A DNA stretch of 63,323 nt, filler included. It is 8 parts of 8 records of this genome, joined end to end, with 100 filler letters (N's around TTAATTAATTAA, not from the genome) between each part and the next. Parts side by side here need not be neighbours in the genome. Positions count along the whole stretch, not along the records: positions 28,895 to 36,181 come from SRR31156797_26454; 7 more parts are not named here. The stretch is one strand, 5' to 3'. A model generated the notes under the pieces. The model saw nothing but the letters and a program-made list of their open reading frames with translations, ran no database searches and was not told the DNA's origin. The translations under genes and the position numbers were made by a program. Shown piece after piece: positions 1 through 63,323 of this stretch; position 1 is the first letter of the stretch, and the number at the start of each line of letters is the position of its first letter.

Positions 1-780
1 AAAAAAGAGACTTTAGAATATGAAAAAGAACTCACAACACTTCAAATAGAACTTTTAAAGTTTCAAAACTACGTAAAAGATCAAGGATTAAAGGTTCTTA
101 TGCTTTTTGAAGGACGAGATGCGGCTGGAAAAGGTGGAACGATAAAAAGAATCACAGAGCATCTTAATCCTAGGGGAGCTAGAGTAGTAGCTCTTGGGAA
201 ACCAAGTGATACTGAAAAAACGCAATGGTACTTCCAAAGATATGCTGAACACTTACCAAGTGCAGGTGAGATAGTTTTATTTGATAGATCTTGGTATAAT
301 CGTGGTGGAGTTGAACCAGTTATGGGGTTTTGTACTCCAGAAGAGCATCATGAGTTTTTAAGAGAAGTTCCTCAATTTGAAGATATGTTGGTAAAATCTG
401 GCATTATTCTTTTTAAATTTTATTTTTCTGTTTCAAAAAAAGAGCAAGCAAAAAGATTTAAAAAACGTGAAACGGATCCTTTAAAACAATATAAATTGAG
501 TCCTGTAGATAAAGAATCTCAACAGCTTTGGGATAAATATACTATTGCAAAATTTTCAATGCTTATGGCATCAAACACAGATTCTTGTCCGTGGACAATC
601 ATTAGAAGTGACAATAAGAAAAAAGCAAGACTCAATTGTATCAAACATATTTTAAATAGAGTTGATTATCCAGATCAAATAAAAGCAAAACATAATATTG
701 AAGATCCTGAAATAGTGATTAGTGGTAATGAAGAGATTAAACTTATGGAAGCTGAAAACTCTTTTGCAAAGGTGTTATAA
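1..780 (+). CDS. ppk2: Polyphosphate kinase 2, 5'-truncated
   Basis: Frame is open from base 1 (KKETLEYEKELTTLQIELLKFQ...), upstream of the called Met at 100. Walker A EGRDAAGKGG and FDRSWYNR motifs of PPK2. Confidence 0.95.
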   Translation, partial: KKETLEYEKELTTLQIELLKFQNYVKDQGLKVLMLFEGRDAAGKGGTIKRITEHLNPRGARVVALGKPSDTEKTQWYFQRYAEHLPSAGEIVLFDRSWYNRGGVEPVMGFCTPEEHHEFLREVPQFEDMLVKSGIILFKFYFSVSKKEQAKRFKKRETDPLKQYKLSPVDKESQQLWDKYTIAKFSMLMASNTDSCPWTIIRSDNKKKARLNCIKHILNRVDYPDQIKAKHNIEDPEIVISGNEEIKLMEAENSFAKVL

Positions 781-1952
781 TGAACTTAAATGAATTTGAA
801 AGAACAAAATATACAGGACTTTATAAATCGATAGAAACCCACCCTACTTTTGGAAAAAAATATGTGGCAAGGTTTCAGCTTAATAAAAAAAGATACATGA
901 AAGTTTTAGGATACGATAAAGCAGATAATTTAACAGATCTGAAAGCTTTTGGATTATTAGAAGATTATAAAAAAAGCCTCTCTCGTGGAAATAGTCCAGC
1001 AAAAGCATCTAAAGTAATCACAAAGCAGAATCAAACAAAACCTATTAAAAAAGAGGCTATAGAGGCTATTAAACAAACAGACTCTAAAACAGCCAATAAA
1101 ATTGAAAAACTTGAAGAGGAAAATAAGTTCTTTAAAGAGCTTTTAGGAAACTATAAAGCTGTAGATCTTGAAACACTTCAATTAGGAATCCAAAAGATCT
1201 ATGATAATGCTCAATTACAACAGTATCAAATAGAACTTATTAAGATGCAAAACTATCTTGAAAAAACTGGAAAAAAGATGATCATCCTTTTTGAAGGAAG
1301 AGATGCTTCTGGAAAAGGTGGAGCAATTAGACGTATGACACGATATATGAATTCACGTCATTACCGTGTAGTAGCCCTTGGAAAACCAACTGATACACAA
1401 AAAGGACAATGGTTTTTTCAAAAATATATTGAGCATTTTCCAACTGGTGGAGAGGTAGTTCTATTTGATAGATCTTGGTATAACCGTGCGATGGTAGAGC
1501 CAGTATTTGGATTTTGTACACAAACACAATATGAGATCTTTATGGAAGATGTTGTAAATTTTGAACATGATCTTGTTCGTCAAGATATTGTTCTTGTGAA
1601 GCTTTATTTTAGTGTATCAAAAGCTGAGCAACTAGCAAGATTTGAAAGTAGAAGAACAAATCCACTCAAACAATGGAAGCTTAGTGAAGTAGACCTTCAA
1701 GCACAAGATCTTTGGGATGAGTTTAGTGAGAAAAAATATGAGATGCTTAAACGTACTCACTCACGTAGTGCTCCATGGAATATTGTAAGAAGTGATGATA
1801 AACATTTAGCACGTATGGAAGCTATTAAAATAGTATTAAATAGTATTGATTATGATGATAGAAACTATTCACTTGATTTTGAACCAAATGATGAAGTAAA
1901 TATCTCTGTACAAAAAGAGCTTGCTCGTATGAGAAAGAGAAAAGATTACTAG
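780..1952 (+). CDS. ppk2: Polyphosphate kinase 2 with ~140-aa N-terminal extension
   Basis: EGRDASGKGG, FDRSWYNRAMVEPVFGFC and WKLSEVD motifs. Start overlaps the upstream stop (TAATG). Confidence 0.93.
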   Translation: MNLNEFERTKYTGLYKSIETHPTFGKKYVARFQLNKKRYMKVLGYDKADNLTDLKAFGLLEDYKKSLSRGNSPAKASKVITKQNQTKPIKKEAIEAIKQTDSKTANKIEKLEEENKFFKELLGNYKAVDLETLQLGIQKIYDNAQLQQYQIELIKMQNYLEKTGKKMIILFEGRDASGKGGAIRRMTRYMNSRHYRVVALGKPTDTQKGQWFFQKYIEHFPTGGEVVLFDRSWYNRAMVEPVFGFCTQTQYEIFMEDVVNFEHDLVRQDIVLVKLYFSVSKAEQLARFESRRTNPLKQWKLSEVDLQAQDLWDEFSEKKYEMLKRTHSRSAPWNIVRSDDKHLARMEAIKIVLNSIDYDDRNYSLDFEPNDEVNISVQKELARMRKRKDY

Positions 1953-1960
1953 AGTTTTTA

Positions 1961-1990
1961 GCTTTAATCAATTTTTGTATTGATTAAAGC
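1961..1990. terminator. Probable bidirectional terminator hairpin
   Basis: GCTTTAATCAAT-ttttgt-ATTGATTAAAGC, a perfect 12-bp stem between convergent genes. Confidence 0.7.
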
Positions 1991-2001
1991 CATTTTCTCA
2001 T

Positions 2002-2562
2002 CTATACTCTTATTTTTTCTAAGATTGTATCAATCCCTTTAAATCCACTATCAATACCACCAAAAATAGTAAACTCTTTAAGATTCATACCACAAAAGTT
2101 AATAATTTGTTCTTTAAACATATTTTTCAATCTTCTATTTGCACCTGTAAGAGTATAATAGAATTTTGGTGCTCCAGTAGTTACAAATACTTTTACATCT
2201 TTACCTTCTAAAAGCCCCTGTATTTTTCCCTCTACATATAAAAAGGCAAAACCTGAAGAAAAGTTCCAATCAAAGAAGTTTTTTAGTATTGCAGGCATAC
2301 TTCCCCACCAATACGGAAATACAAAAACTATCTCATCTGCTTTTTTTATCTTCTCTTGATAATATTTCATCTGCGGAGTTGTTTCTATACGATATGGATC
2401 ATCTGTATATGTAAAAAAAGCTTGTTGATTTTCATCTTTATAGAGGTCTATCATCTCAATATGATGATTTTCTTCTTCACTCAACTCCTTATATCTATTT
2501 GCTATAGCAAAAGATAAACTCTCTTTTTTAGGGTTTGCCACAATAATTAAAATATTTTTCAT
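2002..2562 (-). CDS. NAD(P)H-dependent (quinone) oxidoreductase, flavodoxin-like fold (MdaB/KefF type)
   Basis: ANP..SLS, ADEIVFVFPYWWGSMPAILKNFFD and TTGAP motifs. Start moved to ATG at 2562 (MKNILII), which has an AAGGAG RBS. Confidence 0.88.
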   Translation of the reverse strand: MKNILIIVANPKKESLSFAIANRYKELSEEENHHIEMIDLYKDENQQAFFTYTDDPYRIETTPQMKYYQEKIKKADEIVFVFPYWWGSMPAILKNFFDWNFSSGFAFLYVEGKIQGLLEGKDVKVFVTTGAPKFYYTLTGANRRLKNMFKEQIINFCGMNLKEFTIFGGIDSGFKGIDTILEKIRV

Positions 2563-2572
2563 AATAACTCCT

Positions 2573-2594
2573 TTTTGTACCATATAGTACAAAA
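2573..2594. promoter_or_regulatory. Palindromic operator, probably bound by the adjacent TetR
   Basis: TTTTGTAC-catata-GTACAAAA directly upstream of the oxidoreductase RBS. Confidence 0.75.
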
Positions 2595-2608
2595 TTAAAT
2601 AAAAAAAA

Positions 2609-3214
2609 TTACACTAATAACTCTTCAACAAATAGCAGTAGATCATCTGCTACATTTAAGTCAATACCAGCTTGTAAAGAAGCTATAATACCTGTATATA
2701 AAGTAAGATAACGTACTGCTAATAGCTCTGCTTGTAAGTTATTAGTAATTTCACCATTTTTTTGTCCCTCTTGAATGAATTCGCTTATAAACTTTACAAA
2801 CTCATTCATCTCTTTTTGAATAAAATCATTCAGTATTCCATATTTTTTATATGATTCTTTTCCGCAATCTATAAGTAAACATCCTTTGAGTTTTCCAGAT
2901 TTGTTCGCTGTATCTATATCATATTTTATAATAGAAACTAATGTGTTTTTTACTCCTATTTCTTTTTTTAATTCTCTAAGCAATATAAATGTTTCTTTTT
3001 TATAAAGCTCTAATGATAAAAAGAACACCTCCTCTTTTGATTGAAAGGTTCGGTAAAAACTGCTTTTTTTAATCCCCATCGCAACTAATAAATCATCTAA
3101 ACTTGTTCCCTCATAACCATGTTCCCAAAAATGGTTCATAGCTAATTTGATCACTTCGTCTTTTTCAAAAGTTTTTGGTCTACCAATACTGTTTTTTATA
3201 GATTTATTTGCCAT
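2609..3214 (-). CDS. TetR/AcrR family transcriptional regulator
   Basis: GRPKTF..FWEHGYEGTSLDDL..MGIKKSSFYRTFQSKEE helix-turn-helix; GCLL motif of NemR/ComR-like TetRs. Confidence 0.93.
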   Translation of the reverse strand: MANKSIKNSIGRPKTFEKDEVIKLAMNHFWEHGYEGTSLDDLLVAMGIKKSSFYRTFQSKEEVFFLSLELYKKETFILLRELKKEIGVKNTLVSIIKYDIDTANKSGKLKGCLLIDCGKESYKKYGILNDFIQKEMNEFVKFISEFIQEGQKNGEITNNLQAELLAVRYLTLYTGIIASLQAGIDLNVADDLLLFVEELLV

Positions 3215-3220
3215 AGTTGA

Positions 3221-3274
3221 ATTTTAGCACTACTTGGTACAAAAGTCAAGAGTTTTGTACTAAATAGTTTCAAA
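3221..3274 (-). promoter_or_regulatory. Sigma70-type promoter of tetR overlapped by two operator copies
   Basis: Minus strand TTGACT (3249-3244), 17-nt spacer, TGcTAAAAT (-10 at 3226-3221). Operator-like TTTAGCAC-N6-GTACAAAA at 3223-3244 and TTTTGTAC-N6-GTTTCAAA at 3253-3274. Confidence 0.7.
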
Positions 3275-3381
3275 TATAAAAACAGATGATATTAATCGAT
3301 ACAAAAATAGAATTTAGATATAATGAATTTTTACATGCACAAGTTTTATACATATATTATTTAAAGGAAATATTCTATTAA

Positions 3382-5328
3382 ATGGCTCTCATTGATCTTC
3401 AAAAAATAAATAAACAATACGATATAAAAGTTATTCTCAAAGATGTGGATTTTACTCTTTTAGAGGGACAAAGAATTGCCGTAATTGGTCAAAATGGACA
3501 GGGAAAATCTACTCTAATGAAAATCATCACTGGTGATGTAGAGCCTGATAGTGGTGAAATTGCTATTGATAAATCGATAAAAGTAGAGATGTTAGAACAA
3601 CAGCCTAAGTTTCAAAGTGGAATTAGTGTAAGAGAAGCGATTGAAGCACAACTTGTGGAAATAAAACAGGCAAAAGATGAGTTTGAAAAGATCACTTTAA
3701 AGCTTAGCAGTGATTTTGAAAATAAAGAGCTTTTAACTAAGCAAGCTGAGCTTACTACATATCTTGATCTTCATAATGCTTGGGATATAGATAATAAGGT
3801 TGAGAGAGTCTTACAAGAGTTTCAGCTCAAAGAGTATGAAGACAAAGATGTGACTCTTTTAAGTGGGGGTGAGCAAAGAAGAGTGGGACTTGCTGCACTT
3901 CTTTTAAAAAAACCAGATATTCTTTTACTTGATGAACCTACAAACCACCTTGATGTATATATGGTCGAATTTTTAGAACAAGTTTTATTAAAAGAGAAAT
4001 TTACCCTTTTATTTATCTCACATGATAGATATTTTATTGATAATATTGCTACAAGTATTCTTGAAGTAGAAGGTGGTGAGCTTCGTAAGTTTGATGGAGG
4101 ATATACAAAATATCTTGATGCAAAACAAAAGATACTTGAAAATATGCAAAAAGAGCATGAAAACTTAGTACGACAACTGAGAGCAGAAGCCCATTGGATG
4201 CAACATGGGGTAACTGCTAGAAGAAAAAGGAATGAAAGAAGAAAAGCAGAATATTTTGAACTTAAAAAACAGGTAAAAAGTAATCCTGGAAGAATAAAAA
4301 AGATGACTGTAGATCTAGAGAGAGAACAACAATCATTTCAAAATAGTGGTGAAAATAAGAATAAAAGAAAGATGCTTTTTGAGATAGATAATATCTATAA
4401 AAAACTTGGGAATAAAGAGCTTATCAAAGATTTTACCACTAGAATTTTACAGCGTGATACTATAGCAATAGTAGGACCAAATGGAGCTGGAAAATCAACT
4501 ATATTAAAAATCCTTTTAGGACGTATGGATATAGATAGTGGAAAAATCAAACAAGGTGATTTTAAAATAGGATATTTTGATCAACATCGAGAGATGCTTG
4601 ATGATGATAAAACTATCATGCACACTTTTTGTCCAAATGGTGGAGACAGGGTTGAGCTAAATGATGGACGAAATATGCATGTTTTTGGATATCTTAAAAA
4701 CTTTCTTTTTCCTAAAGAGTATCTTGATAAAAAAGTAGGAGTTTTAAGTGGAGGAGAGAAAAATAGAATTGCTCTAGCTCTTTTATTTACTAAAAAATAT
4801 GATCTTTTAATTATGGATGAACCTACTAATGATCTTGATATCCCAACAATTAATATCTTAGAAGAGTATCTTATGAACTTTACAGGAGCACTTCTTTTTG
4901 TAAGTCATGATAGATATTTTGTAGATAAGATTGCTAAAAAGCTTTTTGTTTTTGTAGGAAATGGTCATATTATGGAGAGTTTCCAACCTTACACTGAGTA
5001 TTTAGAGATTGAAAAAGAGATTAAAGAGCTTCATTTATTAGAAACTGAACTTGCTACTGAACAAAAACAAATAGAAGTAAAAGCTGAACCTAAGAAACAA
5101 ACAAAACTAAGTTATAAAGACCAAAGAGAGTATGATCTACTTCCAAATGAGATTGAAGAGCTTGAAGAGAAAATAGAAGTGTTAAATGAGTGTATGTCAA
5201 ATCCTGAATGTTATCAAGAGAAAGGATTGGTAGCTTTAAGTGGTGAACTTGAAGCTCTAAATGAAACCTATGAGCAAAAAGTTGAAAGATTCTTACAGCT
5301 TGAAGAGCTCCAAGAGAGTTTCAACTAA
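3382..5328 (+). CDS. ABC-F family ATPase (Uup-like)
   Basis: Two ABC cassettes (GQNGQGKST/LSGGE/DEPTNHLD and GPNGAGKST/LSGGE/DEPTNDLD), no TM segments, C-terminal KLSYK coiled-coil. Confidence 0.92.
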   Translation: MALIDLQKINKQYDIKVILKDVDFTLLEGQRIAVIGQNGQGKSTLMKIITGDVEPDSGEIAIDKSIKVEMLEQQPKFQSGISVREAIEAQLVEIKQAKDEFEKITLKLSSDFENKELLTKQAELTTYLDLHNAWDIDNKVERVLQEFQLKEYEDKDVTLLSGGEQRRVGLAALLLKKPDILLLDEPTNHLDVYMVEFLEQVLLKEKFTLLFISHDRYFIDNIATSILEVEGGELRKFDGGYTKYLDAKQKILENMQKEHENLVRQLRAEAHWMQHGVTARRKRNERRKAEYFELKKQVKSNPGRIKKMTVDLEREQQSFQNSGENKNKRKMLFEIDNIYKKLGNKELIKDFTTRILQRDTIAIVGPNGAGKSTILKILLGRMDIDSGKIKQGDFKIGYFDQHREMLDDDKTIMHTFCPNGGDRVELNDGRNMHVFGYLKNFLFPKEYLDKKVGVLSGGEKNRIALALLFTKKYDLLIMDEPTNDLDIPTINILEEYLMNFTGALLFVSHDRYFVDKIAKKLFVFVGNGHIMESFQPYTEYLEIEKEIKELHLLETELATEQKQIEVKAEPKKQTKLSYKDQREYDLLPNEIEELEEKIEVLNECMSNPECYQEKGLVALSGELEALNETYEQKVERFLQLEELQESFN

Positions 5329-5579
5329 AACTCATAAATATAAAGATGTTTGTGGTGTCTTAGGTCATACCACATAGATTTTTTAGCTATCATTAATGGT
5401 ATTACATTATCTTCTTCATGTCTATCTTGCTTTGAAACTTCTAGAATATTGACATATTCTAGATCCTCTGCAAGCTTATGTTCAAGGATATATTGTCCAC
5501 AACTCTCCTGAGATTCTGAAAGTAAAACAGCAATTATCTGATGCTCTTTTACTACTTGAAATAGTTTTTTTGTACTCAT
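5325..5579 (-). CDS. Hypothetical protein (84 aa)
   Basis: ATG start with upstream GGA; fills the gap between genes; no recognisable motif. Confidence 0.55.
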   Translation of the reverse strand: MSTKKLFQVVKEHQIIAVLLSESQESCGQYILEHKLAEDLEYVNILEVSKQDRHEEDNVIPLMIAKKSMWYDLRHHKHLYIYEF

Positions 5580-5726
5580 GATCTATCCATTTATTTTATA
5601 TTTTTATTATTTTAGCAAAATAAAAATTTGAACTAAATTGAATGAAAATTATAAGTTTTTATGACAAGTTCGACTTTAAAGGTGTTTTCGATAAAATTCG
5701 CTAAAGAAGAATAAGGTAACTAGGAA

Positions 5727-5951
5727 TTGAATAATAAATTTGACTATACAACTATAAGCGACGATTGTATTAAATGTGGTAAATGTAAACCTGTTTGTAC
5801 TATTTTTAATGTAAATCAAGATGAAACAACAAGCCCTAGGGGATTTATTGACCTTCTTGGTGCTTATAAAAGAGATGAATTAGAATTAGACAAAAATGCT
5901 AAAGATATTTTTGAAAGCTGCTTTTTATGTACAAACTGTGTTGATGTTTGT
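5727..5951 (+). CDS. (Fe-S)-binding protein, GlcF/GlpC-like, 3'-truncated
   Basis: CIKCGKCKPVC, SPRG and CFLCTNCVDVC 4Fe-4S motifs; runs into the linker. Confidence 0.85.
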
Positions 5952-6051
5952 NNNNNNNNNNNNNNNNNNNNNNNNNNNNNNNNNNNNNNNNNNNNTTAAT
6001 TAATTAANNNNNNNNNNNNNNNNNNNNNNNNNNNNNNNNNNNNNNNNNNNN
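5952..6051. other. Artificial contig linker
   Basis: N44-TTAATTAATTAA-N44; stops in all six frames. Confidence 0.99.
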
Positions 6052-6052
6052 T

Positions 6053-6382
6053 TTTATTGCAGGAGTTTTAACAATTTTAGGGTATTCTATTAATGATACA
6101 ATTGTTGTTTTCGATAGAATCAGAGAAGTTTATAGAAGAAACAGAAATGCTGATTTAGGAGAAATAATCAATACAAGTATCAATGATGTTATGACTAGAT
6201 CGATCAATACTTCATTAACAACTTTCTTAGCTGTATTTGCAATACTTTTATTTGGTGGAGCAAGTTTAAAAACATTTATGGCAACTCTATTAATCGGGGT
6301 ATTATCAGGTACATATTCATCAATTTTCGTAGCGAGTCCTGTTGTTTATGCTTTAGAGAAGAAAACAGGAATCAAAGCTTAG
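6053..6382 (+). CDS. secF: Protein translocase subunit SecF, C-terminal fragment
   Basis: Frame is open from the contig edge: FIAGVLTILGYSINDTIVVFDRIRE...RSINTSLTT...GTYSSIFVASP. Confidence 0.93.
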   Translation, partial: FIAGVLTILGYSINDTIVVFDRIREVYRRNRNADLGEIINTSINDVMTRSINTSLTTFLAVFAILLFGGASLKTFMATLLIGVLSGTYSSIFVASPVVYALEKKTGIKA

Positions 6383-6400
6383 ATTTTTTAGGAGGGAAAA

Positions 6401-6607
6401 ATGAGATATTCACATGAATTAATTGGAAAAAATGCAGGAGCGATTTGGCAATCTTTATCTGAAACTTCAGGACAGAGTTTATCGATGCTTGAAAAAAATA
6501 CTAAACTGAAAAAAGAAGATATTCTTTTAGCTCTAGGATGGCTTTTCAAAGAAGGAAAGTTATCTTGTGAGCAAGTTGGAAGAGGCATGAAATTTTATCT
6601 TGTATAG
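6401..6607 (+). CDS. Small winged-helix protein (DUF2582-like)
   Basis: IGKNAGAIW...LALGWLFKEGK pattern; strong AGGAGG RBS. Confidence 0.8.
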   Translation: MRYSHELIGKNAGAIWQSLSETSGQSLSMLEKNTKLKKEDILLALGWLFKEGKLSCEQVGRGMKFYLV

Positions 6608-6644
6608 TTTTTATTGATTGTTAGAATACTCAAAAAAATGAGTA

Positions 6645-6725
6645 GGCAGACTAAAAAGCATATTTGATAGCCAATATTTAAGAGTAGTAATTGGCTATTC
6701 AAAATAACATACTTTTTAGTCTGCC
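6645..6725. repeat. Long imperfect inverted repeat
   Basis: Outer arms GGCAGACTAAAAAG (6645-6658) / CTTTTTAGTCTGCC (6712-6725); inner arms ATAGCCAAT (6667-6675) / ATTGGCTAT (6690-6698). Confidence 0.85.
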
Positions 6726-6759
6726 GCTATTTCTTTATATTAAAAAATAAAAAATTAGA

Positions 6760-6810
6760 AATAATATATAATTAAAATTAAAGCTATTTTAATTTTAATT
6801 ATATATTATT
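6760..6810. repeat. Perfect 23-bp A/T-only inverted repeat
   Basis: AATAATATATAATTAAAATTAAA-gctat-TTTAATTTTAATTATATATTATT. Confidence 0.9.
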
Positions 6811-6867
6811 AAATAAAGAGTTAATTGAGCTCGAATAAATAAACAAGAGCTCATGAAGTGAGGAAGA

Positions 6868-7989
6868 ATGAGAACCTGGGCAGAGATTAATTTAGATAAC
6901 TTATTACATAATTTAGAAATAATTAAAAACTATGCAAATAATAGAGAGATATTATGTGTTTTAAAAGCTAATGCTTATGGCCATGGGGCTGTAGAAATTG
7001 CAAAATTTTTATCAACTAACGGAGTAAACATTTTTGCTGTTGCCTGTCTTGATGAAGCAGAAGAATTGAGAAGAGCAGGAATAACAAAAGAGATCGCAAT
7101 TTTGGGCTGTATTACCGAAGAAGATTGGAAAAGAGCCTGTGACTTAGATGTTCAAATTACTTTATCATCTTTCGAGAATATTAAATTTATAGAAAATTTA
7201 GATATATACCCTAAAGTTCATATAGCGATTGATACTGGTATGGGGAGACGAGGTTTTACACCGAAAGATGCTGAAAAAGCCATTGACTATATTGTAAAAA
7301 ATAAGATCGCTAATATAGTTGGTTTATACTCTCACTTGTCTTGCGCAGATGCAAGTTTAGAAGATGAGTATACCAAAGTTCAAATAGAGAAGTTTAAAAA
7401 ATTTGAAGATTATGACTTCAAATACTATCACTTATTTAATAGTGCGGGAATCTTTTCATACGGGGATATTGAAAAAACTAATTTAGTTAGAACCGGGATA
7501 GGACTTTACGGAGTCAACCCTATGGAGTATGATTTAGATCTAAAACCTGTGTTAAAACTTAAATCCAAAGTAGTTTTTATAAAAAAAATAGAAAACGATT
7601 TATCTATATCTTATATGAGAACCTATGAAGCGAAAAAAAATGAAGTAATTGCAACGATTCCGGTTGGTTATGCCGATGGTTTAAATAGGAGCTTATCTAA
7701 TAAAGGTTATGTAAAAATCAGAGGAGTAAAATGTGCTATTGTTGGTCGTGTTACAATGGATCAAATAATGGTAAAAATACCTGAGGAGATACAAGCGCAA
7801 ATATCTATAGGGGATGAAGTCCTTATTTTTGATGATAATCTAAATGAGCTTGCTAGCTTGGCAGGGACAATTTCTTATGAACTTCTTACATCGATAATGC
7901 CAAGAGTTACAAGAATTTATTATAAAAATGGTAATAAAATTGTTGAAACGAATCTTTTGGAAAGGAAAACATATGAAGAATATCTTTAA
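6868..7989 (+). CDS. alr: Alanine racemase
   Basis: VLKANAYGHG PLP-lysine motif, DTGMGRRG, GYADG, GRVTMDQ, TISYE. Confidence 0.97.
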   Translation: MRTWAEINLDNLLHNLEIIKNYANNREILCVLKANAYGHGAVEIAKFLSTNGVNIFAVACLDEAEELRRAGITKEIAILGCITEEDWKRACDLDVQITLSSFENIKFIENLDIYPKVHIAIDTGMGRRGFTPKDAEKAIDYIVKNKIANIVGLYSHLSCADASLEDEYTKVQIEKFKKFEDYDFKYYHLFNSAGIFSYGDIEKTNLVRTGIGLYGVNPMEYDLDLKPVLKLKSKVVFIKKIENDLSISYMRTYEAKKNEVIATIPVGYADGLNRSLSNKGYVKIRGVKCAIVGRVTMDQIMVKIPEEIQAQISIGDEVLIFDDNLNELASLAGTISYELLTSIMPRVTRIYYKNGNKIVETNLLERKTYEEYL

Positions 7990-8482
7990 ATTTCGAAGAA
8001 AATCAAGTATAATAACCTTACTAGATATCGTTGTAATTTCTCTAATGTTTGTTTTTCTTAGAGGGTATTTTCAGACAACAAAAGTCATTTTAACTGATAA
8101 AAAAGACGGAATCAAATTTATTTCGTCACTACAAAGAAAAAGAATATACACAAATGAGTTTTTAGTATGTATTCTTAAAATTGAGAATACAAAAAAAACT
8201 CAAAGAGAATTAACTTTTACACGTAAAGTTCCGTTGAATATAATAATAGAGAAGAGCGGCGAAATACTATTTAAAAGAGATATAACTGATAGTGTACTAA
8301 GAGAAAAGCGTAATATTAGGTTAGGTATGGGCTCTAAATTAACTTTTACTTATTTATGGAACCTTGTAGATTTGAATGGAAATAAAGCAGAGCCGGGAAT
8401 TTATCAAGTTATTATTTACAACAAGGATTTTGACATTAATCATAGTTTTGATTTTGAAATAATAGAGGAGGCTGCAAAGTAA
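7973..8482 (+). CDS. Membrane-anchored hypothetical protein with BsuPI-like Ig-fold domain
   Basis: N-terminal TM helix; LTFT...WNLVDLNGNKAEPGIYQV pattern. Start moved to ATG 7973 (AAAGGA RBS). Confidence 0.6.
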   Translation: MKNIFKFRRKSSIITLLDIVVISLMFVFLRGYFQTTKVILTDKKDGIKFISSLQRKRIYTNEFLVCILKIENTKKTQRELTFTRKVPLNIIIEKSGEILFKRDITDSVLREKRNIRLGMGSKLTFTYLWNLVDLNGNKAEPGIYQVIIYNKDFDINHSFDFEIIEEAAK

Positions 8483-9330
8483 TGAAAAAAGCGGTTTTAA
8501 TTATTGCTGCGGTGGTTTTTAGTGTGTCATGTGGAAATTTAACACCAGTTGTAAATGCTGTTAATCAAGGTGGAGCCGGGGCGGCAGATACAGTTGTTAC
8601 CACTAAATTAACTAACGCAAAATTTCAAGGAATTGAATATATTGAGGATAGAGTAATAGGTCTCTCTCTAGCAGGAAGTGGCAGAAGTATAGAGCAAAGA
8701 GTAGATTTCTTAGAGGATAAAATTGTTGGAAACAGAAGTAATGACAACGTACTTATTCGTCAAAGAAAACTATATGACTTAGCTTTTTTAGATGGGAGTT
8801 ATTATAGTTTAAATACTAAAGTAGATAATCTTGAAGACTATATGTTCCAGGAAAGATACAGAGAGTTGGATTTGTTAACTAGAATTGAAAAAGTTGAAGA
8901 ATATCTGTTTGGTTATAGAAATAACAGAGCTAGTATTTTAGATAGAATTAATGAAATTTATCAATATTTACTGATTTCTGATAAAGATTTTGTTAAAAAA
9001 GGTCAATTTTTAAAACGTGAAGTTAGTACTATTGAAATTAGACCAATTAGAAAATATGGTAGTCTTGAAGTTGGAGAGATTTTAGAGTTCAACTTAGAAA
9101 AAGAGATAGAAGGAATTGCAAAACCTGGATCAATTGTTATAGGTAAAGTAATTAGTAAAACAAAAGGATCTTTGTTCGATGACGAAAAAGTAACAATTTT
9201 ATTAGGAAAAATTGTGAATGAAGAGAGAAGAGAGATCAGTATCTATAAGAAACTTGAAATTAATGGAAATATCCAAAGAATCTTTGGAGGAAAATACGTA
9301 AGAATAGATGAAATGCTAATAATTGGATAG
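8482..9330 (+). CDS. Putative lipoprotein with helical repeats
   Basis: Signal peptide with lipobox (FSVSC); repeated S(I/L)xxR(V/I)xxLExxxxG units. Confidence 0.7.
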   Translation: MKKAVLIIAAVVFSVSCGNLTPVVNAVNQGGAGAADTVVTTKLTNAKFQGIEYIEDRVIGLSLAGSGRSIEQRVDFLEDKIVGNRSNDNVLIRQRKLYDLAFLDGSYYSLNTKVDNLEDYMFQERYRELDLLTRIEKVEEYLFGYRNNRASILDRINEIYQYLLISDKDFVKKGQFLKREVSTIEIRPIRKYGSLEVGEILEFNLEKEIEGIAKPGSIVIGKVISKTKGSLFDDEKVTILLGKIVNEERREISIYKKLEINGNIQRIFGGKYVRIDEMLIIG

Positions 9331-9363
9331 AAACAATTAGTATTTTGATTAGAGAGGAATGAA

Positions 9364-10551
9364 ATGGCGACAAGAGTAATACTTAAAAAAGGAAAAGATG
9401 GAAAAATAAGAAACTTTTATCCTAATGTTTTTAAGGATGAAGTAAAAGCAGTAATGGGGAAATACGAAACTGGTGATATTGTAGAGGTTTGCGATGAGAA
9501 TCTTAAATTTGCCGGGAAAGGTTATATAAACGATAATACAAATATTTTGGTTAGAGTTTTAACAACTAATCAAGATGAAGTAGTAGATAAGAAATTTTTT
9601 GAAAGAAAAATAAAAAATGCTTTTCAAAGAAGACAATATCTTAAGGCTGAAACAAATGCAACTAGGATTTTCTTTTCTGAAGCAGATGGAATTCCGGGTC
9701 TGATAGTAGATATGTTTGACAGATATCTATCAGTTCAGTTCAGAAATTCGGGAATTGAAGTTTATAAAAAAGAGATAATAAATGCATTTAAGAAAATAGC
9801 GAAACCTTTAGGGATTTATGAAAGATCAGATGTTGAAAACAGAGTTCATGAAGGTGTTGGAGAACAAACAGGTATAATATTCGGAGAGATTCCTGACAAA
9901 ATTATAATGGAAGATAACGGACTAAAATATACTGTTGATATAGTAAACGGACAAAAAACCGGCTTCTTTTTGGACCAAAGAGATTCAAGAAAATTTATAA
10001 GAAATTATTTAAACGAGGATACAAAATTTCTTGATGTTTTCTCTTCAAGTGGAGGTTTCTCAGTTGCAGCATTAAAAGAAGGTTGTAAAAAAGTTACAGC
10101 TATTGATAAAGATAATTATGCACTTCAACTTTGTCATGAAAATTATAAGTTAAATGAATTTACAGATGAGTTTAATACTCTTGAAGGAGATGCTTTTGAG
10201 TTACTAAAAGACATAGTTGATTCAGGAGAAAAATATGATGTTATAACACTAGATCCACCTTCTTTGATAAAGAGAAAAAGTGAGCTTAGAAGAGGGAGAG
10301 ATTTTTTCTTTAGATTGTGTAATGATGCATTTAAGATTGTAAAAGAAGATGGGATTGTTGGAGTTATAACATGTGCTTATAGTATTGCACTTCAAGATTT
10401 AATTGAAGTAAGTAGAATGGCAGCGTCAGAGAATGGTAAAATTTTGGAAGTTGTTGGAATAAATTATCAACCGGCAGATCATCCTTGGATTTTACATATC
10501 CCTGAAACTTTATATCTAAAATGCCTTTGGGTAAAAGTGAGAACAAGATAA
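9364..10551 (+). CDS. Class I SAM-dependent rRNA methyltransferase (RlmI-like)
   Basis: PUA-like N-terminus, EADGIPGL, GQKTGFFLDQR, LDPPS, PETLYLK. Confidence 0.9.
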   Translation: MATRVILKKGKDGKIRNFYPNVFKDEVKAVMGKYETGDIVEVCDENLKFAGKGYINDNTNILVRVLTTNQDEVVDKKFFERKIKNAFQRRQYLKAETNATRIFFSEADGIPGLIVDMFDRYLSVQFRNSGIEVYKKEIINAFKKIAKPLGIYERSDVENRVHEGVGEQTGIIFGEIPDKIIMEDNGLKYTVDIVNGQKTGFFLDQRDSRKFIRNYLNEDTKFLDVFSSSGGFSVAALKEGCKKVTAIDKDNYALQLCHENYKLNEFTDEFNTLEGDAFELLKDIVDSGEKYDVITLDPPSLIKRKSELRRGRDFFFRLCNDAFKIVKEDGIVGVITCAYSIALQDLIEVSRMAASENGKILEVVGINYQPADHPWILHIPETLYLKCLWVKVRTR

Positions 10552-10606
10552 ATTTTAGTTTATTATTAAAATTTATATAGAGAAAATATTTTTTTAGGAG
10601 GAAAAT

Positions 10607-11155
10607 ATGTATATTGATATTGCACTGGCAGTAATTATTTTACTTTTTATAATTATGGGCTTTAGAAGAGGAATTTTAGTTGAGTTTTTATCTTTATTTG
10701 GTTTACTTTTTAATATTGCTTTATCTAAAAAATTAACACCAATAATTTTTGAGCAATTAAAAACAGAAAATAATGGTGAAGTAGCTTCCATGATTATTTA
10801 CGGAGTAGTATTTGCTGTAACATTTGTTGTAGTATCTTTCCTGCTAAAAATTATGAAAAAGAGTTTAGTAAAATCATTTAATAATAAATTATTCAAGGCG
10901 TTAGGAGCATTAGTAGGAGTAATAAAAGGCTTAATACTAATGTCGATTGTTGTGTATGCATGTATTTTTGCCGCAAATTACAGTAAAGCTGTAGAAGAGC
11001 AAGTAAAAACAAGTATTTCTGTAAGTACTTATCAAGAAGTTTCAACGGCAATTTTACCAATGCTTCCTGAAGATGTTGCGGAACTGATAAAAACGTATAC
11101 AGATAAAGAGAAAATGAAAAAAGCGTTAAAGGAGTCACTTGACAAAAAGGGGTAA
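10607..11155 (+). CDS. cvpA: CvpA family membrane protein
   Basis: DI...GFRRG..E N-terminus and LGALVGVIKG motif; about four TM helices. Confidence 0.85.
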   Translation: MYIDIALAVIILLFIIMGFRRGILVEFLSLFGLLFNIALSKKLTPIIFEQLKTENNGEVASMIIYGVVFAVTFVVVSFLLKIMKKSLVKSFNNKLFKALGALVGVIKGLILMSIVVYACIFAANYSKAVEEQVKTSISVSTYQEVSTAILPMLPEDVAELIKTYTDKEKMKKALKESLDKKG

Positions 11156-11161
11156 AATTTA

Positions 11162-12244
11162 ATGAAAACACTTGATAAATATATTTACAAAGAACTGACA
11201 CTACCCATTATTTTTGGTATTAGTTTATTCAGTTTCATGTTTTTAATAGATATGCTTGTTCATATGATGGAAAATTTATTAGTAAAAAGTGTGCCACTTG
11301 GTGACGTGGTCGCACTTCTATCTTATTCACTTCCCCCAATTTTTTCGGAAACTATTCCAATGGGGGTATTTTTAGGTGTAATGATAACTTTTGGTTCGTT
11401 ATCATCAAATAGTGAAATTATAGCCATGGAATCAGTTGGAATTAGCTTGACTAGACTAATAAGACCGACATTTCAACTTAGTTTGGTTTTTATGTCATTT
11501 ATATATTTTCTCCATCAATCTGTTGTGCCACAGGCAGGGAATAATCTAAGACTTCTAAGTAGAAAAATTGCATATACTAAACCTGCAGTTCAATTAGAAG
11601 AAAAAGTATTTGTAACAGGTATTGGAGCATATAGTGTATATATTAATAAATTGGAACCTGATTCAACTATTGCCGAAAGCTTAGTAGTATTAAAAAAAGA
11701 AAAAGGCAGTATCTACCCAACTGTGATGATTTCAGATAAAGCAATTTGGAAAAACTCTAAAATGATTCTTGAGGATGCAGATTTTTATCAAATTGATAGT
11801 ACTGGGGCGGAAGAACTAGAAGGAAAGTTCGAAGAGAGAACTATTCCTATTGCATCTTTCTTTGGAGATTTCACTGGAGAAAAAGTTAGACCACAAAATC
11901 TAAGTATTAGTGATTTGAAAAAAGAGATAATAAAGCTTGAAGCAGCAGGGAAAAAAACAATAAAATACGAAATAGAATATTACAAAAAACTTTTTATACC
12001 AACTTCTATATTAGCCTTACCGGTATTAGGTGTTTTGTTGTCAGTAAAAAACAATAGATCAGGTAAAGGGATCAGTTTTGGTATAAGTATTTTTATTATA
12101 TTTATCTACATCTCAGTAATACAAGCATTTATTATGTTTGCACAAAAAGGCCAATTACCTGCAAAAACGGCAATGGCAATACCTAACATATTGCTGGGCT
12201 TATGTACTGTTTTACTCTATATAAAAAAAACTAGGAGCAGATAG
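11162..12244 (+). CDS. lptF: LptF/LptG family LPS export permease (LptF position)
   Basis: LDKYIYKE start, SEIIAMESVGIS motif, 3+3 TM layout; tandem with its paralog. Confidence 0.85.
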   Translation: MKTLDKYIYKELTLPIIFGISLFSFMFLIDMLVHMMENLLVKSVPLGDVVALLSYSLPPIFSETIPMGVFLGVMITFGSLSSNSEIIAMESVGISLTRLIRPTFQLSLVFMSFIYFLHQSVVPQAGNNLRLLSRKIAYTKPAVQLEEKVFVTGIGAYSVYINKLEPDSTIAESLVVLKKEKGSIYPTVMISDKAIWKNSKMILEDADFYQIDSTGAEELEGKFEERTIPIASFFGDFTGEKVRPQNLSISDLKKEIIKLEAAGKKTIKYEIEYYKKLFIPTSILALPVLGVLLSVKNNRSGKGISFGISIFIIFIYISVIQAFIMFAQKGQLPAKTAMAIPNILLGLCTVLLYIKKTRSR

Positions 12245-13324
12245 ATGAAAAAAATTGATAGATATATTGCAAAAAATTATATAAAATCATGTTTTATCGC
12301 TCTTGCAGCTTTTGTCACAATATTCATTGTAAGTCAGTTATTTAGAACGATTCAATATGTTCTGGATGGCAAAATGACTATAAGTGAAGCACTTTACTAT
12401 ATGAGTTTATCAGTACCTGAAGTTACAATAACTATGATGCCGTTATCGATTGTATTAGGTGGATTACTTATAATGAATAAAATGGCTAGTAATTTAGAAA
12501 TAATTGCATTAAAAACCTCAGGAACAAGTTTCCTGAGAATAATAAGATATCCTTTGATTATTAGTTTTATGATTTCACTTACAATGTTCTGGTTTTATGA
12601 TGATGTAGTAGCACCATCTAATAAAAAAGCAAGAGAGATGAGAAAAGAAAAACTATTTAATCAAATAAAAATTCCCAAAATTAAAGCAGAAATATATATT
12701 AAAGGTGAAGGAAACTATCTTTATTATATTAGGGTTATGAATGGAGATAAAAATATTGCTTCCAATATGCAAATAGTTATTTTAGATGAGAATATGGCTA
12801 AAATAGAGCAAATTGTTACCGCAAAAAAGGGAAGATACAACACAGAACTTGGAAAATGGGTGTTGGAAGATATCGTAATTAATGATATAATAAATAAAAA
12901 ATCTACAATGATAAAAGAGCAAGTTTTTGATTTAATAAAAGAAAAACCAGATGACTTCCTAAGAGATAGAATTCAGGTTAAAGATGCCCAAATCGAAGAA
13001 CTTAGAGATTCTGCATCTTTTATAAAAAGAACAGGTGGAGATGTAAAAAAATTACTTGTTGAACTTTATAAAAGAATGGCATATCCTTTTGCAAGTTTTG
13101 TTGTTAGTTTCTTAGGTTTAGCATTAGGGAGTAACTATGTAAGGGGAGCGTCAGCTTTAAGTATAGCTTTAAGTATAGGCTTGGGGTATTTGTATTTTGT
13201 TGTTCAGGCAACGTTGGAAGCTTTAGCAATAGGTGGTAAAATTTCACCTGCACTAGGTTCATGGATTCCGAATTTGATATTTTTAGCACTTGGAATTTAT
13301 TTTACTTATAGAGCAGAATACTAA
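12245..13324 (+). CDS. lptG: LptF/LptG family LPS export permease (LptG position)
   Basis: IDRYIA start, [11 protein letters not shown] and WIPNLIF motifs. Confidence 0.85.
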
Positions 13325-13387
13325 ATAAATTTTAGTTTATTTCAAAATAAACAATTAACTCATATCCAGTAGAACTTAGGAGGATTA

Positions 13388-14608
13388 ATGTATAAAATCG
13401 AGCATCTTTCAAATGGAATACCAGTATTGATGGAGCAAATAGAGAATAATAAATCGCTAGCAATAGGGGTTTATGTTAAAACAGGTTCAAAATATGAAAA
13501 AAAGAGTGAGTATGGACTTTCACATTTTTTAGAACACATGGTATTTAAAGGAACCGAAACAAGAAGTGCGCTTGAAATATCAGAAGCAATAGATAGAATT
13601 GGCGGGCATATGAATGCTTTTACAAGTAAAGAAATAACAGGATATTATGTATCTTTATTATCAAATTATATAGACACTGGGTTTGAAATTTTGTCAGATA
13701 TGTTATTAAATTCAACTTTTACTGATGAAAATATCGAAAAAGAGAAATCAGTTGTTATTGAAGAGATAAAAATGTACGAAGATGTACCGGAAGATAAAAT
13801 TCATGATGTAAACTGTGAATTTGCAATAAAAGGAAATTGTGCAAACTCTGTTTTAGGAACGATAGACAGTGTTAACTCAATTACAAGAGAAAAGCTGGTA
13901 GAATACTATTCAAATAAATATACAGCAGATAAATTAATTATCTCTATTGCCGGAAATATATCGATTGAAGATGCAATGGCTTTGGCTGAAAAACATTTTG
14001 GAAATTTAGCAAAAAATAAAACTGGAAATAAAGAAGCTTTTGATTTCTCAATAGAAAATGGAGAGAATTTAGTTAAAAAAGAGATTAATCAGATACATTT
14101 ATGTGTAAATACAAAAGGAACGTCATATTTAAAGGATGATAGATATATTCTTTCTATTATTTCAAATATTTTAGGTGGAAATATGAGTTCAAGATTATTT
14201 CAAAAGATAAGAGAGGATAAAGGTTTAGCTTATTCAGTTTATACTTATCTTTCATCTTATTTTGAAGGTGGAATGTTCACTGCTTATGCTGGTACAACAC
14301 AGGATAATTATAGTGAAGTAATTGAGATGATTAAAGAAGAGTTCAAAGATATCAGAGAAAACGGAATAACTGAGGCAGAACTTGAAAAAGCTAAAAATCA
14401 GTTATTGAGTTCACTTATTTTAGGGCTTGAAACAACCAAAGCAAAAATGTCAAGAATGGCTAATTCATATTTGAATTTTGGAAGAATAATTGAATTAGAT
14501 GAGTTAATTGAGAAAGTAAATAAAATTGAACTTGATGATATAAAAAGAGTAGCAAAAGAAGTATTTTCTGAAGAATACTACTCAATAAGTATTTTGGGGG
14601 ATATATAG
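13388..14608 (+). CDS. M16 family (pitrilysin-like) zinc peptidase
   Basis: HFLEH inverted zinc motif, NAFTSKE, SSRLFQKIREDKGLAY. Confidence 0.93.
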   Translation: MYKIEHLSNGIPVLMEQIENNKSLAIGVYVKTGSKYEKKSEYGLSHFLEHMVFKGTETRSALEISEAIDRIGGHMNAFTSKEITGYYVSLLSNYIDTGFEILSDMLLNSTFTDENIEKEKSVVIEEIKMYEDVPEDKIHDVNCEFAIKGNCANSVLGTIDSVNSITREKLVEYYSNKYTADKLIISIAGNISIEDAMALAEKHFGNLAKNKTGNKEAFDFSIENGENLVKKEINQIHLCVNTKGTSYLKDDRYILSIISNILGGNMSSRLFQKIREDKGLAYSVYTYLSSYFEGGMFTAYAGTTQDNYSEVIEMIKEEFKDIRENGITEAELEKAKNQLLSSLILGLETTKAKMSRMANSYLNFGRIIELDELIEKVNKIELDDIKRVAKEVFSEEYYSISILGDI

Positions 14609-14937
14609 TGGAAAGAATAGAAGTAAAAGTAATACTTGAAGATGGAGCAGTTTTACCTGAATATATGACAGATGGTGCTGCCGGAATGGACGTTTATGCA
14701 AATATTCAAGAAGAAGTAGAATTAAAACCTCTTGAAAGAACAATGGTTCCAACTGGATTAAAAGTAGAGATACCATTTGGGTACGAAATTCAAGTAAGAC
14801 CAAGAAGTGGTTTAGCTATAAAACACGGTTTAACAATGATTAATACACCTGGAACAATAGACTCTGATTATAGAGGAGAAGTTAAAATTATTCTTGTAAA
14901 TATTAGTAATGAGGCGTATAATATAAAACCAAAGGAA
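14608..14937 (+). CDS. dut: dUTP diphosphatase, 3'-truncated
   Basis: AAGMD, QVRPRSGLA and PGTIDSDYRGE motifs. Confidence 0.96.
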
Positions 14938-15037
14938 NNNNNNNNNNNNNNNNNNNNNNNNNNNNNNNNNNNNNNNNNNNNTTAATTAATTAANNNNNNN
15001 NNNNNNNNNNNNNNNNNNNNNNNNNNNNNNNNNNNNN
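14938..15037. other. Artificial contig linker
   Basis: N44-TTAATTAATTAA-N44. Confidence 0.99.
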
Positions 15038-16672
15038 CGTTTTGAAGATTTGGTTGCCATGAATGCCTTGTATCGTCCGGGACCAATGGAATACATTCCT
15101 TCCTTTATCCGACGAAAGAATGGAGAAGAGGAGATCGCCTACGATCACCCAATAATGGAGGATTATCTTAAGGATACCTACGGAATTACAGTGTATCAGG
15201 AGCAGGTGATGCTCCAGTCGAGAGCATTGGGACAATTTACTCGTGGTATGTCCGATTCTTTGCGTAAGGCAATGGGTAAGAAGATTATTGCCATGATGGA
15301 TAAACTTAAGGTGGAGTTTATCAATGGCTGTCACGATAACCCAAAATTTATGGAGGGTGTTAGTGGCGATAATGCAAAAGCAGATAAACTGATTGAAAAA
15401 ATTTGGTCAGACTGGGAGGCATTTGCCAAGTACGCCTTTAATAAATCACACTCGGTATGTTACGCTTATATTGCATATCAAACAGGATTTCTTAAAGCTC
15501 ATTACCCAGCAGAATTTATGGCGGCTGTACTAAGTCGTAATTTATCGGATATCACGAAAGTGACTATTTTTATGGATGAGTGCAAGCGAATGGGCTTGAC
15601 AGTACTTGGACCGGATGTAAATGAATCCTATTCAACATTTACCGTAAATAAGGAAGGAGCGATTCGTTTTGGAATGGCTGGTGTTAAAGGTGTTGGAGAG
15701 CAGGCTGTTAATGATATTATTGAAGAACGAAAGAATGGTCCTTTTACAAGTATATTTGATTTTATAGAACGTGTAAACTTAAGATCGGTTAACAAGAGAA
15801 CGCTTGAAAACCTTGCTATGTCAGGTGGATTTGATAGTTTTGGATTGAAGCGTAGCCAATATTTTCAACCCGATGAAATGGATGTTACTTTTATGGAATA
15901 TCTGGTTAAATATGGTAACAAACTTCAAGCTGAGAAAAACAATTCGCAACAAACCTTATTTGGAGGTGTGGAAGATTATGTGGTTACGCCACCAAAAATT
16001 CCAGAGTGTGCAGAGTGGAATAAGCTTGAACGCTTGAATAAAGAGAAAGAGTTAATTGGAATTTATCTATCAGCTCATCCACTTGATGATTACAAATTGG
16101 AAATTGATTCCTTCTGTAATGCTACTTTATCTGAATTGTCGGCAGATATGGCTAACTTTAAGGATAAGGATGTAAATATTGCAGGAATGGTAACTGCTAT
16201 TCGTAGAGGAACTACAAAAAATGGGAATCCTTTTGCAATTGTTAACATTGAAGATTTTACAGATTCGTATGAATTGGCTTTCTTTGCTAAAGATTTTGTG
16301 GAATACAGTAATTATTTCATAGAAGGTTTATCCGTTTTTATAAATGGTAGAGTTCAAACTCGATCTTGGCCCAGAGATTCCACAGAATTGGAATTTAAGG
16401 TGAAAGGTTTTACCCTGTTAACAGAGGTAATCGAGAAAAGAGTGAAGGAAGTTACCATTGAGATTTCCTTACAAAATCTGACTCAAGAATTGGTTACCGA
16501 AATGGTTGCTTGCATGGAAGAAAGTAAAGGGAATTTAAAGGTTAATTTTGTAATTTCTGATGACAAAAACATGAAAGTTAAAATGTTCTCGCGAACTTGT
16601 AAAGTTGAATTGAGGAGTGAATTGATTGAATATTTTAAAAATAATTCGGAAATTAATTTCAAAATTAACTAA
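15038..16672 (+). CDS. dnaE: DNA polymerase III alpha subunit, 5'-truncated
   Basis: ALYRPGP, VYQEQVM, YAFNKSH, PDVNES motifs and OB fold; frame is open from the contig edge. Confidence 0.97.
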   Translation, partial: RFEDLVAMNALYRPGPMEYIPSFIRRKNGEEEIAYDHPIMEDYLKDTYGITVYQEQVMLQSRALGQFTRGMSDSLRKAMGKKIIAMMDKLKVEFINGCHDNPKFMEGVSGDNAKADKLIEKIWSDWEAFAKYAFNKSHSVCYAYIAYQTGFLKAHYPAEFMAAVLSRNLSDITKVTIFMDECKRMGLTVLGPDVNESYSTFTVNKEGAIRFGMAGVKGVGEQAVNDIIEERKNGPFTSIFDFIERVNLRSVNKRTLENLAMSGGFDSFGLKRSQYFQPDEMDVTFMEYLVKYGNKLQAEKNNSQQTLFGGVEDYVVTPPKIPECAEWNKLERLNKEKELIGIYLSAHPLDDYKLEIDSFCNATLSELSADMANFKDKDVNIAGMVTAIRRGTTKNGNPFAIVNIEDFTDSYELAFFAKDFVEYSNYFIEGLSVFINGRVQTRSWPRDSTELEFKVKGFTLLTEVIEKRVKEVTIEISLQNLTQELVTEMVACMEESKGNLKVNFVISDDKNMKVKMFSRTCKVELRSELIEYFKNNSEINFKIN

Positions 16673-16723
16673 ATTGCACTAGTTAAAAATAACATACATA
16701 TAAAACGCTAAAAATAGATTACC

Positions 16724-17041
16724 ATGACAATTGAAGTAAACGATTCTAATTTCGAAGAAGTTGTATTGAAATCAGATAAGCCAGTATTGGTTGACTTCTG
16801 GGCAGAATGGTGTGGTCCTTGTAGAATGGTTGGCCCAATTGTGGACGAACTTTCACAAGATTACGACGGTAAAGTTGTAGTAACCAAATTGGATGTGGAT
16901 AGCAGTCCTGCAACTTCCGCTAAATTTGGAATCCGAAACATTCCTACTGTTCTTTTCTTTAAGGGCGGAGAAGTTGTTGACAAACAAGTTGGAGCAGTTC
17001 CAAAATCAAGCTTAGCTGAAAAAATTGACGCTCTATTGTAA
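16724..17041 (+). CDS. trxA: Thioredoxin
   Basis: DFWAEWCGPC active site. Confidence 0.97.
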   Translation: MTIEVNDSNFEEVVLKSDKPVLVDFWAEWCGPCRMVGPIVDELSQDYDGKVVVTKLDVDSSPATSAKFGIRNIPTVLFFKGGEVVDKQVGAVPKSSLAEKIDALL

Positions 17042-17060
17042 GAGAGTATTCAAAATATTC

Positions 17061-17094
17061 AGGGCATAGAACGTGGTTTCTATGCCCTTTTTTT
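17061..17094 (+). terminator. Rho-independent terminator
   Basis: AGGGCATAGAA-cgtggt-TTCTATGCCCT followed by a T tract. Confidence 0.85.
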
Positions 17095-17119
17095 ATCTTT
17101 AAAAAATAAAACTTCAACT

Positions 17120-18040
17120 GTGAAACAACTTTCTGATTTTATACAATTTGAAGAGTTTGATAATTTGGAAATTCTTGCCAAACAGATTGTCGAGGGATTT
17201 TTAATTGGATTGCATCGTAGTCCTTATCATGGTTTTTCAGTTGAATTTGCCGAGCATCGTTTGTACAATAAAGGAGAATCTACCAAGCACATCGATTGGA
17301 AATTGTATGCTCGAAGCGATAAGATGTTTGTGAAACAATTCGAAGAGGAGACCAATCTTAGAGCCCATATTGTTCTAGACACTTCTTCGTCGATGTTATT
17401 TCCTTACAATAAAAAAAGCCAATCGAAATTGAGCTATTCGGTGCTTTGTAGTGCGGCTCTTGTTCATTTACTTCGAAAGCAACGAGATGCAGTTGGTTTG
17501 TGCACTTTTTCAGATCAAATAGATATTATGACTCCTGCAAAATTGTCCATGACTCATGCTCAATCTTTGTATGCTCATTTGAATAAAATTTATCATGCCG
17601 AGGGGATCGATACCAATCGTGAAACCAGAATTTCGGATGCTTTGCATCAGTTGGCAGAGAGCTTGCACAAAAGATCATTGGTGATTGTTTTTTCAGATTT
17701 TACAGGAACAGAAACTCCCAAAGAATTGATGGAAGCCCTACAGCACCTTAGATTCAACAAACATGAAGTGCTTTTGTTTTCAGTTAGAGATGTTGAATTG
17801 GAGTCAGATTTCAATTTTGAGAATCGTCCAACTCATTTTATTGATTTGGAAACAGGAGAAAATCTGAAATTAAACCCTCATGAAATTCGTGATTTATATC
17901 AGAAAGAGCAGAAAAACTTTCTTGACGAGTTGAAATTACTTTGTGGGCAATTTTCTATCGATTTTATCGAAGCTGATATCCGAAGAGAGTTTAATACAGT
18001 TCTGCAAGCCTATCTTTTAAAGAGAAAGAAATTGATGTAG
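17120..18040 (+). CDS. DUF58 domain (vWA-like) protein
   Basis: GLHRSPYHGFSVEFAEHRLY, IDWKLYAR, DTSSSM, SDF motifs. Confidence 0.92.
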   Translation: MKQLSDFIQFEEFDNLEILAKQIVEGFLIGLHRSPYHGFSVEFAEHRLYNKGESTKHIDWKLYARSDKMFVKQFEEETNLRAHIVLDTSSSMLFPYNKKSQSKLSYSVLCSAALVHLLRKQRDAVGLCTFSDQIDIMTPAKLSMTHAQSLYAHLNKIYHAEGIDTNRETRISDALHQLAESLHKRSLVIVFSDFTGTETPKELMEALQHLRFNKHEVLLFSVRDVELESDFNFENRPTHFIDLETGENLKLNPHEIRDLYQKEQKNFLDELKLLCGQFSIDFIEADIRREFNTVLQAYLLKRKKLM

Positions 18041-18128
18041 AATTAATCGGGTAATAATTTTTAAGTTCCCAATGTTTCATTTATTTTTATTGAGAACTAG
18101 TGCTATCCATTAAATGTAGGATCTCTCA

Positions 18129-18851
18129 ATGAAGAATATCGTATTCGTTTTATGTTTTTTTCTTTTTATCGCGTGTGAGCAGCGATCGGATCGCAATTCG
18201 CAACAGGATGAAAATTTTATTGAGAATGGCGTACTGAAAAAATATGATGCTCAGAACCGACTTTCGGCAGAGGTTACCTATAAAAATGGCGTTCGACATG
18301 GAGTAACTCGTATTTATTATTCATCTGGTGCATTAAGTGATGAGATAATGTATGTTGGCGATGAAAAACATGGTTTGGCGAAAAAGTATCACAAAAATGG
18401 GAAGATTTACAGTTTAACTCCTTATTTGAAAGACGAGAAAGATGGAATCCAGAAAAAATACTACGCCAATGGCAAACTTTGGGCTGAAACTCCTTACATG
18501 AGAGGTCAGGCAGGTATCGGCTTAAAAGAATACAAGCGCGATGGAAGTTTGCGAGATAAATTTCCTTCTATTGAGGTTCAAAAGCTGGTAAAGTCCGATA
18601 AGGTAATTTTAAAATTTTTTCTTACCAATTACTCGAAAAATGTTGTGTTTTATGTTACCGATTTAATGCACGATAAATACATTCCAATGGCGGCTAAGCC
18701 TTTGTATGCAAAAGAGGGATCGGTTAGATATGAATTGCCATTAAAGCAAGGATTATCTATGGATATGACAGTGAGTATTGTTGCCAAATATCAAACTCAG
18801 GATTATAATATTTACGTTTCGAAACGTGATTATCGTATTCTGGTTAATTAA
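18129..18851 (+). CDS. MORN-variant (YwqK-like) repeat lipoprotein
   Basis: Lipobox FIAC; repeated G...YYxxGxL units. Confidence 0.8.
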   Translation: MKNIVFVLCFFLFIACEQRSDRNSQQDENFIENGVLKKYDAQNRLSAEVTYKNGVRHGVTRIYYSSGALSDEIMYVGDEKHGLAKKYHKNGKIYSLTPYLKDEKDGIQKKYYANGKLWAETPYMRGQAGIGLKEYKRDGSLRDKFPSIEVQKLVKSDKVILKFFLTNYSKNVVFYVTDLMHDKYIPMAAKPLYAKEGSVRYELPLKQGLSMDMTVSIVAKYQTQDYNIYVSKRDYRILVN

Positions 18852-19929
18852 GCTCTTCTTCAGTAAGAATCCCCAATTCTACATAAACAGGAAAATGATC
18901 TGAGTATTTCTTTTTAATTCGTTTGTAATGATTGCAAACGGTTTTGTCATCGTGCAAAATAAAATCAATTCGGAAAGAAGGAAAATCTCCAGAATAGGTG
19001 GTTCCAATTCCAAAACCTTTTTCCCTGAAACAATCGGTTAAATTATTTTTAATGGTACTATAGGAATAGGAGTGAGATGTATCGTTAAAATCGCCACATA
19101 CAATTTTAGGATAGGGTGATTCTGAAATGTGTTTTTGAATTATTTTTGCCTGATTAGCTCTGCGCATGAACGCGTGTCGTAATCTAAACGAGATATCTTT
19201 AATTTCTTCCAGTTCTTGCTCATCGCCCTTAAATTCCTTTTTGTTGATAAAGGCGTAGTTTTTTCCTCCTAATCGGTTCGATTCCAAATGCAGGTTGTAA
19301 ACTCTAAACATCTTGCCTTCAATTTTAAGGTCAACAAAAATAGCATTACACCAGTTGCCTTTTGCAAAATTGATTTCACCTTTTTTTACGATAGGGTATT
19401 TGGTGAAAATAGCGACTCTATTTTGTTTATTACCCAAATAGGAATATTTGCAACCTGTTTTTTTCTTTAGGTTGTAAATAGATAAATTGCCTGTTCGGGT
19501 ATGTCTAAATTCCTGAAAACAAAATATCCCAGCTTTACTTTCCTTTAATAATTGAAGAATTTTTTCAGGAGTTTTAGGATCTTTTGTCCATTCGTATTTA
19601 TCGAAAGCTCTTACATTATAGGTTAGAATATTAATTCCTGATTTATCTTCCGTATTAGGTTTCGATTGATTGAATTGAATAAAATCGGCAAACTGTTGAT
19701 AACCGATTAGAATTACAATTAGAGGAATTAAAAAACTCCATCTTCGTCTGAAAATCCAATAGATTACAAATAGAATATTTGCTGCTAGAAGGTAAGGATA
19801 AGCCAATCCCCAAAATGCAGGCAGCCAAAATTTTTCAGGATTAATTATCGAAGCCGAATAGGATATCAGCAACGAGCCTGAAAAAATCAGACTAAAAATA
19901 ACCAATGCTTTGTGAAGAAAACTTTTCAA
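18844..19929 (-). CDS. Endonuclease/exonuclease/phosphatase family membrane protein
   Basis: TYNV, FQE, CGDFND, RIDFI, SDHFPV motifs after N-terminal TM helices. Confidence 0.92.
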   Translation of the reverse strand: MKSFLHKALVIFSLIFSGSLLISYSASIINPEKFWLPAFWGLAYPYLLAANILFVIYWIFRRRWSFLIPLIVILIGYQQFADFIQFNQSKPNTEDKSGINILTYNVRAFDKYEWTKDPKTPEKILQLLKESKAGIFCFQEFRHTRTGNLSIYNLKKKTGCKYSYLGNKQNRVAIFTKYPIVKKGEINFAKGNWCNAIFVDLKIEGKMFRVYNLHLESNRLGGKNYAFINKKEFKGDEQELEEIKDISFRLRHAFMRRANQAKIIQKHISESPYPKIVCGDFNDTSHSYSYSTIKNNLTDCFREKGFGIGTTYSGDFPSFRIDFILHDDKTVCNHYKRIKKKYSDHFPVYVELGILTEEELN

Positions 19930-19939
19930 TTCCTTGGGC

Positions 19940-20872
19940 TTACTTTTGATTACTCGATTTAAATAGAATTTCCTTCTCCTCTTTCGTTAAACTATCGTAA
20001 CCCGATTTGGCTATTTTCTCCAAAATTCGGTTCAGTTCTTCCTGATTTACTTTTTTTGATTTGTTGTATTCTTCATCTGTCATTTTCTGAGTATTCTTGT
20101 AGCTTACCTTCATTTTTTTTCTTTTGAAAAGCTTAAAGAAAGATTCAGCAAGAGAATTGAAAGCAGAAGAAATGTCTTTTCCTTTTCTCAACTGAGAAAT
20201 AAATAGCCAACCATAAAAAGCACCACCTAAGTGTGCAATATGACCACCTGCATTTCCATTAGGAATGCTTATGATATCAGTAATTAAAAAGAATATGGCA
20301 ATGTGCTTAATTTTTACCGGACCTAAAAACATGAGATGAATCACATGATTTGGTGCATAAACAACAGTTGCTATTACAATAGCCATAACCGATGCTGAAG
20401 CACCCAATGCATAAGAACCAAATCGAACATCCTGAAAAACTGGAAATAAATTGTAGGCAAAAATATAGGTTGCAGCTCCAGTAAGTCCTCCCAATATATA
20501 TATACTAAGTAACTTTTTTTGATCAAGATAACTTAAGAAAATTCGACCGAACCAGAACAACCAAAGCATATTAAACAGGATGTGCAAAAAATCCTGATGC
20601 AAAAACATGTAGGTGAATATTGTCCATGGTCTACCTAGCAAAGCTCCTGTTTCTGCTGGTACCGATAACCAGTAAACTACAAATGGAATTTGTGCAGGAG
20701 AATATTGGAAAAAGAACGTGAATACTCCTAGAATTTTAACCAATAGAAAAACAGCCAGGTTGATGTAAATCAATTTGGTTAGGTGGCTTCCCTCTTTAAA
20801 CGAATTCTTAATTCCTTCCCAAATATTTTGGTTGGAATAGCTTTGGTATGGATTGTTGAAATTCATGCTCAT
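19940..20872 (-). CDS. Rhomboid intramembrane serine protease with C-terminal helical domain
   Basis: HILFNM, GASAS, AHLGG motifs; C-terminal ILEKIAKSGYDSLT. Confidence 0.92.
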   Translation of the reverse strand: MSMNFNNPYQSYSNQNIWEGIKNSFKEGSHLTKLIYINLAVFLLVKILGVFTFFFQYSPAQIPFVVYWLSVPAETGALLGRPWTIFTYMFLHQDFLHILFNMLWLFWFGRIFLSYLDQKKLLSIYILGGLTGAATYIFAYNLFPVFQDVRFGSYALGASASVMAIVIATVVYAPNHVIHLMFLGPVKIKHIAIFFLITDIISIPNGNAGGHIAHLGGAFYGWLFISQLRKGKDISSAFNSLAESFFKLFKRKKMKVSYKNTQKMTDEEYNKSKKVNQEELNRILEKIAKSGYDSLTKEEKEILFKSSNQK

Positions 20873-20939
20873 AATTACACATTCATTATCGATATAAACT
20901 TCTTTTGCATTATATTATTGCCTAATTCTTTATGACAAT

Positions 20940-21761
20940 TTAATAAAAACGATTCGAATTTTTCTGCCAGTACTTTATTAGAATAAAACCAAATATCATT
21001 CCTCCTAAATGTGCAAAATGGGCAACATTATCATTCGCTTGATTTTGGAAATGAAGGAACAATTCGAGAACGCCCAAACCAATAACAAGATATTTAGCCT
21101 TTATAGGAATAGGAGGGAATAGCAACAAGATTTCGGTATTAGGAAACAACATACCAAAGGCTAGTAAAACACCAAAAATAGCTCCAGATGCACCAACAGT
21201 AGGAATATTAACTTGTCCCTGTACCATTCTGTTTACCAACTCTACCGCTTGATTGGTTGCTCCAGCATCGTTAGGATAATCAGACCATGTATTGATAAAG
21301 TCATGCACCCAAGGTTTGACTGGACCAATGTAATCCTTAACAAATTGATCCATTAACTCAGGTGTAGGCGTATTTGTAAATGCATCAGCTGCTGATTTCA
21401 TCGAAGCATAATCTATCCAGTTTACCCCGGTATAAATTAAAGCTGCACCAATTCCGGTACTCATATAATACAATAAAAACCTTTTTGGTCCCCAAACATT
21501 TTCTAATACACGACCAAACATGAATAAGGCAAACATATTAAAAAACAGGTGAGTGATATCACCATGCATAAACATATGTGTTATAATTTGGTGCGGTCTG
21601 AAAAAATCCGATGTAGGGAAATATAAAGCCAAGTAGCGATCCAAATCTAATCCAAATTTACTTTTCAGAACCATAGTTGCAAGAAGCAATATGACATTAA
21701 TGATCAGAAGATTTTTTACTACCGGAGGCAGATTAAATAAAGGAGGTCTATATTGTGTCAT
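20940..21761 (-). CDS. Rhomboid intramembrane serine protease
   Basis: HLFFNM, GASGA, AHLGG motifs. Confidence 0.93.
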   Translation of the reverse strand: MTQYRPPLFNLPPVVKNLLIINVILLLATMVLKSKFGLDLDRYLALYFPTSDFFRPHQIITHMFMHGDITHLFFNMFALFMFGRVLENVWGPKRFLLYYMSTGIGAALIYTGVNWIDYASMKSAADAFTNTPTPELMDQFVKDYIGPVKPWVHDFINTWSDYPNDAGATNQAVELVNRMVQGQVNIPTVGASGAIFGVLLAFGMLFPNTEILLLFPPIPIKAKYLVIGLGVLELFLHFQNQANDNVAHFAHLGGMIFGFILIKYWQKNSNRFY

Positions 21762-21887
21762 TCGATATGCGTTTAATATTCGTATAGGGTCTTAACAATA
21801 GTTAGACCATTTTAAAATTACAGGCTTGAACTTAAAAATCCAAGACAGTTTGTCAGCTCAAAAACCGTGTTTGTAGAAAAAACTGGC

Positions 21888-23894
21888 TTATTTAAAGCGA
21901 CTTTCCAACTCTTGAGTTTCTAAAACTGAAATAATTGGTTTTCCATCGGGTGTGAAATTAGGAACATTACAAGCAAACAATTGGTCGATTATGGAGCTCA
22001 TTTCTTCATTGGAGAGCGATTTTCCATAATTAACTGCTGAAGCTTTTGCCAATGATTTTGCCAGGTTCTCACGAACTTGCAATTTCACATCTAACTGATT
22101 GGTTTTGTAATTTGCCAATAAGTTTTCAAGCAACTCTTTTGGTTCACAATTTTGAATATCAGCAGGCGTTCCGTTGATTACGAAGGTTTTCTTTCCAAAC
22201 TCTCTAATGTCAAATCCCAAAGCTTTCACATCTTCCAATATCACCTGTAGCAAGGTATAATCGGAAGCATTTAGTTCAATGGTTTGTGGAAAAAGTGTTT
22301 GTTGCGCAATTCCCTGATGATTTTCCAGTGAACTGATAAACTTCTCGAACAATATACGTTCGTGCGCTTTTCGCTGATCTATAATCATTAAACCAGATCG
22401 AATAGGCGTAAGGATGTACTTGTTTTTAAGCTGAAAAAAGTTTTTTGCTTTTTTCGGCTGTTCCGAAGATTGCAGTCGTGCTTGTTGAACTGGATTTTGA
22501 ACCGGCTGTTGAACTTGTGGCTTTGCAATTTCAGGAGCTTGAAAATAATCTGGAATATTTTCCGGGTCAATAGCGGGCTGTTCTATCTCTTTTTGTGCAG
22601 TAGAATCAGTTGTTTTGTACAAATCCTCCCAATTATCAGGCACTTCTTTTTTAGTAGGCTTGCTACTGGTTTCAGGAGTTTTAGCTTTAAATTCCTGAAA
22701 AAATGGGTTCGACTCTATCGATCTTCCCGGACTATCAAAAGGATTGTAGCTTTTTTCGGAATCAAAAGGATTGTAGTTCGACTCAGCATCGAAAGGGTTA
22801 AATTCAGGATTCACCTTAATCATTGGAGCTTCAATCTCCTGTTCTTGTCCTGCAACCGGAATCTCTAAACTTGTATCTTCATCAAAATCGATGGAAGGTA
22901 CAATATTGAATTTACCCAAAGCCTCACGTATTGAAGCTTGAATGATTTGATAAATGGCACGTTCATCCTCAAACTTGATCTCAGTTTTTGTAGGATGAAT
23001 GTTAATATCTATAATTTGGGGATCAACCTCAAAGAAAATGAAATATGGAGGTACCGTTTCTGGCGGTAGTATCTTATCGTAGGCTTGAATTACCGCCTTG
23101 TTAAAATACGGATGCCTCATAAAACGATTGTTCACAAAAAAGAATTGCTCACCTAAATTCTTCTTGGCATTTTTCGGCTTTCCAATAAATCCGGTTAGCT
23201 TAACAATGCTGGTATTTGTGCTAATTGTAATTAATCTGGAATTCATTGTTTTCCCAAAAACATTCATGATTCGTTGACGAATGTTACAAGCCGGGAGGTT
23301 ATGAATTTCAGTATTGTTATGTATTAGTTGAAAAGATATTTCTGGATTTGAAAGTACAATTCGATGAAATTCGGTAATTATATTTCGAAGTTCAGTTGAA
23401 TTGGCTTTTAGGAATTTACGTCGGGCAGGTACGTTGTAAAATAAATTTTTAACAATAAAATTACTCCCATCGCTACACGCCAAGGCTTCCTGTGAAACTA
23501 ATTCCGATCCATCAATTACGATATGGGTTCCCAGTTCATCTTCGGTGCGTTTGGTCTTAAGTTCAACATTTGCAATAGCAGCAATCGAAGCTAAGGCTTC
23601 ACCCCTAAAACCCATGGTTCTAATGGCAAATAGATCCTTGGCTTTTCGAATTTTCGAAGTCGCATGTCTTTCAAACGCCAATCTTGCGTCAGTAACAGAC
23701 ATACCACACCCATTATCAATTACTTGAATCAGGGTTTTTCCAGCATCTATTAAATTTATTTTAATTGAATTACAACCAGCATCTATCGCATTCTCAACAA
23801 GCTCTTTAACTACCGATGCAGGTCTTTGTACTACCTCTCCCGCAGCAATCTGATTGGCAACGTTGTCTGGTAGTATCTGTATCAAATCTGACAT
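21888..23894 (-). CDS. mutL: DNA mismatch repair endonuclease MutL
   Basis: NQIAAGEVVQRP, GFRGEALAS, NIHPTKTE, DQRKAHERI. Confidence 0.97.
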   Translation of the reverse strand: MSDLIQILPDNVANQIAAGEVVQRPASVVKELVENAIDAGCNSIKINLIDAGKTLIQVIDNGCGMSVTDARLAFERHATSKIRKAKDLFAIRTMGFRGEALASIAAIANVELKTKRTEDELGTHIVIDGSELVSQEALACSDGSNFIVKNLFYNVPARRKFLKANSTELRNIITEFHRIVLSNPEISFQLIHNNTEIHNLPACNIRQRIMNVFGKTMNSRLITISTNTSIVKLTGFIGKPKNAKKNLGEQFFFVNNRFMRHPYFNKAVIQAYDKILPPETVPPYFIFFEVDPQIIDINIHPTKTEIKFEDERAIYQIIQASIREALGKFNIVPSIDFDEDTSLEIPVAGQEQEIEAPMIKVNPEFNPFDAESNYNPFDSEKSYNPFDSPGRSIESNPFFQEFKAKTPETSSKPTKKEVPDNWEDLYKTTDSTAQKEIEQPAIDPENIPDYFQAPEIAKPQVQQPVQNPVQQARLQSSEQPKKAKNFFQLKNKYILTPIRSGLMIIDQRKAHERILFEKFISSLENHQGIAQQTLFPQTIELNASDYTLLQVILEDVKALGFDIREFGKKTFVINGTPADIQNCEPKELLENLLANYKTNQLDVKLQVRENLAKSLAKASAVNYGKSLSNEEMSSIIDQLFACNVPNFTPDGKPIISVLETQELESRFK
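22734..22802 (-). repeat. 27-bp-period coding tandem repeat in the MutL linker
   Basis: ATCAAAAGGATTGTAG at 22734 and 22761, with a degenerate copy at 22788; encodes (F/Y)NPFD three times. Confidence 0.8.
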
Positions 23895-23915
23895 AAAATT
23901 GTTTGATATTTGATG

Positions 23916-24266
23916 TTAGCGATTAGACTTTAATTTTTCCATACCGCTTATGATATTTTGAAGTGCTTCGTCCCAGCCATTAATATAAATGTATGCTGCT
24001 GCAGAAAGAAGAATAAAAATCACAATCAATCTGATATTTGATTTTTTTCTTGCTCCACTTGCATCCACACGCTTGTGACGGAGTTCGCTCTTCATTCGAC
24101 CCTTAATATTTGGAATGTACTGTCCGTTTTCATCCTTAATACCCAATTCCGATTTAATTCTTCTTTCCCTGTCTTCGCGTTCCTCTTTTGCAGGATCCCA
24201 ATAACGAGGTTGTATATTAAATCTTTTGTGCTGAGGCTTTTTGAAAAAACCACTACTAAATCCCAT
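23916..24266 (-). CDS. Small Bacteroidota-type membrane protein upstream of mutL
   Basis: FFKKPQHKRFNIQPRYWDP motif and C-terminal TM helix; start moved to ATG 24266. Confidence 0.75.
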   Translation of the reverse strand: MGFSSGFFKKPQHKRFNIQPRYWDPAKEEREDRERRIKSELGIKDENGQYIPNIKGRMKSELRHKRVDASGARKKSNIRLIVIFILLSAAAYIYINGWDEALQNIISGMEKLKSNR

Positions 24267-24443
24267 AATGTTTTGTTTTATACCTATTTGTAAATTTATG
24301 GTATAGGCTAAATTCAATTTATTTTTCTAATATCTTGAATTTACAATCCGTAATTTGTCTAAAAAAGACCTACAAATATACCTATAAATTATTAATTAGG
24401 ATAGCTTCATTAAGTGGTTAGAATCGTTAAAATTTTATAAAAA

Positions 24444-25250
24444 TTAGGGATTGAGTTTGCTACCACAACTACTGCAAAAAATAGCGTCAGAATCATGTCC
24501 TTCCGACAAACATTCAGGGCAAACTTGTGTTGATATTTCTTTTGTTGTGTGTTTGGTTAATTCTGCTGTTACAATGCCAGTAGGAACTGCAATTATTGCA
24601 TAACCAATAATCATTACAATGCTGGCAAGAAATTGTCCCAGCGATGTTACCGGAGAAATATCACCATAGCCAACAGTTGTTAATGTTACAACAGCCCAAT
24701 AAATTCCACGGGGAATACTTGTAAAACCATTCTCGGCACCTTCAACCAAATACATTACTGTTCCAATAATGATGACTAGCATAAGAACAGCAAAGAGGAA
24801 AACAGATATTTTTATGCGGCTTTCTCGCAATGCCCGAATAATAATTGCACTTTCTTTCAGGTATCGATTCAATTTTAAGATTCGGAAAACACGTAGCAAT
24901 CGTAAGGCTCGAATTACCATTAAACCTTGAGTTCCTGCAAATATTAATGCCAAATAACTTGGAAGTACCGATAAAAGATCGATTACGCCATAAAAACTAA
25001 AAATGTAGGATTTAGGTTTTTTTACAATCCAGATTCTCAGTAAGTATTCAATACTAAAGATGATTGTGACTATCCATTCCGCAATTTTTAATTGGTCATG
25101 ATATTGATTTTCTATTGAAGGAACACTTTCCAGCATTACAAAAAGAATACTCAAGAGAATTACAATTAGCAAAGAAACATCAAATACTTTTCCTGTCTTT
25201 GTATCTGCTTCAAATATAATTTCGTATAGTTTTCCTTTGGGAGACATCAT
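24444..25250 (-). CDS. Voltage-gated potassium channel / ion transporter
   Basis: S4-like RALRLLRVFRILK, TTVGYGD filter, C-terminal CxxC..CxxC. Confidence 0.93.
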   Translation of the reverse strand: MMSPKGKLYEIIFEADTKTGKVFDVSLLIVILLSILFVMLESVPSIENQYHDQLKIAEWIVTIIFSIEYLLRIWIVKKPKSYIFSFYGVIDLLSVLPSYLALIFAGTQGLMVIRALRLLRVFRILKLNRYLKESAIIIRALRESRIKISVFLFAVLMLVIIIGTVMYLVEGAENGFTSIPRGIYWAVVTLTTVGYGDISPVTSLGQFLASIVMIIGYAIIAVPTGIVTAELTKHTTKEISTQVCPECLSEGHDSDAIFCSSCGSKLNP

Positions 25251-25404
25251 AGATAAAGAAATTGAGTTTGCTCAGTAAACTTAATGAAAAAAGTCAAATT
25301 GAAAGGAGAACTAAGAAGATTGATTTCGTTAAAATTCTGAATTGATAATTGTTAATTCGTAATTGTATTATGCATTTCTTACTTTTGGATAAAATTTGAA
25401 CAAC

Positions 25405-25980
25405 ATGATTCTAAACGATATAAAAAGTAGCTTTCTGGATGCACAAAATGTGTTGAATGAATTTATTGCAAACGAAGATAATTTTAAAGCCATAGAAAAA
25501 GCTGGCGATGCCATGGTGGAATCGCTTAAAAATGGAGGTAAGGTACTTTCATGTGGTAACGGAGGTTCCATGTGCGACGCTATGCATTTCGCCGAAGAAC
25601 TTACGGGCAGATTCAGAGAAGATAGAAAAGCCATGCCTGCAATTGCTATTGCCGATCCTAGCCACATTACCTGTGTGGGTAACGATTATGGTTTCGACTA
25701 TATTTTTTCCAGATATGTTGAAGGAGTAGGGCAAAAAGGTGATGTTTTGTTGGGAATAAGTACCTCTGGAAATTCAGCAAATATTATTAATGCCATAAAA
25801 TCAGCCAAAGAAAAAGGGATGATTGTTGTTGGGTTAACAGGCAAAACAGGTGGAGAAATGGCAGAACTTTGCGATGTTGAAATTAGAGTTCCCTGGAAAT
25901 TATTTTCAGATAGAGTACAAGAAATACATATTAAAGTAATTCATTGCCTGATTCAATACATCGAAGCAAAAATGAAATAA
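25405..25980 (+). CDS. gmhA: D-sedoheptulose 7-phosphate isomerase
   Basis: [25 protein letters not shown] motifs; ATG at 25405. Confidence 0.95.
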
Positions 25981-26000
25981 GTAAAGCTTTCTAAATATTT

Positions 26001-26028
26001 AAGGATGTCCGATGGGCATCCTTTTTTT
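26001..26028 (+). terminator. Rho-independent terminator
   Basis: AAGGATGTCC-gat-GGGCATCCTT followed by a T tract. Confidence 0.8.
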
Positions 26029-26136
26029 ATGCGCAATTGCGTGGTATTGAATCAATAAGATGAATTATGTATTGGTTGGCTTGGAATTTATGATTATATT
26101 CAAAGAACGTTTTTGTTAAAAAGAAAATCCAAACTC

Positions 26137-27675
26137 ATGCTTGTAAAAACTTATGGAAGCGCAGTTTATGGTATCCACGCCACAACCATTACCATTGAAG
26201 TGAATGTATTTCCCGGAGTTCGTTTCTCACTTGTTGGTTTACCTGATAATGCTGTAAAGGAGAGTCAGCAAAGAATTGATTCCGCCTTACGGGAGGTTGG
26301 CTACAAAATTCCAGGAAAGAAAATTATTATTAATATGGCTCCTGCTGATATTCGAAAAGAAGGATCGGCTTACGATTTGCCTTTAGCTATTGGTATTATA
26401 ACAGCAACAGAGCAAATTCATTGCGATCGGCTTGATCAATACATGATTATGGGTGAGCTTTCGCTAGATGGCAGTTTGGTGCCTGTAAAAGGAGTGTTGC
26501 CAATGGCGATTCAGGCACGTGAAGAGGGATTTAAAGGATTGATTTTGCCTAAACAAAATGCCAGAGAAGCTGCAGTGGTAAACAAATTAGAAGTTTATGG
26601 TGCCGATTCTATTAAAGAGGTCATCGACTTTTTAAAGGGAGATTTGGAAATACCACCAACAATTGTGGATACTCGAGCCGAGTTTTACGCTCATTTAAAT
26701 AAGTTTCCCCATGATTTTGCCGATGTAAAAGGACAGGAGAATGTCAAGCGTGCATTGGAAATTGCAGCAGCCGGCGGACACAATATTATCATGATTGGCC
26801 CTCCCGGAGCGGGAAAAACCATGTTGGCAAAAAGAATTCCTGGGATTTTACCACCTCTTAGTTTGCAGGAAGCATTGGAAACCACCAAGATTCATTCGGT
26901 TGCCGGAACATTGGAAAAAGACAGCTCTTTAATGACACAGCGTCCCTTTCGATCTCCTCACCACACAATTTCGGATGTGGCCTTAGTTGGAGGAGGAACT
27001 TTTCCACAACCCGGAGAAATTAGCCTTTCGCACAATGGCGTACTGTTTTTAGATGAGTTACCAGAATTCAAGCGTACCGTATTGGAAGTGATGCGCCAAC
27101 CTCTGGAGGACAGAACCATTACCATTTCTCGTGCCAAGTTTACGGTTGAATACCCAGCGAGTACCATGCTGATTTCCTCAATGAATCCTTGTCCGTGTGG
27201 ATACTACAATCATCCTGATAAGGATTGCTTGTGCGGACCGGGAATGGTTCAAAAATATTTAAGTAAAATTAGCGGACCACTGTTGGATAGAATAGACATA
27301 CACATTGAAGTGGTGCCGGTTTCTTTCGATAAAATATCTGATACCCGATTATCCGAAAAGAGTGAAGAAATTCGCCAAAGAGTGGAAACCGCACGAGAAG
27401 CTCAAATTGAGCGATTCAAAGAGGAAGAAGGAATGCATTGCAATGCACAAATGAGTTCGAAACTTTTACGAAAACATTGCCAACCCGATGAGGCGGGAAA
27501 CCAATTGCTAAAAACTGCCATGGAGAAAGTGGGTTTATCGGCAAGGGCCTACGATAGAATATTGAAAGTATCTAGAACGATAGCCGATTTAGCTGGCTCA
27601 GAAAATATAGAAAGCGATCATTTGGCTGAAGCCATTCAGTACCGCAGCCTCGATCGCGATGGTTGGGGAGGGTGA
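26137..27675 (+). CDS. comM: YifB/ComM family Mg-chelatase-like AAA+ ATPase
   Basis: GLPDNAVKES, GPPGAGKT, RSPHHT, FLDELPEF, NPCPCG, SGPLLDRID; ATG at 26137. Confidence 0.93.
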   Translation: MLVKTYGSAVYGIHATTITIEVNVFPGVRFSLVGLPDNAVKESQQRIDSALREVGYKIPGKKIIINMAPADIRKEGSAYDLPLAIGIITATEQIHCDRLDQYMIMGELSLDGSLVPVKGVLPMAIQAREEGFKGLILPKQNAREAAVVNKLEVYGADSIKEVIDFLKGDLEIPPTIVDTRAEFYAHLNKFPHDFADVKGQENVKRALEIAAAGGHNIIMIGPPGAGKTMLAKRIPGILPPLSLQEALETTKIHSVAGTLEKDSSLMTQRPFRSPHHTISDVALVGGGTFPQPGEISLSHNGVLFLDELPEFKRTVLEVMRQPLEDRTITISRAKFTVEYPASTMLISSMNPCPCGYYNHPDKDCLCGPGMVQKYLSKISGPLLDRIDIHIEVVPVSFDKISDTRLSEKSEEIRQRVETAREAQIERFKEEEGMHCNAQMSSKLLRKHCQPDEAGNQLLKTAMEKVGLSARAYDRILKVSRTIADLAGSENIESDHLAEAIQYRSLDRDGWGG

Positions 27676-28045
27676 AATTAATAATGAATTATAAATGAAT
27701 AATGATTTGCTGAGATTCTCACTCCAAGTGAGGCTGGCAGTTGAAAATTCACTATGCATTTTAAGCTGTTAAGAGAGTAATTACAATATTGTCTAGACAT
27801 CCTAATGTAAAAGATTTCTTAAAGGAGAAAAATCTAAAAAGGGTTAATAACGTACCATTTTTTATTTTTTACGGAAAAGAAAATCGCAATTGTTCTTATG
27901 AATTGTCGCAAAAGATAGTTGAATAACTAAAATCAAATGGAAGTAAAGGAAAATTTAGTATAAAGCAATCTGACCACAATGGGATGAATAAAAAAAGTGC
28001 TAGAATTAAGAGTTCTGATAAAAAGTAGACAGGATTTATTAAACT

Positions 28046-28083
28046 AAAAATCCCGGACCTCCAAATAATTCGGAAATCCGGGA
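28046..28083 (-). terminator. Probable terminator of the T9SS gene
   Basis: TCCCGGA (28051-28057) / TCCGGGA (28077-28083) stem, followed by T5 on the minus strand. Confidence 0.55.
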
Positions 28084-28104
28084 GTAATGTGATCTGTTAG
28101 TATT

Positions 28105-28794
28105 CTATACTTTAAGAATTCGGATGCTTTTTCCTCCTATCACTTTTAAAATGTAAACACCAGGCTTACAGTTTGAAAGATCAAGTACTTCTTTTTCGTT
28201 TTGTACTTCTTTTATGAAAATTATTTTCCCCAATTGGTTGCATAGTGCGATTTTACTTCCTCTTTGCAAACCGCTGATGCTTACCTGGTGTTTAACAGGA
28301 TTAGGGTAAGCACTTAACTTAACTGAAGTGGTGATTCCATCATCAATCCCTGTAACAATTTCAATGGTAATGCTTCTGCTTAGGTCAACTGAATTGTAGT
28401 TTTCGTTTCCTTCTTGTATAGCTGTAAGTGTAAGTTCTCCAGCTTCCAGAATTGTTAGTAAGTCACCTTCGATAAGTGCAATATCTTCGTCTGAAATACT
28501 ATAGCTTACAGGTAAACCTGTTTCAGCAAGAGCAGTTAATTGTACCTGATCATCAACTTTTAACATACTTAAATCCTGATCCCATACAATTGTCTGGTCA
28601 GCCTTGTTAATCTTAATGTTGATATTTTCAGAAATTGAATTGTAGTTATCCGCATCAGTCGGTGTGAAAATCACCTCAATAGATTGCATTCCCGCATCAA
28701 GAGTTGCAGATGAGTTTGCAAAAGCAAAGTTACCATCCACATTTGCAGTACCACCAGTCAGGTTTGATTCACTTAAAGTTTGTCCGTAAGTGAT
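28105..28794 (-). CDS. T9SS type A sorting-domain surface protein, 5'-truncated
   Basis: Ig-like ITYGQTL...FTPTDADNY and KADQTI units; C-terminal YPNPV...GVYILKV domain; frame is open to the contig edge. Confidence 0.9.
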   Translation of the reverse strand: MTYGQTLSESNLTGGTANVDGNFAFANSSATLDAGMQSIEVIFTPTDADNYNSISENINIKINKADQTIVWDQDLSMLKVDDQVQLTALAETGLPVSYSISDEDIALIEGDLLTILEAGELTLTAIQEGNENYNSVDLSRSITIEIVTGIDDGITTSVKLSAYPNPVKHQVSISGLQRGSKIALCNQLGKIIFIKEVQNEKEVLDLSNCKPGVYILKVIGGKSIRILKV

Positions 28795-28894
28795 NNNNNN
28801 NNNNNNNNNNNNNNNNNNNNNNNNNNNNNNNNNNNNNNTTAATTAATTAANNNNNNNNNNNNNNNNNNNNNNNNNNNNNNNNNNNNNNNNNNNN
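28795..28894. other. Artificial contig linker
   Basis: N44-TTAATTAATTAA-N44. Confidence 0.99.
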
Positions 28895-28955
28895 CATCTA
28901 CAGTGTAGCTAACATATTGAAGAACAAATATTTAGCGGTGTCGCCCACAACCGAA

Positions 28956-29036
28956 TCAAGCTTTGTTTCTTAGGAGCCGATTGGGAATTTCAAGGCCGTT
29001 AATGGTGATCGGCTCAAACAGCTTCTTGAACTCCAT
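28956..29036 (-). pseudogene. Truncated NADH:flavin oxidoreductase (old yellow enzyme family) N-terminus
   Basis: Manual translation gives MEFKKLFEPITINGLEIPNR-LLRNKA*, with a CAGGAG RBS. LFEPI.I..L.IPNR is the typical OYE start, but the frame stops after 26 codons. Confidence 0.7.
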
Positions 29037-29040
29037 TTTA

Positions 29041-30588
29041 TTACTCCTGGACCCCGGCCATTAACTCTTCCCGTATTTGCTGTTTCAAAACCTTCATCAA
29101 GGTGCTTTTGGGCAGTTCATTCAGGAATACAACCTTTTTGGGGCATTTGTACGAAGCCAGATCATTCTTGGCGAACTCAACGATCTCTTCTTCCGCAACT
29201 GTCTGACCGGGGGCAAGGACCACGGCCGCCGTCACAATCTCGCCCCAAACCTGGTCCGGAAGTCCGACAACGGCGGCCTCTGCTATCGCCGGGTGCTTTA
29301 TCAGGACGTTTTCTACTTCAGCCGCGTAAACGTTTTCGCCGCCGGAGATGATCATGTCCTTTTTTCTATCAACCAGATAGAGATACCCGTCTTCATCGAG
29401 CCGTCCCATGTCTCCGGTGTACAGCCAGCCGTTTCGCAAGGCCTCGTCAGCGGCCTCTTGATTTTTGTAGTAACCGGTCATAACGGCCGGGCCGTTGACT
29501 ACAACTTCGCCGATTGTCCCGGCGGGAACCTCCCTGCCGTTTTCGTCAAGCACGCGAATAATGTTATATGGCGCCGGTCTGCCGCAGCTTTCAGGACGCC
29601 CAGCCTTGCTATGAGAAGGCAGTACCGCGATCCATGGATTTTCTGTCTGGCCGAACACTTCAAACATGGTTATTTCAGGGAAATCGATCATGATCTGATT
29701 TCTCAAATCCACGGGCATGGGCGCTGCTGCCGAACCCCACATTCTCATGGAGCCGAGATCATATTCTCCGCTGACAGCTGTAGCGTGTATGAACAAAAAC
29801 ATCAAAGGAACGAAGAAGGAAAAGGTCAGCCGCTCCTTTTGAATGGCCTCCAGGCACTGGGCTGGATCAAAGCCTCGTAGCATAAATATAGTCGCGCCCT
29901 GGTTAAAGGCCCCCACCAGCGCGTCGTCCAGGGCGGCCACATGAAAGAGTGGTGCAGTCAACAGAACCCGGTCGTCCGCGGACATATTGAGCCCCATGCC
30001 GGCCATCGTGCTTGACCAGATCACCGCCTCGTGCGTTCGCCAAACGCCTTTGGGCATGCCGGTGGTCCCGCCGGTGAAAAGCATTTCGCATCCGTCACTG
30101 GATTTCACCTCGATTTGAGGCTCGTCGTCTATGTACTCAGCCATCAGGTCTTCATATAAAAGGCTTTGACCGACCGGCTCCTTACCATCGATGATATATT
30201 TTTGCACCTGGTGCAATTGGTTTGAGATGGAATCGACAATATCGGAAAACATATCCGAATAGATGAGAGCTTTGGAATCGGAAAAATGAATGAGCATCTG
30301 CAGCTCATTGGCTGACAGACGCCAGTTAAGAGAAACAGCCGCGGCCCCGATTTTTGAAACGGCGAAATAAGATTCCACGAATTGGTTGCAGTTCTGAAAA
30401 AGGAGACCGACTTTGTCTCCTTTTCCTATTCCAAGGTCCAGGAGGGCGTTGGCCAGTCGATTCACTCTTTGGTTGATTTGTCGGTAAGTGAATCTATGTC
30501 CTTCAAAGATCAAGGCTTCTTTATCCGGGTAATTCAGTGCGTTTCTCAATAACACGTTACCAACCGTCATTGCACTCAAATCTTGCAT
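29041..30588 (-). CDS. AMP-forming acyl/aryl-CoA ligase
   Basis: FTGGTTGMPKG, FGQTE, TGDMG, DRKKDMIISGGENVY motifs. Confidence 0.93.
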   Translation of the reverse strand: MQDLSAMTVGNVLLRNALNYPDKEALIFEGHRFTYRQINQRVNRLANALLDLGIGKGDKVGLLFQNCNQFVESYFAVSKIGAAAVSLNWRLSANELQMLIHFSDSKALIYSDMFSDIVDSISNQLHQVQKYIIDGKEPVGQSLLYEDLMAEYIDDEPQIEVKSSDGCEMLFTGGTTGMPKGVWRTHEAVIWSSTMAGMGLNMSADDRVLLTAPLFHVAALDDALVGAFNQGATIFMLRGFDPAQCLEAIQKERLTFSFFVPLMFLFIHATAVSGEYDLGSMRMWGSAAAPMPVDLRNQIMIDFPEITMFEVFGQTENPWIAVLPSHSKAGRPESCGRPAPYNIIRVLDENGREVPAGTIGEVVVNGPAVMTGYYKNQEAADEALRNGWLYTGDMGRLDEDGYLYLVDRKKDMIISGGENVYAAEVENVLIKHPAIAEAAVVGLPDQVWGEIVTAAVVLAPGQTVAEEEIVEFAKNDLASYKCPKKVVFLNELPKSTLMKVLKQQIREELMAGVQE

Positions 30589-30598
30589 TACTCACCCC

Positions 30599-32527
30599 TT
30601 ACGGTAAATCGTTTATCAACTTTTCCAATTTTAATTGGTTGAGCTTTTCCGAAGTCGGAACGCCTGTTTTGATATCCCAGCCCTTTTCGTCGTAGTAGTT
30701 GTCGAGAATCCCTTTGACGTCTTCCGGTAAAATACGTCCCTTTCGAAAGTAGTCCATGACCATGCGCGGTTCGCCCCCATCCAGACGTTTTAGCGGCTTG
30801 AACCATTTACGGGGAAAAGCGTCGTCTTTTCGATCGAATCCTTCCCTGACGTTAAGCATTTTATACAAGTTGTACGCGCGTTCGGCCGCTTCACGCAGTT
30901 CCTCGGGGCTGGTTTCAATCCCGGTAGCCGAGCTGTATAAATCGGCGCATACATCAATATTGAAAAGCCTTGAACTCTGCATTCGGAAACAAATTCCAAG
31001 CGAATTCAAAACCGTGGCCCAGTTCTCGTAATGGGCCAGCAGCCTGGCCGTATCAAAACCCGGTTCCACAAAGATTCTTTCCATCGAGCTTTCCGGGAAT
31101 CCCATCTTGGCGGCAACCTTCTTGAACCACCCAGCTTCCCGGCCCGGGGCCACTGTCAGGCCGCCGATGGGCATGTCGTGCGCTCCCCTGGGATTTGTCA
31201 CCTGGCCCAGCACCTCAACGCCGAAGGAAGCCCGGGCGTCAAAATCAGGTTCGGTTCCCTTGATGTGGTGGGCGTATTTTTCGCACCCGCGACCGATTTC
31301 CTTAATCGCCCCCAACCAGCCCCGGGACAGGATGCGGCCGAATCCCTGGTTGTCCTTGACCAGTTCCATGGCCCGGTCAAACGTCTCCAGGTCCGATTTC
31401 AATTCCAGACCACCGGTGTCTTCCCGAGTGATGATTCCCCGTTCGTAAAGCTCGACGGCAAAGTCCAGAACGGCAGGGAAGGTCATGTAATCAATGCCGT
31501 ATCGGTTAGCCCGGTCGAAAAATTCCACAGCCGTATTCATGTCTCGAGCGCCGAAACGAGAGGCCTGAAGCAACTCCATGGGCGTTGAGATATAGGTTTC
31601 TTTTCCATTGTTTTCAATTATCAGGACGCCCTTGTCCGCAGCCAGACAGGCCGGGCAGGAGATTGTCTTTTTTTTAACTTTCAAATATTCCTGTTGACCA
31701 AAGTTTTTATTGATCTCTTCATCCAGGGAACAAACGCTGTAGTTTTGTTCAATGATATGCCCGGCGCCTAACCAGACCGGAAGAACCGTAAAAAGGTGGA
31801 GTTGGGTCCACATCGGCCGTAAAGGGTCATCCCAGGCTTTGCCGTACAATCCGTCGACTACCTTCATAAACCTTTTTGGCTCGGCGGGGCTGAACCCGGC
31901 ATTACCTTTAATCACCACGGCTTTGAGGTTTTTCGATGCGAAATTCGCGGCGTTGCTCCGGCCGAAGGTGGAGCACTTATCAATCAAAATGATGGATGTA
32001 TATCCGAGGTTTTCGCCGGCCGGACCGATACAGGCGATACTGCAATGGGGGCTCCCGCCATGCCTGGCCTTCAGCCGGTCGGTTGCTTCATAGATATCCA
32101 GGCCCCACAGGTCGCCGGCGTCCCGCACCTCAACCTTGTCACCGGCGACGTACAAGTAGACCGGTTTATCGGCTTTGCCGTTCACGATAATATGCTCGTA
32201 CCCGGCCCACCTCATCGCCGGCCCGAAGTGGAGGCTGCCTACGGCCGTAGTGACCGTACCGGCAGCCGGGCACTTGGTTGTCAGAAAGCTTTTTGGAGTA
32301 CTGGGGCAGGCTGTACCATTAAGGACCCCAGCGCCGAAAATGATGGGCATATCCGGGGACAAGGCATCCATACCCGGCTTGATATGTTCATAAGCCAGTT
32401 TGGCGTTAAGCCCCCAACCGCCGATGAATTCCCTGGCGGTTTCCGACGCCAACGGTTCGGCCCGCGTCTCCCTGTCCGTCAGGTTTACGTGTAATATTTT
32501 TCCGAAATAACTTGAATCAGTTCCCAT
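30599..32527 (-). CDS. Aldehyde:ferredoxin oxidoreductase (AOR/WOR) family W/Mo-pterin enzyme, divergent
   Basis: GKILHVNLT, FIGGWG, CIGPAGE, SKNLKAV, RGAHD, SLGIC, NVREG..D..P motifs. Start moved to ATG 32527 (GGAGG RBS). Confidence 0.92.
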   Translation of the reverse strand: MGTDSSYFGKILHVNLTDRETRAEPLASETAREFIGGWGLNAKLAYEHIKPGMDALSPDMPIIFGAGVLNGTACPSTPKSFLTTKCPAAGTVTTAVGSLHFGPAMRWAGYEHIIVNGKADKPVYLYVAGDKVEVRDAGDLWGLDIYEATDRLKARHGGSPHCSIACIGPAGENLGYTSIILIDKCSTFGRSNAANFASKNLKAVVIKGNAGFSPAEPKRFMKVVDGLYGKAWDDPLRPMWTQLHLFTVLPVWLGAGHIIEQNYSVCSLDEEINKNFGQQEYLKVKKKTISCPACLAADKGVLIIENNGKETYISTPMELLQASRFGARDMNTAVEFFDRANRYGIDYMTFPAVLDFAVELYERGIITREDTGGLELKSDLETFDRAMELVKDNQGFGRILSRGWLGAIKEIGRGCEKYAHHIKGTEPDFDARASFGVEVLGQVTNPRGAHDMPIGGLTVAPGREAGWFKKVAAKMGFPESSMERIFVEPGFDTARLLAHYENWATVLNSLGICFRMQSSRLFNIDVCADLYSSATGIETSPEELREAAERAYNLYKMLNVREGFDRKDDAFPRKWFKPLKRLDGGEPRMVMDYFRKGRILPEDVKGILDNYYDEKGWDIKTGVPTSEKLNQLKLEKLINDLP

Positions 32528-32783
32528 CGCCGACCCCTCCCTGCTCTTTAATAACCAAGGCGCCGTAGGGACAATGCCGGGCGCAGACCAGGCACTGGTT
32601 GCAGTCCTCGGTGTAGCTGATATCAAAATCAAAGCCGTTCGCTTTCGGAACCACCCGGATGAACGCCTGGGCCGGTATAAAAGATTTTTGCCAGGTCATC
32701 GAGCACCTGATCTGACACGTCAGGCAGCCCGTGCAGTTTTCCGGATGCAAAACGACCCGGCTCGCATCTGAACTTAATGTCAT
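32517..32783 (-). CDS. Small 2x[4Fe-4S] protein, likely AOR partner
   Basis: CTGCLTCQIRC and CNQCLVCARHCP; overlaps the AOR start. Confidence 0.88.
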   Translation of the reverse strand: MTLSSDASRVVLHPENCTGCLTCQIRCSMTWQKSFIPAQAFIRVVPKANGFDFDISYTEDCNQCLVCARHCPYGALVIKEQGGVGDGN

Positions 32784-32802
32784 AGCTTTCTCCTTCCGGC
32801 TG

Positions 32803-33063
32803 TTACCAGGAATGGCTTATGGCCTTGTGTGAACAGACTTCCTCGCATTTGTAGCCACAGGTCCATCTGTCGCAGACGCCGCCAATCTGGTTAACCAGTT
32901 CGTCCCTTATTTTGGGAACGGTTTCGTCGTAATCGTCCAGAATCATTTCGATGACGCCATTGGGACATTCTTCCGCGCACTTGCCGCAGGCGTCGCATTT
33001 GTCCGTGTCAATGGTCACATAATATGATCCCGAACCATCCGCGTATCCGTAATTAGCCAGCAT
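32803..33063 (-). CDS. Ferredoxin, BzdM-like
   Basis: MLANYGYADGSGSYYVTIDTDKCDACGKCAEECP N-terminus and AISHSW C-terminus, as in ferredoxins of bzd-type reductase clusters. Confidence 0.82.
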   Translation of the reverse strand: MLANYGYADGSGSYYVTIDTDKCDACGKCAEECPNGVIEMILDDYDETVPKIRDELVNQIGGVCDRWTCGYKCEEVCSHKAISHSW

Positions 33064-33077
33064 TTTGTCACTCCTGG

Positions 33078-34424
33078 TCAGTTGGCCGCGGCAGCAGCCG
33101 AGGACTTCCGCGCTTTGAAGTCTTTACGTTTTTTAATCCTGCTAACCTGTTCCAGAAAAATTCTGATCTGCCGCCTGGCCGGGCCTTCAGAAAAGTCCCG
33201 AGGATCGGCCGGACTGCCTTCAAGCATCATGCCCGGCAGGCCCAACTCTTCCCGAAGAGTAAGTTTTTCGCCGAGCTCCCCATAGGAGACGCCCTTACAC
33301 CCTCTAACGGCATGCCAGACCGCGCCGTCAGCTTCCGCTTCCACAGCCAGCCGCTTAATCGCTTCGATCCCGGCGTCCAGGCGGGGCCGGCAATGCATGG
33401 CCACAATTCCTTTGGAAATCTCCCAAAGGCATTCGTCGATGTTGGCGGGTTCCTTCCATTCCTTAAACCAGGTTGGCGTCGTGTCTTTGCACCACTCGTA
33501 ACGTAAATCATGTCCCCACGTTTCAAGGTAGGGTGAGCCAACAAACGTAGCTCCGTGGGATTCAAAGTATTTCAAGACGCCCAGCGTATACCAACCGGGC
33601 TGGGCTTGCCACAGCAAGCGAATCTGCTCGTCTTCCAACCCTGACACGCCCTTTTCCACTCTCTCATGGAGTTCTTCAATCGCGGCTTCAAGCACGTCCC
33701 CGGCCGAGGGCCTAGTAGGCAGGGCGATGATCAGGTTTTCAAAGGTAAACAGGTTCCGGATAGTAATCGGGGATGGTTTTTTTCGCCACATGCGCATCAG
33801 GTCGTCCCAGAGGACTTCATTTCTATGCATGTTGATGGTCGCGTCAATCAACTTCTCCTCATTGACCTTCTGCCCAAGCGACCACTCCAGGAATTCGAGG
33901 CAGTTCCCGGCCTGAACGGCATAGTAGTCCACTGCATCCCGGACGGCCTCTTCATCCCAATTCTTCAGATCCTGAAATGGAACCAACGCAACGTCCAGTG
34001 TGAAAAACGGTGCGTTATGATACCGGGCCAGGGACTCGAACCACTTGGCCTGGACCACGCAGAGACCCTCTTGGCCAAGGACCGCGGCAGGCTTTGGGTA
34101 TTGACCGATAAAGCTCCGGCCTTCAATCATGGACCCCAGAGTCATTCTGGCGTAGGAACACAGTTCATGGGGGAAGCCGCACCGCTCGGCGGTTTCGCAG
34201 AAGCTGATCTCACGGACGAAACCGCATATTGATCCGTACCATTCCCCGGCGATATACACGGCGTCAAAGGCAGCGCCGATCTGGGGCGGAACCATGGCCG
34301 TGGCCATAATCACCGGCTTGCCGTCGGCCATGCCCTGCATGATATCGGCGTTATATGAATTGTTTACTTCCTTTAAAAACCCCCAGGTCTTCAAAGGAGG
34401 GCTCTTTCTTTCCTTGCGTTTCAT
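33078..34424 (-). CDS. Class I aryl-CoA reductase / 2-hydroxyacyl-CoA dehydratase family subunit, BzdO-like
   Basis: PLKTW N-terminus, GEWYG, ELCSYAR, KWFE, HAVRGCKG, EGSPADPRDF. Confidence 0.8.
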   Translation of the reverse strand: MKRKERKSPPLKTWGFLKEVNNSYNADIMQGMADGKPVIMATAMVPPQIGAAFDAVYIAGEWYGSICGFVREISFCETAERCGFPHELCSYARMTLGSMIEGRSFIGQYPKPAAVLGQEGLCVVQAKWFESLARYHNAPFFTLDVALVPFQDLKNWDEEAVRDAVDYYAVQAGNCLEFLEWSLGQKVNEEKLIDATINMHRNEVLWDDLMRMWRKKPSPITIRNLFTFENLIIALPTRPSAGDVLEAAIEELHERVEKGVSGLEDEQIRLLWQAQPGWYTLGVLKYFESHGATFVGSPYLETWGHDLRYEWCKDTTPTWFKEWKEPANIDECLWEISKGIVAMHCRPRLDAGIEAIKRLAVEAEADGAVWHAVRGCKGVSYGELGEKLTLREELGLPGMMLEGSPADPRDFSEGPARRQIRIFLEQVSRIKKRKDFKARKSSAAAAAN

Positions 34425-34459
34425 TTTGGTCTCCTTTTCCGTGGTTCAAGGAAGCTCTC

Positions 34460-35734
34460 TTATAAGGCCAGGGCCTCTCTGGCGTCTGGTTCCAAAACGT
34501 AATCAACCGGATGAAGCATCTCCAGGAAAGCCTGGACGCGAGTCTTGATCTGTCCGACCGAGATGATGTTGTCCACTTCCAGGAACAAGGATGGGACCCC
34601 GATTTGATTAAAAGCCTGGGCGACGTGATGATAATCAAAGCCGTGAGGGTCGCAGAACTTCTGGATCAAGGCCACTACGCCTTCGACCTTGTGGTCGATG
34701 GCCAACTGCAGGGCGTGTCGAAAGCGGCATATTCTTTCCGGATTGTTAATGGATGTTTCAGGTCTCCTTGCCTTTGGGCTCGGTTTCAAGGAGAAACATT
34801 CGACGTCCCGGAAAGGACAGGATGTGCATTCCAACCATCTGGACGGCGAGTGTTTTGACGGGCAGGGAGGCCGGGAGACAAGATACCTCTGGACCAGAGC
34901 CTCCAAAGGATCATCCATCCCCCCCGGGGTTTCGCCCATGATATACCTGGTGGAAGTGCACGTGTCGTCGGTGACCACATCAGCGCCCAGGTCATCCTCT
35001 ATCAGGTCCAGGAGTTTCAAATTGTCGAGCGGGCTGCCGACGATCATTACCCTGGTCGAGCCTGTCCGGCGCTCTTTTCGAGCAGGGAGTTTTTCCAACA
35101 ATTCCTTTAATCGGGCATTATGATCGGCCTTGTCGGTCAGCATCCCGGAAAGTGTTATCAGAAAGGCCTCTTTGCCGCTTATAAGCGGCGGCGCCGCTAT
35201 ACGCGTCCTGAATATCTCCCTGGTCAGAGCCCGGTTCTCATCATAAACGTCTATGGCCGCCCACAAGTCGTCGTCGGTGACGGCCCGACCGGAAAGGTCC
35301 TCCATGTCTTTCCTGAATCTGGCCAGTTCGTTGTAAAAGTATTTCTTGGCTTCCGGGGCGTCAATCAGGCCTGGTGTGTAAATAAACCTGTTGAAAGGAA
35401 TATTCGCGGCCATTTGCAGGTTGTCAAAGGCCAACCTCATGGTGGTGCAGGAATATCCGCTGACCAGCCCGTCCATGCTCTTGAAGTCGCCCTGAAGGCC
35501 CTGATGAAGGATGCTCCTGGCAAACGTGCAATAGTAGCTCTGCATATAATTATCGCTGAGGGTTGGGGCTTCTTCGTTTGATAAAATCCTTATCGGGACG
35601 TATCCCGCGGCGTAAATAATCTCCTCCGGAACGTAACTGCAGAGATAACCGATCGTCCCTTTTTGCGTCTCCCGTCTTATCAGGCGTGACCGGTCGGCCC
35701 TGCTTTCGACGATTTCCTCAAAATGAGTGAACAT
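34460..35734 (-). CDS. Class I aryl-CoA reductase / 2-hydroxyacyl-CoA dehydratase family subunit, BzdN-like
   Basis: GYLCSYVPEEIIYAAG, YCTFAR, DDTCT, RPPCPSK, QKFCDPH, GQIKTRVQAFLE. Confidence 0.83.
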   Translation of the reverse strand: MFTHFEEIVESRADRSRLIRRETQKGTIGYLCSYVPEEIIYAAGYVPIRILSNEEAPTLSDNYMQSYYCTFARSILHQGLQGDFKSMDGLVSGYSCTTMRLAFDNLQMAANIPFNRFIYTPGLIDAPEAKKYFYNELARFRKDMEDLSGRAVTDDDLWAAIDVYDENRALTREIFRTRIAAPPLISGKEAFLITLSGMLTDKADHNARLKELLEKLPARKERRTGSTRVMIVGSPLDNLKLLDLIEDDLGADVVTDDTCTSTRYIMGETPGGMDDPLEALVQRYLVSRPPCPSKHSPSRWLECTSCPFRDVECFSLKPSPKARRPETSINNPERICRFRHALQLAIDHKVEGVVALIQKFCDPHGFDYHHVAQAFNQIGVPSLFLEVDNIISVGQIKTRVQAFLEMLHPVDYVLEPDAREALAL

Positions 35735-35745
35735 GACCTTTTCTC

Positions 35746-36181
35746 CTAACCGTCGCCTTTTATCTTCAGCAGCGCGTCCTTGGCGAAAACGGCCGCGCCT
35801 AGCGCACCAATAATCTGAGGCTCCTCGTAAATAAAGGCCGTAAGGCCCAACCTCTCTTCCACTCGTTTTGCGACGCCCTTGTTTTTAGCGATGCCGCCGG
35901 AGATGACCAGCTCCTCTTCTACCTTTGACCGCCCCATCAGGCTTAAAACCCTACTGGTCAGGGCCTCACATGCGCCAGCCAGAATATCGTTCTTATTTAC
36001 GCCGTTTCTCGAAAGCTCCAAAACCTCCGAACGGGCGAACAAGACGCACGTGCTGGTGATCGGGGCCGCCTCTTTCTCTATTTGAAAGGACAAATCGCCC
36101 ACGTCTTCCAAAGGCAGTCCAACCAGCTTGGCCATAACCTCCATTGAACGGCCCGCACCGGCCGCGCATTTGTCGTTCATG
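35746..36181 (-). CDS. ATP-dependent activase subunit (BzdQ/BcrA/HgdC family), 5'-truncated
   Basis: MNDKCAAGAGR, STCVLFARSE, SGGIAKN, PQIIGALGAA motifs of ASKHA-type activases. Confidence 0.9.
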
Positions 36182-36281
36182 NNNNNNNNNNNNNNNNNNN
36201 NNNNNNNNNNNNNNNNNNNNNNNNNTTAATTAATTAANNNNNNNNNNNNNNNNNNNNNNNNNNNNNNNNNNNNNNNNNNNN
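36182..36281. other. Artificial contig linker
   Basis: N44-TTAATTAATTAA-N44. Confidence 0.99.
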
Positions 36282-37010
36282 ATAATGTGCCAGCTCTTCG
36301 GTAAACTGCGGTCCGTGATAGACCATCTTCAGAAACAGCGGTCGTCCCGCCTCGGCAACACCAGCAAGCGAGCGGACGATCATGTCATTGATGAAACCGC
36401 CTAGCAGCTTCGGATCGATCGGATTCTGCATCGCGTTCGGATCAAATACTTCCAGAAAATGATTGAATCCCTTGCGTTCGGCTTCTTCCCGGAATTCCTT
36501 GTATTTCAGCAGCGACGCCTCATCGAGCGACAGATCATTGTTATACGTCACCGAATACAACCCGAGATTCGCTCCGGTCTCACGATCTTCAGGCCGGCAG
36601 TCCATGTATCCGCACTGGATATGATCGATCGCCGCCGTCCGGAACGGACGCGAAGGCTCAGCCGAATACGCCCCACCTCGCACCGCGTGAATATCCGTCG
36701 TATCATTCGCCCGCGCAGCCGGCGTGATATGCGACTGATCGAACAACCGATCCTGGATCGTCAGGATCGAGTTCGTATGCGCCGACATCAGCATGATGTC
36801 CACGAGTCCCTGTCGCACCACCTGGCGGATGCAATCCCGGTATTCTTCCAGGCTCCGGAAGTGCCCTTCATGTGCATGCATCTCGGGGCTCTTGCCCGGT
36901 GCCGCGATCCCGAATGCCATGTCGGCATCCTTGGCATCCGCGATGATAAACTCACGCGAGTTCGGATCACTTTTAATTTTCGCCAGCTTGGTATCCAATG
37001 ATTTCATCAT
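36282..37010 (-). CDS. Uncharacterised protein, possibly a class I aldolase-like TIM barrel, 3'-truncated
   Basis: Codirectional with and ~20 nt from the BMC operon. IADAKDADMAFG, FLEVFDPN and PLFLKMVY motifs. The fold is an inference. Confidence 0.6.
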
Positions 37011-37029
37011 GACAGTACTCACAATACTG

Positions 37030-37317
37030 TTAGTCAGCTTCAACACTCACTTCATCCAGGATCGCCGCACAGTAGGCATCCACCGGAACATCGGTCGGAT
37101 AAAACGGACACGCCGCCTCCCGCCCTTCACTGAGCGATACCCGACAGCCCACATCGGCCCCGAGTTCGTCATACGCAACCAGCGGCTCGGTCGATACCGG
37201 CTTGCCATCGCGAAGCGTCTCGGTCCGAAGCGGCTGAACCAGCAGAAACTTTCCGCCGGCCACCTCTTCAACCCGGTGCGACAACGTGACTCGTCCTATG
37301 ACCTGGGCAATTCGCAT
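37030..37317 (-). CDS. BMC pentamer shell protein (EutN/CcmL family)
   Basis: MRIAQVIGRVTLS, YDELGADVG, EGREAA, PVDAYCAAILD. Confidence 0.92.
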   Translation of the reverse strand: MRIAQVIGRVTLSHRVEEVAGGKFLLVQPLRTETLRDGKPVSTEPLVAYDELGADVGCRVSLSEGREAACPFYPTDVPVDAYCAAILDEVSVEAD

Positions 37318-37319
37318 CG

Positions 37320-37952
37320 TTAACACGTCCCTCGTGCAGCAGGCTGCACCGCCTGGGAAGCTCCAGTGCCACTGATGGCACCATCGATGACCGGATCGCT
37401 CGCACGCGTTCCGGTCAGAAACGTATCGATCATCGCATTCATCTGGGACAAAGACGTCTGCCCGTGCTCCAGAATCAGCATGTTCATATTCAACTCCCGC
37501 ATCAGCATCCAGAGATCGCTGGGCTTCTTCGCAATCGCCGCGCGAACCGCGGCATGCTTATTCGCCACGCAGTTGCAGAGAGCCCCGCTCTCCACCAGCA
37601 CAACACCCAATCGCTGACTGCATTCCGCAAGCCCGACACATGCGGTATCCAATGCCTGAAGCAATCCTGCCCGGTATCCCTGGCAAGGCAGAAATTCAAT
37701 CTTGCCGTATTCACGCTCCAGCCGTGGGATGATCGTCTGCACATTCGAATTCGCCGCATCCGCGACAACGAACGTCGTAGCTCGTGAAGGAACCGCAGGT
37801 TCACTCGCATGTGAGTACCGAACAGGAACCCGCGTATCCCGAAGCCAGTCCGCCGCCGCAGGCGTCACGATCGCGTTCCGGGGAATGATGATCTCACCCT
37901 TCTCCCGCGATTCGACGATCAGTGTTTTAACGGTTACCAGCAGCCTCGACAT
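37320..37952 (-). CDS. BMC-associated protein with degenerate RpiB/LacAB-like domain
   Basis: IVTPAAADWL N-terminal motif; CVANKHAAVRAA...NMLIL resembles the RpiB ANKxxGIRAA...NVL motif. Confidence 0.7.
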   Translation of the reverse strand: MSRLLVTVKTLIVESREKGEIIIPRNAIVTPAAADWLRDTRVPVRYSHASEPAVPSRATTFVVADAANSNVQTIIPRLEREYGKIEFLPCQGYRAGLLQALDTACVGLAECSQRLGVVLVESGALCNCVANKHAAVRAAIAKKPSDLWMLMRELNMNMLILEHGQTSLSQMNAMIDTFLTGTRASDPVIDGAISGTGASQAVQPAARGTC

Positions 37953-37969
37953 ACCTGCACTCAATCCCT

Positions 37970-38230
37970 TTATGAAAGCGGAGCATGCTCCACGATCCCC
38001 AGCACCGTCCAGCGTGCCGGAGAGGTATCATCGTTCAGCGTCTCCCGCGTCCCTTTCCCGTCACTGCTGATCATCACCAGGTCGCCGACAGCAGCACCCA
38101 GCTCATCGATCGTGATTACCGGCTCCAGCGTCAACGAGTTCACCGGCTGCACGAGCATCAGCTTCCACCCTTCGAGGGAGCGATGCTTGATCGTCGATGT
38201 TGCATGTCCGATGACGCGTGCCAGCAGCAT
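37970..38230 (-). CDS. BMC pentamer shell protein (EutN/CcmL family)
   Basis: MLLARVIGHATSTIKH, DELGAAVGDLV, SSDG; ATG 38230 with GAGG RBS. Confidence 0.92.
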   Translation of the reverse strand: MLLARVIGHATSTIKHRSLEGWKLMLVQPVNSLTLEPVITIDELGAAVGDLVMISSDGKGTRETLNDDTSPARWTVLGIVEHAPLS

Positions 38231-38251
38231 AAGAAACCTCAATCAGGCCAG

Positions 38252-39766
38252 TTACATGATCCTCAGTCCGTCCGCCAGGGCACAACGACGCATCCGCGTA
38301 AACGACAGCGGACTCGTACACCCGTCACCGGTCGGACTCGCATTCGTAAACGTCGGGAACCCTTCCCCGCCACCACCAAGACCAGCAGTACACGGACCGT
38401 TCTTCACAAAGATGGTCGCTTCGCATTCGCGCGTCATGCGCGTCAGGTTCCGCACATCGTTCGACCACATGATCGCCGTGTGCTTGAATCCATGTTCGTA
38501 AAAAATCGCCTTATCGATTGCAACATCCACGTTCGGCACTCGGACGACCGGAAGCACAGGCATCATCTGCTCGCACGGCACAAACGGATTCGTCTCATCC
38601 GTCTCACCGAACAGTACCTGCGTATCCTGCGGAACCATCACACCAATCGCCCGGGCAATCACGTGTGCATCCTGTCCGATGAACTCCTTGTTCGCGACCC
38701 AGCGACCATCATCCGCCTGGTGCAAAGCAGCTGCAGCCAGATCATTCATCTGCTGCGTCGTCAATCGATACCCGCCATTGCGTCCCATCGCATCCAGCAG
38801 CGGATCCGCAACAGCATCAACAACAAAGATTTCCTTCTCAGCGATGCACAGCAGATTGTTATCGTACGCCGCCCCCATGATGATCCCGGCAGCAGCCTTC
38901 TCGATCTCCGCCGTCTCATCCACGACAACCGGTGGATTCCCCGGTCCCGCACCAATCGCACGCTTACCCGACGAAAGCGCCGCATGCACGACCGCAGCAC
39001 CCCCCGTCGCGACCAGCATTCGAATATCCGGATGCTTGAAAATCTGGTTCGCCGATTCCAGCGTAGGCTTCTCGATGATGCAGATCAGGTTATCAATCCC
39101 CGTCCGCTCACGAATCTCCCGATTGAACCGCCGCGTTGCCTCAACCGCACTCTTCGTCCCCGACGGATGTGCGTTACAGACAACACTGTTCCCCGCGGCA
39201 ATAATCATGATCGCATTGCACGCCAGCGTCGGCACACTGTGGGTTACCGGCGTCACAATCCCGATCACGCCGAACGGAGCATGAGCCGTCACCGTCAGCC
39301 CGTTATCTCCACTCCACACTTCAGACGTAATCATCTCGACACCGGGAACCGTCGACACCGTCTGGTTCTTTTCAATCTTGTGTTCCAGCTTGCCCAGCTT
39401 CGTTTCCTCGAACTCCATCCGTCCGAGTTCTTCAGCATCCCGAACCAGCACATCGCGAATCGCCTGAACGGCCTTCTCCCGGACCGCCATCCCGCCGTCA
39501 TACAATAACCGCTGTGCCTTCACTGCCGCAGCCGTTGCAACATCAACATCCTGAAAAACACCGTCCACACCAGATCCGGCAGAAACAGCCGAACCGGATG
39601 AAACATACGATCCACTGGCAGGAGATTGTGGCTGGGAAGGACATCCCACGGTATTCGCGGCAGAAGGAGCAGGTGTCGGCGTCGATCCCGAATCCAAACG
39701 GTTCAGCACTTCCGACACGACATCCGCAACGAGCTTTTCGTCAAATTGACCATTTCCGGATTGCAT
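38252..39766 (-). CDS. CoA-acylating aldehyde dehydrogenase (PduP/EutE-like) with N-terminal encapsulation peptide
   Basis: APFGVIG, ATGG, AGPGNPPVVVDE, NLLCIAEKE, EQMMP, PTGDG motifs; amphipathic DEKLVADVVSEVLNRL followed by a P/S/A-rich linker. Confidence 0.95.
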   Translation of the reverse strand: MQSGNGQFDEKLVADVVSEVLNRLDSGSTPTPAPSAANTVGCPSQPQSPASGSYVSSGSAVSAGSGVDGVFQDVDVATAAAVKAQRLLYDGGMAVREKAVQAIRDVLVRDAEELGRMEFEETKLGKLEHKIEKNQTVSTVPGVEMITSEVWSGDNGLTVTAHAPFGVIGIVTPVTHSVPTLACNAIMIIAAGNSVVCNAHPSGTKSAVEATRRFNREIRERTGIDNLICIIEKPTLESANQIFKHPDIRMLVATGGAAVVHAALSSGKRAIGAGPGNPPVVVDETAEIEKAAAGIIMGAAYDNNLLCIAEKEIFVVDAVADPLLDAMGRNGGYRLTTQQMNDLAAAALHQADDGRWVANKEFIGQDAHVIARAIGVMVPQDTQVLFGETDETNPFVPCEQMMPVLPVVRVPNVDVAIDKAIFYEHGFKHTAIMWSNDVRNLTRMTRECEATIFVKNGPCTAGLGGGGEGFPTFTNASPTGDGCTSPLSFTRMRRCALADGLRIM

Positions 39767-39782
39767 GGCACGCTCCGCGTAT

Positions 39783-40061
39783 TCAATTGACCTGGTCGAT
39801 GATCCCGATCACCACGGCATCGACGGGCATGGTCTTGGTCCAGTCCGTCAGCCGGGCAGAACTGCCCTGCGTCACGAGAACCAGTTCACCTTCACCCGCG
39901 CCGAGCGAATCCACGGCAACAAGAACCTTGCCCGTCGGGGCAATATCCTTTTCGCCGGGCTTGGATGCGTTATACGCCTCCACCAGGAGCAGTTTCGACT
40001 CGCCGATCCGTCCGTCCTTCTGACTCGCGACGACGGATCCTTTCACTTTGCCAATAAACAT
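39783..40061 (-). CDS. BMC pentamer shell protein (EutN/CcmL family)
   Basis: MFIGKVKGSVVASQK, DSLGAGEGE, QGSSAR, PVDAVVIGIID. Confidence 0.95.
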   Translation of the reverse strand: MFIGKVKGSVVASQKDGRIGESKLLLVEAYNASKPGEKDIAPTGKVLVAVDSLGAGEGELVLVTQGSSARLTDWTKTMPVDAVVIGIIDQVN

Positions 40062-40144
40062 AAATGCCTCCGGCTGTTAAATGCACAGAAAGTCTGAAGC
40101 AGCAAAGCCGATTCACCGGCCACCCTGCACACAAACCACCGGCA

Positions 40145-40420
40145 TTACGAAAGCGGCATGATCTTTTCGAGTTCGTCATGCGGCCGCGACAGCACTTCAA
40201 CCGATACGACCTTACCCAGTCGTGCACCGGCAGCAGCACCCGCTTCGGTAGCCGCACGAACGGCAGCCACGTCACCGGAGAAGCCAACCATGATCAAACC
40301 CGAACCCGCGGTCTTGATGCCGGCGATCGTCACGTTGGCGGCTTTCAGAGCAACGTCTGCCGCTTCGATCATCGGGATCATGCCTTTCGTTTCGATAAGT
40401 CCTAATGCCTGCTTTGCCAT
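40145..40420 (-). CDS. BMC hexamer shell protein
   Basis: ALGLIETKG, AADVALKAANV, GDVAAVRAA, RPH. Confidence 0.95.
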   Translation of the reverse strand: MAKQALGLIETKGMIPMIEAADVALKAANVTIAGIKTAGSGLIMVGFSGDVAAVRAATEAGAAAGARLGKVVSVEVLSRPHDELEKIMPLS

Positions 40421-40448
40421 TTCTATTCTCCAAACACGATGGTTCTGA

Positions 40449-41609
40449 TTATTTCTTCAGTACGCCGACCGTCTGCCGTGCGACAACAATCTCTTCGTTC
40501 GTCGGAACGACCATGATCTTCGCCCGCGAATACTCGCAGCTGATCGGCTTCTCAATCTTGTCAGTCTCATTCATTGCCACATCCAGCACAGCACCAATGC
40601 AATCGAATCCGCGGCAAACGCGACGACGAATCTCCGCCGACCGCTCCCCGATCCCGCCGGTAAACACCAGCACATCCATACCGCCCATGGCGACGTAGTA
40701 GGAACCGATGTAATGCCGAATACCCTCGACAAAACACTCGATCGCCAGCTCCGCCTTCTCATTTCCAATCGCTGCGGCTTCCAGGAGCTTCGGCATGTCG
40801 TTGCTGACACCGCTGATTCCCAGCAGCCCCCCCTGCTTCGCCATCTCGGAAAGCAGAGTCTTTGCATCTTTGCCCGTCTTGGCCATCAGCGGCAGCAGGG
40901 CATACGGATCAAAGTCCCCCACACGATTGTTGTGCGGAACACCCGACTGCGCCGTCATCGCGAAACTGTTCCCGACGCTCTTTCCTGAATCAATCGCACA
41001 GATCGAACTGCTCCCGCCCAGGTGGCACGAGATAATCTTCAGATCAGTTCGCTTCTCAAGTTCCGCCACACGCCAGGAGATGTACCGATGCGACGCACCA
41101 TGGAACCCGTACCGACGAATTCCATGCTCTTCCGTCCATTCCGACGGAATCGCAAACGTCTGCCGCGAAAGCGGAATCGACTGATGGAATCCCGTCTCGA
41201 ACGCAGCCACCAGCGGCAGATCAGGTTTTTCCACCTGGAACGCCTTCATCGCCGCCACGTAAGGCGGATTGTGTGCCGGTGCGGCCTCAAAGAACGATTC
41301 CATCACGCCAAGAACATGATCATCAACGCGGACAGGGTCGGCGATACTCCCCCCGAGCACCGCCTTAAACCCCACCGCTTCAAAGGAGAAGGTAGTCAGC
41401 GATCCGATACAGGCCTTGACGGCCTCCGCCTGGTCGGCAATCGGGCGAACGGATTCGCTCATCGGCTCATCCCCCTGCTGGAGATACACCCGCGAATCCT
41501 CCTTGCCCACGCCATCAACACCACCCCGAGCCAGTACGGTCTCGGTCGTCATGTCGAACAGGCGAAACTTGAATGATGTACTGCCAATATTGACAACGAG
41601 CACATTCAT
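40449..41609 (-). CDS. ackA: Acetate/propionate family kinase
   Basis: NIGSTSFK, APAHN, GFHGASH, HLGGSSS, FTGGIGE, PTNEE. Confidence 0.92.
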   Translation of the reverse strand: MNVLVVNIGSTSFKFRLFDMTTETVLARGGVDGVGKEDSRVYLQQGDEPMSESVRPIADQAEAVKACIGSLTTFSFEAVGFKAVLGGSIADPVRVDDHVLGVMESFFEAAPAHNPPYVAAMKAFQVEKPDLPLVAAFETGFHQSIPLSRQTFAIPSEWTEEHGIRRYGFHGASHRYISWRVAELEKRTDLKIISCHLGGSSSICAIDSGKSVGNSFAMTAQSGVPHNNRVGDFDPYALLPLMAKTGKDAKTLLSEMAKQGGLLGISGVSNDMPKLLEAAAIGNEKAELAIECFVEGIRHYIGSYYVAMGGMDVLVFTGGIGERSAEIRRRVCRGFDCIGAVLDVAMNETDKIEKPISCEYSRAKIMVVPTNEEIVVARQTVGVLKK

Positions 41610-41664
41610 TGCACCACTCCGGAAAACCGGGCTGCCACAACCGACGCTAGCGTCAGTGACAACT

Positions 41665-41934
41665 CTATCCCATGTATACCTTCAGCAGATCGTCATGCGG
41701 CTGCGGAATCACGTGGGCACTGACCAGTTCGCCGGCCTCGTTGGCCGCTTCGGCACCCGCGTCAACAGCAGCCTTCACGCTTCCGACGTCGCCTTTGACG
41801 ACAGTCGTCACGTACCCACCACCGATCTCGACAGTACCGACCATGGTCACGCCGGCAGCCTTGCACATGGCATCAGACGCCTGCACGATGGGATTGGTCC
41901 CGATGGTTTCTACAAATCCAAGAGCTTCAGCCAT
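41665..41934 (-). CDS. BMC hexamer shell protein
   Basis: ALGFVET, SDAMCKAA, GDVGSVKAAVDAG, HVIPQPH; ATG 41934 with GGAG RBS. Confidence 0.95.
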   Translation of the reverse strand: MAEALGFVETIGTNPIVQASDAMCKAAGVTMVGTVEIGGGYVTTVVKGDVGSVKAAVDAGAEAANEAGELVSAHVIPQPHDDLLKVYMG

Positions 41935-41967
41935 TTGTATCACTCCGTATTGATGATGAAGTGAGAA

Positions 41968-42067
41968 NNNNNNNNNNNNNNNNNNNNNNNNNNNNNNNNN
42001 NNNNNNNNNNNTTAATTAATTAANNNNNNNNNNNNNNNNNNNNNNNNNNNNNNNNNNNNNNNNNNNN
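41968..42067. other. Artificial contig linker
   Basis: N44-TTAATTAATTAA-N44. Confidence 0.99.
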
Positions 42068-42232
42068 ACCTAATCTTGATGAGTGATCTTTTTTGTTAGT
42101 TTTTAAGTGCTCAGTTAAAACTTTAACTTGCTCAGTTAAAATTGCAATTTGAACTTCTGCAGAACCTGTATCTTTTTCATCTCTTCTGTATTTCGCGATA
42201 ATACTTGCTTTTACTTCCTGATCTAAAGCCAT
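42068..42232 (-). CDS. rpsO: 30S ribosomal protein S15, 3'-truncated
   Basis: [13 protein letters not shown]...[23 protein letters not shown]. Confidence 0.97.
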
Positions 42233-42407
42233 AGAAGACCTCCTAATAGGTAAATTTGTCTCACTTCAAATAAGTGGACGCGTATTTTATACTAAGTTAT
42301 ATTAATTTTAGTTTAAGTAAATTTTTATAGTTCTTATCTGAGTTTTGGTATTTAATTTAAATTAAGATAAAATTTAATTATTACTTATTTAATTACAAGT
42401 TGGATAG

Positions 42408-44723
42408 ATGACAAAATTACTTATTATTGAAGATTCAAAAACATATAACAATGCCATTACTGGTTTATTAAGAAGAGTAGATTATGAAATTTTTCAAGCA
42501 TTTTCTTTAAATGAAGCAAAAATTATTATCGACAAAGAAAAAGATATTGACTATATTATTTTAGATTTAATTTTACCTGATGGAGAGGGAGATGAGCTTG
42601 TTATGGATATTACCTCATCATATAACAATCCACCCAAAATAATAATATTAAGTGCTGATGATGATATGCAAAGAAGAAATCACTTATTTGAAAATGGAGT
42701 TGTTGATTTTTTTACAAAAAATACACCTATTAAAATATTAATTTCAGAAATCAATAAACTAATTCATGCTTTAAATAGAAATAAAAACAAAACTATTTTA
42801 GTTATTGATGATTCAAATTTTGTATTAAGGTCAATGCAAAATATTTTAAAAAATAAAAATTATAATATCATAACATTAAAACATTCAGAAAAAACTATAG
42901 AAACACTCGAAAAAAATAATATCGACTTGATATTTCTTGATTTAGAAATGCCAAAAGTTGATGGAATTGAGGTTTTAAGACAAATTAAATTAAATGAAAT
43001 TTTTAAAGATATCCCAGTACTAATGCTTTCAGGGAGTACAAATAAAGAAAGTTATTCTAGAGTATTAAAACAAGGAGCTATAGATTTTATAAAAAAACCT
43101 TTTTTTGTTGAAGAGATTTTGTTAAAAGCTGATTTACATATTTCTCAAGCTTCAAATTTAAGAAAAATATTAGAACAATCAAAAGAGTTACATGAATATA
43201 AAAGAGTTTTAAATGAAAGTGAAATCATAAGTAAAACAGATCCAAATGGTGTCATAAAAGAAGTAAATAATAAGTTTTGTGAGATTAGTGGATATACACA
43301 AGAGTTTTTAATCGGAAAATATCATAGCATAGTTAGACATCCAGACACACCCACTATTGTTTTTAAAGAGATGTGGGAGAAAATACATAATCATCAAACA
43401 TTTAAAGGTATTATAAAAAACAAAAAGAAAGATGGGAAAAGCTATTATGTTGATGCAACAGTTTCACCTATAATAGATATCTATGGAAATATAACAGAAA
43501 TAATTGGCGTAAGACATGATGTTACTGATATTATGAATCCCAAAAAACAACTTATTGCTGACATCTCATATATTGAAAACCCTACTTTAGTTTTTTTACA
43601 AATTGAGAATTATGATATTTTTAAAGAGTTTTATTCTCAAACGACAATGCATACTTTTGAATTTGAACTTGAACAAGTAATATTAAACTATTTTCCAAAA
43701 AGCTTATCTTTTGAAAAAGTTTATAACCTTGGTAATGGATTATTTGGATTTTTAAAAAACAAAAAACTTGATGAAGACTTAATTTCAACATCATTACAAA
43801 AAGTTATCAATCAATTTAAATTAAAAGGTATATCTTTTAAAGAAAACAATTATGATATTGAAGTTTGTTTGAGCTTTGCAAATGAAGGAAGACATATATT
43901 AGATGATGTTTATGTTGGAATAGAAATGGCTATAAAAAATAGAATATCTATAGTATATGCTAAAAATTTTTATAGAAGAGCACAAATTGAAGCAAGAAAT
44001 AAACTAAGAAATATAAATTTAATAAAAAATGCATTAGATAAAAAAGGTGAATTTATTTCATTTTTCCAACCAATACTTGACATAAAAACAAATAAAATTT
44101 TAAAGTATGAATCCCTAATAAGATTAATTGACGAAGATGGAAACATTTTATCTCCATATGCTTTTTTAGATGTTGCTAAAAAAACTGGCTACTATACAAA
44201 TATCACTAACATTGTAATCGATAATGCTTTTGCTGCTTTAGAAAATATTGATGAACATATATGTATTAATCTATCCTCATCAGATTTTGAAAATCCTGAA
44301 ATTAGAGAAAAGCTTTTAAAGCTAATAAGTAAAGAAGAAAATAAAGGAAAACTTACTTTTGAAGTTTTAGAGGATGAAGATATTAAAGATTTTAACTTAA
44401 TTAAAGACTTTATAACAGAATGTAAACTTAAAGGTGATGTTACAATTGCAATTGATGATTTTGGTAGTGGATACTCTAATTATGAAAGATTACTAGATTT
44501 TCAACCTGATATTTTAAAAATTGATGGAAGTTTAGTTAAAAATGTTTTAACAGATGAATACTCATTACACATAATAGAATCTATAATACACTTTGCAAAA
44601 AAACAACATATTAAGACCGTAGCAGAATTTATCTCAAATGAAGAGATTTTTGATAAAATTAAGAGTTTAGATATAGACTATGCACAAGGATATTATATAG
44701 GTGAACCAAGAAAATTATTCTAA
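42408..44723 (+). CDS. REC-REC-PAS-(degenerate GGDEF)-EAL signalling protein, putative c-di-GMP phosphodiesterase
   Basis: Two receiver domains (LDLILPDG; LDLEMPKVDG), PAS (RHPD), and EAL domain (ESLIRL, INLS, DDFGSGYS, KIDGS, QGYY). Confidence 0.9.
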   Translation: MTKLLIIEDSKTYNNAITGLLRRVDYEIFQAFSLNEAKIIIDKEKDIDYIILDLILPDGEGDELVMDITSSYNNPPKIIILSADDDMQRRNHLFENGVVDFFTKNTPIKILISEINKLIHALNRNKNKTILVIDDSNFVLRSMQNILKNKNYNIITLKHSEKTIETLEKNNIDLIFLDLEMPKVDGIEVLRQIKLNEIFKDIPVLMLSGSTNKESYSRVLKQGAIDFIKKPFFVEEILLKADLHISQASNLRKILEQSKELHEYKRVLNESEIISKTDPNGVIKEVNNKFCEISGYTQEFLIGKYHSIVRHPDTPTIVFKEMWEKIHNHQTFKGIIKNKKKDGKSYYVDATVSPIIDIYGNITEIIGVRHDVTDIMNPKKQLIADISYIENPTLVFLQIENYDIFKEFYSQTTMHTFEFELEQVILNYFPKSLSFEKVYNLGNGLFGFLKNKKLDEDLISTSLQKVINQFKLKGISFKENNYDIEVCLSFANEGRHILDDVYVGIEMAIKNRISIVYAKNFYRRAQIEARNKLRNINLIKNALDKKGEFISFFQPILDIKTNKILKYESLIRLIDEDGNILSPYAFLDVAKKTGYYTNITNIVIDNAFAALENIDEHICINLSSSDFENPEIREKLLKLISKEENKGKLTFEVLEDEDIKDFNLIKDFITECKLKGDVTIAIDDFGSGYSNYERLLDFQPDILKIDGSLVKNVLTDEYSLHIIESIIHFAKKQHIKTVAEFISNEEIFDKIKSLDIDYAQGYYIGEPRKLF

Positions 44724-45510
44724 AATAATAGATTTTGAAAATATATATGTAAGTTATGATGTAACTCCTGTATTAGAAAATATAAATTTACAAATAAAAC
44801 AAGGTGAACATTGGGCAATTTTAGGTGTTAATGGTAGTGGAAAATCTACTTTAATAAAACTAATTTCAAATGATTTATACCCAAATACCAAATACAAATT
44901 CAAAAAAGAGATTTTTGGACAAGCAAGGTGGAGTATTTTCGACTTGAAAAAAAACCTTGGAATTGTAACAAATGATTTACATAACTATTTTGCAGCTCAT
45001 GGTGGTTTCTTAACTGCTAAAGAGGTAGTCATAAGTGGATACTATAGTTCTATTGGAGTTTTTAAACACCAAGATTTTAGTGAAGAACAACACAAACGAG
45101 CCCTAGAAGTTTTAGACTTTCTTGAAATACTTCACATAAAAGATAAAAAAGTTCATGAGATGAGTACTGGGCAACTAAGAAGGTGTGTTATTGGAAGAGC
45201 GCTAATTCATAAACCAAAAGCTTTTATTTTAGATGAGCCAACAGTTGGACTAGATATAAAAGCACAAAATAGTTTTATAAATATTATTAGAAAACTTTCA
45301 AAACAAGCTTCAATTATTATAGTTACACACCATTTTGAAGAGGTTTTTCCAGAAGTAAATAAAGTAGCACTTGTATACAACAAAACTATTTATAAGCAAG
45401 GTAATAAAGAGGATATTTTAAATTCAAAAACAATCTCTGAAGTTTTTGAAACAGATATTGAACTTGGATGTGAAAACCAAAGGTACTATGTAAAATCTAT
45501 AAATGAGTAA
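44701..45510 (+). CDS. ABC transporter ATP-binding protein (ModF-like)
   Basis: GVNGSGKST, MSTGQ, LDEPTVGLD, THH. Confidence 0.88.
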   Translation: MNQENYSKIIDFENIYVSYDVTPVLENINLQIKQGEHWAILGVNGSGKSTLIKLISNDLYPNTKYKFKKEIFGQARWSIFDLKKNLGIVTNDLHNYFAAHGGFLTAKEVVISGYYSSIGVFKHQDFSEEQHKRALEVLDFLEILHIKDKKVHEMSTGQLRRCVIGRALIHKPKAFILDEPTVGLDIKAQNSFINIIRKLSKQASIIIVTHHFEEVFPEVNKVALVYNKTIYKQGNKEDILNSKTISEVFETDIELGCENQRYYVKSINE

Positions 45511-45577
45511 TTTTCACTTTTGAGAGTTAATATTAAAAATGATAAACTTTTAACTGCTTATACACAAGGGGTTTTTA

Positions 45578-46393
45578 GTGAGTGAAAAATTTGTTTTAGA
45601 AAAAGGTTTTGTTTATAAACTTTTTATGTTTGTTGCTTTTGCAATACTTGCACTAGTAATGTATCAAGGTCACTTAACAGGTGAATTAATCTATTCAATT
45701 TTATTTTTTTCTGGTGTGGCTCTTTGCTCTTTTCAGGTTGCAAGTACACTATATGTACTACTAATAAAAAGAGAAGTTGAGATACAAATTACTGATGAAA
45801 AATTTATTTGGAAAGTTTTTGATAATAAAAAACAAACAAAAGAACTAGAAATAAACTTATCTGATATAAAAGAGGTTAAAACTGAAGTTAATTATCTTAC
45901 TGGAAATATCTATTCAAGATTTACTATTACTTTTATTTTAAATGATGAAAAAACTATTGAGTTAACAGATGGAATGATTTATGACTTTGGTTTGAAAAAA
46001 GCTGAAGAGGTATCAAGATTTCTTCTTAAAAATAATTTGGGTGATGAACAAGATATCAAATTTGCAAAATTTATTGAGAGCATGAATATTGATTTAACAA
46101 AAGAGCAAAAGTTTTCAAAAAAAGAAAATGACTTCTTTTACTTTGGTGTTATATCAAAAAGAAAAAAAGAGTTTTTATCACTTAGACTTCAAATAGAAGC
46201 TTTATATAAAGACTTTAAAGTTGTAGAATTAAATGCAAACAATGCATACAAAGTAAAAGATATAAATGATGAGAAAAAATATATCTATTTAAGATCAAAT
46301 GCTTTTGGATATTTTGTAGAGTTTTATAAAGTAAAAAAAGCCGAAGAGCTTAAAATACTAAAAGAGATGGGCAGAGAGAAAATAGGATTTTAA
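45578..46393 (+). CDS. Hypothetical membrane protein
   Basis: Two N-terminal TM helices and a soluble domain; long ORF in AT-rich DNA. Confidence 0.7.
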   Translation: MSEKFVLEKGFVYKLFMFVAFAILALVMYQGHLTGELIYSILFFSGVALCSFQVASTLYVLLIKREVEIQITDEKFIWKVFDNKKQTKELEINLSDIKEVKTEVNYLTGNIYSRFTITFILNDEKTIELTDGMIYDFGLKKAEEVSRFLLKNNLGDEQDIKFAKFIESMNIDLTKEQKFSKKENDFFYFGVISKRKKEFLSLRLQIEALYKDFKVVELNANNAYKVKDINDEKKYIYLRSNAFGYFVEFYKVKKAEELKILKEMGREKIGF

Positions 46394-46394
46394 A

Positions 46395-47357
46395 TCATCC
46401 TCCCGTCTCGTAAAATGCCCTTGCTGAAGTTTCTGGGTCATCTGACCACTTATTTTTTTCTGGTTTATTCTCTAATACATTTTTTAATATTGCTACTGCT
46501 TTTTTGATATCTTTATTTTTTATTGCTTCTTTAATGCTTTGAGCATCTTCAAAATATAAACAGGGAATCAAAACTCCACTTGCAGTAAGTCTTATTCTAT
46601 TACAGCTTGCACAGAAATCATCTTTGTGAGGTTCAATAATTCCAAATACATATCCATCTTCCATTTGGTAGTTTTGTGAAGGAGAACTTCCTTCTCTTTC
46701 TATTTTTGTAAAATTGTATTTTTTTGAGATTATCTCTTGAATCTCATCTGAGGTATAACCTTTTGCTCCACTATGAGCATGTTGATTTTCCATAAACTCG
46801 ATAAATCTGATTGTGTAACCTCTTTGTTTACAGTAATCAATTAAATCACAAAGTTCATCATCATTTACATCTTTCATTGGAACACAGTTTATTTTTATTT
46901 TTAGTCCAGCTTCATCTGCTGCTTTAATACCTTCAAGTACTGTTTTTAATACATCTTTTTGTGCTATTTGTTTTGCAACATCAGGTTTCAAACTATCTAA
47001 AGATACATTTATTCTTTTTAGTCCAGCATCAGCTAAATTTTGTGCTACTCTTGGAAGTAAATAACCATTTGTAGTTAGAGCTAAATCTATCCCTTCTTTA
47101 TAATCTGAAATCATCTTAATAAAATTATCAAGTCCTTCTCTTAAAAGGGGTTCACCACCTGTGATTCTAACCTTATTTATACCCTCGTCAATTGCAACTT
47201 TTACAAATTCAAAAAGTTCTTCATAGGTTAATAAATCCTCTCTTGGCACCCAAGAAAAGGGCTTTTCTGGCATACAGTACTGACATCTGAAGTTACATCT
47301 TTCTGTAACTGATACCCTAAGATAGTCAACTTTTCTACCAAACCCATCTATTAACAT
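46395..47357 (-). CDS. moaA: GTP 3',8-cyclase MoaA
   Basis: CNFRCQYC radical SAM motif, FCASCNRIR...PCL, C-terminal GG. Confidence 0.96.
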
Positions 47358-47521
47358 TCAATCCACCTATTTTAAAATTTCGTTAGCTTATTATAACTAA
47401 GCTTAAAACTCTAAAAATGTAACATAATAAGTTAAAAATAATATTTTTAAAAAAATGTATACAATCATTTAAAATCTATTCTAATTATATTTGGATATAC
47501 TTCCATAAAAAAAGAGAATTA

Positions 47522-48256
47522 ATGGAAAGTAAAGTCTACCTTACTGGCGCAGGGCCAGGAGATATTGAACTTCTAACAGTAAAAGCATTAAAAGCTATAC
47601 AAAATGCTGATGTAATAATATATGACCGATTAGCAAACCCTGAGTTATTAAAAGAAGCAAAAGAGAATACTGAACTAATTTTTGTAGGAAAAGAAAAAGG
47701 CCTACACAAAGTTCCTCAAGATGAAATAAATGAAATAATCTATCAATGTGCATTAAAATATAAAAATGTAGTAAGACTTAAAGGTGGAGATCCTTTTGTA
47801 TTTGGTAGAGGTGGAGAAGAGGCTTTATATTTAAAAGAAAGAGGCGTAAAGTTTGAAATAATACCTGGAGTAACTTCAGCTATTTCAGTTCCAGCTTATG
47901 CAGGTATCCCTGTAACAAACAGAGGAATCACTCCATCTTTTAGAGTTGTAACAGGACATAGAAAAAGTAGTGATAATATTGCAGATATAAATTGGAAATC
48001 TTTTATAGAAGATGAAACAATTGTTTTTCTAATGGGTTTACACAATATTAACCTAATAGTTACAAAACTTTTAGAAGTAGGAAAACCAAAAACTTATCCA
48101 TGTGCAATCATCTCAAATGGAACTACTAAAAAACAAAAGGTTATAACGGGAACTCTTGAAGATATAGTAGAAAAATCTAAAGATGCTGTTTCACCATCTA
48201 TTATAATTATTGGAGAAGTAGTTAAGCTAAGAGAAGATTTAAAATGGTTTGATTAA
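47522..48256 (+). CDS. cobA: Uroporphyrinogen-III C-methyltransferase
   Basis: GAGPGD, RLKGGDPFVFGRGGEE, PGVTS, VTGH. Confidence 0.95.
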   Translation: MESKVYLTGAGPGDIELLTVKALKAIQNADVIIYDRLANPELLKEAKENTELIFVGKEKGLHKVPQDEINEIIYQCALKYKNVVRLKGGDPFVFGRGGEEALYLKERGVKFEIIPGVTSAISVPAYAGIPVTNRGITPSFRVVTGHRKSSDNIADINWKSFIEDETIVFLMGLHNINLIVTKLLEVGKPKTYPCAIISNGTTKKQKVITGTLEDIVEKSKDAVSPSIIIIGEVVKLREDLKWFD

Positions 48257-48822
48257 AAATCAAATCTAGTTTTAAAATACTCATTAACCCTATTTTTAAA
48301 CTCTTCCATTCTTTTTTTACCTTTTGGAAGAGTTTCTCTTAAATATTTTTGCTCTTGTAAAAACTCTTTTAGATCATTTGGCAATATACTTTCTATATAA
48401 GCTTTTAATTTTCTAGTGAAGCTTGGAGAAGAACCATTTGTAGAAATTGCAATAGTTAAATCCCCCTCTTTTATATATGAAGGGAAAACAAAATCATTTA
48501 ACTCTTCAATATCACTACAATTAAATAAAATATTTTTTTCTCTTGTTTGCTTATATATCTGTTTTTGTAAGTCAATATTATTTGTAGCTACAATAACCAT
48601 ATCGAAACCATTAATATCATCATTCTCAAACTCTTTTTTTTCTAAAACTAAATTGAAATTTTCTGCATTTTTTATGACTAAATCTATACATGTTGGAGAA
48701 ACAATTTTTATACTTTTACTAAATTCTAAAACTTTTTCTAACTTTCTATTTGCCACAGTTCCACCGCCAACAATCAATACTTTTTTATCTTCAAGCTTAA
48801 AAAATAGTGGGAAATACGACAC
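48253..48822 (-). CDS. Precorrin-2 dehydrogenase / sirohydrochlorin ferrochelatase (CysG-N/SirC-like)
   Basis: YFPLF, VGGGTVANRK, IAISTNGSSP; likely GTG start at 48822. Confidence 0.9.
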   Translation of the reverse strand: MSYFPLFFKLEDKKVLIVGGGTVANRKLEKVLEFSKSIKIVSPTCIDLVIKNAENFNLVLEKKEFENDDINGFDMVIVATNNIDLQKQIYKQTREKNILFNCSDIEELNDFVFPSYIKEGDLTIAISTNGSSPSFTRKLKAYIESILPNDLKEFLQEQKYLRETLPKGKKRMEEFKNRVNEYFKTRFDF

Positions 48823-49015
48823 TTTTGACCTTTTTGTTGGATTTTTCAAATTATATTGTAATAATTTTTATTTTCTCTAAAAGTTATAAATTGCATATAA
48901 ATTATACATATAATTTCAAAAAAATTGCTTTTTTTTTCATTATAATGACTTATGCTATTTGGTTGCTACCATTAAAATATATAATAGCAACTCTAAACCA
49001 ATAAAAGGAAAAAAC

Positions 49016-49270
49016 ATGAAATTTTTAAAATCTATTTCGTTAAGTGTAGCCGCTTTAGCATTAGCTACTACTGTGTCACAAGCTGATACTTTAGATACAA
49101 CTAAGCAAAACGGTTATTTAAGTTGCGGACTAAATACAGGTCTTCCTGGATTTGCTTCTCCTGATTCAAAAGGTGTTTGGAAAGGTATCGATGTTGATGC
49201 TTGTAGAGCAGTTGCAGCTGCAATCTTTGGAGATGCTTCAAAAGTTAAATATGCTCACTTAAATGCAAAA
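49016..49270 (+). CDS. Amino-acid ABC transporter substrate-binding protein (AapJ-like), 3'-truncated
   Basis: Signal peptide; CG...GLPGF...WKGIDVDACRAVAAAIFGD; ATG 49016 with AAGGA RBS. Confidence 0.9.
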
Positions 49271-49370
49271 NNNNNNNNNNNNNNNNNNNNNNNNNNNNNN
49301 NNNNNNNNNNNNNNTTAATTAATTAANNNNNNNNNNNNNNNNNNNNNNNNNNNNNNNNNNNNNNNNNNNN
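49271..49370. other. Artificial contig linker
   Basis: N44-TTAATTAATTAA-N44. Confidence 0.99.
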
Positions 49371-50795
49371 AATATATTCGGTTTCAGGCTTTAACTTCAT
49401 TTTGAATTTTCCGCCTTTTGCCCTCACTTTAAGGTTGGTTCCATCGGTGCCAATAATCCGCATAGTAGCCCCATCCAGTTTCGAAGCTGTTTCTTTATTC
49501 AATACCTCAATCTCAACTTGATAGATTTTAGGCGGTACAACAAACGAATAAAGATCATCACCCAAAGAACCTTTTCGGTTGGAAGAAAACATTCCTTTAT
49601 CTTCACCGCTCACATAGGCTATTCCAAAATCATCAGCTGGCGAATTCATTGGCGATCCCATATTTTCAACCACCCAAATATTGTCCTCATTTTTATAAGC
49701 ATGAAACAGGTCGAGCCCTCCCTGACCGATATGCCCATTGGAAGCAAAATACAAATCACCGTTGTCACGCACAAACGGGAACATTTCATCGCCAGAAGTA
49801 TTAATTACTGGGCCAAGATTTACAGCTTTCCCAAAGGTACCACCTTGAGCAGTGGCCATCCAAATATCTTTTCCTCCCTGACCGCCCAATTTATCAGAGA
49901 CAAAATACAGCACCGAACCATCCGGACTAAGTGCAGGGTGGGCAGCGATAATGCTGTCGCCAACAATTTCTAGTTTTATGGGACCCGACCACGAACCACG
50001 CGACTGAGAAGTAGAATACAACTCTGCCCCCAAAGCCTGTGATTTATCGTAACGACAACGGGTAAATATCATTTGTTCCCCGGTTGAGTTAAGCGTTGCA
50101 GCTCCTTCCTCATCACCAGTATTTATAATCAGGTTCTCGTCCAGCAGTTTTGGTTGTTCCCATTTCTGACGCTGGACACTAAAAGTAGCCCGGAACAAAT
50201 CGGTATATTTTTTACCGGTAATCATACTTTCTTTTTTACCGGTAGCTGCTTTTCGCGACGAAGTAAAAAAGATCTCGTTGTCGCGTCCTCCCACAAAAAC
50301 AGGAGAGAAGTCGCTTCCTCGCGAATTTATTTGTTTTATGGGATTAATTATATGACGTGTTGGATTTGCAACCCACTCCTGCGTTTTGCGCATGCTTTCA
50401 ACTCCATCCAAGGCTCTTTGGTCACCCGGAACCGAATCAAGATAGGCCCTGTAAGTATCATAAGCCTCTTCGTATTTTTGTGTAATACGAAGCATATCTG
50501 CATAGTGCAATAAAGCTTCGTTTTCGGGGTAACCCAATCGAATAGCAAGCTTATAATTTTGGGAAGCATAATCGTATAAGCCAATAGCCCTGTAGCATTC
50601 CCCCAGGTTATAAGCATATTCTATTCGCTTAACCCGGCTTTTTTCTTTCTTGCGTGCTTTTCTATATTTCTCAATAGCTTTATAATATTCTCCGATATCT
50701 TGCGATAATAAGGCATCGCGTCCATGTTTGGCCGATCCACATCCACTTAAAATGATAACTATCAAAGAAAAAACAGCTAATTTAACCTGCTTCAT
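49371..50795 (-). CDS. TPR/PD40 beta-propeller lipoprotein (PorE-like), 3'-truncated
   Basis: Lipobox LSGC, TPR helices, PD40 repeats (HPALSPDG, YFASNGH, GGLDLF, NSPADDF). The expected OmpA domain lies beyond the contig end. Confidence 0.85.
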
Positions 50796-50873
50796 ACCCT
50801 ATTCAATTTCGGGAAGTAAAAGTAAAACATTTTTTAAAATAACGTCTGTTTGCCCACTTAAGTATAAACGAAC

Positions 50874-50906
50874 AAAAAAAGGCTCCTGTTTTTTTACAGA
50901 AGCCTT
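50874..50906 (-). terminator. Rho-independent terminator of glnA (type III)
   Basis: Minus strand AAGGCTTCTGT-loop-ACAGGAGCCTT followed by a T tract. Confidence 0.75.
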
Positions 50907-50932
50907 TATAAGTAAGCTTTTTGTTTTACTTT

Positions 50933-53122
50933 CTATCTCACAAACAATAATTCGCGATACTTTGGCAGTGGCCACTTTTCATTATCAACAATCAGTTCCA
51001 GCTTATCAATATGTTCACGAATTTCATCCAGGTAAGGATTAACATCAGCATCGTAAGCTTTTGATCGTTCAATAACCTCTTCCACTTTATTTGCCTTGGC
51101 CCTGGCTGCAGTCATCTCTTTTCGTTTTGCTTTTATTGCCGAAATATGACTTCCAACTTCTTTGATCAGTTCCAGACGTCCACTCGCCAACGACTGAAAT
51201 TCATCAGCAGGAAATACTTCTTTTAGAGTCTTTACATTTTCAAGCAACATAGTTTGGTACTGTACCGCTGTTGGCACAATATGGTTTATCGCAATATCAG
51301 CTAATACACGTGATTCGATCTGAATCTTCATAATGAATTTTTCATACTCTACTTCTACACGTCCTTCCAGTTCCGATTCATTAAAAATACCGTGTTTCTC
51401 CAATAGTTTTTTATTCTCTTCTTTTAAGTAAGCCGACAAGGACTCAGGAACATTTCCAATATTGGTTAATCCTCGTTTTTCGGCCTCAACTACCCATTCA
51501 TCGCTATAACCATCACCGTTAAATCGTATTGGTTTAGAATCTATGATTAAGCTTTTTAGTACCTGAAATATTGCTTCATCCTTTTTAACTCCCTTCTCAA
51601 TAAGTTCGTCCACATCTTTTTTAAACTTTTCCAACTGGTCGGCAACAGCTGTGTTTAAAATAATTAAAGCCGAAGCATTATTTGCCATCGAGCCCACAGC
51701 ACGAAATTCAAACCGATTCCCGGTAAACGCAAATGGAGAGGTTCGGTTACGGTCGGTATTATCCAGAATTATTTCCGGAATACGACCAATATTCAGTTTT
51801 AAAGCTGTTTTTTCATCAGGGGTCATCTTTCTGTCTACCACAGCTTCTTCCATTAAGTCAAGCATTGCGGAAACCTCTGATCCCAGGAATACTGAAATAA
51901 TTGACGGAGGAGCTTCGTTAGCACCCAAACGATGCTGGTTTGATGCAGTTAAAATACTTGCACGCAACAAATCCTGGTTGTCGTAAACCGCCTTTAAGGT
52001 ATTTATAACAAAGGTTAGAAACTGTAAATTAGATTTTGGATTTTTACCCGGTGAATACAAGTTAACCCCCGTATCGGTTGAAAGTGACCAGTTATTGTGT
52101 TTTCCCGATCCGTTTATTCCGGCAAATGGTTTCTCGTGGAAAAGAATGCGAAATTTATGACGACGGGCAATTTTTTGCATTATGTCCATACAGAGCTGAT
52201 TGTGGTCGTTAGCCAGGTTAGCTTCTTCATAGATCGGTGCCAGCTCAAACTGGTTTGGTGCCACCTCGTTATGACGTGTTTTTACGGGGATACCAAGCTT
52301 GTAGGCTTCGTTTTCAACATCCTGCATAAAATGATTTACACGTGTTGGGATTGATGAAAAATAATGATCGTCAAGTTGCTGATCTTTTGAAGAAGCATGG
52401 CCCATAAGTGTCCGGCCGGTAAGTACCAGGTCGGGACGTGCCATGTACAACGCTTCATCAATTAAAAAGTATTCCTGCTCCCATCCGAGGTTTGCCTGCA
52501 CACGGGTAACGTTTTTATCAAACAGCTGGCAAACTTCAGTAGCTGCTTTGTCCACCACATTTAATGCACGTAGTAGCGGTGTTTTATAGTCAAGTGCTTC
52601 GCCGGTATATGAAATAAAAATAGTTGGGATGGTTAAGGTTGTTTCGCTGATAAAAGCAGGAGAGGTAGGATCCCAGGCCGTGTACCCTCGCGCTTCAAAA
52701 GTTTGGCGAATTCCACCACTCGGGAACGACGAAGCATCGGGTTCCTGCTGAGCCAGCAGACTTCCCGAAAACGATTCAATCACGCCGCCATCTGCCCCAT
52801 GAACAATAAAAGCGTCATGTTTTTCAGCCGTTCCATCAGTTAAAGGATGAAACCAATGCGTATAGTGTGTTGCACCATTCTCAATTGCCCAGGCTTTCAT
52901 TCCCTGAGCCACCTGATCAGCCATCTTCCGATCAACAGTAGTTCCTCGTTGTACTGCATCGCTTACCGCTTTGTACGCTTCCCTTGAAAGGTACTTTTTC
53001 ATTTTTGCCTGGTCGAATACCAACATTCCGTAGTAATCGGATACCAAATTTTCTTCCCTTACAATTTCGACAGGTTCACGGTTAAGCACTTCATCAAGTG
53101 CTTTAAATCTAAATTGTGCCAT
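50933..53122 (-). CDS. glnA: Glutamine synthetase type III
   Basis: 729 aa; THYTHWFHPL, EPDASSFPSGG, HNEVAPNQFE, RLGANEAPP, DRNRTSPFAFTGNRFEFRA. Confidence 0.96.
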   Translation of the reverse strand: MAQFRFKALDEVLNREPVEIVREENLVSDYYGMLVFDQAKMKKYLSREAYKAVSDAVQRGTTVDRKMADQVAQGMKAWAIENGATHYTHWFHPLTDGTAEKHDAFIVHGADGGVIESFSGSLLAQQEPDASSFPSGGIRQTFEARGYTAWDPTSPAFISETTLTIPTIFISYTGEALDYKTPLLRALNVVDKAATEVCQLFDKNVTRVQANLGWEQEYFLIDEALYMARPDLVLTGRTLMGHASSKDQQLDDHYFSSIPTRVNHFMQDVENEAYKLGIPVKTRHNEVAPNQFELAPIYEEANLANDHNQLCMDIMQKIARRHKFRILFHEKPFAGINGSGKHNNWSLSTDTGVNLYSPGKNPKSNLQFLTFVINTLKAVYDNQDLLRASILTASNQHRLGANEAPPSIISVFLGSEVSAMLDLMEEAVVDRKMTPDEKTALKLNIGRIPEIILDNTDRNRTSPFAFTGNRFEFRAVGSMANNASALIILNTAVADQLEKFKKDVDELIEKGVKKDEAIFQVLKSLIIDSKPIRFNGDGYSDEWVVEAEKRGLTNIGNVPESLSAYLKEENKKLLEKHGIFNESELEGRVEVEYEKFIMKIQIESRVLADIAINHIVPTAVQYQTMLLENVKTLKEVFPADEFQSLASGRLELIKEVGSHISAIKAKRKEMTAARAKANKVEEVIERSKAYDADVNPYLDEIREHIDKLELIVDNEKWPLPKYRELLFVR

Positions 53123-53235
53123 GATAAAATTTATTTAAGTCTGTTGTTTTTGTCTATTATCAAAAATAACATTTTTAAACCTGATACTTGATAAAAATCA
53201 TACTTTTTTGATGGCTTGTGAAAAAATAACATACT

Positions 53236-53257
53236 ACCCCTGGGTAACAACAGGGGT
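53236..53257. promoter_or_regulatory. Palindrome between divergent GS-family genes
   Basis: ACCCCTG-N8-CAGGGGT, a GC-rich palindrome within an AT-rich intergenic region. Confidence 0.5.
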
Positions 53258-53386
53258 GTTTGCAACATTTCTTCTATTTCTGAATGACAAAAGGCTAAAA
53301 ACAATCACCCCTCATCAGAACATATTATCCACATTGTTTGCAATTTCATTAAATAGCTTCTATTTTTCTATGAAATTTAGTTACTG

Positions 53387-54742
53387 ATGAACAAACAAGA
53401 GGTACTTAAAGAAATAAAGTCCGGAATTCATACAAAGGTAAAACTAGCTGCTGTAGATATCGATGGCATCCTTCGCGGTAAATACATTCATATCGATAAA
53501 TTTGTAAATGCAATTGAAAACGGTCTTGGTTTTTGCGATGTCATATTTGGGTGGGATTGCAGCGATGCCTGTTACAACAACGGTGAAATAACCGGTTGGC
53601 ACACGGGTTACCCCGATGCCCATGCGACAATCGCAACCGAATCATTCCGAAAAATCCCTTGGGAGAATGACACCCCCTTTTTTCTTATCGATTTTGAAAA
53701 CGATAAAAAATACGCCGATACGGTTTGCTCACGGAGTCTTTTAAAGCGTGTTACCCGCCAATGTGAGAACCTCGGATACAAACCAATCTTTTCTCAAGAG
53801 TTTGAATGGTTTAATTTTTTAGGCACTCCAAGCGAAATTTATGAAAACAACTTTAAAGAAATTAAATCGATAACACCAGGAATGTTTGGATATTCCATTC
53901 TAAGAAGTTCAATAAACCAACCTTATTTTAACGACCTTTTTGATTTATTGCAGAAATTCAATATTCCATTGGAAGGCATACATACCGAAACGGGGCCGGG
54001 AGTAATGGAAGCCACAGTTATTTACGATAAAATTCTGGCGGCTGCCGACAAAGCACTGCTTTTTAAAAACGCGGTTAAAGAAATTGCTTATCGCCATAAC
54101 TTTGTTGCAACCTTTATGGCTAAATGGGATTTAGGTCTTCCAGGTTGCGGAGGTCATATCCACCAAAGTTTATGGGATACAGAAACACAAAAGAACCTGT
54201 TTTATACTGATAAAATCCCCAATGGCATTAGCGAAATAATGCAATATTACATTGCTGGTTTATTAAAATGCCTACCCGAGATACTTCCGATGTTTGCCCC
54301 AAATCCCAATAGCTATAAAAGACTTTGCGGTGGCGATTGGGCTCCACGAACCTTAACCTGGGGAATTGACAATCGGACCTGTGCAGTTCGAGCGATCCCG
54401 GGACATAATAAATCTACCCGGGTGGAAATGCGAGTACCGGGAGCGGATACCAATGCCTATCTGGCTTTGGGAGCATCGTTGGCGGCTGGACTTTATGGAA
54501 TAAAGAACAAGTTGAAACCGAGTGATCCAATCTCAGGAAATGGTTATGAAACAACCTCGAATGGCCATATACCTGCCACACTTCAGGAAGCTACAGAAAA
54601 AATGGCGAACTCAGAAATTGCCAATGAATTATTTGGAGAAGCATTTGTTCGTCATTTTACAAAAACCCGGGAATGGGAAAGTGAACAAATCGACAATGAC
54701 GATCTGCTGGCTCAGTTAAAAAGATATTTTGAAATAATATAA
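53387..54742 (+). CDS. Glutamine synthetase-like gamma-glutamyl-amine ligase (PuuA/GlnA4 type)
   Basis: DIDGILRGK, EFEW, HTETGPG, GHIHQSL, NSYKR, WAP in place of EAP, EMRVPGAD. Confidence 0.85.
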   Translation: MNKQEVLKEIKSGIHTKVKLAAVDIDGILRGKYIHIDKFVNAIENGLGFCDVIFGWDCSDACYNNGEITGWHTGYPDAHATIATESFRKIPWENDTPFFLIDFENDKKYADTVCSRSLLKRVTRQCENLGYKPIFSQEFEWFNFLGTPSEIYENNFKEIKSITPGMFGYSILRSSINQPYFNDLFDLLQKFNIPLEGIHTETGPGVMEATVIYDKILAAADKALLFKNAVKEIAYRHNFVATFMAKWDLGLPGCGGHIHQSLWDTETQKNLFYTDKIPNGISEIMQYYIAGLLKCLPEILPMFAPNPNSYKRLCGGDWAPRTLTWGIDNRTCAVRAIPGHNKSTRVEMRVPGADTNAYLALGASLAAGLYGIKNKLKPSDPISGNGYETTSNGHIPATLQEATEKMANSEIANELFGEAFVRHFTKTREWESEQIDNDDLLAQLKRYFEII

Positions 54743-54796
54743 GCTAATACCCACTAAAATTAAAACAATACATTTTTTTAGAAAGAACAATAAAAA

Positions 54797-55843
54797 ATGC
54801 AAAAATTAGATTACGCACAAATAATAAAATTTGCCTGGAAAGAATTTGACAACGACCGACACGAGATAAAAGGGGTATTTGATGTTAGTGCCCAGGTTTC
54901 AACCAACCACGTTTACAAAATTTCTTTCTATGAACGCGAACCCGTATTTGCCAAACTATCAGAGTACGGATCATACGAAGATTTCAGAGAAGATCACATT
55001 ATTATAAATAATCTGGCCAACAACCTGGAGTTTCCTTACCAAATGTTTTTGGCACAGTCGCTGGTAAAACGTAACGACCTGTTCACATACCGATATCATG
55101 AACGAGACCGAGGAGCCTGGGTGGTGTTTTATAATCCAATTCAAATCAGGAAAAAATTACCACGCAGGCTGGAGGATAAACACATAAAAAAGTTAGGACG
55201 TGAACTTGCTCGTTTTCATAAGGCCTGCACAAATGTTTCAAACCAGCTGCCACCTTCTTCAAAGAATGTTGTAACAGATATTCAAAAACTGAAACGATCA
55301 ATTTATAAAAACGAAATAAAAATGTGTTCAAATCATAAAGAAATGATTTTACAACACGCTGATAGTTTTCTTAGCAATGTAGACACTCTGAACTATACAA
55401 CCGAAATAGAAGTTATTCCTGTAATGGTTGATTGGAATATTGGCAATTTCTCAATTACCGGAGACGGTAAATTCTTTTCACGTTGGGATTATGACTGGTT
55501 CCGGATGTCGTCGCGGGTTATGGACTTTTACTTTTTTAGCCGCGTGGTATCCGATGTTGGCGACCGTACCGTGTTTAGCTACCTGGTTGATACCCTGATG
55601 GAAGATCGGTTTATGATGTTTTTAAAAGAATACCACCGGATTTTTCCATTAACCGAATCAGAAGTTAGACTAATAAAAGAGGCCTACCGTTTTTTTATCC
55701 TTAACTATGTTGTAAAAGACGGTCCTTATTTCTTTCGAAAAGAATACTCGATAAAATTGATACAGGAAGCTTATGATACTTATTTCCCTGCGCTAGATGC
55801 CAATTACAGGGTAGAAAAAATATTAAAAACATTAAAACTCTAA
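54797..55843 (+). CDS. Protein-kinase-like (APH/homoserine/choline kinase fold) phosphotransferase, uncharacterised
   Basis: LGRELARFH helix; DWNIGN resembles the Brenner DxxxxN motif; DYDW resembles DFE/DFG. Confidence 0.7.
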   Translation: MQKLDYAQIIKFAWKEFDNDRHEIKGVFDVSAQVSTNHVYKISFYEREPVFAKLSEYGSYEDFREDHIIINNLANNLEFPYQMFLAQSLVKRNDLFTYRYHERDRGAWVVFYNPIQIRKKLPRRLEDKHIKKLGRELARFHKACTNVSNQLPPSSKNVVTDIQKLKRSIYKNEIKMCSNHKEMILQHADSFLSNVDTLNYTTEIEVIPVMVDWNIGNFSITGDGKFFSRWDYDWFRMSSRVMDFYFFSRVVSDVGDRTVFSYLVDTLMEDRFMMFLKEYHRIFPLTESEVRLIKEAYRFFILNYVVKDGPYFFRKEYSIKLIQEAYDTYFPALDANYRVEKILKTLKL

Positions 55844-55881
55844 TCCTGCTGTATGAGAACAAAAAGTTTTAGAAGTGTAGT

Positions 55882-55981
55882 NNNNNNNNNNNNNNNNNNN
55901 NNNNNNNNNNNNNNNNNNNNNNNNNTTAATTAATTAANNNNNNNNNNNNNNNNNNNNNNNNNNNNNNNNNNNNNNNNNNNN
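55882..55981. other. Artificial contig linker
   Basis: N44-TTAATTAATTAA-N44. Confidence 0.99.
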
Positions 55982-57418
55982 GATATCCAGATGGTTCGTC
56001 GGTTCGTCCAGAACCAGGAAGTTCCGGGGAACGGCCAGCATACAGGCCAGCATGACCCGGCTCTTCTCCCCTCCCGAAAGGATACCCACCTTTTTCTCCG
56101 TATCATCGCCTGAGAACTGGAAGGCTCCCAGAACATTCTTGATCTCCCCCGGCGAGGCCTGGGGAAGGATCTTCGCCACTTCTTCGTAGATAGTGTTATC
56201 GGGATGGAGAGAGTCCATCGAGTACTGGGAGAAGTATCCCGTCTCCAGACTGCTCCCCAGCTCGCAGTTCCCCCCGGTAGCATCGGTCTGCCCCGTGATC
56301 AGCTTCAGAAGGGTGGACTTTCCGGCGCCGTTGACTCCCGTCAGGGCGATCTTGTTGCCACGGACGATGGTGCCGCTAATGCCGCTGAATACGGGATGCG
56401 CCCCTCCGTCGGGCAGGGGCCAGCTCTTGGCAAGATCCGTCATCTCCACTATACGGTCTCCGCTCCTTCTGGCCTCGGGCATACGGATCTTCATAAGCTT
56501 AGGGTCGGGGGGGATAACCACCCGATCCATCTTCTCCAGCATCTTCACCCTGGACTGGACCTGGGCCGCGTGGGAGGCTCTGGCGGCAAAGCGGGCGATA
56601 AACTCCTCATCCTTGGCGATGGAGGCCTGCTGGCGCTTGTAGGCGGCCACGAGCTGCTCCCGCCGGATCACCCTCTCCTTCAGATAGAAATCGTAGTCTC
56701 CCGCGTAGCTGGTCACGGCCTCACCGGCCACCTCTACGGTACGGCTGCACAGACGGGTCATAAAGTCTCTGTCGTGGCTGGTCATCATGATGGCCCCGGG
56801 GAACTCTCTGAGCCACTGCTCCAGCCAGCTGATAGACTCCACGTCCAGATGGTTGGTTGGCTCATCGATAAGAAGGACATCAGGATTGAGAAGGAGGATC
56901 TTGGCCAGGGCGATCCGCATCTTCCAGCCTCCGGAGAAGTTCTCCACCGGCTCGGACCAGCGGCCGGAACCTATCCCCAGTCCCGTGAGCACGGATTCGG
57001 CTCTCGTCTCCAGCCCGTAGCCGTCCCTGGCGAGGAACTCGGACTGGAGCTCTCCGTACTTATCCATCTCCGCATCGCTCAAAGGATTGTCCGGATCGGC
57101 CATCCGGCGCTCCAGCTCGCTGAGTTCCTCTCCGATGCGGAACACCCGTCCGGCGCCGCTCAGGGTTTCTTCCATAACGGTCCTGCCGGCCATCTCGCCC
57201 ACGTCCTGACTGAAGTAGGCCACCACCGTGCCGGGATGGATATTTACCGTTCCCTCATCAGGGCTCTCCTCTCCCGCAATCAGGCGGAACACGGTGGATT
57301 TACCGGCTCCGTTGGGGCCGACAAGGCCGATCCTGTCCTGGGGGCGTATCAGAAGGTCCGCGTTTTTGAAGAGGGTTCGGCTTCCATGGGACAGCCTGAC
57401 TTTGGATAGAGTAATCAC
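55982..57418 (-). CDS. ABC-F family ATPase (YheS/YdiF-like), 3'-truncated
   Basis: GPNGAGKST/FSGGWKMR/DEPTNHLD and GVNGAGKST/LSGGEKSR/DEPTNHLD. Confidence 0.93.
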
Positions 57419-57600
57419 CTTGAGGGTTCTCCGAATATTGGGTTTCGCATGGGATAAGTCCCGCTGGAATGCTTATTACTCCGCAGGATGCTCCGTGTCC
57501 CTTTTAAGGGACGGGTCATGCTCAGGAGCCACTCTATCCGTTTTTTTACTGATTGCCAATGCGCTGGCAGCCGGCGGCCCGACTTTTTATACTTTAGGGC

Positions 57601-58350
57601 ATGGGCTACAGAGTAACCATCCGATTCTATGAGGAATTGAACGACCTTATCCGAGGCCATCCCCTAAAGGAGGATATCCCCTTCAGCTTCCGGGACAGGC
57701 GCTCTGTGAAGGATCTGATTGAAAGCTTCGGCGTCCCCCATGTGGAGGTGGACCTGATTCTGGTCAACGGCGGGTCGGTGGGCTTTGAGTATATCGTAGA
57801 GGACGGAGACAGGATCAGCGTCTATCCCGTCTTTGAAAGACTGGACATCACAGGTCTCACCCATCTGCGGGCCGCCCCCCTGAGACAGACCCGCTTCGTG
57901 CTGGATGTCCACCTGGGCAGCCTTGCCAGGAAGCTGAGGCTTCTGGGCTTCGACTGCGACTACCGCAATGACAGGGACGATCCCGAGCTGGCCGCGATTT
58001 CTAAGGAGCAGAAACGCGTCCTCCTGACCCGGGACAGGGGGCTTCTTAAAAGAAGGATCGTCAGCCGGGGACTGATCATCCGTCGCGATGATCCTAATAA
58101 ACAGCTGACGGAGGTACTGGAGAGGGTGGATCTGAAGGAGCAGATCACTCCCTTTACCCGATGTATTGCATGCAATGGCTTGCTTGCAGATCTGCCGATC
58201 GGCAGCCCTCTTTTCGAGGAGCTGAAGTCCTCCATCCCCGCCGGAATCCTGGAACGCTACAGAGAGTTCTCCTGCTGTCCGTCCTGCCGTAAGGTATTCT
58301 GGAAGGGTTCCCATTATGACCACATAAAAGACTGGCTGAAGGGCCTCTGA
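57601..58350 (+). CDS. Ubiquitin-like + Mut7-C RNase domain protein
   Basis: RFYEELND..SVKDLIESFGVPHVEVD..NG..GDRISVYP Ub-like domain; FVLDVHLGSLARKLRLLGFD, LLTRD, RCIACN..CPSCRKVFWKGSH. Confidence 0.92.
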   Translation: MGYRVTIRFYEELNDLIRGHPLKEDIPFSFRDRRSVKDLIESFGVPHVEVDLILVNGGSVGFEYIVEDGDRISVYPVFERLDITGLTHLRAAPLRQTRFVLDVHLGSLARKLRLLGFDCDYRNDRDDPELAAISKEQKRVLLTRDRGLLKRRIVSRGLIIRRDDPNKQLTEVLERVDLKEQITPFTRCIACNGLLADLPIGSPLFEELKSSIPAGILERYREFSCCPSCRKVFWKGSHYDHIKDWLKGL

Positions 58351-58457
58351 AGGCTCCGCCCATTGAAAATGCTCTTTTTCATTTCCCTTTTTTGGTATTA
58401 CAATAGGCCCAGCGGGAGCGTCCGAAACGGGTTTCTCCCGTAATGAGGAGGAATACA

Positions 58458-59633
58458 GTGAGCGCCAATACCGTAATAGAGATACTGGGAAGGCCCTTGA
58501 GGCTGGGGGTGATCGGGGGCGCCCCCGGCAGCTTTATCGGAGAGATCCACCGCACGGCGGCCCGTATGGACGGCCGCTACGACCTGGTCTGCGGGGTGAT
58601 GTCCTCGGACGAGGGCAAGGCGGTCCGCGTCGGCAGGGAGATGGGCTTTAACGAGGATCGCCTCTACAAGAGCGTGGACCAGATGCTGGATGCCGAAGCC
58701 GAACGCCCGGACGGTATCGATATCGTCTCCATTATGACCCCCAACGACGGCCACTTTCCCTACGCCATGGCCGCCCTGGATAAGGGATTCCATGTGATCT
58801 GCGACAAGCCCATGACCAATACCCTGGACGACGCCAGGGCCCTCTATGAGAAGGTCGAGGAAACCGGCAGGATCTTCTGCCTGACCCACAACTACACAGG
58901 CTACCCCCTGGTCCGGCAGTCCCGCGCCATGGTGGCTCAAGGCGATCTGGGAGAGATCCGTCTTATCCAGATTGAGTATGTCCAGGGAGGCCGGGCGGCC
59001 GGGGGCGACACATCCCTCCTCTCCCGCTCCTGGAAATACGATAAGAAGCGCTCCGGCCCGTCCCTGGTGATGGGAGACATCGGTACCCATGCCCACAATA
59101 TGATCCGTTTTGTCACGGGTATGGAGGTAGCGGCCCTGAGCGCCAGGCTGGGACCCATCGTCCCCGGGCGGGAGGTGGACGACTACGGGGGAGCCCTCCT
59201 TGAGATGGAGAACGGCGCCATGGGAATGTACTGGGTGACCCAGGCGGCGGCGGGGGTGGAGAACAGCCTGAAGTTCCGCATCTCCGGCAGCAGGGGCAGC
59301 CTGGAATGGCTCCAGGAGATCCCCCAGAGACTGACCTACCTGCCCCTTGAGGGCGCCCCCAGGATACTGACTCCCGGCGGCCCCGAAACCCTCCCCCTCT
59401 CGGCCCGCTCCACCCGGGTGGTCAAGGGCCATCCTGAGGGATTCCCCGAGGCCTTTGCCAACCTCTATTCCGATGCGGCCGAGGCCGTGGCCTGTTCCAT
59501 CGCGGGCAGGGAGTGCGATCCCCTCAGCCTTCACTTCCCCGATCACAGGGACGGTCTGAAGGGGGTCGAGTTCGTCTACGGGGCGATCGAGTCCTCCCAG
59601 AAGAAGGGCGCCTGGATCAGGCTGGAGGATTAA
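58458..59633 (+). CDS. Gfo/Idh/MocA family oxidoreductase
   Basis: LGVIGGAPGSFIGEIHR, TPNDGH, ICDKP, GDIGTHA, GHPEGF; GTG 58458 with GAGGAG RBS. Confidence 0.92.
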   Translation: MSANTVIEILGRPLRLGVIGGAPGSFIGEIHRTAARMDGRYDLVCGVMSSDEGKAVRVGREMGFNEDRLYKSVDQMLDAEAERPDGIDIVSIMTPNDGHFPYAMAALDKGFHVICDKPMTNTLDDARALYEKVEETGRIFCLTHNYTGYPLVRQSRAMVAQGDLGEIRLIQIEYVQGGRAAGGDTSLLSRSWKYDKKRSGPSLVMGDIGTHAHNMIRFVTGMEVAALSARLGPIVPGREVDDYGGALLEMENGAMGMYWVTQAAAGVENSLKFRISGSRGSLEWLQEIPQRLTYLPLEGAPRILTPGGPETLPLSARSTRVVKGHPEGFPEAFANLYSDAAEAVACSIAGRECDPLSLHFPDHRDGLKGVEFVYGAIESSQKKGAWIRLED

Positions 59634-60625
59634 CCCAGCTCGGCGGCGACCATTTTGTCGATGGCCGTCACGGTTTCGCTGTCCATCGTCCACTCCAGAG
59701 CCTTCGCATTGGCCTCCACCTCGGCCGCATCGGCCTGGGTGGCGATAACGGACGTGATCTCCCGCTTGGCGACCAGGTAGTTCACAGCGATCTCCGGAAG
59801 GGCTCTGCCCTCCAATGCGTCCAGGGCCAGTATCTTATCCAGTACAGCCAGGTGCTTGAGTCGGGCCTCTCCCTGAAGCTTGGGATTGGCCAGTCTCACA
59901 TCCTTCTCACCGAAGACCGTATCCGCCGTGATCTTGCCTGTCAGAAGGCCCTGGAAAAGGGGGCTGTAGGGAAAGAACGCCAGCCCCTCCTCTCTGACCA
60001 GGGGAAAGACCTCATCCGCCGCACGGTACTGCAGCGGTATATCGTGATAGGATGAGGCGTTGTGCTCCATCATATTGAACAGGCCCTGCATGGACACCAC
60101 ATCAACCGTTTCACAGGCTTTTCTGTAATCATCGACCGAGAAATTGCTGAGACCGATATAGCGCGCCTTTCCCGACTCCCTGATCTTCCTCATAGCCTCC
60201 ATGGTCTCTTCCAGGGGGACATCCTTGTCTGTGGGCCAGTGGATCTGATAGAGGTCCACATAGTCCAGATTCAGTCGCTCCAGGCTGTCCTCGATCTCCC
60301 GCGCGATGCTGACGGCGGAAACATCGTTGTAGACCTGATACCCGTCCTTCCAGGGCAGTCCCACCTTGGTGGCGATAAAGACCTTGTCCCGCTTGCCCTT
60401 GACCGCCCGGCCCAGGATCTCCTCGGCATGGCCGCATCCGTAGACGGGGGCCACGTCGAAGAAGTTGATTCCCAGGTCGACGGCCTTATGGATCGCGTCT
60501 ATCTGCTCCCGGTCCCCATGGTCGGACCAGCTTCCCCTGCCCGAGGCGCCCCAGCATCCGAAGCCGAGGACGCTGAAATCATGATCTATCTTTTTAACTC
60601 GTTTGTATTGCATTTCTATCTCCAT
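59630..60625 (-). CDS. Aldo/keto reductase
   Basis: GFGCW, FDVAPVYG, ATK, DLYQIHWP, IGLSNF, YSPL. Confidence 0.94.
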   Translation of the reverse strand: MEIEMQYKRVKKIDHDFSVLGFGCWGASGRGSWSDHGDREQIDAIHKAVDLGINFFDVAPVYGCGHAEEILGRAVKGKRDKVFIATKVGLPWKDGYQVYNDVSAVSIAREIEDSLERLNLDYVDLYQIHWPTDKDVPLEETMEAMRKIRESGKARYIGLSNFSVDDYRKACETVDVVSMQGLFNMMEHNASSYHDIPLQYRAADEVFPLVREEGLAFFPYSPLFQGLLTGKITADTVFGEKDVRLANPKLQGEARLKHLAVLDKILALDALEGRALPEIAVNYLVAKREITSVIATQADAAEVEANAKALEWTMDSETVTAIDKMVAAELG

Positions 60626-60689
60626 TTGAGTTGATTTTCATCTGTCAGCCGTCCGACCCGCTCTCAGAGCGAAACCGCCCGGCAGTGGA

Positions 60690-62204
60690 TCAGACCCGGG
60701 CCATCTCGCTGTAGACCGGCTCCAAAGCCTCATAGATCCTGTCGAAGACGGGTTTCATCTTTTCGTACTCCCGCGCCTTGTCTCCCCGGGGGGCGATCTC
60801 ATCGACGATGCGGATAAAGCGGTCTATGGCCGAGAAGGAATCATAGATCCCCAGACCCACCCCCGCCGTTACGGCGGCTCCGATGGATGTGGCCTCTTCT
60901 ATATGATTGGGGATTCTGATAGACAGGTTGTAGACATCGGCAAAGATCTGACACCATACCCGGCTCTTCGCTCCGCCCCCTGTCATGACGATGTCCTTCA
61001 GTTCCAGATCGCCCATGACCAGCCTGAGGATGATCTCCAGATTGAAGGCCACCCCCTCGTAGACGGACCGGAAGATCTCGGCGCGGCGGGTCTCCATCTT
61101 GAGTCCCACAAAGGCGCCCCTGGCCTCGGGGTTCCAGCGGGGGCTCCGTTCACCCATCAGATAGGGAAGGTAGTAGAGGCCGTTGGAGCCGGCGTCCACA
61201 CCGTCCACCAGCTCGTCGAGGCGCTTGTAGACCGAGCCGCCCCGCTCCCGGGCCTGTTCATCCTCCAGGCGGGCCATCTGATCGCGAAGCCAGCTGAGGG
61301 AGGCTCCCGCGGCCTGCATGGTCCCGCAGGGGACATAGAGTCCCGGCACGATGTGAATCCAGTTGAAGGTCCTCATCCGGGCATCGTATACCGGTTTTGC
61401 CGAGCTGGTGGCGTTCCAGGAAGAGGTCCCCAGGGTGCAGAAGGCGTCTCCCGGCGCGATGCACAGGGCGCCGACGGCGGACATGGAACCGTCTCCGCCG
61501 CCGCAGATAACCTTTGTCTCCGCAGTCAGCCCCAGATCGGCGGCGGCTCCTGCGCTCAGAGAGCCGATGACGTCCGTCGACTGACGCAGTCCGGGCATCT
61601 TCCCGAGATCCACACCCACCGCATCGGCGATCCTGTCGGACCAGCGCAGGGCATTGATATCCAGGAGATTGGTACCCGAGGCGTCGGAGTAGTCGGTGAC
61701 GAACTCTCCGGTCAGTCTCTGTATAACATAGTCCTTGGCATTGAGCATTTTGTAGCAGTCGTCATAGACCCGGGGATGGTTGCTCTTCAGCCAGAGGAGC
61801 TTCGCCAGGCTGTAGGAGGCGCTGGGCCGGTGCCCCGTGATGCGGTAGAACTCTTCTGCGGGAATCTGCTCTCTGATAAAGGCCTCCTCCTCGGTCGCCC
61901 TCATATCGGCCCAGATGATGGCCGGATGGAGGGGAATTCCCGAGGCGTCCACACAGAGGCATCCCATCATCTGGGCGCTGAAGGAGAGTCCCAGCACATC
62001 CTTGGGGTCCACATGCTGTATGACCTTCTTGGTCGTCACTTTCACCGCTTCATACCAGTCCAGGGGATCCTGCTCCGCCCAGACATGGTTGTACCACTTC
62101 GTATCGTAGCTGTAGACTTCAGAGGCCACCTTCTCTCCGTCCACGGAGAAGAGGGTCACCTTGTTTCCCGACGTTCCCAGATCATGGGCCAATAGATACT
62201 TCAT
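60690..62204 (-). CDS. FGGY carbohydrate kinase (xylulokinase-like)
   Basis: HDLGTSGNK, EQDP, IIWADMR, SDASGT, GGGDG, PYLMGERSP, GGGAKS. Confidence 0.92.
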   Translation of the reverse strand: MKYLLAHDLGTSGNKVTLFSVDGEKVASEVYSYDTKWYNHVWAEQDPLDWYEAVKVTTKKVIQHVDPKDVLGLSFSAQMMGCLCVDASGIPLHPAIIWADMRATEEEAFIREQIPAEEFYRITGHRPSASYSLAKLLWLKSNHPRVYDDCYKMLNAKDYVIQRLTGEFVTDYSDASGTNLLDINALRWSDRIADAVGVDLGKMPGLRQSTDVIGSLSAGAAADLGLTAETKVICGGGDGSMSAVGALCIAPGDAFCTLGTSSWNATSSAKPVYDARMRTFNWIHIVPGLYVPCGTMQAAGASLSWLRDQMARLEDEQARERGGSVYKRLDELVDGVDAGSNGLYYLPYLMGERSPRWNPEARGAFVGLKMETRRAEIFRSVYEGVAFNLEIILRLVMGDLELKDIVMTGGGAKSRVWCQIFADVYNLSIRIPNHIEEATSIGAAVTAGVGLGIYDSFSAIDRFIRIVDEIAPRGDKAREYEKMKPVFDRIYEALEPVYSEMARV

Positions 62205-62206
62205 TT

Positions 62207-63181
62207 TTACTTGCTTCCCCTCTGCGCGATGACGGCGAATACGATCAGAAGACCGATGATCACCTCCAGGATAAAGGGATTGATTCCCAGAAGGACCCCT
62301 CCGTTTCTGATGGTGGCCAGAAGGATGGAGCCCAGGAAGGTTCCCACGACTCCCCCGCGGGCGCCTGTGAGGGCCGTCCCCCCCACGACCGTGGCGGCGA
62401 TGGCGTCCAGCTCATAGCCCGTCCCCGCCGTGGGGATGCCGCTGGAGAGCCTGGAGGCCAGCATGATTCCGGCCAGCCCGGAAAGGAGGGCGCTGGTGGC
62501 GTAGACATAGATGATGTTCCGGCTGATGCTGATGCCGCTGAGCCTGGCCGACTCCTCGTTGCTTCCTATGGCGTAGACGTTCCGCCCGTAAATGGTCCTG
62601 GTCAGAACGAACCAGGAGAGGCAGATCGCGGCGAGCCAGATCCAGAACAGGTTGGGAAGGGCCAGGGTCGCCTTGAGGGCGAAGTCGCTGAACTCCCTGG
62701 GCAGCCCCGTGATCATCTTGGCATCCGAGACCAGCTTGATCAGCCCGCGGACCACGGTCATGGAGCCCAGGGTGGCGATGAAGGGGGGCACCTTGCCGTA
62801 GTGGATGATGACGCCGTTTATAATGCCCACCGAGATACCGCAGGCCATGGCGATCATGATGCTCAGGGATATGGGGGCGCCGCTCTTGATCATCATAGTG
62901 GTCAGGATGCTTGTCAGCCCTACCACCGAGCCGACGCTCAGGTCTATCCCCCCGGTCAGAATGACGAAGGTCATGCCGATGGCGATCACCCCGTAGATCG
63001 ATGTGGAACGGAACAGGTTGAACATATTGTTGTATGTGAGAAAAACCTCGGACGAGAACGCCAGGTAAATCATCAGCACGGCCAGAACGACAGCCACGAC
63101 GATGACCGATGATCTGCTGCTGTTCCTGCTTCTGCGGAACATAGTCATCACTTTATCCGATGCGGATCTTATTGCTTCCAT
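62207..63181 (-). CDS. Monosaccharide ABC transporter permease (RbsC-like)
   Basis: GGIDLSVGS, PFIATLG, YAIGSNEESARLSGI, YELDAIAATVVGG. Confidence 0.93.
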   Translation of the reverse strand: MEAIRSASDKVMTMFRRSRNSSRSSVIVVAVVLAVLMIYLAFSSEVFLTYNNMFNLFRSTSIYGVIAIGMTFVILTGGIDLSVGSVVGLTSILTTMMIKSGAPISLSIMIAMACGISVGIINGVIIHYGKVPPFIATLGSMTVVRGLIKLVSDAKMITGLPREFSDFALKATLALPNLFWIWLAAICLSWFVLTRTIYGRNVYAIGSNEESARLSGISISRNIIYVYATSALLSGLAGIMLASRLSSGIPTAGTGYELDAIAATVVGGTALTGARGGVVGTFLGSILLATIRNGGVLLGINPFILEVIIGLLIVFAVIAQRGSK

Positions 63182-63197
63182 CTTATACCTACCTTAA

Positions 63198-63323
63198 CTA
63201 CCTTATGCCTGAGGCGAGTTTTATAAATCTCTGTTCGTCGTCGAAATCGCCGAGCGTATACGATTCCTTGTCGATGATATCCATCTGTTTCCCTTCGGAG
63301 ATCACCATGATCCTGTCCGCCAG
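63198..63323 (-). CDS. Sugar ABC transporter ATP-binding protein, C-terminal fragment
   Basis: Manual translation gives LADRIMVISEGKQM...IKLASGIR*, like the C-terminus of RbsA/MglA; lies directly upstream of the permease. Confidence 0.75.
   Translation of the reverse strand: MADRIMVISEGKQMDIIDKESYTLGDFDDEQRFIKLASGIR

Follow-up and report, generated by a model that had tools for sequence, protein, structure and literature searches.

The question raised by this locus is whether eight closely packed genes on a short sediment-metagenome contig encode one pathway for the reduction of aromatic compounds, as a preliminary description had proposed, or the core of a single reductase. The window, that is, the whole stretch of DNA that was analysed (63,323 nucleotides), consists of eight separate contigs with GC contents ranging from 24 to 60%, and all eight genes lie on one of these, a complete contig of 7,287 bp at positions 28895-36181. 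Its neighbours within the window are unrelated to it and are joined to it by artificial linkers at 28795..28894 (44 N, TTAATTAATTAA and 44 N) and 36182-36281. The 7,287-bp contig is not an assembly chimera, given that an independent 27,508-bp contig from another study is collinear with it over 28945-36181, with 336 differences (95% identity). The source run's own contig extends 2.1 kb beyond the ATPase side. The other end is formed by a multicopy repeat of about 80 bp and of unclassified type (28895..28976), which had no match in Rfam and no second copy elsewhere in the window. This repeat aligns at about 90% to at least four further contigs of run X1 and to three of run X2, and lies within about 90 bases of the record end in three of seven records; the depth of the seven repeat-bearing records is 43.7-51.2, compared with 44 and 49.8 for the locus-bearing contigs, and loose ends start at 28976.

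All eight open reading frames are on the minus strand, in the order ATPase, N-like subunit, O-like subunit, ferredoxin, 2x[4Fe-4S] protein, AOR-family enzyme, acyl-CoA ligase and OYE-like start. Their coordinates give spacings of 11, 35, 14 and 19 nt, an 11-nt overlap, and then 10 and 4 nt, in agreement with the earlier claim of eight packed codirectional genes with gaps of up to 35 nt, and the family calls are backed by Pfam and NCBIfam for all genes but the OYE. Genes, order and packing were thus correctly described, but the ATPase gene is cut and the OYE gene is only a 20-codon stub.

The N-like subunit (34460..35734, minus strand, 424 aa, PF06050) is predicted to store electrons at a double-cubane [8Fe-9S] site. 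It scored 238.7 bits against the NCBIfam BzdN model (TIGR03190), far under the cut-off of 453.8, followed by HadC (170.8), the double_cubane model of double-cubane cluster proteins (DCCPs, 165.2) and BcrC (118.8). BzdN was also the best match in the PDB (8s02_B, 232.6 bits versus 142.7 for HadC), and the AF2 model (pLDDT 88.3) returned the same chain as its top Foldseek match, with a target-normalised TM-score of 0.95, an rmsd of 1.8 and about 32% identity; DCCP structures matched the model with a TM-score of 0.79. Six cysteines of N (32, 69, 96, 259, 291 and 361), the set common to BzdN and DCCP, occur in each of the 53 aligned sequences, and the DDxC and CPTK cysteines are absent from HAD beta subunits (Suppl. 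Fig. 11 of the published paper). In a FastTree phylogeny of 116 rows, the 36-row clade of N (support 100, starred) joins eight rows at support 99, three of which pass the BzdN cut-off, and N is sister to canonical BzdN.

A clade-specific insert of about 38 residues (residues ~298-336; 34727..34843, minus strand) carries four cysteines, C303, C306, C313 and C336. It is found in 36 of 36 clade rows and in 0 of the 17 other Bzd/Bcr-like rows among the 53 aligned; in the published BcrC/BzdN alignment, none of the 13 reference rows, ThncrN included, has it. C303, C306 and C336 are present in all 36 clade members and C313 in 31 of them. The insert could constitute an extra metal site, the evidence for which is cysteine conservation, since AF2 confidence in this region is low (45-62).

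The O-like subunit (33078..34424, minus strand, 448 aa, PF06050), predicted to be catalytic and to contain a [4Fe-4S] cluster and a CoA-ester site, scored 164.6 bits against BzdO (TIGR03191, cut-off 448.6) and 135.4 against HadB, and its best PDB match was BzdO (8s02_A, 160.5 bits versus 110.7 for HadB). Only four full-length representatives at least 37% identical to it were found among 998 matches after clustering at 50%. In a FastTree phylogeny of 143 rows, a starred split places the 7-row clade of O (support 100, starred) with the Bzd side, opposite 96 HadB-side rows. When 50 of the 143 rows were analysed with an IQ-TREE mixture model, this clade (100, starred) was included in a 31-row set (100, starred) that also has four other rows and a 20-row Bzd-like group (100, starred); this group holds all three rows above the BzdO cut-off, and the query O lies outside it. 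The trees therefore show neither a grouping with the 2-hydroxyacyl-CoA dehydratases nor a position inside BzdO, and the profile and PDB matches agree with the preliminary description in assigning N, O and the ATPase to the class I BCR/HAD radical-enzyme superfamily, closest to the Bzd type, with divergent N and O.

Consistent with this placement, O retains C95, C128, C380, E65, Y97, Q274, Y298 and L302 (BzdO numbering), but differs from BzdO by His131Gln, Trp46Met, Ser44Thr, Glu381Lys and Leu383Val. In BzdO the catalytic water is held by two residues, of which His131 is one, and Gln at this position is the state of the inner clade (query, P0241 and the relatives L012 and L013). The pocket altered by all of these changes except Ser44Thr suggests a substrate other than benzoyl-CoA or a different route of proton delivery. 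In these alignments and trees, the clade stands apart from canonical BzdO, from the 2-hydroxyacyl-CoA dehydratases and from the rows of the N47 tetrahydronaphthoyl-CoA reductase (THNCR) in the published alignment.

The BcrAD/BadFG-type ATPase (35746..36181, minus strand) is represented by its C-terminal 144 residues, about 126 N-terminal residues being missing because the contig end cuts the 5' end of the gene. The fragment matches PF01869 (2.4e-24, profile positions 133-271), has BzdQ (TIGR03192) as its best NCBIfam match and aligns at 72% identity with residues 127-265 of the ATPase encoded next to N in L013. The second ATPase subunit is absent from the 7,287-bp contig; in L013 there are two different ATPase genes upstream of N, and ferredoxin is downstream. 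The ferredoxin here (32803..33063, minus strand, 86 aa, Fer4 families) has two Cys clusters, and its orthologues adjoin N and O in L012 (71% identity) and L013 (58%). The reductase core, comprising P, Q, N, O and ferredoxin, recurs in both relatives, whose N subunits are 63% (L013) and 77% (L012) identical to the query. In L013 the core continues with SDR and enoyl-CoA hydratase (ECH) genes, as in ring-reduction pathways, which supports a reductase.

The whole gene combination had been expected to be conserved, yet no AOR or ligase was found near the core in L013 or L012, and the linkage of AOR to the core recurs only in the 95%-identical contig. The ligase probably shares a contig with an N-like gene in a 63%-identical relative, since N-like P0014 and ligase P0396 both have a longest contig of 31,667 bp. 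A search of 1,113 sampled reference genomes (401 + 10 + 301 + 401), run without a positive control, returned no clade members.

The genes beyond the core were analysed in the same way. The 2x[4Fe-4S] protein (32517..32783, minus strand, 88 aa, Fer4 dicluster families) is probably a small electron-transfer partner of the AOR, whose start it overlaps, and is 46% (L043) and 35% (L041) identical to small Fer4 proteins encoded beside AOR-clade genes. The AOR itself (30599..32527, minus strand, 642 aa from the ATG at 32527, PF02730 and PF01314) is a pterin enzyme of the tungsten type that is nearly equidistant in PDB scores from AORs (187-213 bits), FOR (177) and BamB (175.5). It belongs to an uncharacterised clade and is indeed atypical, as first noted, all 73 clade members having the cluster motif CxxCxxxD, with Asp as the third cluster ligand, and the fourth Cys. 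The column aligned to BamB His260 has His in 26 of the 73 rows, and Pro or Thr occurs where PfAOR Glu313 and BamB Cys322 align, both of which we take to be functional residues; the His of the NPRGAH motif aligns with PfAOR His448, presumably also a functional residue. Among Dehalococcoidia-class loci of the AOR clade, ECH is nearby in three of four and CoA-transferases in one of four; a search of the Dehalococcoidia-class genomes with the AOR and FeS pair, made without a positive control, returned no N-like match.

The acyl-CoA ligase (29041..30588, minus strand, 515 aa, PF00501 and PF13193) was correctly assigned to its family, but is FadD-like: it scored 492.6 against PRK06187, above the cut-off of 476, and its best PDB matches are FadD5, a fatty-acyl/feruloyl-CoA synthetase and FadD13. 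Among the matches listed, there are five full-length relatives at 53-61% identity, the next being at 45%. Known naphthoate and phenanthroate ligases are instead PaaK-like, according to the part of PMC12016498 that describes them. The OYE-like start (28956..29036, minus strand) is a 26-codon frame: its first 20 codons are unique and resemble an OYE N-terminus, while the remaining six and the stop lie within the repeat. The 26-residue peptide had no Pfam match, and all five of its PDB matches were N-termini of OYE-type flavin oxidoreductases with non-significant E values (0.3-0.55). Because the stub ends in the repeat, no OYE enzyme can be counted in the operon.

We propose, with a probability of roughly 60%, that the contig carries the core genes for a reductase that acts on CoA thioesters, depends on ATP and is fed by ferredoxin, belonging to an uncharacterised clade beside the Bzd type. 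By homology with BzdNOPQ, the 86-aa ferredoxin would reduce a two-subunit ATPase, of which only the cut Q-like subunit is present here, and ATP hydrolysis would drive electrons of low potential into the double-cubane [8Fe-9S] cluster in N and on to a water-bearing [4Fe-4S] cluster of O. An acyl- or aryl-CoA, held in O by a Tyr/Tyr/Gln thioester clamp, would then be reduced, the conserved Glu supplying the proton. The N insert sits in the loop lining the double-cubane cavity. The small 2x[4Fe-4S] protein, the AOR and the ligase would form a separate, mobile module, which in the query lineage may feed the reductase by converting an aldehyde to an acid, making the CoA ester and reducing ferredoxin. 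Such an enzyme would add to the ATP-driven benzoyl-CoA reductases a branch that is so far uncharacterised, of interest for the anaerobic breakdown of ring compounds.

The broader proposal, that all eight genes serve to dearomatise a (hetero/poly)aromatic aldehyde or acid in a single pathway, with AOR and ligase making the acid and the aryl-CoA and with OYE and class I enzyme then reducing the rings in sequence as in naphthalene degraders, describes a plausible route (aromatic aldehyde to acid, aryl-CoA and ring reduction), but as an account of this locus we consider it unlikely. The packing and the overlap fit a single transcript, the collinearity is repeated in an independent assembly, Trp46Met and Leu383Val enlarge the O pocket, AOR-clade genes elsewhere lie beside CoA-ester genes, and the probable contig sharing of ligase and N-like gene in a 63%-identical relative points the same way. 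Against it, the core lacks AOR and ligase in both relatives, the AOR module was returned without the N-like clade from Dehalococcoidia-class genomes (by the search without positive control), the OYE is a stub, and the AOR lacks a Cys aligned with BamB Cys322, a residue we assume to be functional there. In N47 and NaphS2, the class I-like reductase genes do have OYE and ferredoxin genes in their vicinity, according to the sections of PMC12016498 on these strains, whereas the ligase is not of the PaaK-like type of that source, and the insert is missing from the N47 THNCR rows, which retain His131 and the Cys-Glu-Gly motif, both absent from the O here, so that the naphthalene-type link is weak. 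From the original interpretation there remain the Bzd-type family, the divergence and the atypical AOR, but not the conserved combination or the OYE.

It is less probable still that N and O together are a radical dehydratase of the 2-hydroxyacyl-CoA type, activated by ATP, with the ATPase acting only as a catalytic activator. The Pfam family is named HGD-D, HadB and HadC rank second among the NCBIfam and PDB matches, and the best-scoring model for ATPase 1 of L013 is a dehydratase-activase domain. Lys381 and Thr44 of O also occur in P0357, the one row of the same alignment above the HadB cut-off, and Lys381 in four dehydratase rows of the published alignment; because of these residues and Gln131, dehydratase-like or other chemistry is possible in O. 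However, the trees set the clade on the Bzd side of the starred split, and N has all six double-cubane cysteines, a set that is incomplete in HAD beta subunits. At position 274, O has the Gln of the Bzd type in place of the Ile of the HAD rows, and L013 carries two different ATPase genes as well as a dedicated ferredoxin. A heterodimeric relative of the DCCPs acting on a small non-CoA substrate, with coincidental CoA neighbours, is very improbable, since, despite the double_cubane score and DCCP fold matches of N and a Cys-rich insert that could alter its cluster chemistry, O retains both the three-Cys catalytic cluster and the residues in contact with the CoA thioester (Y97, Y298 and Q274), the neighbours are CoA-ester enzymes (SDR and ECH in L013, ligase here), and DCCPs are described as homodimers in the relevant part of PMC11971306.

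The preferred reading, a reductase of CoA thioesters, can be set against known systems. The AOR shares two AFOR Pfam domains and the fourth cluster Cys with the AORs 1AOR, 9MQX and 9G7J and with BamB (4Z3W), but is roughly equidistant from AOR, FOR and BamB (175-213 bits) and has Asp as third ligand and Pro/Thr at the Glu313/Cys322 column. There are no BamC-I genes here, and the FeS partner has two clusters instead of three or four; a small FeS partner gene recalls the 'WorL + WorS' classes, as outlined in part of PMC13328260. The (R)-2-hydroxyisocaproyl-CoA dehydratase HadBC (3O3M) and other 2-hydroxyacyl-CoA dehydratases share with N and O the superfamily fold, the three-Cys catalytic cluster, Glu65 and, in O, the dehydratase-row Lys381 and the Thr44 of P0357, but the HAD beta subunit lacks the second-cubane cysteines, the trees separate the groups, and the scores are 135 against a cut-off of 750 (HadB) and 171 against 700 (HadC).

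N and O find their best match, in sequence as well as in fold, in BzdNOPQ from Aromatoleum/Azoarcus sp. CIB, a class I benzoyl-CoA reductase of the Bzd type (structures 8S02, 8S1T and 8S2R; PMC11971306). The six N cysteines, the O cluster cysteines, Glu65, Tyr97, Gln274, Tyr298 and Leu302 are kept, a Q-like ATPase and a dedicated ferredoxin are present, and N is sister to rows above the BzdN cut-off. The query differs in the low N identity (~32%), the scores far under both NCBIfam cut-offs, the position of O outside the 20-row Bzd-like group, the five O substitutions and the 38-residue, four-cysteine N insert. The N47 THNCR is likewise class I, Bzd-related and ATP-dependent, from a strict anaerobe, with an adjacent ferredoxin and an OYE nearby (from sections of PMC12016498), but in the published alignment rows ThncrN is 376 aa long without the insert, and in ThncrO both His131 and the Cys-Glu-Gly motif are preserved, with Glu at position 46. 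Moreover, the thn operon order in the relevant parts of PMC6849830 and PMC12016498 is N, O, two ATPases and ferredoxin, whereas here and in L013 the ATPases precede N, O and ferredoxin. A second THNCR-like cluster, PITCH_v1_a1180010-14 of candidate Desulfatiglans TRIP_1, is expressed on phenanthrene; its O subunit is 34-36% identical to the THNCRs of N47 and NaphS2, and its neighbouring genes, in the portion of PMC6849830 covering it, encode an amidohydrolase and a hydroxyacyl-CoA dehydrogenase instead of an AOR or a ligase. By annotated order, however, that same portion gives activase-like, BzdQ-like, N (gamma), O (beta) and ferredoxin genes as in the core described here, and clade member P0007, which is attributed to a MAG of a Desulfatiglans sp., is a further likeness.

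The window consists of eight pieces, with GC contents from ~24% to 60%, separated by seven linkers of 44 N + TTAATTAATTAA + 44 N (5952-6051, 14938-15037, 28795-28894, 36182-36281, 41968-42067, 49271-49370 and 55882-55981). Because the linkers join contigs of very different GC, any finding that spans a linker, or that uses neighbours across one, is unsafe. The gene cluster analysed here occupies exactly one piece, 28895-36181 (7,287 bp, GC ~46-59% in 500-bp steps); it bears no relation to the pieces on either side, and the usable context is 28895-36181 only. The contig to its left ends at 26113-28740 with a Mg-chelatase-like ATPase of the YifB/ComM type and a protein with a Por/T9SS C-terminal sorting domain (GC ~35-43%), and comes from another organism. 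The next contig, 36282-41967 (GC ~57%), carries on the minus strand an unrelated bacterial microcompartment locus encoding two BMC-domain shell proteins, three EutN/CcmL vertex proteins, an aldehyde dehydrogenase, an acetate kinase and an RpiB/LacAB-like protein.

Within 28895-36181, eight head-to-tail ORFs were found on the minus strand in the order given by the preliminary description, and its statement that the genes are tightly packed, with gaps of ~35 nt or less, agrees with the measured spacing of 11, 35, 14 and 19 nt, an 11-nt overlap, and then 10 and 4 nt. The families that had been assigned by eye were likewise returned by Pfam and NCBIfam: a BcrAD/BadFG ATPase fragment with BzdQ as best model (Q), two HGD-D proteins whose best NCBIfam matches are BzdN and BzdO (N and O), two small Fer4 proteins called a ferredoxin and a 2x[4Fe-4S] protein, an aldehyde oxidoreductase (AOR)-family enzyme with AFOR_N and AFOR_C domains, and an AMP-binding acyl-CoA ligase (PRK06187, 492.6 bits vs a cut-off of 476). 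The source is a 7.3-kb metagenome fragment and two of its genes, the ATPase and the last ORF, called an 'OYE start', are truncated, which sets a practical limit. The ATPase fragment aligns with residues 127-265 of a relative's ATPase, so that ~126 residues should be missing at the end of the piece; on that side the 9,429-bp contig of the source run continues for a further 2.1 kb. A chimeric assembly as the origin of the gene order was rejected, since an independent 27,508-bp contig from another study is collinear over 28945-36181, with 336 differences and 4 gaps; it extends past the repeat described below by 9.2 kb and carries 11 kb more on the upstream side.

N and O are both far below the equivalog cut-offs of the Bzd subunits, in line with the earlier impression that they are divergent. 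N scores 238.7 bits against the BzdN equivalog TIGR03190 (cut-off 453.8) and O scores 164.6 against the BzdO equivalog TIGR03191 (cut-off 448.6), with 170.8 for N against the HadC model (cut-off 700) and 135.4 for O against the HadB model (cut-off 750). In the PDB, the nearest structure to N is BzdN (8s02_B, 232.6 bits), followed by HadC (142.7), MbdN (76.3) and the double-cubane cluster protein DCCP (64), and the nearest to O is BzdO (160.5), followed by HadB (110.7) and MbdO (54.5). BzdN is also the structure that best fits the AF2 model of N (pLDDT 88.3), at a target-normalised TM-score of 0.95. A search of 5.8 billion proteins for relatives of N recovered one 98% twin and then ~33 full-length clusters of 419-433 aa at 53-67% identity, past which identity falls sharply to 39% or less, in proteins of 366-404 aa. 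For O, a library of 1.84 billion representatives gave 998 matches, only four of them full-length at 37% identity or more (66, 45, 46 and 37%), the remainder being at 33% or less.

Trees of both subunits, unrooted and built from sets that hold no Bcr-type, Thn, Hgd or Fld sequences, place the two proteins in clades of their own. For O, FastTree (143 rows) and an IQ-TREE mixture model (50 chosen rows) agree: a clade (100*) made up of the query, two relatives' loci with N-like genes (L012 and L013) and four representatives falls, together with the Bzd-like group and four loose rows, within a starred set separate from the HadB-side rows. The Bzd-like group of the 50-row tree comprises 20 rows (100*), and contains all three rows that exceed the BzdO cut-off; the O clade lies outside it. 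Labelling by NCBIfam of 115 of the 150 O matches listed gave three above the BzdO cut-off, eleven BzdO-like below it, one above the HadB cut-off and one HadB-like. For N, FastTree (116 rows) gave a 36-row clade (100*) whose neighbours, joined to it with support of 99, are eight rows, three of them above the BzdN cut-off. On these positions, N is a close sister of canonical BzdN, and O has diverged much further. Neither subunit sits inside the characterised BzdNO clades in these unrooted trees, N forming its separate 36-row clade and O standing outside the 20-row group, nor does O group with the 2-hydroxyacyl-CoA dehydratases (HAD), from whose HadB-side rows its clade is divided by a starred split.

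Six cysteines of N (C32, C69, C96, C259, C291 and C361) are invariant in 53/53 aligned sequences and match those common to the BzdN and DCCP rows in Suppl. Fig. 11 of the BzdNO structure paper (PMC11971306). In the supplement alignment of that paper the dehydratase beta subunits are without the DDxC and CPTK cysteines, both of which are present in N. The protein also carries an insert of ~38 residues with four cysteines, placed after the CPxK motif and ahead of the helix that follows, in the loop that lines the double-cubane cavity. Within the clade, C303, C306 and C336 are found in all 36 rows and C313 in 31; the insert is absent from all 17 of the other Bzd/Bcr-like rows aligned and from the 13 published N-type reference rows of the same supplement (PMC11971306), including the 376-aa ThncrN, a subunit of the tetrahydronaphthoyl-CoA reductase (THNCR) of N47. 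Cysteine conservation points to a putative metal site in the insert, where the AF2 pLDDT is 45-62.

The active site of O combines conserved and altered positions (BzdO numbering throughout). Cys95, Cys128, Cys380 and Glu65 are kept, as are the thioester clamp Tyr97, Tyr298 and Gln274 together with Leu302, and five changes are common to the four inner-clade rows: Ser44Thr, Trp46Met, His131Gln, Glu381Lys and Leu383Val. The full set of water-site residues (three Cys, Glu65 and His131) is consequently incomplete, with Gln at 131 in the query, L012, L013 and the homologous protein P0241, and in the benzoyl pocket Trp46 is replaced by Met and Leu383 by Val. According to the structure paper (PMC11971306), Trp46 and the benzoyl ring occupy in BzdO the space of a lost sub-cluster, and Met46 should therefore enlarge the pocket. 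The reference alignments in its supplement cover 13 N-type and 12 O-type proteins; there, the four Bzd-type rows, ThncrO included, have His131 and Cys-Glu, and in the four dehydratase rows the Cys is followed by Lys and position 131 is Val or Met.

Given that O has Gln131, Lys381 and Thr44, a dehydratase-like rather than reductase chemistry of N and O keeps some, though a low, probability. HadBC, HgdAB and FldBC differ from the proteins described here, however, in that N has both of the extra cysteines and that the relative L013 has two ATPase genes instead of one activase. L013 (63% identity in N, 10.8 kb) reads SDR, DUF1295, periplasmic binding protein, ATPase, ATPase, N, O, ferredoxin, SDR and enoyl-CoA hydratase, the best model of the first ATPase being a dehydratase activase and that of the second BzdQ. 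L012 (77% identity) has N in two ORFs, ferredoxin and O, followed by unrelated genes. The split of its N-like gene (L012:80-1363, ORFs 80-754 and 767-1363) is due either to a real frameshift or stop codon or to an error in the sequencing, and its ferredoxin lies between N and O, not after O. The ferredoxin is orthologous in all three loci (58-71% identity), and the query contig has only the truncated Q-like gene as ATPase where L013 has two ATPase genes and the ferredoxin. Comparison of the three loci defines a core of two ATPases, N, O and ferredoxin, which is a reductase-type layout.

We therefore favour, with a probability of roughly 0.6, an ATP-dependent, ferredoxin-fed CoA-ester reductase that represents a new clade next to the Bzd type. 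As judged from the alignments, this clade would be distinguished by extra cysteine-rich sequence at the double cubane and by a remodelled active site. The core of ATPases, N, O and ferredoxin recurs in relatives, as a conserved gene combination would, but the AOR and ligase part of the combination is not kept, since L012 and L013 have neither; in the lineage of the query, the atypical AOR module and the FadD-like ligase adjoin the reductase.

As to the distribution of the clade, one member, P0007 on a contig of 109,533 bp, carries the name of a Desulfatiglans MAG, another relative, P0006, is on one of 39,691 bp, and the nearest Atlas cluster (427 aa, 259 members) has Chloroflexota as the commonest assignment among the 63 members with known phylum. 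Searches of sampled reference genomes for N-clade members (E<=1e-80), run with no positive control, gave 0/401 for the phylum of a Syntrophales MAG and 0/10 in a further sample, and 0/301 for the class and 0/401 for the phylum of a Dehalococcoidales MAG; a scan of genome contigs returned distant relatives only, at 36% identity or less. In G003, G004 and their order (G405-G412), 10 reference genomes of 3-5.5 Mb, each genome gave 4-27 first-look candidates for the N-like query and holds several AOR-family genes, and organisms of this order are rich in BCR/HAD-family paralogues.

The AOR-family enzyme (PF02730, 4.2e-58; PF01314, 7.8e-60) is about equidistant from the AORs (187-213 bits), FOR (177) and BamB (175.5) of the PDB. 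At 44% identity or more, its close family comprises 73 full-length clusters, several of which carry the names of Chloroflexota, Dehalococcoidia or Thermodesulfobacteriota MAGs. The canonical CxxCxxxC...C ligand set of AOR sensu stricto is replaced in the query by the motif CPACLAAD, and CxxCxxxD with a fourth Cys is found in 73/73 rows of the clade, so that the enzyme is indeed atypical, as previously proposed, with Asp in the third cluster-ligand place. Among 44 more distant relatives the pattern is DxxCxxxC in 22, CxxCxxxD in 12, the canonical CxxCxxxC in 9 and GxxCxxxD in one. A large group of proteins of ~654 aa, 38-41% identical to the query AOR (P0207-P0239), has Asp for the first cluster Cys (DxxCxxxC); with it, this branch of the family shows a second departure from the canonical ligands. 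Pro or Thr aligns with Glu313 of PfAOR, which we take to be an active-site residue, and with Cys322 of BamB, presumably a tungsten ligand, in a region where the pairwise alignment is weak. A BamB-like function was rejected for now because the aligned ligand position has no Cys, only 26/73 clade rows have a His where BamB has His260, and similarity to BamB is not above that to the AORs; Pfam found no BamC-I partner genes on the contig.

The AOR clade was detected in 4/301 genomes from the class of the Dehalococcoidales MAG, the same sample that gave none for N. In the loci of these AOR-clade genes, L041 and L043 have, near the AOR, a small Fer4 gene whose product shares 35-46% identity with the 88-aa protein of the window, and an enoyl-CoA hydratase lies near it in L041, L042 and L044; L044 also has two family III CoA-transferases and an FAD/FeS protein, and L043 an SDR. 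The AOR-clade genes of L041 and L042 are within CODH/ACS clusters. These Wood-Ljungdahl clusters of Dehalococcoidia-class organisms (L041:5866-18032 and L042:2653-10105), with AOR and enoyl-CoA hydratase, include CdhD, RACo activase, a pterin-binding protein and a CooC-like ATPase. Since the Fer4 and CoA-ester neighbours occur in a sample that gave no N match, the AOR and its mini FeS partner seem to be an independent module that tends to adjoin CoA-ester enzymes. In the 2026 classification of tungsten oxidoreductases (PMC13328260), only five of 92 clades have a defined physiological role, and the Geobacter benzoyl-CoA reductase is described as the only family member with a non-aldehyde activity. 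The CxxCxxxD clade joins the many clades with no known role, and its recurrent neighbours are CoA-ester enzymes.

The ligase is FadD-like in its structural matches too (FadD5, FadD13 and feruloyl-CoA synthetase). The 27.5-kb contig encodes a 97% twin of it, and five more relatives of full length are 53-61% identical, after which identity falls to 45%. One of these relatives (P0396, 53%) and an N-like protein (P0014, 63%) are listed with identical sources and with 31,667 bp as the length of their longest contig, a hint that the linkage of ligase and core is not limited to the 95% relative.

The ORF called an 'OYE start' has 20 unique codons, followed by six codons and a stop inside an ~80-bp repeat (28895-28976) that truncates it from 28976 leftwards. 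Pfam finds no Oxidored_FMN domain in the peptide, for which the 20 unique codons were available, and all five matches of the PDB search are N-termini of OYE-type flavoenzymes (E 0.3-0.55), so that the OYE identity of the stub is suggestive but not significant. Copies of the repeat at ~90% identity occur at similar depth in at least four other contigs of the source run and in three of the run that holds the collinear contig, and in 3/7 of these records the repeat lies within ~90 bases of the record end. Rfam gives no match for it, and neither the window nor the relatives' loci contain a second copy. An IS end and a group II intron were considered and neither was supported; a MITE and a REP are further candidate types.

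The preliminary description combined these genes into a dearomatisation operon, in which the AOR would form an acid, the ligase an aryl-CoA, and the OYE and class I reductase would reduce the rings. A bolder reading, in our view improbable, is a new ATP-driven 'Birch-type' subfamily, in which N has a third metal centre (the Cys4 insert next to the double cubane), O has Gln for the water-holding His, and the reductase is wired in this lineage to an Asp-ligated tungsten enzyme, as a self-contained module leading from an aldehyde to a reduced ring, for a novel cyclic substrate in strictly anoxic sediments. In that case aldehyde oxidation would yield both the acid for CoA activation and the low-potential ferredoxin consumed by the reductase. 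Class I reductases were once held to be typical of facultative anaerobes, and their mechanism was structurally resolved only in 2025, as stated in the structure paper (PMC11971306). The clade may serve as a natural experiment on that mechanism, with the double cubane kept, a Cys-rich insert added and catalytic-water residues altered, and it is a candidate for unassigned ring-reducing steps of larger or substituted aromatics. Both the reductase and the AOR could be tested with established expression systems.

Among known systems, the aryl-carboxylate CoA ligases described for PAH degradation are of the PaaK-like type (PMC12016498), whereas the ligase of the query is FadD-like. The assignment of the THNCR genes rests, in the same source, on cell-extract assays. 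The products of ThnBCDE differ from the query in the published alignment (PMC11971306), where ThncrN of N47 is without the insert and ThncrO has His131 and the CEG motif. The order of the core genes equals the annotated order of a cluster that candidate Desulfatiglans TRIP_1 expressed on phenanthrene, and whose O subunit is reported to be only 34-36% identical to the naphthalene enzyme (PMC6849830).
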